Of a DNA stretch of 64,000 nt, positions 1 through 64,000 are shown one piece after another. Position 1 is the stretch's first letter. Each line of letters opens with the position of its first letter. Source of the DNA: Anthoceros angustus (taxonomy: Eukaryota; Plantae; Anthocerotophyta). Both the position numbers and the translations under genes were made by a program. The notes beneath the pieces were generated by a model. That model was given only the letters and a program-made list of their open reading frames with translations, searched no databases and had not been told where the DNA came from. The stretch covers positions 1,674,001 through 1,738,000 of the forward strand of contig MU008170.1 of NCBI GenBank assembly GCA_010909165.1. The letters run 5' to 3'.

Positions 1-58
1 AATGGGATCGGATGGGAAGGAGAAGAATGTGGCTCATTTCTGTGCTGTTGCTGGGCAG

Positions 59-2838
<2,780 letters not shown>

Positions 2839-3340
2839 CTGCCTTCTGCCATTCTTGGTGCTGCTTCGGCGGCCACAATTCGTTTTTCCCTTCCCTCTTA
2901 TTTCCTGTCTCTCAAAATCATGTGAGGCTATTTGTTACAGCTCTCATACACGTATCTTGAGAGTCACTTGCTTCGCCCATCGTACCCGCTTGTTCTCCAA
3001 TCCCTTAAAGATATCCCCACGACTGATTCTCCAGCGAATCGCAAACATCCACTCTGCACACATGGCGTAGCCTAATTGGCTTATCGAATCCTTAGGCGAC
3101 GAGCCTGAAACTACCGCAGTTTCACGAGTCACAGCATCCCCTTCCAAGGAAGCCGAAGGCTGGTAGCTACGACGGGGAATTTTATCACCGTTCTTCGTTC
3201 TCAAAATAAGTTCGCGCTGGGACGTTTGCTGTGCACGAATGTCTTCTGTGCGAATTCCGTGTGTGAAATCCAGTCTGATGGAGTAGGCCGGTGCAACATT
3301 CTGATCCCATCATACTGGTCTGAGCAAGCAGAAGGGAGCC

Positions 3341-5775
3341 ATGGAAGTGGCGGCGTTGTCTGCAGCTCCCTGCTCGATCACCTCGTCGCCAGCTTGTTCC
3401 TCCTCCTCTCCTTCTCCTTCTTCGTCTTCGTGTTTGGCCCCCGCTTCTCTGAGCTGGAAGAGCGGGGTATCGTCGTCCTCTTCGTGGCGGCAGATTTATC
3501 CTACATTGCAGAGGAAGGCTGCGTATCGCGCCAGACTGAATGTCACAGCCAAGCAGGCAACAGTGTCGCCTCCTGCGAGTACGGACAATGTAGAGGAGAC
3601 AGGCGTGTACGACTGCGTGGTTGTGGGAGGAGGGATCTCTGGGCTCTGTACCGCCCAGGCCCTGCTCACCAGGCACGCGAGCGTGGTGGGGAATTTGCTG
3701 GTCACCGAGGCCAAGGATCGGGTTGGAGGGAACATCACGACGGTGACGGGAGATGGGTACCTGTGGGAGGAGGGGCCCAACAGCTTCCAGCCTAATGACT
3801 CCATGCTGGCTATGGCGGTGCGTTTCTGTGTCAAAGGTATTCGTTGCTTTGATTTTCTTGTTTTGCATGCTCATGGTTGTAGGATTCGTTCTCTGGTGTC
3901 AGGTGGACAGCGGGCTCAAAGACGAGCTGGTGCTTGGAGACCCTGACGCGCCCCGCTTCGTGCTGTGGGGGGGGAAGCTGAGACCCGTCCCTGCAGGTCC
4001 AGGGGATCTGCCGTTCTTCGACCTGTTGTCCATCTTCGGGAAGCTTCGTGCGGGGTTTGGGGCTTTGGGGCTCAGACCTGCTCCTCCGGTATGGTCATCT
4101 TGTTCTTCCCTGTTTGTGTTTGTGGACAGAATGAATGTGCATGATGTTGTGGTGTTTGGTGCTAAGCATTTTGTGGAAAATCCGTGTTCTTCGGGTGCAG
4201 GGGTATGAGGAAACAATCGAGCAGTTCGTGCGAAGAAATCTTGGGGATGAGGTGTTCGAGAGATTAATAGAGCCTTTCTGCTCAGGTGCTGCAATGTTAT
4301 TTTGTAATGTTGCTGCTGGCTTCGTGGAGACCTTGAGATGTAACTCTCGCTGTGAATACAGGTGTGTATGCTGGCGATCCTGCGAAGTTGAGCATGAAAG
4401 CAGCATTTGGGAAAGTCTGGAGGCTTGAGGAATTAGGAGGCAGCATCATAGGGGGAACTATCAAGCTCCTGCAAGAGAAGAATAAGAACCCCCCTCCTCC
4501 TCGGGACCCGTGAGTAGCACCTCCAGCTCCGTGTTTTCTCCATTTCCATGGACAGAGTAGAGTCTCGTCTAATCTGTGCTCATTGAATTCTGCTGCAGGC
4601 GGTTACCAAAGCCGAAAGGTCAAACTGTAGGATCGTTCCGTCAAGGGCTTATAACTCTGCCCAACGCCATTGCCTCCATGTGAGTTGACTTGTTCAGAGA
4701 CGGCTCATTTCATTGTGCAACAGTTGATCATGCCGGTGGAATGGTGGTTCATCTAACAGAATGATTCCAGACTAGGAGATAAGGTCAAGACGAGCTGGAA
4801 GCTTGTCGCAATACAGAAGAACTCTGAGGAGCTCTTCGAGCTTACATACGAGACTCCCCAAGGCCGCAAGTCCTTGTCAAGCAGAACGTTGGTGCTGACT
4901 GTGCCTTCTTACATCGCCAGCGAGATCCTCCGTCCATTATCGGTAAGGTCCATGTCCTTGGTGAGTGGGCACTTGGCTTGTCACAGCCCATACTCGTCTT
5001 CTCCCTCTCACGTCCTATGTTGCAGGAAGAGGCTGGAGCGGCACTAGACCGATTCTACTACCCACCTGTGGCAGCCGTCACAATCTCCTATCCGAAATCA
5101 GCCATCAAGGAAGACAGACTAGTTGACGGCCAGTTGAAGGGCTTCGGCCAACTACACCCGCGAAGCCAAGGCATCCAGACTCTCGGTAAGAGACAAGTCA
5201 CCATTGCTGGATACTGTGTACGACCAGCACATCTGTACTGTGCTCCAGAACGTGCTGCTCACACGTTTGTGATCTGCTTCAGGCACCATATACAGCTCCT
5301 CCCTATTCCCTGGGCGGGCACCAGAAGAGCGTGTGATGTTGCTGAACTACATCGGAGGAGCCACATTCACAGACATCACTGAGAAGGTGCAACTAACTAC
5401 CTTCTCCACCAAGCTGAGTGGATGAATTTGTGTGAATGAACGTCTGATGAGGCTTGTGTTGGTCGCGGCATGCAGAGTCAAGATGAGATTGTTGCTATTG
5501 TGGACAAAGACGTGCGGACGATGCTGGTGAAGGACGATGCCCCTGCACCCCTTGTCCATGGCGTTAGGGTTTGGCCGCGAGCCATCCCTCAGTTTAACAT
5601 CGGTCACCTCGACACGGTCGAAGAAGCACGACGCAGCCTCAAAGAGGCCGGCCTGGATGGCCTGTTTCTGGGAGGGAATTACGTGGCCGGCGTGGCGCTT
5701 GGTCGATGTGTAGAAGGCGCGTACGAGAGTGCTGCAGTTATTTCGGAGCATCTCTCCCAAGTTTTGGCCGTTTAG
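3341..5775 (+). CDS. PPO1: Protoporphyrinogen IX oxidase 1 (plastid, HemY-type), multi-exon
   Basis: A Ser-rich transit peptide is followed by [25 protein letters not shown]...[64 protein letters not shown] and [22 protein letters not shown]. Stop at 5775. Confidence 0.97.
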
Positions 5776-6149
5776 GATTCTCCAAAGAAGATGGCTGATA
5801 GGAAAATCAATCTAGAGCAATTTCATATACCTATAACCAAACAAGTCACAGACAAGGAAGGCTTCACTGACAGTTTTGGACAACCTGAAACTTGTACAGC
5901 TGGGTCGCCGGTTTACAGACAGATTGCACGACTCAACCAAAACACACTCTGTTCCTACATTTTACGATGTAAAGAATTGAAGCACAATGGAAGAGACACC
6001 TGGAAGTGTAATCTCCTGGTTCCAACTCCAGCCAGATCGAAACCCTCCATTCTCCTGAAACAAACACCGAAGAAGAAGAAGAAGAACATTGGCTTATAGC
6101 AGGCAGCTTCACACCTACACATATGTTACAGAGTCGTAGGTAGACCCGA

Positions 6150-7516
6150 CTACTCGGCAGGCTCCTCTTGGGGTTTTAGAGCCTTCACGAGAAAGGCACC
6201 ACCGACATACAGTCCTATGAGGGGTCCGGCTAGGAGAACTTGTGTTAAAGGATCTGTGGATGGGGTCAGAACGGCTGCAGCTATCACCGCACCAACGACC
6301 ACGTATCTCCAGATGGACAGCATCTGATCGCCTGTAACCAAGCCAGTTTGTCCTAATAGCAACTGAATCACAGGTACCTGCAAAGCAAGAAAGCCAGAGT
6401 GATTACTTGAGGTTCGAACGTCCAACGCAAAGCAAAGCAATTAGATCATGCGTAGTAGCATGCAGGTACCTGAAATGCTATTCCCGTACTGAACATCAGC
6501 AGCAGCACAAACTCAAAGTATTGGTCGATGGACCAGAAGGATTCAACAACTCCTTCGGAAAAGGCGACGAAGAAATTTAGGGCTGCGGGAGTCAGCACCG
6601 AGTAGGAGAAGAAGAGACCAAAATAGAAGAGAATAGATGAGCCCAGGACGATAGGCCCCAGGAATCTCCTCTCGTTGCGGGTCAATCCTGGGAGAACAAA
6701 AGCAATAATCTCGTACAGAATAATTGGGCTCCCAAGGAGGAGGCCACTGTAGCCAGAAACCTGCAAGCGGGCAATCATCCAGACGGTCAGTCAGCTCTTT
6801 CGTTTTTGAAGTGAAAGTGAGGACGAAGAACTTCCCAACAGCCCATTTACCTTCAAAGTCGTAAAAAAGAATTCACCAGGAGAGAGCTGGAGGAAGCGGA
6901 CACCCTGGTTGTAGACCGGAGCCTCCAGAAACACTATGAGCTCTTTCGAGTAGGCAAAACACAAACAAATAGCTGCCCCAACAGCTCCTACCGACACCAC
7001 AATCCTGTCCCGCAGCTCGTCCAAATGATCAAACAAGGTCATCTCCTTGTCATCTGGCAGCTCCTCCTTACTGGGATACAGCCAGGTGGACAAATCCGGC
7101 CCTTCACGCTCGGATTGTTGCTCACTCCGAACCGGTACACCCTTCTCTGTCAGCGGTGAAAGCAAGGGTTAGCTCTGCTCATGCGACGGGCCGTGCGCAC
7201 AACCAGAAGCTGACGAGAGAGGCATGCACACACCAGAAGGCGAGCTCCTGTCCTCCACAGCCGATCCCCCCCACTTGCCGTCATCACCCTCGGCCAGGAC
7301 GCGCCAGCTCCCCTTTCGCCGGTCCCCTCCCAGAAAAAACCTGGAGCTCCGCAAAGAGGCAGCCGAGGTCTTGGCACTCAATTGGGCCTTACCCCACAAT
7401 TCCCTGCCGCTCCCCCTGCAAGATAGAGCGGGTGGAAGCAGCGGTGCTCCCCTGCAGCAGCTGCTGGCTGGCGGACATTGATACAACATGTGCGAAGCCC
7501 TGGCCATAGCTGTCAT
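6150..7516 (-). CDS. TATC: Chloroplast twin-arginine translocase subunit TatC (cpTatC), about 4 exons
   Basis: Transit-peptide exon, then [76 protein letters not shown] and [19 protein letters not shown]. Confidence 0.97.
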
Positions 7517-7954
7517 GGACCCAACTCCAGAATCCTACTCACACCCGAAAATGCGAGCAAGAGTGAAGCAGCTGCAGAAAACCCAGCACTTTCACCTGCT
7601 CCAAGTTCCACCCAAAAGGCACGCCATCTCCGCTCTCCCTCGATCCTGAGCCAAGGACTTGTCCCACTGCTGCAAATCCAATCCCAGCGATGCCCACAAC
7701 CCTGAACAGAAAGTGCAGGATTCCTGCCTCCTGCAACCCAACACACACACTCGCAGTATCGAGCACAGATTTGCGAAAGCGAGGGAGCTCTCAGACTTCA
7801 CTGAAACGGAACCTCGTCCCACGTCATGACTCCACGAGCCAGCGGCAGGAGGCGCACACATCTTCCAGGTCAATCCCTTTCATCTCGCGTATTTAGTTTA
7901 GTATTAAAGTGGTTTTTTAAAAACTGGGTTTCCTCTCAGAGAACCACAAGAAAG

Positions 7955-10792
7955 TTACGCACTTGATGGAGGAGCAGACAGCCATGCCTTCCATTGCATG
8001 ACGTTGTGGACAACCCGATCAACTTGGGCCAGTATCATGTCTCTTTCACAGGCGAGGAGCCGTTTCCCGCATGTGACATAAAATTTGTCAGGATGCCACC
8101 GGAGAAGGGCAGTTCTCAGCTTGCGTTTCTGCACTTCAGGAGTGTCACCGCGCAGCAAGAACAGCGGGTTGCCGGCTGGAGGCCAAGGTATGTCTAAGCA
8201 ATTAAGTGGACTGTCGTTCGAAGGACTTCGTAGTTGAGCCCAGCGGTCCTCGTACTGCGGGTAATTCCAGCCTCGGATCTCGTCCGGAATTGCATCTGGG
8301 CAGAACACAATTAGAAGGTGAGGACGGCTGGCAATCGAGGTGGTATGGCATGGTATGCTAATACCCCAAGCAGGAAAGGCTACACGATGAGGAACGAGAT
8401 TCAATAGGAGATAGAGATTTGACTCACAAAATTGAGGCGGACAAGTAGGTTTTTGCAATTGGCGCATGTACTCCTCTCGTTTCTTTTGCATCTTGGTTTC
8501 TTCTGCCTTTCTCTTCTGTTGACAGGAGACCTTCCGAACATCAGATGGATAACGAGGAATTCACTAATCGTGCTCTCCATCGAGCAAGGATGGTTGATTG
8601 CGGGTGCGAAATGCTTCACTTTGGCCGGATACTGACCTGCTCTTCCTTACATCTCTTCAACTCCTCCCTTTTCTGCGCTTTTTCCTTGCTGGCTGCCAAC
8701 TTGGCTGCTTCCTTCTCAAGGCGCACCTGCTTAAGCTCTTCAGCCTTTTTCGGCTGCTTCTTTCCCTGTGCTGTCGTTCTTCCAGTCTCTTGGGGATCCT
8801 GTCAAGCACACGCAAGAAACTTAGAAATACCATTTACACTATTAGCTAACTTCCACAGCCTGCAGCCTACAGGGTTCAGAGTTAACGTTGATCAGGTATG
8901 TTCTGAAAGCAAGTGCAAGAGTGCCCATTCGGGACAAGCTACATAGCTATGGATGGCACTTGCAGATCAAGTTGCACCTGACAAGCCACAAGCTATGGAT
9001 GGCACTTGGAGATCAGGTTGCCTAAATAATCTACAAGTTATGGATGAATCACGCTGCCAAAATAGTCAAGCAGTTACAGATGGTTACTTGGAAGTTGTGG
9101 TTGATTTGACACACATCGGACTCTCATCGTATTTTCTGACTACTAAGATGGCGCCGGGGTCCAGCCCCAATACTATACCAGAACTTTGTTAGAAACAAGG
9201 TTGCCATGGAGAGCTGGAAGGCACCTTCACATGTCTGAAGGGGAGAAAGAGTGGTGACGAACCTGTGGAGCAGGGTGGATGTCGTCGTGTTGTGCCTCGC
9301 CATTGCTATCTACACAGTGCTGTTCGTCGAGGCGTCTCTGTGCGTCGTCTTCCCTTCGTAGCCCATCCAGTCGCTTTCGGAGGTCTTCACATTTTCGGAG
9401 TAGTTCCTTCTCAGCTCGGGTGAGGACGTCCTCAGTCTTCCGAGTCCAGCACCTCGCTTCGAAAACCGTCGGCGAGAATCCAGAACTCGAGTTCTTCAGT
9501 TTCATCTGCTCATCGACTTGCCTTTGCCTCCGCCTTTCTTCCTCCTGTTTCTGCCTCTCCTCCTCCTCCATCGCTGAAATACGTGCCGCCTCCCTCTTCT
9601 TCCTGTCTTCCTCCTCCTTCATCGATGCAATTCGTGCACAAGCCTCCGCCTCCCTCTTCTGCCTCTCCCCCTCCTCCTTCATCGCTGCAATACGTGCACT
9701 AGCCTCCGCCTCCCTCTTCTTCCTCTCTTCCTCCTCCTTCATCGCTGCAATACGGGCACAAGCCTCCGCCTCCCTCTGCTTTCTCTCTTCCTCCTCCTTC
9801 ACCGCTGCACGCGCACTAGCCTCCGCCTCCCGCCTCTTCCTCTCTTCCTCCCCCTTCATCGCTGCTATACGCGCGTTAGCCTCCGCCTCCCGCTTCTTCC
9901 TCTCGTCCTCCTGCTTCATCGCTGCAATACGCGCACTAGCCTCCACCTCCGTCTTCTTCCTCTCTTCCTCCTCCGTCATTGCTGCAATACGTACACTAGC
10001 CTCCTCCTCCCTCTTCCTATCTTCCTCCTTGGCAACCTCGTCAGCAAGTTCTCTATCCATCTCCTCGTATCGGACCTCTTCGTCACACATTCTCTTGTCC
10101 TCCACGGGCTTCCGGATCTGTTCCATCGTCACCTTTGTCTTCCGCAGCTTGACCGCAATTTCATCGTTTTCTTCCCCATTCCCTCGACTACGCTTCTTAG
10201 CTACCCGCGACATCGCTGCGCTTTTGCATCCACCACAACAGATAGCAGCACCGAGGCCCTTATCTGCGAGCCTGTCAGAGACAAACATAAAGAATTTTGC
10301 AAGCTCCTCCTTGTCCCCAGCAGTGACGATGATTGTCAAGCCCTTCGTAGTCACCCTGCCCTGGCCTGCAAGCCGCAACCAGAATTTGGTGAAAATTGCC
10401 GGTCCATCGCATCAGATCCCGCAACCACGGCAGCAACAGAAACAGCAGCACAGCAGCATTAACACCAGCAGAGACACCTCCGCCTTACCTCGCAGAAGAT
10501 ACTTAGTATGCAGCTCCGTAATGTCTGACAACGGGATCGCACATTGGTGCTTACTGCTGCTCCCTTGCTTGCACTCGAAGAGGACCACCAGCGGGCAGTC
10601 GGCGATGATCCGAGGCGCATGCTGCCTGAGGGAAGAAGTGGTGAACTCCTGCGGCCGCTCGAGCACCACAACGTGGTTCCGCTTAGGACCCGCCCGCTGG
10701 CCTGCCCGCTCTACCAGGGCCTCCACCTGAAAACAGGCCAATTGCACCCCCTCCATATCCACGCCAAACACGAAGCTAGCTGGGGTCTTCAT
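7955..10792 (-). CDS. Multi-exon protein: unassigned N-terminal globular domain, long charged coiled coil with 20-aa repeats, and NFKBIL1-like C-terminal domain with a J-domain-like HPD motif
   Basis: Putative exon 1 is 10792-~10490 (MKTPASFVF...TKYLLR|gtaagg). The large exon ~10366-9262 has repeats EEERKKREAEASARIAAMK. Lys/Glu-rich exons lie at ~8810-8640 and ~8540-8430. The last exon reads YEDRWAQL...DIPWP...KRKLRTALLRWHPDKF, which matches the NFKBIL1-type W..DIPWP...LRWHPDKF signature. The full exon chain is inferred. Confidence 0.7.
9480..10060 (-). repeat. Coding minisatellite, ~60 bp (20 aa) unit, about 8 copies
   Basis: Recurring ctagcctccgcctccctcttcttcctctcttcctcctccttcatcgctgcaata on the + strand, in frame within the 9227-10378 ORF. 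Confidence 0.9.
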
Positions 10793-11036
10793 CTTCTTCA
10801 ACCTGCTGCTTTCACCCTGGTCGTGGAAGTGTCTTCTGCGTGACTGCTCCCCACTCCAGCCCACCCCCGAGTGTGTTTCACCCGGGTCGTCTTCCCACTC
10901 CAGCCCTCCCCACTCCAAGTTTCCAAGTTGAGTGTACCCGTTGCTGCGCAACAAGATGTACAATTCAAACCTTTTAATGGAAGCGGTGAAGCGCGAAACC
11001 AAACCTGGCACATGCAAGTTATCACTATCTCTTCTA

Positions 11037-11108
11037 TTTATCGATATCAACACAAGGAGTTATTTATCGATATCAACACAAGGAGTTATTTATCGATATC
11101 AACACAAG
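11037..11108. repeat. Short tandem repeat, ~26 bp unit, nearly 3 copies
   Basis: tatttatcgatatcaacacaaggagt is repeated. Confidence 0.9.
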
Positions 11109-11288
11109 TGAGAGATCTATCTTTTAACACGATCCCAGGGGTCAGAGCAAAAAAAAAAAAGTAACTAAGTTCCATAGCTAAAACGATAACTAATCGAATG
11201 ATCTACTTACGTCCGAAGTCATTTAGGATATCTCTTATTGTTATCTATATCTGTGGATGCATCTCTAACTCTCATCGTAATATGTGTC

Positions 11289-11402
11289 TATGATGTCGCA
11301 ACCAAGAAAATAGAGGGCTGAAGAAGATATTACCTGCCTTCACTTTATGATGTCGCAACCAAGAAAATAGAGGGCTGAAGAAGATATTACCTGCCTTCAC
11401 TT
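11289..11402. repeat. Exact direct duplication of ~57 bp
   Basis: tatgatgtcgcaaccaagaaaatagagggctgaagaagatattacctgccttcactt occurs twice. Confidence 0.9.
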
Positions 11403-11579
11403 CTCTCTTTCGTTTTTTGTCTCCGTCATGCAGTCTCGGAGCTTTACATCTGTCCTACTTGCTTTGCCCAACTCTGGGAAACCAACATGCCCAATCATAA
11501 TAGGAACGATTACAAAATAATCAAGAAAAAACTATCAAACTAGAGGAGGGAACTATGGGGATTTAGAGGGATATATGTA

Positions 11580-12560
11580 CACCTAAAGTGTGTAAACACT
11601 AAAGATGTATATATATCAAGGGAAGGTGAGAAAGGAACCAAACGAGAAGCCAAAGAAGATTCAAGCTATTGTGCTCACAAGGAAGGTGGCTCTTCAAAGG
11701 GAAAGAAAAAAAGTAAGGAAGTCCGATATAAGAGGGATAAAACTAGACCTAAACTGTGTAAACACTAAAGGTGTATATACATCAAGGGAAGGGGAGAAAG
11801 GAGCCAAACAAGAAGCCAAAGAAGACCCAAGCTGTTGTGCTCACGAGGAAGGATGCCTCTCTAAAGGGAAAGAAAAAAGTAAGGAAGTCCGGCATAAAAG
11901 GAATAAACGTAAATTGTGTAAACACCAAAGGTGTATTCATATCAAGGGAAGGGGAGAAAGAAGCCAAACGAGAAGCGAAATAAGACCCAAGCTGTTGTGC
12001 TCATGAGGAAGGATGGCTCTCCAAAGAAAAAGAAAAAAGTAAGAAAGTCCGGCATAAGAGGGATAAAACTAGACCTGAACTGTGTAAACAATAAAGGTGT
12101 ATATATATATCAAGGGAAGGGGAGAAAGGAGCCAAACGAGAAGCCAAAGAAGATACAAGATGTTGTGCTCACGAGGAACGATGGCTCCCCAAAGGCAAAG
12201 AAAAAAGTAAGAAAGTCCGGCATAAGAGGGATAAAACTAGACCTGAACTGTGTAAACAATAAAGGTGTATATATATATCAAGGGAAGGGGAGAAAGGAGC
12301 CAAACGAGAAGCCAAAGAAGATACAAGATGTTGTGCTCACGAGGAACGATGGCTCCCCAAAGGCAAAGAAAAAAGTAAGGAAGTCCGGCATAAGGGGGAT
12401 AAATATATATCTAAATTATGAAACACTAAAGGTGTATATAAATCAAGCGAAGGGGAGAAGAGGGGAGCCAAACAGGAAGCCGAAGAAGATCCAGGCTGTT
12501 GTGCTCAAGAGAAAGGTGGCCTCCCGAATGGGAAGACAAAAGTAAAGAAGTCTTGCATAA
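11580..12560. repeat. Purine-rich satellite-like tandem repeat, 160-168 bp unit, about 5.7 copies
   Basis: The anchor tgtgtaaaca recurs at 11589, 11755, 11915, 12081, 12249 and ~12417. Confidence 0.92.
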
Positions 12561-13924
12561 GAAGATCACTTTTCACACTAAAAAGAAAACGAGGGGAAGT
12601 AAACAGAATAAAAACATATAGATTACCTAAATAGCATGCAAATTACCTCATCCTTTCTTTCAACTCTAAACATAATAGGTCCATAGGCCTTGTTGTGGGC
12701 TGAATTATGCCCAATGTCTTTAATTGCTATATGAATCTCTATTATCGTAAATAAAAATATAAAAAAATCTTAGCCTTAACCATTTAATTAATTCATTGGA
12801 GAAAAAGGAAATGGAAGAGTGCGCATATTATTACATACCGTTGGGTTGTTGAGGGTGCTATCTCATGTTGTCGAGGGCTTAGGGATGCTCTTTGCAAACA
12901 GGAACAATTATTGTTCTAAGTTTCGCCCTGATCCTCTATGACTCAAAGGCCACTATAAGCCGAAGCGTTCCAAATTTCTGGAATATTCCAAACTTCCAAT
13001 ATTTTTAATTATTTTTATAATAGAAAAATTTTGTAATTTTGTAATTTCGTAATTTTTAAACCCAAGTGCACAGATTATTGTCACGCGGCATGACAATTCT
13101 ATCCAATGTAGGTCAGATCATTAGCTTCCTGTACGGCCTTAAATTGTAGTGTTTGTAGCTTACTACACCATTTTGACATTACTATGGGTTCTTATTCTAC
13201 TACAGTTCATTTTACAACGGACTTCATTCTACAACCATGATGGTTCACTTTACAATGGCACCCTCTACAATGGCACATATTTTACCATATCCTACTTTAC
13301 AACGAACTTTATTCACAATGCACATTGGATTTGTTAACTGAGTTACCTAACTCAAATTCACATATGGTTATCAAAACCACGATAACATAACCATGAGTTA
13401 ATTAATCCTAGTGTATTAATCATGATTAGTGTTATCATAAAAACCTTGGTAAAAGCATCATAGTGGATGTTGTAAAGTCTTACCAATATATGGTGTACTT
13501 GGTTAAGGTATAGCATATATATGGACTATACCATGTATAAATATATCATATATACCAAAGGGTCGCTTACTACGGACACAAATAGAGGGTGCTTATTACG
13601 TGTACATCAAAGTCGTAGTAAAAGCCATTGTAATGTCTGCCATAGCACAAGAGAGGCATCCTTTGGTCTCCTCATAATTTAGGGTACCTATAGGTACCTT
13701 GTGTTTCATATTGGCATGTTTAGCTATTACGAAAGTGTTTGACAATGTTGGTGAGTCTAGTAACATGATAGCTCTATTAGCAAGATAGCTAGTAGAGCAT
13801 GTCACGGGAGCCCTTCATCTCTACAAGGCTCTGCAACATACAATTGCATTGTCCTGAGCAAGGCTTGATATATGTAGTTTCTACCTAGCTGCTTTTTTAT
13901 AACAAGCTATTGTACGTCTTGAGG

Positions 13925-14045
13925 AGGCGTGCTTGACGCGTGCTTGATTTGAGGTCATGAAGAGGCGTGCTTGATTTGAAGTCATGGGACGTCGTGCTTG
14001 CTTTGAGCTCATGAGGAGTCGACGTACTTGATTCCAACTCATAAA
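13925..14045. repeat. Degenerate ~25-30 bp tandem repeat
   Basis: gaggcgtgcttgatttgaggtcatg-like units, about 4 copies. Confidence 0.65.
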
Positions 14046-14948
14046 GAGCTGTTGCTAATACAGTGGCTCACATTATCCTGTTGCAGAGCTAGATTGATCT
14101 TCCCCTACTCTGGAAGTAGTAGGTAGCAAAGGAAGATCATCCGCTCATCCGAGAAGATGCGCGCCCAAGGAAAAACGAGTCTAAGTACTTGTTAGTGTGC
14201 TTGAATAGTGAAAGCTTAGTTTTTTCTTCTGATAATTTCAAAATGCCTAGTGCTATGTTTTTGCCTATCACCACAATTTCGATAAGTAGTTGTTAGAATA
14301 GAAGGAGGGCATGAAGATATCGCCTGACATCCAACAATTGTGGCAATTTGTTTGGACAAAATAATATTACCCCCTTAAGGATTACTTCAGACAACCGCTA
14401 CGGGTTGGCATGCTATCATGAGGTAGTATGGAGCCATGACTAGCTCGCTGCTCTCACACAAGGATTTCATCAAGTATAGCTCCATAGGACTCTTATAATA
14501 GGTGCCCCCACATGGGGACAAAGGCATGATATCTTTTTCGTAACAGGCGTCTCTGCACACTATGGGAATGAGAGCATAATTTTTTGTAAAAGGCAGGACC
14601 ATGAAACTAGAGATAAGTGACACCCCATTCAAGAATTAATTTTTCCGAAGGCCACTTAATTGTAGAATTCCGATGAACTCACTTATGGATGTGACTCCTT
14701 CAAGGACTTGAAGGTCCTTTAACTCTTCACATCAAGATTAGATACATTAAGATTACCACTCTGCAATAAAAATATTACAAAATTGGTATTTTCAAAAACA
14801 TTAACTACTACCTATTCACCTTGGCTTGGGGTCTATTGGAGATCTCTAGAAGAAACGTATCTAAGGCTGACCCTACCTCTTGCAAAGATGGGCCCATGGC
14901 TAAGTAGCTAAGTGTAGAATATGTATTCTTTGTTTACAAAAATCGAGA

Positions 14949-15330
14949 TTTTATTGAGGTAGAAAAACGATGGGAAAAGCCCATCTAGGAGGGGACAACC
15001 AAAGGGGACCAGGGGGTCGAGGTGAAGAGGAGCAACTAAGCTCCCTACCTAAAGTCACCCATCGCACCCACAATGTCATATGCAGGAAGAATAAACGGCC
15101 TGCAAACCACGGAGGTAGAGGAAGATGCGTCACCTACTGTTGCCGCCTTGTGGAGGATCGCCGTTGAGAGCGCCCGTTGAAGGGCAATGGAACATAGGGC
15201 TATGTAAAGCCATCAGCAAATTAATGAGTCCTAGGGAGATGAGCTGCTGGAGGACTATAAGAGAGTCCTTCATTTCTATAAACAATAGGCCTTCCAATGT
15301 AACACAGGGCATAGCCCTCGGCATCCAAAC
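14949..15330 (-). mobile_element. 3' remnant of a CRE-clade non-LTR retrotransposon
   Basis: The minus strand encodes IALQRALSTAILHKAATVG (end of the RLE domain). Its 3' UTR is highly similar to 25933-26160 and ends gatgggcttttcccatc...aataaaa. Confidence 0.75.
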
Positions 15331-16187
15331 TCCTTTCTCTTGTGCAGATTCCGTTTGTTTGTGAATGCTAACAAATAGGGCTGAGAAGCCTGCTCCCTTC
15401 TCATCTCTCCCTTCTCATCTCTCGTTATTGTTGTGCCTCACAGGATGGTGTTGACACAAACTGTTTTCTAACATCCTGTTGCTACGAGGCCCAACCACTA
15501 TTGTGTTGTGCGCTTATCGTTACTGCTGACTTATGGCTAAGCATCGATATGTGCATAGACCCTTTTTCATTGCTTATCAGATGGTGTTGTAGGACTGTTA
15601 CTTGAGAAGATTGCTGCTAACCCAAACTATCATTCCCCACCTTTACCAGCAGCTTGAAGCCTGTCATGGAGAAGCCTGTCATGGACACTGGATCACTGTT
15701 AACTCTGTCCCCATGACACTGGGTCAGTGTTCACTCTGCCCTGTACGTGTGTATGCACTAGCTGACCCCAGGGCCTGCAGAGCACCCCATCTACCCCAAG
15801 TTTCACCAGGTCCTCTAGAGGGTTGTTCCCATCGCCCCAATGTAGATGGGACTTCCCAATCTCTGCATATTTTTTAAGTCTCCACGTTCCCACCTATTCG
15901 ACAGATCTGTAGTAGGTAGTGTCAGGACCGGAGGCCCATCCCGTAATGAACGTCGAGGAGTGACGCCTGGCCTACCCACTGTCAATGTATTATATATTAC
16001 GGCCGAATTTTGGTGGAAATGTCGTAGGAACTTTGTGTTAGCTCGTTTCCCCGCCATCGCCTGATTTGGTAAGGCCATTCTGTTCGCAGCGAGATGGATG
16101 ACAGCCCAAAGTCCCCAGCAGTTGACTAGTGCCTTCAGCCGTTAGAGCTTTCCAGGCAGGGCGACCTAGTCCCTCGCCGAGCAGAGC

Positions 16188-19100
16188 ATGGAGGTGTTGA
16201 GATGGAGTGTCACACACACCAAACACAAACACCAGAAGAACAAGGTCTACCACGACGGTTTCCTCGTCGTGAAGCTATTCGCGCCAACCCAACGCAAGGT
16301 TTGCATGATTGAGTGATTCCTCCGGGAGTGCTGCTGAGATCACATTTACAGTACGGGTAATTGAGATTGCGTCGTTTGCAATTCAGGCGTCTCTGCTGGA
16401 CGAATCTGAGAAGCTGCTGGAGGAGAGGTATTTGAATTCCAGCGATAACGTGGAATCCGGTGGCACCTTGGAGTTCACCGGCTTCTCGGTTTCGGTTGGA
16501 GACCCGATTGGGAAGGAGTCGGAGCGGAGTTTTGCTGTTTGTGCCACAGCTCAAGCTGGGAAAGGTGGGAAAGGATGGATTTTGTCGAGGACGATTTCGG
16601 CTCGGAGTGGTTGTGTTTTTAAGAGATGATGCTGAAGTGAGGGCTGTGAATTTTTGGCAGCCGGCTGCGGTGTAAGGTGGAGTGTGCTGTACACGGAGAG
16701 TGTGGGGCGGAAGAAGAGATTTGCTGACGGGGTTTTGGTTCCGTGTCCTAAGAATCCGCGGAAGGTAGTTGGTTTGGGAGTTTGTGTTTTCGGTCGGTGA
16801 ATTGTTGAATTGTCTGGTGGGTTTGGGCTCGTGAAGATGTTAACGAATTGCGCGCGTGTTTGAAGCAGTTTGTCCTGAATGACGATGAGGGGAAGGTTAT
16901 CGGCGTTATAACCCTGAGAAAGGACGACCTGGTGGCCAGTGGATGTAAGTTCACCATTCCTCCAAGGATTGAAGTTGAGGTCGGCAGCCCAATTGGTGGG
17001 TCCCCTACAACTACATCTGCAGGGGCTAGTGGTAGTGACAGGGAGGGTAGCTCGAGGGTTGATGCGGATTCGGAAGCGGGTGCTGTGGTGGAACGAGCTG
17101 TTATCGCTTTAGCTGTTGGGGATGCACCGGCGGTCCAGGAATGTGATATGGATTCCAACAAGAGAAAACGGTGCACGGCAGCTGGTCGGAGTGGTAAGTG
17201 TCGAACGGTCCACCTTTGTTTCGTGCGGTGATGTAGAGCTTTTGGTGTTTTGCAAGTAAGAAAATTGTTGATAGTGTTGCTGCTTGTGGTTTGCAGCTGA
17301 TGAAATACTTCAGGGTTTGAAGAGACCCAGATATGGGAGTGGAGTTGAGACAAGTGGGTCAAAATGCCCACCCAAAGCAACCAAGGATACCACCTGTCAG
17401 CAGCAGGAAATGGTATTGGATGATGTTGGAGAGCGTCCATCTAATGTTCAAATTGCATGTATGTTAAGCTCTGTGAGGGCAGTTATTAAGCGTGGCTGCA
17501 AGGAAGTGGGTGGTGGAGAGAGTACCTCCGGCGCGCTGCAGCTGACATCTCCCAGTACCCAGAGTCGAAGGCCTCAAGCTAAAACCCTTCATGTGCAAGC
17601 TCTGTGCGCAGAAGAAGGGTGGTCTAGATCGCGTCCTGATGCTGTCCGCCCCTCTCCTTCATCTTCTGTCCCTCGAGGCCATGACAAGGACTTGGACGGA
17701 GCCCGGAGGAGTCAGGACATCTACTTGCGTGTTGGACTGGAACCACCGGCATCTGGGAGTGTAGTTATTCCTGATACCTTCACAGGGTTCTTGTCGTACA
17801 AACAGATCATGTGTGAAGGAGTGGCTGAGGATATCAACTCAAAAGTATGTGCAATCAACCATATGCAAAGACTATATAAGCTGCTCTCACTTTACTGTAG
17901 TAGTCTGTGAGTGCACGTCCCGAGTGGTAGAATTGATACTTTCTTCGGAGTGCAACAGCTCCGAGATTTTGTTTCTCACTTCTCTGACGCAAGAACTAGA
18001 GCTTCTAGTATATACACACCAAGACCGTCCTGTCAGCATGGACAAGCCAATATTGAGCTAGCAAAAGAGGTACGCATCCTGGGTAATTGTTTGCGTCCCA
18101 TCTGTATGATTTCCAGCTATTCCCTAATGCACCGTTGATGACAGGAGGGGCCTATGAAGGGGTGTCTTGTTTATAGGTGTCCAAAGCAGCATGTCGAATG
18201 TCTATTTACTCGCGCAGATGAAGGTCCTTTCCAGACCCTTCACTTGTCTCTCCTTGTCTACGTCGCTCTTTCTTAGATTTTGGTTGTATTTAACTGTAGT
18301 GATCTCTCTGTCTTCCAGGACCTCTATCCCGTGGTGGTCTGTCTCTGGACATATTAGAAGAGACTCTACACTCGCTGGATATTGATTTCTACCGGAATTG
18401 TGTCTTGTTTGACAAGTATGGGTTGCTGTACCTGTGCGGCACAGATAGCCTTATGTTGGCTATTTAACAGCTTGCGACCTGATATCATGAGATTGTGGTC
18501 TTTGCAGAAAAACCTATGGTGGAGAAAGAGAGAAAAATGACACGCCCACAGTTCTTCTGAAGATACCGCACAACAGACAGTCAGAACGTCCAAGGCACGA
18601 TCAGTATCCTGGATAGCGCTCTTTGTTAGGCTTTGGTGCATGCTGCCTACTGATCGTGATTAGATGTTCTCATGTCAGGGGGGGCGTCTGGATTGTTAGC
18701 AATAACTCGGAGTTTTTGCAAAGAACAAAGTATGTCATTCTAATGGTTCTTGTTGAAGCCTTGTTGGGTGGGCATATGCATTTGTACTTGGCAGTACCTC
18801 CAGACATTTTGTGATGTGGTTTTTTGTCCTTCTTTCAGGGAAGATTTTGTAGTGGTGGCTGAAGGTAGTACCCTCACGAGGTTCACAGCAGGCTTGATTC
18901 AGGTTTGTATATGAAATTGCATGGTGGCCAATGATGTGTTATCTCTTCTTGATTGTGAATGTCTTGTCATTGTTTGCTCGTTTCTGATTGTGTGCATCCC
19001 ATGCCTCAGCTGAACTTTCTAGGGGACAGCCCACCTAGGGCGCATCAGTCAAACCTTTTCGCTCTTCACTATGATGGAGTATCTTGGGAATTGGGTTTGT

Positions 19101-22100
19101 TGAGAGTACTAAGGTTTGACCCTCTTCCGAGCAGTAGCGGGGTGTTAAGTGTCATTTTGTCCAACATCACATCGACGAGGTTTTTGTGTGATTCCAGTTG
19201 CTTAATGCAGTCTGTCCAGGGCTAAGCACACGTTTTATATGCCAAACCTAGGCCTTACTTCAGGTACCTGGAATTTTCCGCAACAGGCAATTGGAGGATG
19301 GGTCCACACCCCTTGTCAGTCTGCTTCTTAAATCTCCTATGAACTCATCTCCTCACATGTTAGGAACGGGACCGATTCAACCTTTACTGGCAAAGTACAA
19401 GCTCCCTGAAGACCAGGTAACCAAAGAACTGCCAGATACCTCACTCCTCAGTGCTTGTGCTTACAAGTTACATCTTACCCTACAGAGGCCATCGTGATCG
19501 CAGTTGAAAGTTCTTCGCCATACAACTCGATGGGCTTCTCCTCGTCACCGTGCAGCGAAAACAGATTTATGCTTTATTTGTGGAACTTCTGGCTCAGAAA
19601 CAAGTGAGGCAAAAGTCTCGGATTCCAAATACCTCCTTTGAATCTATTGGTCGTTTGCTTGCTATAGACTTCATTTGTGTGTTTTGCAGGCAATCTGCTT
19701 GCTATTGTAGTGATCACGCTTGTTGAGCTTCTCAAGGTTCGTTTTCGAATCGCCAACACTAGGCTTTGTGTGAAAACGTTTGCATCGGAATAGGGCTAAT
19801 CACAGATGCTCGCTGTAGGAAAAGAGCGACTCTATGACAAGAATCCTGGTGTCAGCAGCCACAGATGCTGCCATTGATAGGTATAAGTTACAAATTAAGT
19901 GAAGCTTAGTTGTTGTACTGATTTCGTTTGCCCTGAAATGGAGGAGAGTGGGATGTGCAATTGGGAGGTTCTATCTTAAACTCATATCTGGCTGCTGTAG
20001 GGTTCTAACAGGGCTTTTGGACCATGGTTTTCATGACTTTCTGCGTGTGGGGAGCTTTGGGAAGACTGCTACAAACATCTTTCCGTAAGTGCAAAGGAGC
20101 AGTAATTGTGTGTGCTGAACCCTGAAGTTTTGCGTGTTTCACACCAGATGTTAGTCACCTACTGTTAAGGCACTTCTTCTTCCCAATACAGGTATCTGCT
20201 TCACAGCAACTCTGAGACGGATAACGCGGAGAAAGAACTTAAAAGGCTGCTAAATAGAGTGCATGGTGGAGAAAAACTGGTAGGTTACTGTTGGATTAGG
20301 CACCCATAACTTTACAGTTGATGCATGTCAGTCTGTTAAATTCACATGAAGTCTTTGCAGCTAGTTGAAGCAGAACTGCGAGCAATCAAGGACGGAAACA
20401 TGCACGAAAGACAAAACAAACTGCAGCAGGTGCGTGTGGTTGGCGCAACATGCCATGACTTGAGCAGTGCACTCCTGACAAAGTGCAGTTTCAAGGTGAG
20501 GACTACAGGTACACGAGTTATGTTTTTGGGACGTACCTGCCACGCTCATTGCAGAACTAAGCTCTTTGCTCTCTGCCAATTGCAGGTGTGTATTCTGGAT
20601 GAGTGCTCAGAAATCCCAGAACCAGTTAGCTTGATGGCAGTTAGTCAGTTTGGGTGTCACAAGTGAGTTAGATCTTCTCATTTCTCCTCCAGAATTTGAA
20701 GCAGCTTGGCTAGGGTTTTTTTGTGTTGTTGCTCTTCAATACTAATTGGCTGCATGGAGCCTAATCTTGGTGGCTTGTGGGTGCTCATTCAGGTTGGTTG
20801 CATCTGGTGACATGCCAAAAGTCCCCGTCAGTGCTGGTCTCAAGTGTATGTCATCGATGCAAAGCACAGACACACAGTCCTCCTCTTATGTTATGAGGTG
20901 TAGTACAAGCTTACCCCTAGCGTACAAAATTGGTGCTTGCCTTAGCCCTCCAGGAATTTGGATTGTGTTTGTCTGCGTATCTACATAAAGCAGACCGCCT
21001 TTGCAGGAGTTTGTTTGATCGACTAATATCAAGGGGTCACCAACCAGTAGTACTTTTCCCCCAGCATGCAGGGTATACAATTTGGAAACTGGTTTGTCGT
21101 CTATCTTTAAGTTTGCATAAACATGTACACCATATTTGACAAAACAAACTGTTTTTGCTGCTGTCCGTCCAGGTTCATCAATGTTTCCTCACCAGTGCCA
21201 AGCGACACATTGACTTGTAGTGCAGAAAAAAGCTCAAGAGTGCCCAACTGGAAGCAAATAAATGGCACGAGTGTGACTAATGACCTTACCCAAGACAGCG
21301 AAGTATTCATTGCTACACATTCTTCTTGCTCTCAACGCATGGAAGAAGTCCTTATTGACCACAAATTCCAGTATGTACTCATTGCTGCTCTGACTACATC
21401 TCCGTTCTCCACAAACTTTCAGGGCACCGTGAGTACACATTAGTGGTTTGTTTTTGACTCGAAGGTAATCCAGGGTGCAGGACTTTTGGGAAGGTTATAA
21501 GTCATACTGCTTTGGGTACTATTCCAACTCAGAGGCACACAAAAGAAAATTCTCAGCCAGCAAGATGGGTCAGCGTTTCTTCCAAGAAATCCTTCGTATT
21601 GGTACTGTTGTTGTTACCACGAGATTTGACTGAGCCTGTTAATGCGTCCTACCAGGCCAAGTCATTCGTAGGATCCATGATGAGAGCAGTTTTACTAGGG
21701 GAGATTTTGATGATAAAGTCCGATCTACTTGGGCTTTGATTGAAGACTATCTTCAGCGGGAACATGGAGCGCATTGTACAGACATAAGGTGGTTCCCTTC
21801 GAAAGTGATACATATTCATCTATGTCTGTGCTACGTGGTGCTTACGACTCGTTCAACTGTTTTCAGGGTTCTCATTGACAAGTATGAAAACGCTTCTGAA
21901 CTGAGTGCTACTGAAGATGGTCGTCTATTATTGGAACTCGCAAAGGTACTTCACACTATGTATCTTAAGTTCCTTCCATCAAGACGAGACGGGTGCAGAT
22001 GTGCTGGGTTATGAATCTGCCAGGAAGAGTTCCGTGTAATGAACTTTTGTCCATACTGCAGGAAGATGGAAATCTGGCAAGTCATCCATTTGCTAAACTT

Positions 22101-22229
22101 GCCATCGAGAACTCTAAGAAAGTGGGCCAGAATGACATAATGGAGCGGATCGGCCGACAGCTTGACCGTGTGAAAGCTGGTTTGAAGAGTCTTAAGCAAA
22201 ATTCAGATTATCAGATCCTTCAATCCTAA
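16188..22229 (+). CDS. ZGRF1: ZGRF1-like protein: two DUF2439-like N-terminal domains plus a degenerate UPF1/DNA2-like (SF1) helicase; about 20 exons, chain partly inferred
   Basis: Exon 1 is MEVLRWSVTHTKHKHQKNKVYHDGFL and a second copy reads VRWSVLYTESVGRKKRFADGVL. Later exons give IPDTFTGFLSYKQIM, RILVSAATDAAIDRVLTGLLDHGFHDFLRVGSFGKTA, VRVVGATC, ILDECSEIPEPVSLMAVSQFGCHK and SLFDRLISRGHQPVVL, all ZGRF1-type helicase segments. Whether the frame is intact through the 3' exons could not be confirmed by eye. Confidence 0.8.
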
Positions 22230-22515
22230 GCTCTGTCATCCAACATATTTTGCCTTGACGAATTGGCTTGAATTCAAGCTTGACTCGCCGAGGAAAGTAT
22301 CACCAAATTGTTGATATTAGGTACAGGACGCAGATGCGGTTGACAACTACATGTATCCGTACACAGTGATCTCAGGAGATAGATAGGGAGATGATTACAG
22401 AAGAGAAAACACAACACTAACCAAGTTTCACATGCCTACGTTCCTACATTGCCCGGTCTACGTGGCTATGTACTGGCAGCAAGTTGAGCTGCTGTTGCTT
22501 ACCAATTGCCGGGAC

Positions 22516-24467
22516 CTAGTCGACCACTGCTGGGGGTACGTCAGCAAGGTCAATATCCAGGTCGTCCAACCCTAAGCTGTCACCCCCTGATCCCCGCAGC
22601 GCGAAGGCACCCTGCAGACATTTTTGGAGTAAAGATCCAACCTCGAACAGCCAATCCTGTTTAACGTCCAGGACCATCACGTACCTCCTGCTGCAGCCGT
22701 ACTTCCTCAGCTCGTGCTGCCTCTTCTGCAAGAGCTACCCTTTGCCTAAAAGATCTGGCCATTTCGTCCGCCTACGAGTTCAAAGTAACCAGAATGAGTG
22801 TCAGCCGACAAACCTAGCTGCAAGACCAGCCCAGTCATACACGACAAGTGAGGCAAGGCAACCCATACCTTCTCATAAACAAGTCCTGGATTTCGGAGCA
22901 TGTCACCAGGAGTCGGCTCCAGCTTCTTGGTGGACAAACTAATCCTGCCTCTTTCCCTGTCTTGGCTGAGAATCATAACCTGCAGACACTACCTGTTAGT
23001 AGTGTGCCCACCGGTACACTCCAGAGAAAGGACAAGACAAAAGCGAAATGAAGAGCACGCCAGAACCGAAGAGAATGTACCTTCAACTTATCTCCAGGTT
23101 GGAGGACAGTCTCCACGGTAGTGATCCGGTCATGGCTGATCTGGCTGATGTGCAACAGGCCACTTACACCTCCAATGTCAATGAAAGCACCATATGGTTT
23201 CACCGACTGCACAGTACCAACAACTATCGATCCCACTCCGTATGTGTTCTGGCTTTCAGCAGCGGCCTTGCGGTTGCTGAGAACAAGTCGCGTCCGCTCT
23301 TCATCCACCTCAAGAACCTTAAGTGGAATTTCCTTATCAATCAAGTCCTCTTGATTTGTCCTCTGCATTCAAGTACAAACGGTGTCTGGTCACGACACGA
23401 TGCAACACGATGCTAGCCCAATGCAGTATCAGAATCACCGCGCGGTACCATTCAGAGCCTGGAAAATCCAACTCACCGCAGAAACCTGAGAAAAAGGCAC
23501 AAATCCTCGTAGCCCCTCCACTTGCACAACTATGCCTCCACGATTAGCAGCCAGCACCTGTGCAAATATCCATGAACACGCCAAGTCAAAGCAAACTCCC
23601 TTCAGATCCCCTTCTCAATGGAGGTGACCTCATCCAGCCCTTACCTTGCCTCTGATAGTGATATCGTCGGCTTCAACCTGTCTGCACCGCTCCCACGACA
23701 AATCATACTGAAACTTTTTCAAACTGAGTATCAACCTGCCATTATCATCGTCATCACGAATAATGACAAACTCCTCCTCCATACCCGGAGTCAGCCCTAT
23801 CTCCTCTACCTTCTTCAGCTTGAACACACAGGCCTCTTGCAACGGCAAGTAGGCCGGTGCTTTTGCACCGATATCAATCAATGCACCGCCGTAGTCCGTC
23901 TTAAACACAACTCCCTTCACCTGGAATCCAACACAACCATTACAAACCAAGAATGGTGACTGACTATCCATCATCCAATGCCCACTACCACGCATCCATT
24001 TAGGGTTAGGGCAGCAAATGCAGCACAAGGAGACGCATTCCATTCCACCACAAAGCTCCAACATCCATCCATCCATCCTCCTGGCTCGCCAAAAAGCGTA
24101 CCGTGTCACCAACTTCGAAGTTGAAATCATACTTGGACAGGGCATCAGAAAACTCGTCGTAGGTGAATGGCACTCCCTCCAGGGGGCTCTGCAGGGCCCG
24201 CATCCACCGCTCCTCCACTTCCTGCATTAGGCTAGCGTCTTTCGGCTTGGCGCGCTCCAGGGAAGCCACGCAGTGCACCCGGGATGGAGCCCTGGCAGCG
24301 GCAGCTGCCTTCCCGACGAACTTCCTGCCGAGGAATCTGCTGTTGCACAGGCCCATGGAGGCCTTGGGAGTACCGAGGAACGGAGATGGCGAGTGCGAGT
24401 GAGCCGCCGGCTCACGGAACACCCCGACCGAGGCTGCGGCCACGGACTGCGTGGCGACCGCTGCCAT
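22516..24467 (-). CDS. PRPS1: Plastid 30S ribosomal protein S1, multi-exon
   Basis: Transit peptide MAAVATQS..., then [91 protein letters not shown] and [21 protein letters not shown]. Stop at 22516. Confidence 0.96.
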
Positions 24468-24849
24468 GGCTGCAGCTGCAACTGAGACGGGGAAGACGCG
24501 GAGCGTGGAGGTGGTCGGACAGGGGCCTGTCTGTCTCTTCACAGTCCGCTGAAGCCTGGCGAGCTGCGGACTAGACCGGACTAGCCTAGAGCACCATGCT
24601 GGCCAACACGCTCATCCAGGCGTCCTGCGATCGACCATTCAAGCACACTCTCCTTGGAGTCCAACATCCGGGTGAGTGTGAAGGCACAGTATCTTGTGGT
24701 GCCGTTCAGTTGCTCGGCTGCGTGGTGGCATTATCCACACTTTGCCTGGCCTGGTTCGAACCCGCCTCCCACCCGAGTTCCATCCCCACACCGCATTTTA
24801 GGATGAAAGAAAGAACTCTAAACTTCATTTAGGGGTTGAGATGGGTGAG

Positions 24850-24953
24850 TTGGATAGCTCATGCAAAAGAACTTCGCAGTTAAGCACCCTTTGAGGAGAT
24901 CAGATGAGTACTCATTCAAAGTTTAAAGTATGGGAGGGCCACCGGGATTTCTC
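24850..24953 (+). pseudogene. Degenerate 5S rRNA-like segment (box A region to 3' part)
   Basis: agaacttcgcagttaagc (24868-24885) matches plant 5S agaactccgcagttaagc at 17/18 positions. It continues with weaker matches (gaga...agtact...atggg...ccggga..tctc) to the 5S internal control region, with small insertions. Confidence 0.5.
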
Positions 24954-25705
24954 TATTCCTAAGCCCACTCGGGCTCGTCTCCGCTCTTGCTCGCCTCCAT
25001 TCCTAGGCCCTCCTTTAGGATTCCTCCATTCCTAGGCCCGCTCGGGCTCGTCTCCACTCTTGCTCGCTCTTTCTCGGGAAGCTCGTCTCTGCTCTTGCTC
25101 GCTCTTGCTCGGGGAAGGGGGCAGGTTCCTGGCTTCTCGCTCGACCCAGTATTCAGGCGTTCCGCATTGCTGCGTTGCTGATGTGGTTGTAATCGATCCC
25201 ATCCGGGACAGTGTCTGCGAACATGTTTTTCTTAACCCTCCAGGTTGGACGGCCAAGGGATGCGCGACGGCTAAGGTCCACAGGTACTCTCCTATGCAGG
25301 ACGGCCACGACTTTGTCCCACTTGCCATTGAGACTCACGGAGCCATGGGCAACGATTTCTCTAGGTTCGTCAAGGCCTGCGCCAAGGCTTATCATAGCCG
25401 CAAGAATGGGGTTGACCTCCCCCTTTCTTGTATTGTTGCTTTCTTCCGGCATAGGGTTTCAATCGCTCTACAGAGGGCGTTAGCCAACGCAGTGTACAAA
25501 ACGACAGCGAGCGCGGGGATGCGGCTTTTTCGACACCTGGTAAGTAGGCCTTTTCACATCCCTGACCACGAAGTTCTTCAGGCGGTTGGTAGTTTTGAAA
25601 TGCGTGATCATAGGGCTAGTCCCCCTGGCATGGTGCCCCTCGTTGGGTTTTTCCCCCTTTGTTTTTGGGGTGGATGGGTTTTTCCCATCTCTTTCTTATA
25701 ATAAA
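24953..25705 (+). mobile_element. 5'-truncated, internally deleted CRE-clade element (RLE domain and 3' UTR)
   Basis: PTRARLRSC...GKGAGSWL (the start is locally duplicated), then VADVVVIDP...AKVHRY...DFVPLAIETHGAMG...RVSIALQRALANAV, a PD-(D/E)xK restriction-like endonuclease. The 3' end is gatgggtttttcccatc...ataataaa. Confidence 0.85.
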
Positions 25706-25932
25706 GCCTTGTTTTCCCTTTTAGGATAGGTAGCTGCAAAAAGCTACCTAGATGTATACCTATACGTACACATACCTAATATTAATATAATTCATTATAA
25801 TCATATTATCATATCGGCATCACTTTTTAAGGTTCAAGGTGATCCCATGGGATATACAAGAATGCAAGAAATGTTTAATCATACTCTTTATTGGTGATGT
25901 GAATATAATATTATCACATTGGAGAAAAAGAT

Positions 25933-28190
25933 GATTTATTGAGGTGAAAGAACGATGGAAAGAGACCATCTAGGAAGGGACAACAAATGGGGACCCGGGG
26001 GTCGGAGTGAAGAGGAGCAACTGAGCTCCCTACCTAAAGTGACCAATCGCACCCACAATGTCATATGCGTAGAATAAACGGCCCGCAAACCATGAGGAAG
26101 AGGAAAAGGCATCACCCACCGCCGCCTTATGGAGAATCGCCGCTGAGAGCGCCTGAAGAGCAATAGAAACCCGTCAAGTATGCCGTGAAGTACGAGAGGG
26201 ACAGACACTATGCTCACAAGATGGTAAGCTTTGGCACAAGACTTGATGAATTTGTCAAAGTCCTCACCATTGCCCCATACGCTTTAGAGCAAGCGGATAA
26301 AGAGGTGGCCCGCTTGCATCCCGCTATACTTATGGACCTTGAGAGCCGCACTCACAAGTGAGGAGCAACCGACGGTTGGTGATGACTGAGCGAGGTGGCG
26401 CCACGTGTGGTCAAGAACCACTACATCCGCCACCACAACCGGTCGCCACGACAAGGTATAAGTCCGCCCGATTGAACGACCAAGAAGAAGAGTATACTCC
26501 CGCCTCCTCCAGCCATATAGCCACTTTCGCGAGCAATGGCAAACATGACGCCACGGATGGCGCTGAGTGGCAATGCGGCGACTGGGGACAACGAGCAAGG
26601 TGGACACCGAGACGCTAAGAGCAGAGCCGCACTCACAAGTGAGGAGCGAAGAAGCCACAGCCGGAGTAGGCCGAGACGGAATCGCATCGCAGAGTGAAGG
26701 TGGTTGGTGCGATGTGAAATCCCGTATGCATGGGCGGGCCAAGAGCTGCACCGCCTCCTTCCTGCAAGAGCGAGCCGCGCCTAGTGGACCCGGAGATGGA
26801 GGGGTCCCGGAGGATGATCAAAAGCTCGGCCGAGCCGCTTCGAGCGTAGATGCCTCGCAATCCCTAAAGCCATCGATGATAAATGTAGAGAAAGGAGGGA
26901 AGTCCTTCCGAGCATCCGCCGATAACATGTCTCCGGCCCGCCTCAAGGACGATTGAGAGAGAAGGTTCCCTCCTCCACACTTGATACGAGATCCTCGAGA
27001 AAGGGCTTGTCATGGAGGATGAAACGGGAAGCCAAGGCAGGCAGAGGGCCCAACTCCCAAGAAAGCCGCCGGGAAGAGACCTCATGAGAGCACCCCACGC
27101 CCAAATTGCACAGCAGTGGATGCTTGCTGTGTCGCCCCTGTGGCACTCAAAAGCCCCGAGCCCAAGATGTCCCCAAGAGTATCCATAATCTTCAGATCAA
27201 ACCCCGAGCCGGACAAAAGGACCGAGACGAGGCGCAGACGGATGAGGTACCTGTGGCGCCTAGCAAAGCAGAAGGAAAAGGATTCCAAAGGCCACCCGAG
27301 CATCCTCCAAAGAAAGGGAGGTCTTCAATATGGGAGAGGTCCTCTGCAAGGGCCTTGTCCAGAAGCTCCCAATGAAGTCTGGGAACCAAAGGGGACCCCA
27401 AGAACTGCACCAAGAGCCGAGCAATCTCCCCAGAAACCGCAGAGTAGGCGATCCCGACGGAGACCAGACGCTGCACTTGGACATCTTGACCTTCAAGCCC
27501 ACCAACGAAAGCTCGAAGAGAATATCTCAAAGGCCTCCTTGACTTTGTCCCTGTGCCCGAGGATGTGAGAATCGCCGTTGAAGAGCAATAGCGAAGGGAA
27601 GACACACATGGAGAGGGCGGCAGTGGGCCCTATAGTGAGCAATAGCGAAGAGAGCACCGCCAGCGGTCGCCTTGCTCGGTACTGGCCGATTCCAAGACGA
27701 GACGGCGAAACTCAAGAGACGTTTCAGCCGGTAGTAGAGGTTGGAGGACCTCCGAGAAGCACCGGACAAAGGGTATAAGACTCTAGACGCCAAAGATCCC
27801 TAAGCTCCTCAAAGATGACGCCCGGAAATGGTATTGAAGGCGTTCTCGACATCCACCGTAAGACTACCCAATCCGGGTGGGTATCAAGGCAAGCTTTCAC
27901 CCCTAGCACCACGCACTGCACTCCTGAGTGGCAATGCCAAATTGAAGGGGTTGAAGTGTCCGGAGAAGGGAGCGATCAGAGATAGCGGCCGAGTAGCCGC
28001 ATGAAGGCCTCCCCAACCGCGAGTGACGCGAGAAAGGTGCTTGTCCATAGCGACAAGCCTACTAGCTGCAAGAACAGCTGAAATCCGGTGAGGCATCTCT
28101 CCACGAGCCACCGCAGCAGCCAGAGAAAAGAGTTGTGGAAAGCCGCTAGATGGATCTTCGGGGAGAAACACATTGGAGTAACACAAAGTT
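25933..28190 (-). mobile_element. 5'-truncated degenerate CRE-clade LINE (RT + CCHC + RLE)
   Basis: Across frameshifts the minus strand gives LAASRLVAMDK (RT start), HFNPF, LDTHPDWVVL.VDVENAFNTISR, EQGD..AGALFAIAH, LGSPL/DKALAEDL, RFRLGL, CECG, VVADVVVLD, KVHKYSGMQAGHLFIRL and RVSIALQAL, then a 3' hairpin and aataaa. The YADD segment is destroyed. Confidence 0.85.
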
Positions 28191-28990
28191 CTTTTTAACC
28201 TTATATACTTAGTAGATATGTTTAATCATACTCTTTGTGATATGAATTTGATATAATCACATTTGAGTAAGTGCACCTCTATGATAGGACACAAGGCTCT
28301 TTCTAACCTTATGGTCGTGGGGTTCAAATCCCATAGGTGACAATGAATTCCTTAATTATACAAGATGTGGGTGGATTGTGGTAGACACTTTATCAAGGTT
28401 TAAACATAAAAGTGATAGTTCATTCAAGACGGCAATGAAAAGTGAAGAAGGGATGAGGAAGAATGAGTTATATAAGTTATATAAAAATATATATATTTTT
28501 ATATATTGCTAGGGAGGATAAGTACACGCTTCCCTTCATGCTCTTGACTTTATTGTAATATTAACTCTAAACACAAAGTGCTAGTTCATCCAAGTGGACA
28601 ATGAAAAGTGAAGAAGGGATGACAAAGAATGAATTGCATTTCTATTAGGATGAGTACAAGCTTCCTTCATGCTGGTTATTGTGATATTAACACAATTCCA
28701 TCATATAGGGATGAGTGACACCCCTACTGGTTTCCTTGCCACGTTACCTTAGTTCTCCCCTCTCCTTCAAACTCCGATGAATGACGAGTGACGCCCATAT
28801 TGGGTTCCTTGCCATGCCACGCTACCTTAGTTCTCCCCTCTCCTTCAAACTCTGTACACTCATGGGCAATTCCGTGTTAGCCCCCATCACCTTCGGATTG
28901 AAACCAACCGCTAGTTCAAGCCTGCGCCTCCTCAAGAAGAACGAATTTGCAAGCTCTGCTCTTTGGACCCTGAATCTGATTCTCGTTTTC

Positions 28991-29326
28991 TCTTCTATTG
29001 TCCCGTCTATGCTGATATTCGGGCTCTTGTATTGTCCCGCCTATGCTGATATTCAAGCTCTTCTATTGTCTCGCCTGTGCTGATATTCGGGTGCTTCTAT
29101 TGTCCCGCCTGTGCTGATATTCAGGCTCTTCTATTGTCCCACCAGGCCGATATTGGGCTCTTATTGTCTACTTTGTCTTGATATTCAAGCTCTTATTGTC
29201 TACTTTGTCTTGATATTCAAGCTCTTCTATTGTCCCGCCTGTGCTGATATTCAGGCTCTTCTATTGTCCCACCTGTGCTGATATTCAGGCTCTTCTATTG
29301 TCCCACCTGTGCTGATATTCAGGCTC
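28991..29326. repeat. 34-bp minisatellite, about 10 copies
   Basis: cttctattgtcccgcctgtgctgatattcaggct; anchors at 29061, 29095 and 29129 give a period of 34. Confidence 0.92.
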
Positions 29327-29373
29327 GTTACACTCTTCTTTTCGATTTAGCTGGTTTTTGCATTCTTGTCTTT

Positions 29374-29555
29374 TCACATTCCTAAGGTCTCTAGACTCTC
29401 TTTGTGAGCTTTTTGACCTAGTTTTTGCCTTCTTCTCTATTCACATTCCTAAGGTCTCTAGACTCTCTCTGTGAGCTTTTTGACCTAGTTTTTGCCTTCT
29501 TCTCTATTCACATTCCTAAGGCCTCTAGATTCTCTCTATGAGCTTTCTGACCGTC
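29374..29555. repeat. 67-bp tandem repeat, about 2.7 copies
   Basis: tcacattcctaagg occurs at 29374, 29441 and 29508. Confidence 0.9.
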
Positions 29556-29636
29556 GACAGGCCTTGTAGGACTCTTCATAGGTTTCGCCTCTTTTTTTTC
29601 CTCCTTACTGTCTTTTTCAAATTTTCCATGTTTCAC

Positions 29637-29702
29637 GATATACTATCTCTTGATGGTCTATCATCAAGCTCTTGATGGTCTATCATCAAGAGATAGTATA
29701 TC
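29637..29702. repeat. Perfect 19-bp inverted repeat enclosing a duplicated 22-bp hairpin unit
   Basis: gatatactatctcttgatg (29637-29655) and catcaagagatagtatatc (29684-29702) are exact reverse complements. The unit ctcttgatggtctatcatcaag is present twice. Confidence 0.9.
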
Positions 29703-29774
29703 CAAATGATGTGTGTCCAAATGGCCTAGGCCAAATGGAGACACATTTATAAGAACGCCGTGATTAAGCATCCT

Positions 29775-30148
29775 GCGCTTGGATCGGTACTTAGATGGGG
29801 TGCCTAAAGGGAGTGGATGTCCTTGGTGCAAGTAGCTTAGGGACACCATGGTACAAGTTGTTAAGTACCAAGTCCCATGACGGAATCCTTACTTAGATGG
29901 GGTGCCTAAAGGGAGTGGATGCCCTTGGTGCAAGTAGCTTAGGCACACCATGGTACAAGTTGTTAAGTACTAAGTCCCATGACGGAGTCCTGCGCTTGGA
30001 TCGGTACTTAGATGGGGTGCCTAAAGGGAGTGGATGCCCTTAGTACAAGTAGCTTAGGCAGTACTTAGATGGGGTGCTTAAAGGGAGTGGATGCCCTTGG
30101 TGCAAGTAGCTTAGGCACACCATGGTACAAGTTGTTAAGTACCAAGTC
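29775..30148. repeat. ~60-115 bp variable tandem repeat, about 4 copies
   Basis: tacttagatggggtgcctaaagggagtggatgcccttggtgcaagtagcttagg occurs at ~29789, 29889, 30006 and 30062. Confidence 0.88.
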
Positions 30149-30407
30149 CCGGAAACCCGTCCTCAGCGGACTTAAATAAAATTCTTCTTCTTCTTCTTAT
30201 CATCTTATTTATGTTGTTGTTATTCGTAGAAATGTTCACCTTGTGGTCGGGGGCTCGAACCCCCCGTGTGGCGGTGTGCCCAGCACATGACTGAAACAGC
30301 TCGAACCCCCCGTGTGGCGGTGTGCCCAGCACATGACTGAAACAGTAATATCGCAGTTAGACGTAAGGTTTTGCATACACTAAGTACATAGTGTACGTTC
30401 TCTGCAG

Positions 30408-31060
30408 CCCATCTTTGCAGAGATCGAACATGAGGAAGTGGGAAGCTATAGGGTAGCGTTTGCTGGTAGTCAGGCGGACAGAGCTGGTGAAGAGGCCGCT
30501 GTTCTAGCTGCAAACCCAGTTGAAACTCCAGTTAGGAGAGAGAAGGCGCAGAAGGGAAAGGCTGCTGCTGCTTAGGGTAAGGAGGTTCCACTCATAGTGG
30601 CAAGGCTGGACATTCGGGTTGAAGTTATTAGGAAAGTGCAAAGGCATCCAGATACAGACTCTTGGTATGTCGAGGAGATTGATGTGGGTGACACAGCACC
30701 ACGCACTGTGGTGAGCGGTCTGCTGAAGTACGTCCCGACTCCCCATTGAAGCCATGGAGAATCACCGTAGTCCTGTGCAATCTCAAGCCTGCCAACAAGT
30801 GCGGCAGCAGGGCTTAAGCTTTAGTGCTGCTTCAAACTCTGACCATATTCTGGAGCAACTGGTGGCTCCTCCCAAATGTGCACCAGCATGAGAAAGGGTG
30901 CAGTTTCCAGGCTTTCCAGGCGAACCAGATAACGTGCTCAATCCCAAGTAGAAGATTCGGGAAACAGTGCAGCCGGACTTGATCACCAACAAGTATCTGG
31001 TTGCTTGTCACAAAGAGACCTCACCACAACCACCGCGTGGTGCAATCCGCGGTGCAATTT
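30408..31060 (+). pseudogene. Pseudogene fragment of cytosolic methionyl-tRNA synthetase C-terminus (EMAP-II-like tRNA-binding domain)
   Basis: [85 protein letters not shown] and ERVQFPGFPGEPDNVLNPK*KIRETVQPDL. It has several in-frame stops and frameshifts and is preceded by an acceptor-like tctctgcag. Confidence 0.88.
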
Positions 31061-31485
31061 GTTTAGAAGTGGTGCAATCCGGTAGACCATCGGAGAAATC
31101 ATCAGTATTGCATGGTCGATTCCATTTGTGTGTTCACGAACAGCATTGGTACGCGATGGTGGCTCAACAGGTGGTTCAGCATGATGGCACCAGCCCAAGC
31201 TTTTCCATTACATGTCCTTGCTGTGCTAAAGTACAATGTCCCTTTTCCTCGGGTCAAGGGAAAGTCCTTCACTGCTCTGAAGGAGAAGAAACAGAAAGAA
31301 ACTTCACCAGACACGTAGCAAGGCGAGCCTCCTGTCTGCTTGGAATACAAGTCATATCCTTGCCAAAGCTTCAATTTTCAGGACTTTGTTCATCGAGCAG
31401 ATGAACGGTCCAGGCATTCATAAGGTACACGGACTTGATACAAATTTCAGCAAGAGCGAAGGAAAGGAATTGCTTTCCCTCACGT

Positions 31486-34349
31486 TCATAATATAGCTGC
31501 TGTTCCCTCGTTTTGGTTGAGTTTCAAATGAATGTGGCCACCGGCCTTCACAATATAGTGCCAGGACCATGAACCTTGACTGGGTATTGGTTCCAAGGTC
31601 TTACAAAAACCTGTCCACAACACCAAATCGAAAAATGTCAATTCCTGAAGCACTACGGATAAGCAAAACCCAAGCCACTCTGAACGATATGATAATGAGC
31701 ATACTCTTTACCTGCCTCAGACCCAGTGACCCGCATCCTGAATCCATCAGGCACTCGAAAACTTTGAGGCCCTTCAAACACAACGCCAAAAGCCTCAAAC
31801 TCAGAGTTTCCTTCCAGTACTATCTCCAGTGACTCAAATCTCTTCATTTTCCGCTGCCAAAAAACATTTTCGGGACAGTTCCAATCCACCCCCTTGTTGA
31901 CAACTTGGACTCTCTCCAACCTGCACCTCCCACAGCCATCTCCGTATCGTAGTAGCATTTCCCCATTCCGTGCCCTGGATGCTGAGCCCATGACATTATC
32001 AGCATGCACTATCAGGCTTCCATCAAGCTCTACATCCTTCCAGGAAAATTCTGCTATTTCCAGTTGTAACTCTGAACCTTCGGCTACGGAGCCCCCACGG
32101 ATCTTCTGGCGGATCACATCCCAGAGCGGTCCTAATGCTGGGTGGAACAGTACGACAAAAGGAGGTGCGCTGTCCACATAACAATGGTTATTCTCCATCT
32201 GCGGCATCTTCACGCCACAGGAAGTAAGCAGATCAAACCCATTCCGGGTAACGTCTAAAAATGATCCATCGGGAGTCTGATGCAAAGTCTGCTCATTAGG
32301 CTTCCTCCTCCTCTTCGCTGAAGAAGTAACCTTCCTTCGCTGATTATAAGTTATAAACGTATCCAAATCCTCCATCAACTGGGGTGAGCGTCGAGAGCGA
32401 AACTGATTTACAAGAGAGTCCGCAACATTTTGCATCGTGCATTCCAGTCTACCAGCAAGAACACTGTGGTGTTGCCCCATAGAGTCCTCGAAAGTAACAG
32501 GTTTTTTCAGGTTTAAGATCATGCCTGGCAATGAAGCAGAGCACCCACTGGAAGCCACTTTCTCCACAGCCGCAAGATCAACAAATAATACATTCGTGTT
32601 GGCTGGATACTGGGCCTCCATGCTACCCGGAGAGACGGGCACATCGGGAATCCCAAGCTTGTTGAATTCCGTGTACTCAATACAGGTGACAGCATATTCC
32701 CAAGTGCCATCCCATGTGTTCCTCTCAACCAGCACGTTCACACCCTCGGCTGTCCCCACATTCCTCTTGCAGCTCGCAAAACCAAACTTTTTGTTATGAT
32801 GAAGCCCAATACCCGATAGGGCAAGAAGCGTTACATCGGTGCCCGCCACAGGATTGCTAATCTGTCTGACAATAGCTGCTTTCCGGCCCTTCTCCCGGAA
32901 CCATCGGAAGACACCAGCATCTTTAGCCAGCTTCCAGATCACACCATGACCCCCGGGTTTCACTACTGCTGTCAGTGGCCCGCTGGTCAACCATCGCCCA
33001 TCTGCAGCTGACACTGTGGGCACCAGCGGCTGCTCGAAAATTTTGAAGTTGCCTCGCCCACGGCCAAACCAATCAAAGCTCTCACACAGGGCCTGTACTC
33101 TGTCGTTGTTTTTCTTAGCTGCACTCGACATGATGGCAACTGGGATCAATATCTGCTCTCCAAAAACCTTGAAGTGCAGATACTCTCTTGCTTGCAGATC
33201 CCGCACGAGACCTTCCAGCAAAGTCCTCCCACAATACGGCAACATGGCCACAGGCAAACACTCCCCAGTCACATCATCCACAAGCCCCAGGCGGTCACCT
33301 GCACCGCCAAGAGGGTATATTTCACCCATTTCCGGCAATCCCTGGAGACCCCAGCTCGCAGCTTGGGCTGCATAAGCTGCATTCTCCGACAGATCTGGCC
33401 CTGAAGGAACGTAGAAGCACCTGTTATCAGCACTGCAATGCCCACTCATGGCCTTAACGGCCTTCCTCTTCAACTGAGAGTTGTTGATGAGCTCCAAGGC
33501 TGCCACCTGGTACCCCACAATCCCTCCGATACAGTCATAGAATCTCTCCACTCTAGCCAGCACACTGATAAACTTAGACAGTGCCAGATGCATCTGGCTC
33601 GAAACACCATCATCATGCCCTGCCCAGCTGCCCCGTTCCAGCCGCTTCACATCAAGCTTCCCCTGTGTCTTCTTCCTCCCTGCACCATCCCACCCATCAA
33701 TCATCTGCGCAAGAACCACAAACGCTTCCTTCAGCAAGTGACCCTGGAACTGAGCCGAGCTGCTCCTCACCATGTCACCATCCCGTCCCCCAGACCCATC
33801 CAAGTGCACGTCCTGCCAGGAAAACGGCACATCCAGAACATGCTCCTGACCCGCAGCGACCAGACACTTCAACAGGTAAAGCTCCTCCGCATCCAGAACA
33901 TGCATAGCCAACACCGCAGCCGGCTGCACGTAAACACTACCACCTGCCCTCCCAAAAACAGCCTGCACTCTCCGACAAGTGTCAAGCACAGCCACCTTCT
34001 CCTCCAGAGTCCCCAGCTTCAGCAGCCTCCTCTGCAACTCCTTCAGGTCCTGGATCTCCTGAACCAGGGCCTTGTCCCTTCGGCCCTCAGCATCCACCGG
34101 AGGAGACACCACCGGCGGCACGGACACCAGGGGGGAGGGGGAGATGCTGGAACCAAGCCGTGGCTGCGCAACGTGCAAAGCAGCTCCCCTCTTGAATGCC
34201 CTAGGCTCCTTGTTCTGCCCCGCAGCCGAGGCCCTGAAGACCGTCCTTCGCAGCCCATCATCCGTCAGGCCAGAACCCAGCTCTCCAGGACATCTTCCGC
34301 ACAAATGCAGAGGCGTTAATTTCACAGAATAAAATCCCACGCCAAACAT
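31486..34349 (-). CDS. UGP3: UDP-glucose pyrophosphorylase 3 (plastid, sulfolipid pathway); two exons with a 101-bp intron at 31611-31711
   Basis: The 898-aa ORF has EIYPLGGAGDRLGLVD...ECLPVAMLPYCGRTLLEGLVRDLQARE, KPGGHGVIWKLA, KFGFASCKR and GRLECTMQN. A GCAG|gtaaag donor and gacag|GT acceptor join in frame to a final exon GFCKTLEPIPSQGSWSWHYIVKAGGHIHLKL...*, which restores the expected GSW.W.Y...HIHL terminus that the ORF track misses. Confidence 0.94.
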
Positions 34350-35205
34350 GGTAGCTACCCAACAAGGTGAAGAGTTCAGACGCGTCTCAACCCACTGTGA
34401 GGCGATTCAAACTCCACAACACCGACAATCGCACATTGTACAAACAAGTGGACATGCAACAGCAGCGTCCAGCTGCACCGACCGGCATGGCCGATGTTGC
34501 GGAGCAAGAGCAGCAGCAGAAACAGAGGCCATGGCAAGGCAATTCAGGAGACTAGCAAACATTGAATTTCGCGACCCAGCAATCCTAATCCTCCGCGCAC
34601 CACCGCTCTGCTCCCCTCACATCACATCCTGCAAATTCCAGCCGGCAGGCAACTTGATCACGTAAGCACATCAACTGGCGGCAATCGGGCGTGAGATCCG
34701 ATCCTGGATTGCCTTGGTGCTCGCAGCGAGCTCAAAAAGTCCTGGGTGGAGGCCTGCCATGACGTAATATGCTACGGAGATGCGGGGGAGATCCGTTACG
34801 GAGCAGGCAGCTGGTCCCGGGCATATCCGCGCGTCTGCGATGCTATGCTGGAAGTTTGTTGCATGCGCTAATAAAGGAGATGGCAGCGACGCACCTGGGT
34901 TGCAGGCAGGCAGACAGCGCCAGCGCCGACACTTGTGGTTGGCCTTCGCCGCTGCCAGCATATCCGATACCCAAAGGATACTCGTGCAAATGTGCAAATA
35001 TTCAAAGTTTCAAACTCAAGGCAGGACATGGACTTGTGTCAGCGGAAACCTTCCACGCAGGATTTTTCTGCACGGTTGGGGAGTCCGTTGGGAACCCTAA
35101 ATTCATAAATGGGTTAGCTTGAGGAGCTGCAACACGGGCCCCGATTTTCTGGGGTCATGGAGCTGACTGTACAAGGACATTGGACCGGTAGGACTGGAGA
35201 CTTAT

Positions 35206-37045
35206 CTAGGTTAAGACCGGAGACGAGGGGTTGCTGTCGGATCGACTCCACCTGCGGAACCTCTGCTCTAGATCTGCGATGACAGCTGTTTGCTGCTTCT
35301 TGCTCTGCTTGGGGATGGAGAGCATCCATAGCGACCCGACTTTCTCCGAAGCAGCCTGCCAAACACGCGTGCTTTAGCTTCCTGGACGGAAAGCCCTAAC
35401 GCGCTGACGCTATGTCGGATTTGCAGGCGTGGCGTATACTTACCTTGAACAGAACGTCAGGGTCGTACATTCGGTGGGTTACATTTTGTAACACAGTGAT
35501 CGTCTCGCCGATGTGATTGGTAGCCAGCAACTCATCTTCTCTTATCTGCGATCAGGTGGACACATTAGCCGTGAAGCCAACAACTTTGTGATATCAGCCT
35601 GCTAAGGCCTGAGGATCAAGATACCGTTACGCAACAGCTGTGCACACCTTGAATATCGCCAAAGCCACTCTGAACAAGAACTTCACTCCCTCGTTAAATA
35701 CGACGTCCCACACTCTCAAAGTTGTCTGTAGCATGGCAAAGATTACTTAATGCTGGTAGGGCCACATGAAGAGAAAACGATATCCGCCAGATATGCAAAG
35801 CATTGACTAATGAAGCTCTTACCTCAGACGGGAAACTTTTAGCAAAAAGACACAGAAACCATTCCGTGGTGATCAGCGAGATGTCAAAGCCAATATGATC
35901 AAAATGGGCTGCCAGCCTGTGAAAGCCACCAAGACTTATGAGACACGAACTTGAAGGTGCTAACTCTACGGTCGCGTACAAACATGTGGAGTTAGACAAC
36001 GCACCGTGGACATTTTTTCACAAAAACTTCGTTGAAGACACGCTGCTGGACGTGACACCCTGTCAGATTCTCCGAGTAACAATCACTGAACAGAACATTT
36101 TCCAGCAATACGGCGAGCATCCAGAAGGCCTGTTCCTCGGTTTTCATCACAAGAAGCAACAGTGCTGCCACATAGTTCATTCCCTGCATAGAGTAAGCAG
36201 GCTTGGCGTTATAATCCATCCATTCCCCCAAAACCTTAACAGGGCCTCGGATTCGCACAAGTTAAAGCTTTTGATACACAGGAAAGGCACTCCTACCTGG
36301 CAATAACCAATATGAGAATCTCGAAATGAGTAGGCAACGAGGACCCGACGCAATGTAGCCCTTCCTTCCTCGCTGTTCACCCAAGGATGAGATGGAAATG
36401 TTCTGGATAGATCCTACAGGACGTCACACCCGGTAAGATGTTGCCTTGCCTCAGGAGGCCTTGAAGTTAAGCAAGTTGGCAGATAGGGACCACGTCTACA
36501 GACATCTCCTGCTTTGGAACGAGCTCAAATGGGAAACTTACCCGGTCAATCTGGTGTGTCGCAGGGGTTTGCCTATCAACCACAGCTTCAGTGAGGTCCT
36601 GGTAGTAACTATCGGGCACTGTGGATCGCTTCTTGGCAGCCCCAGACAAAGCCTGCCAAACTCGAGGTCTCAGAGACGGAGGGATGCCTTTCCAAATCAG
36701 CTTCTTCAGCTGGACAGACCTTGTTAGGTTGGATATGGAGAGAGATGACACAAGGTTGCCCTGCTCAGAATGAGCCGAAATTTCCGGCTGGAGATACCAT
36801 CCTGCACCCTTGTTTGCCTCCATAGCCCACCACACCCGACCCTGCTCGGCAACCCTCTCCTTCACGAGATTGAAAACCACAGCATCTTCAGCAGACAGCT
36901 CGAGACAGAAGCCATACATATCTACAACTTTAACGGTGATGTTCTTCCGTGTGTGAGTCAATCCTCTGCTCTCCACTCGGGTTTCCCCGGGATAACCTCG
37001 AACCAGGGCATCCTGAGAACCTCCCAAACGCTCAAAGCCGAACAT
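35206..37045 (-). CDS. TBC-domain RabGAP (GRTP1/Gyp-like), complete copy, multi-exon
   Basis: MFGFERL...VVDMYGF...[20 protein letters not shown]...[31 protein letters not shown]|DLSRTFP (Arg finger), GYCQ|[14 protein letters not shown] (Gln finger), [17 protein letters not shown]. The last exon ends ...SPVLT* at 35206. Confidence 0.9.
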
Positions 37046-38614
37046 ATTCGTGGCTGTTCCACGGGATGACGGTAGGGTTGCTGTAGGACTTCCCCAAATA
37101 AATTTAGCCGCTCTTGGCTCTTCCGAATCCTCCCACCAGCGGCTCGCGTGCACGTTTTGAGACTCGCATGTCGTCTGAAGAACCCCAATTGTCTGTCTGC
37201 GCTCAGTAGACCTCGGTTACACTCCTGCTCCGATTCTCATATGTTAGATAAATATTTCGGTTACACTCCTGGTCTGATCCGCTGCTAGTATGATCCTCAT
37301 GTGCTGGACATATGTCAGTCACATTGCACGCTTCATCCCGCAGTCATGCAGCTTTCAAATGACCAAGCCTCGGCAGCAAAACCACCTGACAAACATACCA
37401 CAAAATCCATCAAAGAGACGTTCCGATCCACTATCCTCACCACTACAGCAATCCTGGAAAGGCAGAACTGGCAAATCACTTCACCAAGCCAGAATGCCAG
37501 CGATTCCCCTCCTGAACGGGACGAGAGGTTGCAAATGAGTCGAACCGCAAACGTACGGGTTGCCAAATTCCGACCACAGCTCGGAAGGCTGATTTCCGGC
37601 ACTCTTGCGCATCAACGATCAGCAGACCTAAAGGCAGCAGGCACTCGAAAACACTCTAACCACGAATCACAGCAAGCGCAATGTCTGCTACGCCGCAAAG
37701 CAAGCGCTCCCGTTCGGCATCACACAACCCCAGCAGAACACATGATGCGCCAGTTCAAATTCCGAACGAAGCAAGCCAGAAAGAAAACACGGAAACCGTA
37801 CAATGCCATTCGAAAAACATGCAGCCACTCCAAAAACAGGACAGCTCGCGTCACAGCTACCGGCAAGCACAATCCACTTCAACAAAACTCACCAGACACA
37901 GATCGGGCACAGCGCATCCGTCCTGAAGCACACGGTCACCTCCCGCTCCTGGACGTCGCAGCTAGCCCTGACCGAGATCCGCTCCCACGGCTCCAACGGT
38001 CTCCATCTTCACCAAACCAGCAGCAGCGCAGGAAACAGGAACAAGCAGCGCAGCGGGGGCAACAGAACCCGGCGTCTGAGAGCGGAAGCTGGCGGAAGGG
38101 CCGGGCATAACCGACAAAGCAAAGCGCCACCGATCCACGGCCCAGCCAGCCACCTTGCGGGAGCGCATCAAGCCGAGGCTCAAAATCGCAGATTTTCCCG
38201 CCCGCTGCACAAGCAAAAGCAGCAGGCGGCATTGCACCAACCAGCTGCGGGCGCGTGGGGTTTGCGACAGAGGAGGAGGCGGAGAAGCAACAGCAGAAGC
38301 AGCAGTCGTAGCAGATGTGAAGACGTAGAGCATGTGGAGGCGCTGTTGGAGGCAAGCTAACAGAGATGTGGGGCGTTGCCTTCGCACAGGCTGTTACGGC
38401 CCGACGACCACGTGCCAGGATAACTTAGCACTTAGCCTTGCCAACTGGAACGAGGCTACCTGGAAGAAGAAGTCGCACGACCGTCGGCGCCGCGTTAGAG
38501 AATCCCACTGGGAGTGTGTCACCGGCTGCCTCAGCCCGCAGCGAAATAGAAAAAGGCCGCAAGTCTCCCGGTCGTGAGGGAAATGGCCCAGTGTACACTA
38601 GGGGAATGTGGAGA

Positions 38615-39535
38615 CTTTATAAAAGGAACGAGATGGGAAATCTCATCTACCCGGAGGAAAAAAGGGGACAACCACGACGGAGCACCAGGTTAGTGCTCCC
38701 GCACTGATCTACCCTATAACCCTCAATCGTCCCCAAGATGTCGTCGTCCAAGATAGGGAAGGGTCTACTTATCATTGGAGCCACCGATGCCGCATCTCCA
38801 GCACTCGTGATCATCCTAAAGATGGCGCTGGCCAACACCCTTTGCAGGGGATGGAAACCCGTTGCCTGAAATATGCCACGACACTGGAAAGGGCTCCCGG
38901 AGGCCAACCCCGTCCCTATTGTTGTGGTAGGCCCTTGCGTACTCCTTGATAAAACGAGAAAAAACCTTACCTAAGGCCCTATGGGTTTCAATGGCAAGGG
39001 GATGAAAATGTGACCTTGTTGCATGGGCCTGTACTTGTAAATTTTCTTAGTTGCGCTCCCTTCCGCCGCTCAACCTAGAGGATTGATGATGACATGGTTG
39101 CTAACGGAATCTTTGGTTGGGTCAGTGACAACCACGTCCGCAACCGAGATATCGTCCCCCCGCGTCAAGAAAAGGTCAGCTCTGATAGAGACGCCATTAA
39201 GCAGAGTATACTGCCGCTCCTTGAAAGGGAAGAAACCGCTCTCCTTGGCCATCGAGAACATGACGTCTTGAACGGCGTCGTATGTAGCAATACTTGTCCA
39301 CCCATTGGACCACGCACTAAGTGGGCTCCAGGGTCGTCGATGGAGGGCCCACAGCAACCGGCCGGAAGAGAACAGGCTAGTGGTTGGACCAGACCCAGGC
39401 GAAACTTCATCGCGGTAGAAAAAGAAGCTGGTGCGATTCGGAACGCCTGGATGCAAGGGCAGGCCAGGAGCCAGGAACCTGCACCCTTCCCTGAGCAAGA
39501 GCGAAGACGAGCTCTAGTAGGAGAGGAATAGACAC
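38615..39535 (-). mobile_element. 5'-truncated CRE-clade element (CCHC region, RLE, 3' UTR) upstream of the TBC gene
   Basis: TRARLRSCSGKGAGSWLLACP...AMKFRLGL...DDPGAHLV...DAVQDVMFSMAKESGF...RADLFL...VADVVVTDP...FIPLAIETHRALGK...RVGLR. The 3' end is agatgagatttcccatct...ttttataaa. Confidence 0.88.
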
Positions 39536-40191
39536 CAGGTAGGTGGTAACACCAGGAAAGGCTTATATAAGAAGCTACATATACAGTGAATTTTCTATTT
39601 AGTCACCTAGTCGGTCCTGTAACATTTTGTGATTCTTACAATACATCATCACAATCAATGCAATTAAAAATATTATTTTTTCTCTTCCTACAAGACTTTT
39701 GTTTTCAACAATTTATCATTCAAGGTTACCAAATACCCCAAGTGCACTATCCGTAATAGGGAGCAAGAGCAGATCAGCAAGTATATGTTTTTTCCACTCC
39801 TCGCTGGTTAGAAGGGTGTGGCACAAAGTGGAAAAGTGGAGGGGACGCAGATGCAAGGTGTGGAGAAGTTGATGGCGGCCGGTTTGTGGTGGGCCCATGC
39901 CAAATGTCTTAAGATTCAAGCGATGCAAAAGGTCTTTACTACTAGTTCAAGTTTTTAATCACGAGATAAAAGATAAGGGTAAGTCAAGATGAGGACATAT
40001 TTAGATTACGAGGTTCACAAAAGGGTTGAAACGCTAGAAGGAACCCTTTAAAATGAAAAAATCAAAAAAGTAAAAGAACAAAAATGCCAAAACTCAAGCA
40101 GCATCGCACTTGTATCTAAAACTGAAATTTTTTGGGTTTGTTTCATATTTGTTTTTGATGTTTTGTTCATTTTTTTGGGAATGGACCGTAT

Positions 40192-41925
40192 GGGAATGCA
40201 CTAGGAAGCATGGACCGTATGGGTTCATGCCTCTACGGTCTTCTTGACCCCAGGTGCACACACAAGTGCATATTCTTAAAGTCTACATTTTGCTGTAATC
40301 CCATTGTAATGCACTATAGTGAACTTTTTATATACATACTCATGTTTGATCGAGGCTAGGCTAGGCGCGAGACGCGGTCACATTCATTCGTAAGTCTACC
40401 GAAATCGAACCCCGAGGAGTAAGGAGGTCCAAATATTCGCACTTGTGCAGATGGCACTCCATGCAAAGATGGCACTTGCCCATTGGAGGGCCCAAGCCAC
40501 GGGACTAGCTCTCGTTACCTGGAAGCTATCTATAACTCCCAATCTTAGGATTCTTTACCCTGGAGCTATTTTTAAGCTATTTAAGATGTCAGTAGTCTAG
40601 AATAAGGAAGGGTATGCTTGCCACTAGACCTGAAGATGCAGCGCCTTCCTCATTCGAAGTCCTCTTGATAATCCCTTTGCGGTTGCCGAAGAAAGCCACC
40701 ACAAAACACGATTGCGGAAGAAAGCCACCACCAAGCGAAGGTGACAAAAATACAATGTTTTGGATTCTTAATTCTTTATCATATATTAAATTATATATAT
40801 TATGATTTATGTATACAAACGATTCAAGATCTCCTCCATATGGGGGGGTGTGTGTGGAGACGAAGTAAACGGGAATAAACTTAGCGTGTCTTGCGGACTC
40901 GGTGAAGAGAAATCGACGAACCCCGTTTTTTGAGTGGGATGTGATGCCCAATTATATTTATCTTGGTTTTTGTTCTTCGCTTTAACAATTAATCATAACA
41001 AAAAATACAAATAATATCTCCTTGTTGAATTGAGCCAAGAAAGGCCACAGCAAGGAGAGCATGCAAGTTCAGCCATGCACTAGGAAGCATGGACCGTATG
41101 GTTCATGCCTCTATCTTCTTGACCCAGTGCACACACAAGTGCATATTCTTAAAGTCTACATTTTCTTGTAATCCCATTGTAATGCACTATAGTGAACTTT
41201 TTATATACATACTCATGTTTGATCGAGGCTAGGCTAGGCGCGAGCACGGTCACATTCATTCGTAAGTCTACCTCGAACCCCGGGGAGTAAGGAGGTCCAA
41301 ATATTCGCACTTGTGCACGAGATGGCACTCCATGCAAAGATGGCACTTGCCCATTGGAGGGCCCAAGCCACGGGACTAGCTCTCGTTACAGGCTATCTAT
41401 AACTCCCAATCTTAGGATTCTTTACCACAGGCTATTTTTAAGCTATTTAAGATGTCGGTAGTCTAGAATAAGGAAGGGTATGCTTGCCACTAGACCTGAA
41501 GATGCAGCGCCTTCCTCATTCGAAGTCCTCTTGATAATCCCTTTGCAGGTTGCCGAAAGAAAGCCACCACAAAACACGATTGCCGGAAGAAAGCCACCAC
41601 AAAACGAAAGGTGACAAAAAATACAATGTTTCTGTGGATTCTTAATTCTTTATCATATATTAAATTATATATATTATGATTTATGTATACAAACGATTCA
41701 AGATCTCCTCCATATGGGGTGTGTGTGGAGCAGTAAGCGGAATAAACTTAGCGTGTCTTGCGGACTCGGTGAGAAATCGCGAACCCGTTTTTGAGTGGGA
41801 TGTGATGCCCAATTATATTTATCTTGGTTTTGTTCTTCGCTTTAACAATTAATCATAACAAAAAATACAAATAATATCTCCTTGTTGAATTGAGCCAAGA
41901 AAGGCCACAGCAAGGAGAGCATGCC
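40192..41925. repeat. ~880-bp direct tandem duplication (one interrupted copy in unit 2)
   Basis: gcactaggaagcatggaccgtatgg occurs at ~40198 and ~41078, and both copies end aaggccacagcaaggagagcatg. Unit 2 has one copy at ~53590-56010, split by an insertion. Confidence 0.92.
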
Positions 41926-42049
41926 GAAGTTCCAGCCCATGCAGCTACTAGTACATAATGCGGCTTTGCCCCGGAAAAACCAAATGAAAGTAGGGTTTCG
42001 CCAACTCATGATTGAAATGTACAAGCGCGGTGGCCTATGCTCCTTGCTC

Positions 42050-45000
42050 ATGCATCACAATCTGGACTGTGGAACTGTTCCGTGCCATTCACAATCATAA
42101 AAACACCATCCAAATGTGACAAACAATGCAACAAACTACACCCACACAAATACCAGGAACCGGGCCAGAACTACTTGCCGAAGGAGAAGTGGCAAACCTG
42201 AATTGCAACCAGGAAATCATCTGCGACGCCAGGAGGGAAGAAGACATCTGGAAGCTTCTTGGTTTTTCCAGCACACATCCATCACAAGATGCAGGTTTGC
42301 TTCAAAGAATCATCCAAACGGAAGTAACCAGCCAACAATCATCGACATCCTGCCATCAGCTCAATACACTCAATCTGGACATCCTACCTGGTACTGCACC
42401 AAACTCAAATACTATGCAACTTCGAAGTCAGCTGTCTAGCATTGGAAGACTCCAATTCCAATTCCCTTCTCGAAATAGTATTTTGCAATCTCTCTCTGCA
42501 GCAGCAGGCTTTCCCTTCTACAACGTCTTTCTCCCAACTAGAGTTTCTACCGTGTTCGCAGCTGGAATAGCTGCCTCCGCAGCAGCCCTGTCCGCCCGAC
42601 TCCCACAAGCATCTTTCAAAGGGGATAAGAGCCCTTGCAACCTAGTCGAACATTGTCCAACTCCGCTCTTGTCGTTTCAGTCTTGTACTCCTATCCATGC
42701 CTCATCAGAAAGACCATAAAAAAGCAAGACACTTCGCGATCTGAAAAACAAAACAGTGCCAAGGCAGTCACAGCTGTATACCTCGACGAAGATGCTACCG
42801 AATTGTATGCATCATCGTGTGCTACAGTCCTTTTAGGATTGAAAGAACCTTTTCAGTCGCTCCGTCCTTCAAGAGGACACCCCTCTCCTTCAGAAGCGTG
42901 ATCTGCTCCTCATACAACTCCTCCTCTGATCGCAATACCGCGAAAAGCACATTTTCTAGGGTGATGTTGGAACAGATGGCAAATTCCTCCTTCATTCGCT
43001 GAAGCTTCTCAAGGTTCAATTCTTGCCAAACCTTTGCAGCCTTTGTACCTTGCAGGTGGGAATCCATATGGTTCACCAAAAGCATCTGCTTCGCAGCCGG
43101 GCACACTTTCTTCTTATCAATCGTTTGGCCAAGCTCATGGTCCTTTGCACGTCTCCTTGAACATCATGCCTGAAGCAAAAATCGGCACCGTTCAAACCGC
43201 CAGCCAAAAATCCTCGTCATGCGTTATTATTGATGGTCATCCACAATCGCAGTGACTTGTGTGACTGGAAAGTGGCAGTCACACCTGTAGACTTGCATAC
43301 TTGCCGTATGTTCAGTTAGAGTGACCTTCTCGATTGTCTGTGCCAATTCACCTCCGCCACACTTGCTCAACATGGATTGCACAAGAGTGGACTTGCCCAT
43401 TCTCCTCCCCAACCACAAGAATTACTTTATAGAACTTGCGAGTTTCTCATCGCCACAAATGTCATGTATCACGGCTCGGTCCACAAACCGTAGGCGAGAC
43501 TCTTGCTTCATCCCGTCTTTACTGCGAGGTTTGATGGAATCCGTGTTCCGGGAGCTTGAGGTACGATTTCCGTTAATGCTTCAAAACATCCGAGTGGTCC
43601 GCTTATAATCGTCCTCTCCGACTCAAATCGGCATCACTACTCTCTCATTCAGCACCAACCAGACTTGAGAAAGTCTTCATCATACTTTCCCGTTTACCTC
43701 GTCCTCTAGTATAATTTGTTTCGGTTCCATCGGCCTTTGTACCTTGCGGTGGGACGCTACTAAAGTCCGGGATTGCTACCATTCCTCCACTAATCCCTTT
43801 ATCGCCACTAGTGCATGCAATTAAGTTGAAAGCTGACACTAGCTACTCATTGCACTGCGACTCTTGCGGGTCTCGGTTTACGATCAAACACGGATGCTTG
43901 AATCGACCGATTTTCATCAATCCCTCCATCATTATGTTCAAATATGTCTTCTCTATTTCTACGAAGGAGCATGTCGCCGGTGATAACGCCGGAGAGTCGA
44001 GACCTCATCCGCCTGCAAATGTCATGTATCACGGCTCGGTCCACAAACCGTAGGCGAGACTCTTGCTTCATCCCGTCTTTACTGCGAGGTTTGATGGAAT
44101 CCGTGTTCCGGAGCTTGAGGTACGATTTCCGTTAATGCTTTCAAAACATCCGAGTGGTCCGCTTATAATCGTCCTCTCCGACTCAAATCGGCATCACTAC
44201 TCTCTCATTCAGCACCAACCAGACTTGAGAAAGTCTTCATCATACTTTCCCGTTTACCTCGTCCTCTAGTATAATTTGTTTCGGTTCCATCGATTGCACC
44301 ATGAGCGGTGGGACGCTACTAAAGTCGGGATTGCTACCATTCCTCCACTAATCCCTTTATCGCCACTAGTGCATGCAATTAAGTTGAAAGCTGACACTAG
44401 CTACTCATTGCACTGCGACTCTTGCGGGTCTCGGTTTACGATCAAACACGGATGCTTGAATCGACCGATTTTCATCAATCCCTCCATCATTATGTTCAAA
44501 TATGTCTTCTCTATTTCTACGAAGGAGCATGTCGCCGGTGATAACGCCGGAGAGTCGAGACCTCATCCGCCTGCAAATGTCATGTATCACGGCTCGGTCC
44601 ACAAACCGTAGGCGAGACTCTTGCTTCATCCCGTCTTTGCGAGGTTTGATGGAATCCGTGTTCCGGGAGCTTGGAGGTACGATTTGTTGCTTTCAAAACA
44701 TCCGAGTGGTCCGCTTATAATCGTCCTCTCCGGAAATGCCGCGCTACTCATCTTCTCATTCAGCACCAACCAAGCGGCTTGAGAAAGTCTTCATCATACT
44801 TTCCGTTTACCTCGTCCTCTAGTATAATTTGTTTCGGTTCCATCGCACTGCCATGAGGCGGCGACGATTACTAAAGCTAGGGATTGCTACCATTCCTCCC
44901 CATGCTAATCACGCTTTTCGCCACTAATTCCGCAATTAAGTTGAAAGCTACCACTAGCTAGCTACGAAATTGCACTGCGACTCTTGCGGGTCTCGGTTTA

Positions 45001-46736
45001 CGATCAAACAGATGCTTGAATCGACCGATTTTCATCAATCCCTCCATCATTATGTTCAAATATGTCTTCTATTTCTACGAAGGAGCATGTCGCCGGTGAT
45101 AACTCGCGGAGAGTCGAGACCTGCCGCAAGTCATCCACGATGAGGGTTGCGGTGATTGTCGACACCTCCGCCAAACTTCGTGCAGAATTTGAAAGGGTAT
45201 TTGTGTGCGTGAGGAAGGTTGTCTTTGCGGTGGGAGGTCTAAACTGTAGCAACAACCGGCTCCCATGGTCACTGATGCAGTTGAAGCACGGTGCTCGAGG
45301 CGGGTGCAAAGGCGGTAATACGCTTCACCCACAAGGCTATCCTCATAATCTTCACCCAATGGTTTGAAGGTGTTCGGCCTTTGTTATGCCAAGCATGTAA
45401 CGATCTCCAGTTGGATTGTCTTATGCGATAATCCTTTTCGTAGCGTCCATGCCTTCTATAATTTGAAAGGCATAAATCACATGTAGCTTTGGTCGCATCT
45501 GCGATCCTTTTCACCTCTGCGTACCATTTCACAGGAGCGTCCTTAACCCTCGCCTCTCGAAACAAGAGCTCAGATGTTCTCCCGTCACACGGACACAATA
45601 ATCTTCTTGATGCACCCGCAGTCGACAACCCAAGCATCTTAGGCGGTCCGAGTTCAACTAGAGGTGGATCAACATGACCGGGATCGGGGGCCAACTACGG
45701 TTGGTTGCCGCTGGACCACTTGAGGATTTTCACCAAGTAGCCGCCATTTTGTGAGACTTTATGTGCGCTCTGTGATTTCGCCTGCGGCTCCTCCCGGCTC
45801 CGGGCCGATGCTATGGTAGAAATTATCGGACTTCTCCACGCCCATGGGAACATACCATGCGTTACCGTTGTGTGAAGTCTGCATCAAGCTTCCTCCAAGC
45901 GTGCAACTAGTTTGGTGATGTAGCTTGCGGCCTTGAACAACATCTCTTGGCGAAATCCTCGCCCACCCAATCACAGGAGATCGGCGGCCCGTCCAGAGCA
46001 GTATTTCAAACTTTCCTTCACGTCACTGTAAAAGATCATCGAATTTCGGGGGCCTCACTTGATCGAGAATGGCCTTCTTCACTCACACCAGTCTTGTGGC
46101 ATTGCGAACCGATCAGGCGGTTGTTGAAGACTCTGGGAGCAGGTCCCCTGTGTCACAATGTTGAAGAGCCTTTCCTCGATGCCATTCTTTCTCGGTAGTC
46201 CCTTGCGGCTCCGTCGCCAATGTGGGGAGCCCCAAACCCGATTGCGATAGCCCGAACTTGTCTAGTATCCGGTGTCCGGAGAAAAGTGGCCACCGTGTAC
46301 TTGATAAGAACGGATCTTACGCGCCTCCCAAGCTGCGAACACCACTTTTGTGGGGCCAGTAGCGTGGGTGTTCGGACTCAAGAGGTCGTGGAGGAGCAAG
46401 CGGCAGCATCGGTAAGAGCCGAAGCCTCGATGGAAGAGGCCATCTACGGACCGTCCACGCACGAGCTCATTGTTGTTCGTCGCTCCGTCGCGCCCCACGG
46501 TGTCGATCGGGACGTCTGTGCGCTCTTGGTGCCCGGAAGCGGATGTAGAGTGTGCCATCCACATCACACACCATCTTCGTACCCTCCTCGGCCGCCGTGG
46601 TGTGGGCGAACTCAGTGGTCCTGGGACCGGCACCTCACTTTGAAGTTGAGCTTGGTCATGGAAGTGAGCGGTGAGAAAGGCTCGCTCTCGACCCCAGCCA
46701 GTGGAAGCTTCACGCATTGCCCTCGGCCGTCGCCAT
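42050..46736 (-). CDS. Class-3 lipase + P-loop GTPase fusion gene, copy 1; frame-disrupted in this sequence, with an internal ~559-bp triplication; true stop uncertain
   Basis: Across frameshifts: FHRGF, KVVF..S LGG, AIAIGFGAPHIGD (46213-46239), YVPMG, SHKM, VILVVG...GKSTLVQSML (43385-43430) and MLLVNHMD. No introns were recognised. Confidence 0.75.
43461..45100. repeat. ~559-bp segment in 3 tandem copies inside lipase-GTPase copy 1
   Basis: gtcatgtatcacggctcggtccacaaaccgtag occurs at 43461, 44021 and 44579. Unit 2 has a single copy at 57501. Confidence 0.95.
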
Positions 46737-46959
46737 GGGCCAACAATGTCCTTCACTCTGTCACCTCAAGCTGTTAGGAAAGAGGTGAGACTTTATAAAG
46801 AGATGAGACTTTCTGAGGAGGCAGGAACACTCCCATACACTACGAGTAGGGCTTGATGTAGTCCTAGCCTTGAACCCCATCGATCAACACGCAAAACCAC
46901 TTGCACACACCGCATCCCACGAATTGGTGGGCTTGGCCTTATATAGTCCTAGCCTTGGA

Positions 46960-47650
46960 TCCTACTGGTCACTTGACCTTGAATCCTATTGGTTACTTGA
47001 CCTGGAGTCCTATTGGTTACTTGACCTTGAGTTCTAACGGTTACTTGACCTTGAGTCCTATTGGTCACTTGACCTTGAATCCTCCTAGTAACTTCACTTG
47101 CCCTTTACTTTTGGACTTTCTAGAAGATACATTTTAGACTTTCTAAAGATTCTGTAGAAGATTCTGACTTTCAAGTTTGTTATTTTTAGTGACTGTGGAC
47201 GGGGTTGTTAATTTTAGTGACTGTGGACCCCCGGGGTCCGTCGACTTGTGGACTTTCTACAAGATACTTTGTTGGACTTTTTAAAACGTACTTTGTAGAA
47301 GATGCGTGACTTTCAAGTTTGTTATTTTTAGTGATTGTGGACGGGGTGCATTGACTTTTGGACTTTCTAGAACATACTTTTTTGGACCTTCTAAAAGATT
47401 CTTTGTAGAAGATGCGTGACTTTCAAGTTTGTTATTTTTAGTGATTGTGGACGAGGTCCATTGACTTTTGGACTTTCTAGAACATACTTTTTGGACCTTC
47501 TAAAGATTCTTTGTAGAAGATGCGTGACTTTCAAGTTTGTTATTTTTAGAGCACTTTGACTTTCAAGTTTGTTATTTTTAGGGCACTCTTCATAACCTGT
47601 TTTAGAGCACTCTTCACAACCTATTTTTAGGCACTCTTCAAATGCTACAA
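46960..47650. repeat. Compound minisatellite upstream of the lipase-GTPase gene: 24-bp unit about 6 times, then ~105-bp unit about 5 times
   Basis: cttgaccttgaatcctattggtta repeats, then gacttttggactttctagaacatactttttggaccttctaaaagattctttgtagaagatgcgtgactttcaagtttgttatttttag repeats. Confidence 0.9.
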
Positions 47651-48950
47651 TCCAAATCGAAGGAGATCTTATGTGAAATGAAGAAAAACAAATGGCAGTT
47701 GCTTTGAGCGCGCTCGCGTATGAACCGTGATTGTGGACGGGGTCCATCGATGGTGGTATGTACGTCCTTGGTAGGACCCTCTGCCTTCCGGGACCCTCTT
47801 CCTATCTTCTGCTTCATGTTGATGACAAGGGCTAATTTCTCTAAAGAATGCCTCTGTTTTGGAGGAGATTGAAGACCCTCCTTCCTCCTTGGCTTGGTTG
47901 CAGGAGAGTGTCGTGATTGGTGCTCTCGTTTTCCAGGGTTTGTGTGTGGATCCCACGCTCATGTGCTCGGAAAGCCGTGCCAGTCACTCGGACCCGCTCC
48001 TTGTGTACGAAATACATCCACGACTGGCATCTTCAGAGAATCGTTCAAACGGCACGTGAATTCAGTTGCAACGAGTTTAGATTGGAAGCAAACTCTAAAC
48101 TGATGAAAGAAATACATAGGGGCTTAACCGTGGGCTCCGAAATTGTTGATTTAAGGATGCTGTGAGGGCCTTGTTATCGAAGCTGAGCAATGGACAATTC
48201 TACTCCACTTGAGGCCAAATACATTCAGACCCCAAAGAAAGGCAAAACGCAGACAACCACAATCATGTTCACACTGTCGTCATATCAGAGCATCCGGGAC
48301 AAGTGTAAGAAGTGATCCGGAAGAAGTGACCAGTTCCAGACAGAACCTATGGGAGTCTGGGAACGTCAGAATGTGACCTGAAATAGCTCGTCTTCCAAAT
48401 GGCATGGAATGCTGTCAAGAACGTTCTTCTCTGCAGTTTAAAATTCCCTGCTGCGACGTAGTTGTGGAAATTTGTGGAAACTCACGCCTTCGAGAACCTG
48501 GATGTGACAAGTTAGTTGGCGAGCATCCTGGAAAGATTGAAATAGAGAAGGAAATTACTTATGGACGAAGGGAAGTTCATGTGCAAATGAAGCAGTGAGC
48601 GCAAAACGAGACCCACCTGGATGAGTGCGGGAACAGGGGCAGCAGTTTCAGGCCCCTGCAGGACATTCATTTCACATCCAGTTCATGCACCCTTTCCAGT
48701 CCTCTGCTGACATCAACCGCTTGGTCCCTGGAAACCATCTCTGCATGGAAAGGGAAAATGTGACTGTCAACTCTTCTCGTGTCGTTCTTCGTAAATCAAG
48801 TAGCCATGCACCATCATCGCCATACTGGTCCTTCACGTGCCTTGTTGAGCTTTAGAGAGGGCAAGTGCTACAGGTGTACAGTTGTATCCTCGCGCTCGAC
48901 ATCTAGGATCGATGAATGCCTTGTATCAGATGGAATACGAAGATTTCTTT

Positions 48951-50354
48951 CCTTGAATATCGCGTCGTATTTTACGAGGGAGTGAAGGTTGTGTTCTCAA
49001 CCGCACCTTTGTAACATGCTATGGTCTCAACGTTGTCTGTAGCATGCCAAAGATTACTTAATGCTGGTAGGGCCACATCAAGGGAAAACGATATCCCCAG
49101 GTATGCAAAGCATTGACTAAAGAAGCTCTTACCTCAGACGGGAAACTTTTAGCAAAAGACACAGAAACCATTCCGTGCTGATCAGCGAGGTGTCAAAGCC
49201 AATATGATCAAAATGGGCTGCCAGCCTGTGAAAGCCACCAAGACTTCTGTGAGACACGAACTTGGAGGTGCTAACTCTAAGGTCGCGTACAAACATGTGG
49301 AGTTAGACGACGCACCGTGGACATTTTTTCACAAAAACTTCGTTGAAGACACGCTGCTGGACGTGACACCCTGTCAGGTTCTCCGGTAACAATCACTGAA
49401 CAGAACACTTTCCAGCAATGCGGCGAGCATCCAGAAGGCCTGTTCCTCGGTTTTCATCACAAGGAGCAACAGTGCTGCCACATAGTTCATTCCCTGAATA
49501 GAGTAAGCAGGCTCGGCGTTATATTCCATCCATTCCCCCAAAACCTTAACAGGACCTCGGATTCGCACGAGTTAAAGCTTTTGATACACAGGAAAGGCAC
49601 TACTACCTGGCAATAACCAATATCAGAATCTCGAAATGAGTAGGCAACGAGGACCCGACGCAATGTAGCCCTTCCTTCCTCGCTGTTCACCCAAGGATGA
49701 GATAGAAATGTCCTGGATAGATCCTACAGGACGTCACACCCGGTAAGATGTTGCCTTGCCTCAGGAGGCCTTCAAGTTAAGCAAGTTGGCAGATGGGGCC
49801 ACCACGTCTACAGACATCTCCTGCTTTGGAACGAGCTCAAATGGGAAACTTACCCGGTCAATCTGGTGTGTCGCAGGGGTTTGCCTATCAACCACAGCTT
49901 CAGTGAGGTCCTGGTAGTAACTATCGGGCACTGTGGATCGCTTCTTGGCAGCCCCAGACAAAGCCTGCCAAACTCGAGGTCTCAGAGACGGAGGGATGCC
50001 TTTCCAAATCAGCTTCTTCAGCTGGACAGACCTTGTTAGGTTGGATATGGAGAGATGACACAAGGTTGCCCTGCTCAGAATGAGCCGAAATTTCCGGCTG
50101 CAGATACCATCCTGCACCCTTGTTTGCCTCCATAGCCCACCACACCCGACCCTGCTCGGCAACCCTCTCCTTCACGAGATTGAAAACCACAGCATCTTCA
50201 GCTGACAGCTCGAGACAGAATCCATACATATCTACAACTTTAACGGTGATGTTCTTCCGTGTGTGAGTCAATCCTCTGCTCTCCACTCAGGTTTCCCAGG
50301 ATAACCTCGAACCAGGGCATCCTGAGAACCTCCCAAACGCTCAAAGCCGAACAT
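48951..50354 (-). pseudogene. 3'-truncated TBC RabGAP copy 2 (last two exons missing, penultimate retained exon disrupted by a micro-inversion)
   Basis: Same exons as 35650-37045 with substitutions and indels. Homology to copy 1 stops at ccttgaatatcgc. Confidence 0.88.
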
Positions 50355-51944
50355 ATTCGTGGCTGTTCCACGGGATGACGCTAGGGTTGCTGTAGGACTT
50401 CCCCAAATAAATTTAGCCGCTCTTGGCTCTTCCGAATCCTCCCACCAGCGGCTCGCGTGCACGTTTTGAGACTCGCATGTCGTCTGAAGAACCCCAACTG
50501 TCTGTCTGCGCTCAGTAGACCTCGGTTACACTCCTGCTCCGATTCTCATATGTTAGATAAATATTTCGGTTACACTCCTGGTCTGATTCGCTGCTAGTAT
50601 GATCCTCATGTGCTGGACATATTTCAGTCACATTGCACGCTTCATCCCGCACTCATGCAGCTTTCAAATGACCAAGCCTCGGCAGCAAAACCACCTGACA
50701 AACATACCACAAAATCCATCAAAGAGCCGTTCCCATCCACTATCCTCACCACTACAGCAATCCTGGAAAGGCAGAACTGGCAAATCACTTCACCAAGCCA
50801 GAATGCCAGCGATTCCCCTCCTGAACGGGACGAGAGGTTGCAAATGAGTCGAACCGCAAACGTACGGGTTGCCAAATTCCGACCACAGCTCGGAAGGCTG
50901 ATTTCCGGCACTCTTGCGCATCAATGATCAACAGACCTAAAGGCACTCGAAAACACTCTAACCACGAATCACAGCAAGCGCAATGTCTGCTACGCCGCAG
51001 AGCAAGCGCTCCCGTTCGGCATCACACAACCCCAGCAGAACACATGATGCGCCAGTTCAAATTCCGAACGAAGTAAGCCAGAAAGAAAACACGGAAACCG
51101 TACAATGCCATTCGAAAAACATGCAGCCACTCCAAAAACAGGACAGCAAGCTTGAGTCACAGCTACCGGCAAGCACAATCCACTTCAACAAAACTCACCA
51201 GGCACAGATCGGGCACAGCGCATCCGTCCTCAAGCACACGGTCACCCCCCCGCTCCTGGAAATCGCAGCTAGCCCTGACCGAGATCCGCTCCCACGGCTC
51301 CAACGGTCTCCGTCTTCACCAAACCGGCAGCAGCGCAGGAAACAGGAACAAGCAGCGCAGCGGGGGCAACAGAACCCGGCGTCTGAGAGCGGAAGCTGGC
51401 GGAAGGGCCGGGCATAACCGACAAACAAAGCAAAGCGCCACCGATCCACGGCCCAGCCAGCCACCTTGCGGGAGCGCGCATCAAGCCCGAGGCTCAAAAT
51501 CGCAGATTTTCCCCGCCCGCTGCACAAGCAAAAGCAGCAGGCGGCATTGCACCAACCAGCTGCGGGCGCGTGGGGTTTGCGACAGAGGAGGAGGCGGAGA
51601 AGCAACAGCAGAAGCAGCAGTCGTAGCAGATGTGAAGACATAGAGCATGTGGAGGCGCTAACAGAGATGTGGGGCATGTGGAGGCGCTAACAGAGATGTG
51701 GGGCGTTGCCTTCGCACAAGCTGTTACGGCCCGACGACCACGTGCCAGAATAACTTGGCACTTAGCCTTGCCAACTGGAACGAGGCTACCTGGAAGAAGA
51801 AGTCGCACGACCGTCGGCGCCGCGTTAGAGAATCCCACTGGGGAGTGTGTCACCGGCTGCCTCAGCCCACAGCGAAATAGAAAAAAAGGCCGCAAGTCTC
51901 CCGGTCGTGAGGGAAATGGCCCAGTGTACACAAGGGGAATGTGG

Positions 51945-52785
51945 AGACTTTATAAAAGGAACGAGATGGGAAATCCCATGTACCCGGAGGCGAAAAAAAG
52001 GGACAACCACGACGGGGCACCAGGTTAGGGGCGTGCCCCGCACTAATCTACCCTATAACCCCCAATCGTCCCCAAGATGTTGCCGTTCGAGATAGGGAAG
52101 GGCCTACTTATCATTGGTGCCACATCTCTAGCACTCGTGATCATCCTAAAGATTGCGCTGGCCAACACCCTTTGTAGGGAATGGAAACCCGTTGCCTGAA
52201 ATATGCCACAACACTGGAAAGGGGGAGGCCAACCCCGCCCCTATCGTTGTGGTAGGCCCTTGCGCACTCCTTGATAAAACGAGAAAAAACCTTACCTAAG
52301 GCCCCATGGGTTTCAATGGCAAGGGGGATGAAAATGCGACCTTGTTGCATGGGCCTGTACTTGTAAATTTTCCTAGTTGCCCTTGGCCAACACGGAGGTT
52401 GATGATGACATGTCGCTTCGGAATTGGTTGGGTCGGTGACAACCACGTGCGCAACATCATCCCAGCGCCAAGAAAAAGGTCGCTTTGATAGAGGCCATTG
52501 AGCGGAGAGACGCCATTGAGCGAGCTTTGATAGACGCCATTGAGCTTTGATAGAGGCGCCATTGAGCAGCTTTGATAGAGCGCATTGACGCGCTCCTTGA
52601 AAGGGAAGAAACCGCTCTCCTTGGCCATCGAGGACATGGCGTCTTGAGCAGGCGTAGGATACCGCGAAACTTCATCGCGGTGAAAAGAAGTGATGCGATT
52701 GAATGCCGGGCAGGCGGCCAGACCTAGGAACACACACCCTTCCTAAGCAAGGCGGCGAGATCCGTAGGACGAGGAATAGACACGA
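51945..52785 (-). mobile_element. Unit-2 copy of the 5'-truncated CRE fragment, with a new ~20-bp tandem expansion at ~52485-52580
   Basis: FIPLAIETHGALGKVFSRFIKECARAYH...RQRVSI is readable; ctttgatagaggccattgag-like units are repeated. Confidence 0.85.
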
Positions 52786-53732
52786 GGTAGGTGGTAACAC
52801 CAGGAAAGGCTTATATAAGAAGCTCCATATACAGTGAATTTTCTATTTAGTCACGTAGGTAACACCAGGAAAGGCTTATATAAGAAGCTACATATACAGT
52901 GAATTTTCTATTTAGTCACGTAGTCGGTCCCCTAACATTTTGTGATTCTTACAATACATCATCACAATCAATGCAATTAAAAATATTTTTTTTTCTCTCA
53001 CGACTTAAAAAAAATAAAGATTAATAGGTTTTTAGTTACTCAACCAACCAGAGGCTGTCAAATGCTCATCACCCAAATCTCCTCCTACAAGACTTTTATT
53101 TTCAACAGTTTATCATTCAAGGTTACCGAACACCCCCAGTGCACTATCCGTAATAGGGAGCAAGTATATGTTTTTTCCACTACTCGCTGGTTAGAAGGGT
53201 GTGGCACAAAGTGGAAAAGTGGAGGGGACGCAGACGCAAGGTGTGGAGAAGTTGATGGCGGCCGGTCTGGGCTGGGCCCATGCCAAATGTCTTAAGATTC
53301 AAGCGATGCACAAGGTCTTTACTACTAGTTCAAGTTTTTGATCACGAGATAAAGGATAAGGGGTAAGTCAAGATGAGGACATATTTAGATTACAGAGGTT
53401 CACAAAAAGGGTTGAAAACGCTAGAAGGAACCCTTTAAAATGAAAAAAAAATAAAAAAATATGTAGAGAGAACAAAAAATGCCAAAACTCAAGGGCAAGT
53501 GCACGCACTTATATCCTAAAACTAAATTTTTTTGGGTTTGTTTCATTGTTTTTTGATTTTTTGTTCATTTTTTTGGGAATGAACCGTTTGGGAATGCACT
53601 AGGAAGCATGAACCGTATGGGTTCATGCCTCTAGGGTGTTCTTGACCCCAGGTGCTCACACAAGTGCGTATTCTTAAAGTCTACATTTTGCTGTAATCCC
53701 ATTGTAATGCACTATAGTGAACTTTCTATAAA

Positions 53733-55277
53733 CAGTCGGCCCCCCCTAATTGGAAACTCTATAAATGGGATTCCTCTGTAAATGGGACCTCCCATCCTAC
53801 TTTCTTTAGTTTACAATGTAATAAATTGGACTTTTCCCTAAATGGTAATTGGGACCTTTTGAAACATACATTCATGTTAGTTTCACCTCTCTAAATGGGA
53901 CTTCTAATTTTTTACTAAAAAAAAATAAAAAAGAAAGAAAAAAGAATCGATTATTTCAGAGCACAATAGACTTTTAGGTGTGATTGAAGACTCTTAAGCT
54001 AAGCTTTTTCCTTTATGATAGGTAGAGGGTTTTTGATGTTGCTTAGAGAGAGTGCTAGCTTTCAAACAACTATACCGTACCCAAAGGGGTGGTTCAACAG
54101 GGTAATGCCGAAATAATTATTTTTTGAAAACTATAAGGTTCAACATACATATTAATATTTTTTAAAATTTCAACATTTATAAAAAATAATCTTATAAAAT
54201 TTCAACATTTATTAAAATACATAGGTATCTATATACAACTAATAGATGTGTGTAGACCTCCCCTAAACAAGCCCTAATCTTCCGACTCCACTCCAGCTGA
54301 GGTTGTAGCCTCAACAAGAGAGCCAAGGACCTGGTTCCAAGATCACCGCCTTGCGCAGCCCATGTGCGCATCTGCGGGCTCGCGAGCCTCGCGAGCCTCA
54401 CGATTGCGGAAGAAAGCCGGCCGCAGCTCATGAGCCTCACGAGGGCCGTGACCGCAGCTCGCGAGCCTCACGATAGATTGCTCGCGAGCCTCACGAGGCC
54501 GCCAGATCTCGCAGCTCGCGAGCCTCACGAGGCCGCCATCCGCATCTTGGTTGGGCAGCTCGCGAGCCTCACGAGCCGCCGATCCGCAGCTCGCAGGTTG
54601 CCGCATCGCAGCTCGCGAGCCTCACGAGGCTGCGCATCTGCGGGCTCGCGAGCCTCACGAGGCCGCTGCATGAGCTCGCGAGCCTCACAGGCCGCAGACC
54701 GCAGCTCGCGAGCCTCACGAGGCCGCCGTGACTGTGCTCGCGAGCCTCACGAGGCTGCGCATCTGCGGGCTCATGAGCCTCACGAGGCCGGCCAGACCGC
54801 AGCTCGCAGGTGCTACATCCGCAGCTCATGAGCCTCGCGAGCCTCGCGAGGTTCTTTGCATCTGGGGCTCGCGAGCCTCGCGAGCCTCGCGAGGTCAGAG
54901 CTCACCCTTGGTCCAGCAAGGCGAGCAAGGCAGCTCACGGCCAAGCAAGACCGCGAGGCTGTGCAGCCTCACCGCGCATGAGGTTGCTCCTTTCTCTGTT
55001 TCGGCATTTTAGACTCTTAAATATTTACACATATCGATTTTAAGCATAATAGCTTTTAGATTTTCAACTTTATTAATTCTAATTAATTAACCCCAATCAC
55101 CCATAGAGAAGTGGTAAAAGTTATTTTTGGTTAAATCTATCAATCAAAATTTAAAAATTTCTTTTTTGGTTATTTTTAAGTTTTTAATATTTTTAAAATT
55201 TAAATATTAAAAACACCTCCCCTAATGGGACTTCTAAAGCCACTCCGAACCCCCCAATTAGGGGAGGGGGTGGATTG
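53733..55277. mobile_element. ~1.55-kb non-autonomous TIR-type insertion (MITE-like), absent from unit 1
   Basis: Empty sites gaactttttatatacatactcatg lie at ~40320 and ~41194. The filled site has left end CAGTCGGCCCCCCCTAATTGG and right end CCAATTAGGGGAGGGGGTGGATTG|TA (imperfect TIRs), plus subterminal taaatggga/taatggga motifs. No transposase ORF is present. Confidence 0.8.
54370..54900. repeat. GC-rich array of about 14 palindromic units GCTCGCGAGCCTCACGAGG with variable related linkers
   Basis: Units at ~54378, 54426, 54457, 54480, 54514, 54558, 54611, 54644, 54674, 54704, 54736, 54769, 54824 and 54867. Confidence 0.92.
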
Positions 55278-56121
55278 TACTCATGTTTGATCGAGGCTAG
55301 GCTAGGCGCTAGGCGCGAAGCACGGTCACATTCATTCGTAAGTGTACCCTAAACCCCCAAGGAGTAAGGAGGTCCAAATATCCGCACTTGTGCGCGCAAG
55401 GGGTCCATGCAAAGATGGCACTTGCTCAATGGAGGGGCCCAAGCCACGGGGACTAGCTCTCGTTACCTGGAAGCTATCTATCACTCCCAACCTTAGGATT
55501 CTTTACCCTGGAGCTATTTTTAAGCTATTTAAGATGTCAGTAATCTAGACTAAGGAAGGGTATGCTTGCCACTAGACCTGAAGATGCTGCGCCTGCCTCA
55601 CTCGAAGTCCTCTTGATAATTAATCCCTTTGCAGGTTGCCGAAGGAAAGCCACCACAGAACACGATTGCCGGAAGAAAGCCACCACCAAACGCAAGGTGA
55701 CAAAAAATACAATGTTTCCGTGTGCTTAATTCTTTATCATATATTAAATTATATATATTATGATTTATGTATACAAAGCGATTCAAGATCTCCTCCATAT
55801 GGGGGTGTGTGTGGAGACGGCAAACGGAATAAACTTAGCGTGTCTTCGGACTCGGTGAAGAGAAATCGAAACCCGTTTTGAGTGGATGTGATGCCCAATC
55901 ATATTTATCTTGTTCTTATTCTTCGCTTTAACAATTAATCATAACAAAAATACAAATAATATATCCTTGTTGAATTGAGCCAAGAAAGGCCACGCAAGGA
56001 GAGCATGCAGTTCCAGCCATGCAACTACTAAGATACATAATGCCCCGGAAAAACCAAATGAAAGTAGGGTTCCGCCAACTTCTGATTGCAATGTACAAGC
56101 GCGGTGGCCTATGCTACTTGC

Positions 56122-59100
56122 TCATGCATCACAATCTGCACTGTGGAACTGTTCCGAGCCATTCACATTCATAAACACACCATCCAAATGTGATAAACAA
56201 TGCAACAAACTACAGCCACACAAATACCAGGAACCGGGCCAGAACTTCTTGCCGAAGGAGAAGTGGCAAACCTGAATTGCAACCAGGAAATCATCTGCGA
56301 ATCCAGGAGGGAAGAAGACATCTGGAAGCTTCTTGGTTTTTCCAGCACACATCCATCACAAGATGCAGGTTTGCTTCAAAGAATCATCCAAGTAAGCAAA
56401 CGAATCATCGACATCCCCATCATTTCACACTCAATCGCACATCCTACCTGCACCGCACCACACTCACTCACTATGCAACCGACGTCACCGCCTAGCATCA
56501 AGACTCCATTCCAATCCCCTTCTCGAAATAGTATTTTGCAATCTCTCTCTGCAGCAGCAGGCTTTCCCTTCTACAACCTCTTTCTCCCAACTAGAGTTTC
56601 CGCTGGTGGAATAGCGCCTCCGCAGCAGCCTCCGACTCCCACAAGCATCTTTCAAAGGGGATAAGAGCCCTTGCAACCTAGTCGAACATTGTCCAACTCC
56701 GCTCTTGTCGTTTCAGTCTTGTACTCCTATCCATGCCTCATCAGATGGACCATAAAAAAGCAAGACACTTCGCGATCTGAAAAACAAAACAGTGCCAAGG
56801 CAGTCACAGCTGTATACCTCGACGAGGATGCTACCGAATTGTATGCATCATCGTGTGCTACAGTCCTTTCAGGATTGAAAGAACCTTTTCAGTGGCTCCG
56901 TCCTTCAAGAGGACACCCCTCTCCTTCAGCAGCGTGATCTGCTCCTCATACAACTCCTCCTCTGATCGCAATACCGTGAGAAGCACATTTTGTAGGGTGA
57001 TGTTGGAACAGATGGCAAATTCCTCCTTCATACGCTGAAGCTTCTCAAGGTCCAATTCTTTCCAAACCTTTGCAACCCTTGTACCTTGCAGGTGGGAATC
57101 CATATGGTTCACCAAAAGCATCTGCTTCGCAGCCGGGCACACTTTCTTCTTATCAATCGTTTGGCCAAGCTCATGGTCCTGTTTCTGCACGTCTCCCTTG
57201 AACATCGCCATGACGAAGCAAAAGCACCTGCTCCAAGCACGCCAGCCAAAAATCCTCGCCGCGATGTGGGTTGATGTGTCCACACAGCAGTGACTTGTGT
57301 GACCGCTGGAAAGTGGCAGGTCACACCTGTAGACTTGCATACTTGCCGTGTGTTCGATTAGAGTGAGCTTTCTCTGATTATGCATTCACCTCCGCCACAC
57401 TTGCTCAACATGCATTGCACAAGAGTGGTCTTGCCCACATTCTCCTCCCCAACCAGAAGAATTACTTTATAGAAAATGCGGAGTTTCTCATCTCGCAAAT
57501 GTCATGTATCACGGCTCGGTCCACAAACCGTAGCCGTGACTCTTGCTCTAGTCCGTCTTCTGCGGTTTGATGGAATCCGTGTTCCGGGAGCTTGGAGGTC
57601 GATTTGTTCATGCTTAGTTTCAAAACATCCGAGTGGTCCTTATAATCGTCCTCTCCATCAATCCATCGCTACTCATCTCGCTCATTCCGAGCACCAACCA
57701 GCCTTGAGAAAGTCTTCATCATACTTTCCCGTTTACTCGTCCTCTAGTATAATTTGTTTCGGTTCCATCGACGCACTATGACAAAGGCCGTACTAAAGCT
57801 GGATTGCTACCATTCCTCCTCGCTAATCGCTAGTACGCCACTACCGCTCGCAATTGTTGAAAGCTACACACTAGTGTCGAAATTGCACTGCGACTCTTGC
57901 GGGTCTCGGTTTACGATCAAACAGATGCTCAATCGACCGATTTTCATCAATCCCTCATCATTTGTGAAATATGTCTTCTCTATTTCTACGAAGGAGCATG
58001 TCGCCAGTGATAACTTCTGCCAGAGAGTCGAGACTCCCGCAAGTCATCCACGATGAGGTTGCTGATTGGTCGACACCTCGCCAAACTTCGCAAGGTGAAT
58101 TTGAAAGGTATTTGTGTGCGTGAGGAAAGGTTGTGCCGGTGGGAGGTCTAAACTGTAGCAACAACCGGCTCCATGGTCACTGCAGTTGAAGCACGTGTCG
58201 AGGCGAATTTGCAAAGGCGGAAATACGCTCACCCACAAGGCTATCCTCATAATCTTCACCCAATGGTTTGAAGGTGTTGTCGCTTTGTTATGCAAAAGCG
58301 ATCTCCAGTTGGATTGTCTTATCGTGAGACAATCCTTTTCGGCGTCCATGCCTTTTATGTCAGCTGAAAGGCATAAATCACATGTAGCTTTGGTCGCATC
58401 TGCGATCCTTTTCACCTCTGCGTACCATTTCACAGGAACGTCCTTAACCCTCGCCTCTCGAAACAAGAGCTCCAGATGTTCTCCCGTCACGGACACAATA
58501 ATCTTCTTCTGATCTGCACTGAGTCTGCGAGACACCCCAAGCATCTTAGGCAGAGGTCCGAGTTCAACTAGAGGTGGATCAACATGACCAGGATCAGGGC
58601 CAACTACGGTTGGTTGCCCGCTGGACCACTTGAGGATTTTCTCCAAGTAGACCGCCATTTTGTGAGACTTTATGTGCGCCTCTGTGATTTCGCCCTGCAG
58701 CTCCTCCCCGGCTTCGTCCAGCCGGCGCTAGGTAGAAATTATCGGACTTCTCCAGCCCCATGGGAACATACCATGCGTTACGTTGTGTGTGCTCACGCTT
58801 CACCTCCAAGCTGCAACTAGTGTGGTGATGTAGCCTGCGGCCTTGAACAACATCTCTTCGGGCGAAATCCCTCGCCCCACCCAATCACACAGGAGATAGG
58901 CGGCCACGTACAGGAACAGGTACTTTACATTTTCCTCCACGTCCTGTAAAAGATCATCGAATTTCTGGGGGGGCCTCACTTGATCGAAAATGGCCTTCAC
59001 CTGCTCCGCCACCAGTCTTGTGGCATTGCAAACCGATCGGGGCAGGTTGTTGAAGAGTCTGGGAACAGGGTCCTCTGGTGTCACAATGTTGAAGAGCCTA

Positions 59101-59684
59101 TCCTCGATGCCATTCTTTCTCGTAGTCTTGCCTCCGCCAATGTGGGAGCCCCAAACCCGATTGCGATAGCCCGAACTTGTCTAGTATCAAGTGTCCGGAG
59201 AAAAGTGGCCACCCTGTACTTGATAAGAACCGGATGCAACGCGCCTCCCAAGCTATGCCCATGAACACCACTTTTGTGGGGACGCCGTAACATGGGTGTT
59301 CGGACTGAAGAGGTCGTGGAGGAGGAGCACCGAAAGACGGCCACCCAAGAGCCGAAGCCTCGATGGAAGAGGCCATCTGGACCCGCCCACGCACGAGCTC
59401 ATTGTTGTTCGTCAGCTCGCACACCGGTGTCGATCAGACGTGCCGCTCTTGGTGCCGAGGATGTAGAGTGTGCCATCCGCCCCTCGGCACACACCATCTT
59501 CGACTCCACGCCCCTCGGCCGTGGTGTGGACGAACTCGAAAGGTGGTCCGAGCTGGGACCTTCGCACCTCCGCCTGAAGTTGAGCTTGGTCATCGAAGTA
59601 GACGATGCGGCTGAGAAAGGCAGCTCGCTCTACGCAGGCCACTGACGGCTGGAAGCTTCCTGCATTGCCCTCGACCGTCGCCAT
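56122..59684 (-). CDS. Class-3 lipase + P-loop GTPase fusion gene, copy 2; frame-disrupted in this sequence; true stop uncertain
   Basis: MATVEGN...DGTLYILGT, HGHSLGGAL (59243-59260), AIAIGFGAP, NIVTPEDPVPRLFNNLP (~59061-59085), WYVPMG, IKSHKMAVYLEKIL (58647-58664), FYKVILLVGEENVGKTTLVQCML (57426-57470), VDT and MLLVNHMD (57098-57109). Confidence 0.8.
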
Positions 59685-59904
59685 GGGCCAACAATGTCCT
59701 TCACTCTGTCAACTCAACTGTTAGGAAAAGAGGTGAGACTTTATAAAGAGATGAGACTTCTGAGAGGCAGAACACTCCCATACACTACGAGTAGGGCTTG
59801 ATGTAGTCCTAGCCTTGAACCCCATCGATCAACACGAAACCACTTGCACACACCGCATCCCACTAATTGGTGGGCTTGGCCTTATAGTCCTAGCCTTGGA
59901 TCCT

Positions 59905-60575
59905 CGGTCACTTGACCTTGAATCCTATTGGTTACTTGACCGAGTCCTATTGGTTACTTGACCTTGAGTCTAATAGCACTTTGACCTTGAGTCCTATTGG
60001 TCACTTGACCTTGAATCCTCCTAGTAACTTCACTTGCCCTTTACTTTTGGACTTTCTAGAAGATACGTTTTTGGACTTTCTAAAAGATTCTCTGTAGAAG
60101 ATTCGTGACTTTCAAGTTTGTTATTTTTAGTGACTGTGGACGGGGTTGTTAATTTTAGTGACTGTGGACCCCGGGTCCGTCGACTTGGACTTTCTACAAG
60201 ATACTTTGTTGGACTTTTAAAAGGTACTTTGTAGAAGATGTGACTTTCAAGTTTGTTATTTTTAGTGATTGTGGACGGGGTCCATCGACTTTTTGGACTT
60301 TCTAGAAGATACTTTTTGGACCTTCTAAAAGATTCTTTGTAGAAGATGCGTGACTTTCAAGTTTGTTATTTTTAGTGATTGTGGACGAGGTCCATTGACT
60401 TTTTGGACTTTCTAGAACATACTTTTTGGACCTTCTAAAAGATTCTTTGTAGAAGATGCGTGACTTTCAAGTTTGTTATTTTTAGAGCACTTTGACTTTC
60501 AAGTTTGTTATTTTAGGGCACTCTTCATAACCTGTTTTAGAGCACTCTTCACAACCTATTTTTAGGGCACTCTTC
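59905..60575. repeat. Unit-2 copy of the compound 24-bp / ~105-bp minisatellite
   Basis: Same units as 46960-47650. Confidence 0.9.
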
Positions 60576-61885
60576 AAATGCTACAATCCAAATCGAAGGA
60601 GATCTTATGTGAAATGAAGAAAACAAATGGCAGTTGCTTTGAGCGCGCTCGCGTATGAACCGTGATTGTGGACGGGGTCCATCGATGGTGGTATGTACGT
60701 CCTTGGTAGGACCCTCTGCCTTCCGGGACCCTCTTCCTATCTTCTGCTTCATGTTGATGACAAGGGCTAATTTCTCTAAAGAATGCCTCTGTTTTGGAGG
60801 AGATTGAAGACCCTCCTTCCTCCTTGGCTTGGTTGCAGGAGAGTGTCGTGATTGGTGCTCTCGTTTTCCAGGGTTTTGTGTGTGGATCCCACGCTCATGT
60901 GCTCGGAAAGCCGTGCCAGTCACTCGGACCCGCTCCTTGTGTACGAAATACATCCACGACTGGCATCTTCAGAGAATCGTTCAAACGGCACGTGAATTCA
61001 GTTGCAACGAGTTTAGATTGGAAGCAAACTCTAAACTGATGAAAGAAATACATAGGGGCTTAACCGTGGGCTGGAAATTGTTGATTTAAGGATGCTGTGA
61101 GGGCCTTGTTATCGAAGCTGAGCAATGGACAATTCTACTCCACTTGAGGCCAAATACATTCAGACCCCAAAGAAAGGCAAAAACGCAGACAACCACAATC
61201 ATGTTCACACTGTCGTCATATCAGAGCATCCGGGACAAGTGTAAGAAGTGATCCGGAAGAAGTGACCAGTTCCAGACAGAACCTATGGGAGTCTGGGAAC
61301 GTCAGAATGTGACCTGAAATAGCTCGTCTTCCAAATGGCATGGAATGCTGTCAAGAACGTTCTTCTCTGCAGTTTAAAATTCCCTGCTGCGACGTAGTTG
61401 TGGAAATTTGTGGAAACTCACGCCTTCGAGAACCTGGATGTGACAAGTTAGTTGGCGAGCATCCTGGAAAGATTGAAATAGAGAAGGAAATTACTTATGG
61501 ACGAAGGGAAGTTCATGTGCAAATGAAGCAGTGAGCGCAAAACGAGACCCACCTGGATGAGTGCGGGAACAGGGGCAGCAGTTTCAGGCCCCTGCAGGAC
61601 ATTCATTTCACATCCAGTTCATGCACCCTTTCCAGTCCTCTGCTGACATCAACCGCTTGGTCCCTGGAAACCATCTCTGCATGGAAAGGGAAAATGTGAC
61701 TGTCAACTCTTCTCGTGTCGTTCTTCGTAAATCAAGTAGCCATGCACCATCATCGCCATACTGGTCCTTCACGTGCCTTGTTGAGCTTTAGAGAGGCAAG
61801 TGCTACAGGTGTACAGTTGTATCCTCGCGCTCGACATCTAGGATCGATGAATGCCTTGTATCAGATGGAATACGAAGATTTCTTT

Positions 61886-63293
61886 CCTTGAATATCGCGT
61901 CGTATTTTACGAGGGAGTGAAGGTTGTGTTCTCAACCGCACCTTTGTAACATGCTATGGTCTCAACGTTGTCTGTAGCATGCCAAAGATTAAGTATACTT
62001 AATGCTGGTAGGGCCACATCAAGGGAAAACGATATCCCCCAGGTATGCAAAGCATTGACTAAAGAAGCTCTTACCTCAGACGGGAAACTTTTAGCAAAAA
62101 GACACAGAAACCATTCCGTGCTGATCAGCGAGGTGTCAAAGCCAATATGATCAAAATGGGCTGCCAGCCTGTGAAAGCCACCAAGACTTCTGTGAGACAC
62201 GAACTTGAGGTGCTAACTCTGCGGTCGCGTACAAACATGTGGAGTTAGACGACGCACCGTGGACATTTTTTCACAAAACTTCGTTGAAGACACGCTGCTG
62301 GACGTGACACCCTGTCAGGTTCTCCGAGTAACAATCACTGAACAGAACACTTTCCAGCAATGCGGCGAGCATCCAGAAGGCCTGTTCCTCGGTTTTCATC
62401 ACAAGGAGCAACAGTGCTGCCACATAGTTCATTCCCTGAATAGAGTAAGCAGGCTCGGCGTTATAATCCATCCATTCCCCAAAACCTTAACAGGGCCTCG
62501 GATTCGCACAAGTTAAAGCTTTTGATACACAGGAAAGGCACTCCTACCTGGCAATAACCAATATCAGAATCTCGAAATGAGTAGGCAACGAGGACCCGAC
62601 GCAATGTAGCCCTTCCTTCCTCGCTGTTCACCCAAGGATGAGATGGAAATGTCCTGGATAGATCCTACAGGACGTCACACGCGGTAACATGTTGCCTTGC
62701 CTCAGGAGGCCTTCAAGTTAAGCAAGTTGGCAGATGGGGCCACCACGTCTACAGACATCTCCTGCTTTGGAACGAGCTCAAATGGGAAACTTACCGGTCA
62801 ATCTGGTGTGTCGCAGGGTTTGCCTATCAACCACAGCTTCAGTGAGGTCCTGGTAGTAACTATCGGGCACTGTGGATCGCTTCTTGGCAGCCCCAGACAA
62901 AGCCTGCCAAACTCGAGGTCTCAGAGACGGAGGGATGCCTTTCCAAATCAGCTTCTTCAGCTGGACAGACCTTGTTAGGTTGGATATGGAGAGATGACAC
63001 AAGGTTGCCCTGCTCAGAATGAGCTGAAATTTCCGGCTGCAGATACCATCCTGCACCCTTGTTTGCCTCCATAGCCCACCACACCCGACCCTGCTCGGCA
63101 ACCTCTCCTTCACGAGATTGAAAACCACAGCATCTTCAGCTGACAGCTCGAGACAGAATCCATACATATCTACAACTTTAACGGTGATGTTCTTCCGTGT
63201 GTGAGTCAATCCTCTGCTCTCCACTCAGGTTTCCCCAGGATAACCTCGAACCAGGGCATCCTGAGAACCTCCCAAACGCTCAAAGCCGAACAT
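61886..63293 (-). pseudogene. 3'-truncated TBC RabGAP copy 3 (start of unit 3, which runs off the window end)
   Basis: Nearly identical to copy 2, including the junction and micro-inversion. Confidence 0.88.
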
Positions 63294-64000
63294 ATTCGTG
63301 GCTGTTCCACGGGATGACGCTAGGGTTGCTGTAGGACTTCCCAAATAAATTTAGCCGCTCTTGGCTCTTCCGAATCCTCCCACCAGCGGCTCGCGTGCAC
63401 GTTTTGAGACTCGCATGTCGTCTGAAGAACCCCAACTGTCTGTCTGCGCTCAGTAGACCTCGGTTACACTCCTGCTCCGATTCTCATATGTTAGATAAAT
63501 ATTTCGGTTACACTCCTGGTCTGATTCGCTGCTAGTATGATCCTCATGTGCTGGACATATTTCAGTCACATTGCACGCTTCATCCCGCACTCATGCAGCT
63601 TTCAAATGACCAAGCCTCGGCAGCAAAACCACCTGACAAACATACCACAAAATCCATCAAAGAGCCGTTCCCATCCACTATCCTCACCACTACAGCAATC
63701 CTGGAAAGGCAGAACTGGCAAATCACTTCACCAAGCCAGAATGCCAGCGATTCCCTCCTGAACGGGACGAGAGGTTGCAAATGAGTCGAACCGCAAACGT
63801 ACGGGTTGCCAAATTCCGACCACAGCTCGGAAGGCTGATTTCCGGCACTCTTGCGCATCAACGATCAGCAGACCCTAAAGTCAGCAGGCACTCGAAAACA
63901 CTCTAACCACGAATCACAGCAAGCGCAATGTCTGCTACGCCGCAGAGCAAGCGCTCCCGTTCGGCATCACAAAACCCCAGCAGAACACATGATGCGCCAG

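What the first reader, a model, noticed from the sequence alone, without database searches (positions are those of the whole stretch)
56122..59684. Hidden, apparently intronless class-3-lipase + GTPase fusion gene, tandemly amplified
Seen in sequence: stitching minus-strand frames gives a lipase_3 fold with a full Ser-Asp-His triad in the right order (HRGF, GHSLGG, GFGAP.IGD, DPVPRL, YVP.G, SHKMAVY). After an unassigned middle region comes a TRAFAC-type GTPase: G1 GEENVGKT, a G3-like VDT and a G4-like NHMD. A helical and partly hydrophobic tail follows. A second copy lies at 42050-46736. The ORF track shows only small unrelated-looking pieces. Established knowledge: plant lipase_3 folds include the EDS1/PAD4 immune family. 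From memory, an uncharacterised Arabidopsis lipase_3 protein with a C-terminal P-loop (At3g07400-like) has the same motif order. Inference: this is a divergent, intron-free, copy-number-variable member that may act as a GTP-regulated membrane lipase, in the manner of immunity-related GTPases. Its lack of introns among intron-dense neighbours points to retroposition or horizontal acquisition.
Basis: partly seen in the sequence, partly recalled or inferred. Interest (0 to 1): 0.82.

Follow-up and report, generated by a model that had tools for sequence, protein, structure and literature searches.

The report
Broken lipase plus P-loop fusion gene pair
A bryophyte-like plant genome holds two side-by-side copies of a gene with no known relatives that joins a fat-cutting enzyme to a nucleotide-binding part, but both copies as assembled are broken by dozens of small gaps that look more like sequencing noise than real decay.

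Summary
One uninterrupted piece passes Pfam's own threshold for class-3 lipase (24.3 bits against 22).

No intact gene is present as assembled. Copy 2 (59684-56858) needs at least 18-21 frame changes to be read through. Copy 1 (about 46760-42822) needs more, and it also carries a 1.1-kb internal tandem duplication.

If either copy's letter may be used at each difference, one stop-free 945-codon reading runs from the ATG at 59684 to a TAG at 56858. All lipase and P-loop motifs lie in one frame of that reading. The opposite strand needs at least 5 stops and 200 shuffles need 3-14. So lipase and P-loop most likely belong to one intron-free reading frame.

The claimed tail (56857-56122) is not part of that frame.

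The differences between copies look like errors: clustered patches, about two small indels per three mismatches, no codon-position bias. The adjoining duplicated flank is about 99% identical. No sequencing reads were available to settle this.

Only the Walker A loop of the "GTPase" has any statistical support, and the G3 glycine is missing. Retroposition or horizontal transfer is not supported. No relatives were found for the linker or the nucleotide-binding half.

The scan noted this same stretch before (s1-253390) and the same family on other DNA of this genome (s1-324622).

The parts
56858..59684 (-). Copy 2: inferred single reading frame (ATG 59684-59682 to TAG 56860-56858). It gives about 945 codons once at least 18 small indels and 1 base are taken from copy 1. 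It is broken as assembled.
58647..59684 (-). Class-3 lipase region, from the N-terminus to the His motif. It is read across at least 6 frame breaks.
   Evidence: Pfam Lipase_3 at 24.3 bits on 59398-59084 and 21.8 bits on ORF 59344-59081; motif order
59243..59260 (-). GHSLGG nucleophile elbow (candidate catalytic Ser).
   Evidence: inside the Pfam match
59055..59072 (-). DPVPRL (candidate catalytic Asp). Disrupted in copy 1.
58647..58667 (-). SHKMAVY (candidate catalytic His), about 135 residues after the Asp.
57503..58646 (-). Linker of about 380 codons with no detectable relatives. Its first two thirds are open for 227 codons (58727-58047). The stretch 58047-57465 is the most broken part, and it holds a moderately hydrophobic segment.
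   Evidence: phmmer against 1.84 billion representatives gave 0 hits
57427..57450 (-). Walker A / G1 loop GEENVGKT, preceded by the beta-strand-like KVILLV.
   Evidence: Pfam MMR_HSR1 and Roc E about 0.008; NCBIfam small_GTP E 0.0066; PDB small GTPase EhRabX3 E 6e-4, Midasin, Der
57002..57109 (-). NHMD (G4-like, 57109-57098) and ICSN (G5-like, 57013-57002), in a block that has no indels between the copies.
   Evidence: no family or PDB match for this block
56858..56860 (-). TAG stop shared by both copies (copy 1: 42824-42822). Inferred end of the reading frame.
56125..56857 (-). The claimed 'tail'. It is not a continuous ORF in either copy, since its stops are shared in indel-free blocks. It is either 3' UTR or unresolved small exons. 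It holds a weak DUF1232-like motif at 56328-56290.
   Evidence: DUF1232 at 15.4 bits against a cutoff of 23
59740..59745 (-). TATAAA element 61 nt upstream of the ATG.
   Evidence: read from the sequence; function inferred
42822..46760 (-). Copy 1 of the same gene. It is more broken: at least 39 frame switches, GHSLGG and DPVPRL disrupted.
43456..45125 (.). Tandem triplication inside copy 1, with units of 552-560 bp. Units 1 and 2 are 98.6% alike. Unit 3 is about 90% like them. The corresponding stretch occurs once in copy 2 (57496-58040).
60600..64000 (.). Clean duplicated flank (partner 47665-51055): 14 mismatches and 21 indels, of which 16 are one-base homopolymer length changes.

Best explanation
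This locus holds two tandem copies of a lineage-restricted nuclear gene. Its single, intron-free reading frame of about 945 codons encodes an N-terminal class-3 (Ser-Asp-His) lipase, a linker of about 380 residues with no known relatives, and a C-terminal P-loop NTPase domain of about 200 residues. The motif order and spacing of that last domain fit a Ras-like small GTPase. Most of the dozens of small frame-breaking indels that hide the gene are private to one copy and have the character of local consensus or assembly noise, so the real gene, at least copy 2, may be intact.

Inferred mechanism (not shown): the nucleotide-binding domain acts as a switch that controls where or when the lipase cuts acyl-ester lipids.

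Shown: the lipase family match, the motif positions, the two copies, the pattern of differences, and the threaded single frame. Inferred: intactness in the organism, the GTPase class, and any function.
For: - Lipase_3 is above Pfam's gathering score on one uninterrupted piece.
- Nine motifs lie in the right order.
- Choosing either copy's allele at each difference gives a stop-free reading from ATG 59684 to TAG 56858 with all nine motifs in one frame. The opposite strand needs at least 5 stops and 200 shuffles need 3-14, with none at 1 or below.
- The junction from linker into P-loop is bridged by one private 1-nt indel in each copy.
- Noise signature in the gene region: 213 mismatches and 143 indel events in 3.56 kb. 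Only 25 of the 143 indels are multiples of three. The ts:tv ratio is 85:128. Only 33 of 181 mismatches are isolated; the rest sit in dirty patches. Mismatches fall on codon positions 24:19:21.
- The adjoining duplicated flank has 14 mismatches in 3.4 kb, and its differences are mainly one-base homopolymer changes, the mark of long-read consensus error.
- Where the copies have no indels (56631-57180, 56125-56390), the coding frame up to the shared TAG at 56858 is open in both.
- P-loop spacing in the threaded frame is G1 749, VDD/VDT 805, NHMD 863, ICSN 895, end 945. This is close to my recollection of Ras: 10-17, 57, 116, 145, 189 (comparison from general knowledge).
- GTPases lead the weak Walker A matches in Pfam, NCBIfam and PDB.
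Against: - No reads could be laid, because no run was listed, so noise is inferred and not shown.
- As assembled, copy 2 is barely more open than random genome windows (21 against a mean of 26 switches).
- Simple rules do not open the frame. Always taking the longer allele needs 25 switches and always the shorter needs 26. The errors, if errors, go both ways, and only 5 of the 18 needed corrections in copy 2 are in homopolymers.
- With about 130 free choices the threading test is permissive, though the controls never reach its result.
- Units 1 and 2 of the copy 1 triplication are 98.6% alike, which does not look like independent per-read noise.
- A clean block still shows 2.7% substitutions between copies against 0.4% in the flank.
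- No GTPase family reaches threshold, the back half has no match at all, and AlphaFold2 gave pLDDT 43.
- No relatives exist in the searched collections and there is no expression evidence.
Confidence: 0.55

Rival explanations
1. Both copies are real, decaying pseudogenes of a once-functional lipase-P-loop gene. The indels and the copy 1 internal triplication exist in the organism's DNA.
For: At least 21 and at least 39 frame switches are needed. Differences show no codon-position bias, and only 25 of 143 indels are multiples of three, so there is no sign of selection. Copy 1 has a frame-breaking 1.1-kb tandem duplication with two near-identical units. Most frame-breaking indels are not in homopolymers. 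No relatives or transcripts were found.
Against: The same duplication unit has a flank with only 0.4% substitutions, while the gene half shows about 6% mismatches plus 4% indel events. Neutral decay should not be 7-15 times faster in one half. An indel-to-substitution ratio near 0.7 and a ts:tv ratio below 1 are unlike natural divergence as I know it from general knowledge. The lesions are private to one copy, and a full frame can be threaded. Long open stretches of 227 and 175 codons survive.
Confidence: 0.3
2. The nucleotide-binding part is not a small GTPase. It is an ATPase of the AAA+/STAND kind, which would make this a hydrolase-NTPase protein akin to liverwort HNL or fungal lipase-NACHT immune receptors.
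For: The Walker A piece matches ATPase families about as well as GTPases: AAA_15, AAA_22, nSTAND3 and NACHT in Pfam, several ATPases in PADLOC, and Midasin in PDB. 'VTAIVDD' reads as a Walker B motif. G3 lacks its glycine. Bryophytes are known to fuse alpha/beta-hydrolase domains to NBS-LRR (PMC3352924).
Against: No piece gives an NB-ARC or NACHT match near threshold. The frame ends about 195 residues after the P-loop, with no room for an NB-ARC/ARC2 module or for repeats. HNL genes have three conserved introns, and none is needed here. The spacing G1-G3-G4-G5-end fits a Ras-like domain.
Confidence: 0.15
3. Lipase and P-loop are two separate neighbouring genes, or the P-loop resemblance is chance, and the 'fusion' is an artefact of stitching frames.
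For: The stretch 58047-57465 between them is the least open part of copy 2. The P-loop evidence is only at motif level. There is no RNA evidence.
Against: A stop-free path crosses the whole interval and the junction when alleles of the two copies are combined, and no control reaches this. Translated similarity between the copies continues through the interval. An earlier scan note reports the same lipase / hydrophobic segment / P-loop order in further copies on another piece of this genome (s1-324622, not checked here).
Confidence: 0.08
4. The gene arrived by retroposition or horizontal transfer, as the first reader proposed from its lack of introns.
For: No intron is needed over about 2.8 kb. 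No plant relatives were detected.
Against: An intronless 898-codon UGP3-like plant gene lies 8 kb away. No poly(A) remnant follows the stop. A TATAAA element lies upstream. GC content matches the window. Protein collections, metagenome contigs and viral contigs held no relatives that could serve as a donor.
Confidence: 0.05

Closest known systems
Class-3 lipases (Pfam PF01764 Lipase_3), such as fungal triacylglycerol lipases and plant DAD1-type phospholipases A1
   Same: The profile match is above threshold. HRGF, the GHSLGG nucleophile elbow, GFGAP, D-x-VP and a later His motif lie in canonical order.
   Different: The sequence is very divergent: phmmer finds no solved lipase even at E 10. 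About 135 residues separate the Asp and His motifs. The domain is followed by about 600 further residues that include a P-loop domain.
EDS1 / PAD4 / SAG101 plant immune lipase-like proteins
   Same: An N-terminal class-3 lipase-like domain joined to a large C-terminal non-lipase region. From general knowledge, EDS1 also has a long spacing between its Asp and His.
   Different: The pieces downstream of the lipase gave no Pfam match. The C-terminal partner here is a P-loop NTPase. Kinship with this family was not established.
Small GTPase domains used as switches inside larger proteins (Roc of ROCO proteins, Miro, immunity-related GTPases)
   Same: A hydrophobic strand followed by GxxxxGKT, a later hhhhD, then NHMD about 58 residues on, then a C-S-N about 32 residues on, and about 50 residues to the end. 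This spacing resembles Ras.
   Different: No family profile reaches threshold. The G3 DxxG glycine is absent. G4 is N-H-x-D rather than N-K-x-D. No COR domain is detected. A fusion to a lipase was not found in the papers searched.
Liverwort HNL class (alpha/beta-hydrolase-NBS-LRR; PMC3352924) and fungal lipase-NACHT NLR-like proteins
   Same: A bryophyte gene family joining an N-terminal hydrolase to a P-loop NTPase, and present in several copies.
   Different: There is no NB-ARC or NACHT match and no LRR. The protein ends about 195 residues after the P-loop. The conserved HNL introns are absent.

Membership tests
Class-3 lipase (Pfam Lipase_3, PF01764) | Profile match at or above Pfam's gathering score | tested here: met
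   24.3 bits against a cutoff of 22, E 3.2e-5, profile 31-117 of 140, on the uninterrupted piece 59398-59084. 21.8 bits on ORF 59344-59081.
Class-3 lipase (Pfam Lipase_3, PF01764) | GxSxG nucleophile elbow | tested here: met
   GHSLGG at 59260-59243 in copy 2. It is broken in copy 1, which reads GVRSLGGA.
Class-3 lipase (Pfam Lipase_3, PF01764) | Catalytic Asp and His after the Ser, in that order | tested here: inconclusive
   DPVPRL (59072-59055) and SHKMAVY (58667-58647) lie in the right order but in another frame of the assembly. They are assigned by motif only, not by alignment or structure.
Class-3 lipase (Pfam Lipase_3, PF01764) | Uninterrupted coding sequence | tested here: not met
   At least 6 frame changes lie within the lipase region of copy 2 as assembled, and more in copy 1.
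Ras-like / TRAFAC small GTPase | G1 Walker A GxxxxGK[ST] after a hydrophobic strand | tested here: met
   KVILLVGEENVGKT at 57450-57427.
Ras-like / TRAFAC small GTPase | Match to a GTPase family profile above its threshold | tested here: not met
   Best scores are MMR_HSR1 16.9 bits against 21.9, Roc 16.6 against 27, and TIGR00231 16.2 against 42.5. All cover the P-loop only. The in-frame back half 57232-56861 matches no GTPase in Pfam, NCBIfam, PADLOC, PDB or the Atlas.
Ras-like / TRAFAC small GTPase | G3 DxxG | tested here: not met
   Copy 1 reads VDDHQ. Copy 2 reads VWTHQ in the shared frame, or VDTSTH in another frame. Neither has a glycine. Sequence noise could be responsible.
Ras-like / TRAFAC small GTPase | G4 [NT]KxD at Ras-like spacing, and G5 | tested here: inconclusive
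   NHMD lies 58 residues after the G3 position and ICSN 32 residues later. Both are identical in the two copies within an indel-free block. This is a motif and spacing match only.
Ras-like / TRAFAC small GTPase | GTPase fold | tested here: inconclusive
   AlphaFold2 on the 124-residue in-frame half gave mean pLDDT 43, which is unusable. The whole domain has no unbroken reference in the window.
EDS1/PAD4/SAG101 | C-terminal EP domain after the lipase-like domain | tested here: not met
   The pieces downstream of the lipase gave no Pfam match.
HNL-type NLR (hydrolase-NBS-LRR) | NB-ARC domain, C-terminal LRR, three conserved introns (PMC3352924) | tested here: not met
   The weak-match lists hold no NB-ARC hit. 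The frame ends about 195 residues after the P-loop at a TAG shared by both copies. No intron is needed.
The five papers naming it were not opened, and their titles concern microRNA, small-RNA and seed-oil association studies.
DUF1232 (PF06803) membrane motif in the tail | Profile match above threshold, in frame with the gene | tested here: not met
   15.4 bits against a cutoff of 23. The piece lies beyond the shared stop and further stops.

The most novel reading that the evidence does not exclude
The organism has an intact, expressed, lineage-specific family of proteins of about 945 residues. In these a catalytically competent class-3 lipase is fused, in one intron-free frame, to a Ras-like nucleotide switch with an unusual G3. 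That would be a nucleotide-gated lipase effector, possibly used in defence or membrane remodelling. It would have no detectable relatives among about 15 billion public proteins, and it would be invisible to annotation only because the assembly is locally noisy.
Probability: 0.25. Interest if true: 0.65.

Novelty: new variant of a known kind. Interest (0 to 1): 0.4.

Why it matters
If the gene is intact in the organism, it would be a domain combination that I found described nowhere: a class-3 lipase governed by a fused P-loop switch. It occurs in an early-diverging land-plant lineage whose genome, according to other notes of this scan, also holds unusual death- and immunity-type fusions.

It also has practical weight. 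Parts of this assembly carry dense small-indel noise, most clearly in duplicated segments. 'Dead' or 'hidden' genes reported from such stretches need checking against reads before any biological reading is made.

If the copies are true pseudogenes, the finding is a minor relic.

Tried and rejected
- **Reads:** The look-up of sequencing runs listed no run, so read laying could not be used.
- **Relatives:**
  - phmmer of the 227-residue open piece against 1.84 billion representatives gave 0 hits.
  - The word search with the 175-residue piece gave none.
  - Two metagenome-contig scans and two viral-contig scans gave none.
  - Atlas look-ups gave no usable lead.
  - Exact-product look-ups of the 204-residue ORF and of UGP3 were not on record.
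- **Synteny route through UGP3:** the nearest relative is 71% identical, on a 4.7-kb unnamed contig. Mosses and liverworts are at 59-60%. No related genome locus could be fetched.
- **PDB sequence searches** of the lipase and NTPase pieces found only P-loop-level matches.
- **PADLOC and NCBIfam** gave only P-loop-level matches.
- **AlphaFold2** on the in-frame back half of the NTPase region gave pLDDT 43 and was discarded.
- **The idea that errors are deletions only** was rejected. Always taking the longer or always the shorter allele does not open the frame.
- **Transposon borders:** no inverted repeats around the unit. The other ORFs of the duplicated unit and two plus-strand ORFs over the tail have no Pfam match.
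- **Tail as part of the ORF, or spliced on:** I looked for introns in the tail. A good acceptor-like site (ttttgtttttcag, near 56779) exists, but every frame stops again within about 20 codons, and no convincing acceptor precedes the DUF1232-like piece. This is left unresolved.
- **HNL/NLR reading:** rejected on domain content and length.
Full report
**What is there.** The minus strand between 59684 and 56122 has no long ORF, only pieces in all three frames.
- HRGF 59365-59354
- GHSLGG 59260-59243
- GFGAP 59158-59144
- DPVPRL 59072-59055
- YVPMG 58770-58756
- SHKMAVY 58667-58647
- GEENVGKT 57450-57427
- NHMD 57109-57098

The longest open pieces are 58727-58047 (227 codons), 57385-56861 (175), 59180-58803 (126) and 59398-59084 (105). 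The last of these, although about 20 of its residues are out of frame, scores 24.3 bits against Pfam Lipase_3 (gathering score 22, E 3.2e-5, profile positions 31-117 of 140). The lipase assignment therefore holds by Pfam's own criterion. It is a divergent member, since phmmer finds no solved lipase even at E 10.

**The second copy and the duplication.** A second copy lies at about 46760-42822. The two copies sit in a tandem segmental duplication, 39.7-51.06 kb against 53.08-64.0 kb, with a period of 13-14 kb that runs to the window's end. There is no third copy in the window. Copy 1 also holds a tandem triplication of a 552-560-bp unit (43456-45125) that occurs once in copy 2. Units 1 and 2 are 98.6% alike and unit 3 is about 90% like them.

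**How broken it is.** To pass from 59684 to 56125 without reading a stop, copy 2 needs at least 21 frame switches and copy 1 at least 39. Random windows of the same genome need 26 on average and shuffles need 38. Read alone, neither copy is a gene.

**The pattern of differences between the copies.**
- With affine gap costs, the 3.56-kb gene region shows 213 mismatches and 143 indel events. Sizes are 1 nt x64, 2 nt x39 and 3 nt x21. Only 25 are multiples of three and only 39 are in homopolymers. The ts:tv ratio is 85:128.
- In the 2.8-kb reading frame (59684-56859), only 33 of 181 mismatches are isolated (ts 15, tv 18). The rest lie in dirty patches together with indels.
- Clean mismatches fall on codon positions 24:19:21.
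- By contrast, the adjoining 3.4 kb of the same duplication unit (60600-64000 against 47665-51055) has 14 mismatches and 21 indels, and 16 of those indels are one-base homopolymer length changes. That is the usual residue of long-read consensus error.
- An 898-codon UGP3-like ORF at 34349-31653 is intact, so unique sequence in this window is well polished.
- From general knowledge, an indel-to-substitution ratio near 0.7, a transversion-rich spectrum, clustering in patches and a 15-fold contrast in substitutions with the neighbouring half of the same repeat unit are unlike natural divergence. They fit locally poor consensus.
- Earlier notes on this genome report assembly frameshifts elsewhere (s1-253383, s1-324572, s1-267829). 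I treat these as leads only.
- I could not test the point directly, because no sequencing run was listed.
- Facts that do not fit pure noise: simple 'longer allele' or 'shorter allele' rules do not open the frame; only 5 of the 18 needed corrections in copy 2 are in homopolymers; two units of the copy 1 triplication are nearly identical; and an indel-free block still differs by 2.7%.

**Is it one reading frame?** I aligned the copies and allowed either copy's allele at each of 132 indel and 181 mismatch sites. I then asked for the smallest number of stops on a continuous reading.
- From the ATG at 59684 to the TAG at 56860-56858 the answer is 0 on the coding strand.
- The opposite strand needs 5.
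- 200 shuffles of the constant columns need 3-14, mean 7.75.
- A zero-stop path also exists that keeps HRGF, GHSLGG, GFGAP, DPVPRL, YVPMG, SHKMAVY, GEENVGKT, NHMD and ICSN in one frame. It is 945 codons long and borrows 18 indel alleles and one base from copy 1.
- With copy 1 as the backbone, at least 21 indel and 5 base alleles are needed, and two units of its triplication have to be set aside.
- The passage from linker to P-loop is bridged by one private one-base indel in each copy.

The test is permissive, and the path is not proven to be the true protein. It does show that the lesions are overwhelmingly private to one copy, and that lipase, linker and P-loop share one frame with no need for an intron. 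This threaded model has no reference in the window.

**The end of the gene.** The TAG at 56860-56858 and the stops that follow (near 56831, 56804, 56741, 56738, 56678, 56420 and 56356) are shared by both copies. Most, including the TAG itself, lie inside blocks that have no indel between the copies. The frame therefore ends at 56858, as the scan's other note on this stretch (s1-253390) also has it. The 'helical and partly hydrophobic tail' down to 56122 is either 3' UTR or unresolved exons. Its DUF1232-like motif (56328-56290) scores 15.4 bits against a cutoff of 23.

**The nucleotide-binding part.**
- The piece with KVILLVGEENVGKTTL gives only Walker A-level matches. In Pfam these are MMR_HSR1 and Roc at E about 0.008, alongside AAA, STAND and ABC families. 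In NCBIfam it is small_GTP at E 0.0066. PADLOC returns several ATPases. In PDB it matches a Rab-like GTPase at E 6e-4, then Midasin, Der and G-alpha.
- The in-frame back half (57232-56861) is 90% identical between the copies, with no gaps beyond its first 18 residues. It matches no family, no solved chain and no Atlas cluster. AlphaFold2 gave pLDDT 43 on it.
- In favour of a Ras-like domain is the spacing in the threaded frame: G1 at 749, a hydrophobic strand ending in D at 805, NHMD at 863, ICSN at 895, and the end at 945.
- Against it, G3 has no glycine. Copy 1 reads VDDHQ and copy 2 reads VWTHQ.
- I therefore call it a P-loop NTPase, probably Ras-like (about 0.6), with an AAA+/STAND ATPase as the alternative.
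- It is not an HNL-type NLR (PMC3352924). There is no NB-ARC match and no LRR, only about 195 residues follow the P-loop, and the conserved HNL introns are absent.

**Origin.** Nothing supports retroposition or transfer.
- A TATAAA element lies 61 nt upstream of the ATG.
- No poly(A) trace follows the stop.
- GC content matches the window.
- The nearby UGP3-like gene is also intron-free.
- No possible donor was found in protein, metagenome or viral collections.
- By UGP3 the genome is a bryophyte-grade land plant whose own proteome is not in the collection. The best match is 71% identical, and mosses and liverworts are at 59-60%. The absence of relatives is therefore weaker evidence for novelty than it looks.

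**Verdict.**
- The lipase is real.
- A single intron-free frame joining it to a P-loop domain is supported.
- The GTPase class, the membrane tail, the origin story and any function are not.

Whether the organism has an intact gene depends on reads that I could not obtain. I put about 0.55 on 'real gene, mostly masked by local assembly noise' and about 0.3 on 'true pseudogenes'. The domain combination was not found in the papers searched and has no detectable relatives. I rate it a new variant of known kinds (class-3 lipases and switch-NTPase fusions), of moderate interest until accurate sequence and RNA show it is alive.

Noticed in passing
window 31653-34349 (-): An uninterrupted 898-codon ORF for a UGP3-like UDP-glucose pyrophosphorylase (Pfam Hexapep_UGP3_C, 6.8e-56). 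It has no intron here. The best public relative is 71% identical, and mosses and liverworts are at 59-60%.
   Followed up: partly
window 60600-64000 vs 47665-51055: The two nearly identical duplicated flanks differ mostly by one-base homopolymer length changes (16 of 21 indels, against 14 mismatches). This flags residual long-read consensus error in duplicated parts of the assembly.
   Followed up: yes
window 43456-45125: A tandem triplication of a 552-560-bp unit inside copy 1 of the gene. Two units are 98.6% alike and the third about 90%. It is either a real recent duplication or an assembly stutter.
   Followed up: partly
window 46953-47640 and 59906-60576: Arrays of 24-nt, 110-nt and 32-nt tandem repeats lie just upstream of each gene copy, at the boundary between the noisy and the clean halves of the duplication unit.
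   Followed up: no
window 2184-2720 (+) and 3341-3943 (+): Two ORFs match flavin amine oxidase. The first covers the C-terminal part of the profile (323-442) and the second the N-terminal part (1-61). They look like parts of two neighbouring genes or exons out of order.
   Followed up: no
window 56290-56328 (-) and 42216-42254 (-): The motif LPDVFFPPG(F/V)ADDFLVA resembles the DUF1232 core (15.4 bits, below the cutoff). It sits in a 77-codon open piece that is 93.5% identical between the copies, downstream of the gene's shared stop.
   Followed up: partly
window 40254-41244 and 53652-53769: An 873-bp tandem repeat lies downstream of copy 1 (98% between units). It appears only once, at about 75%, downstream of copy 2. 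About 1.5 kb (53734-55278) in copy 2's unit has no partner in copy 1's unit.
   Followed up: no
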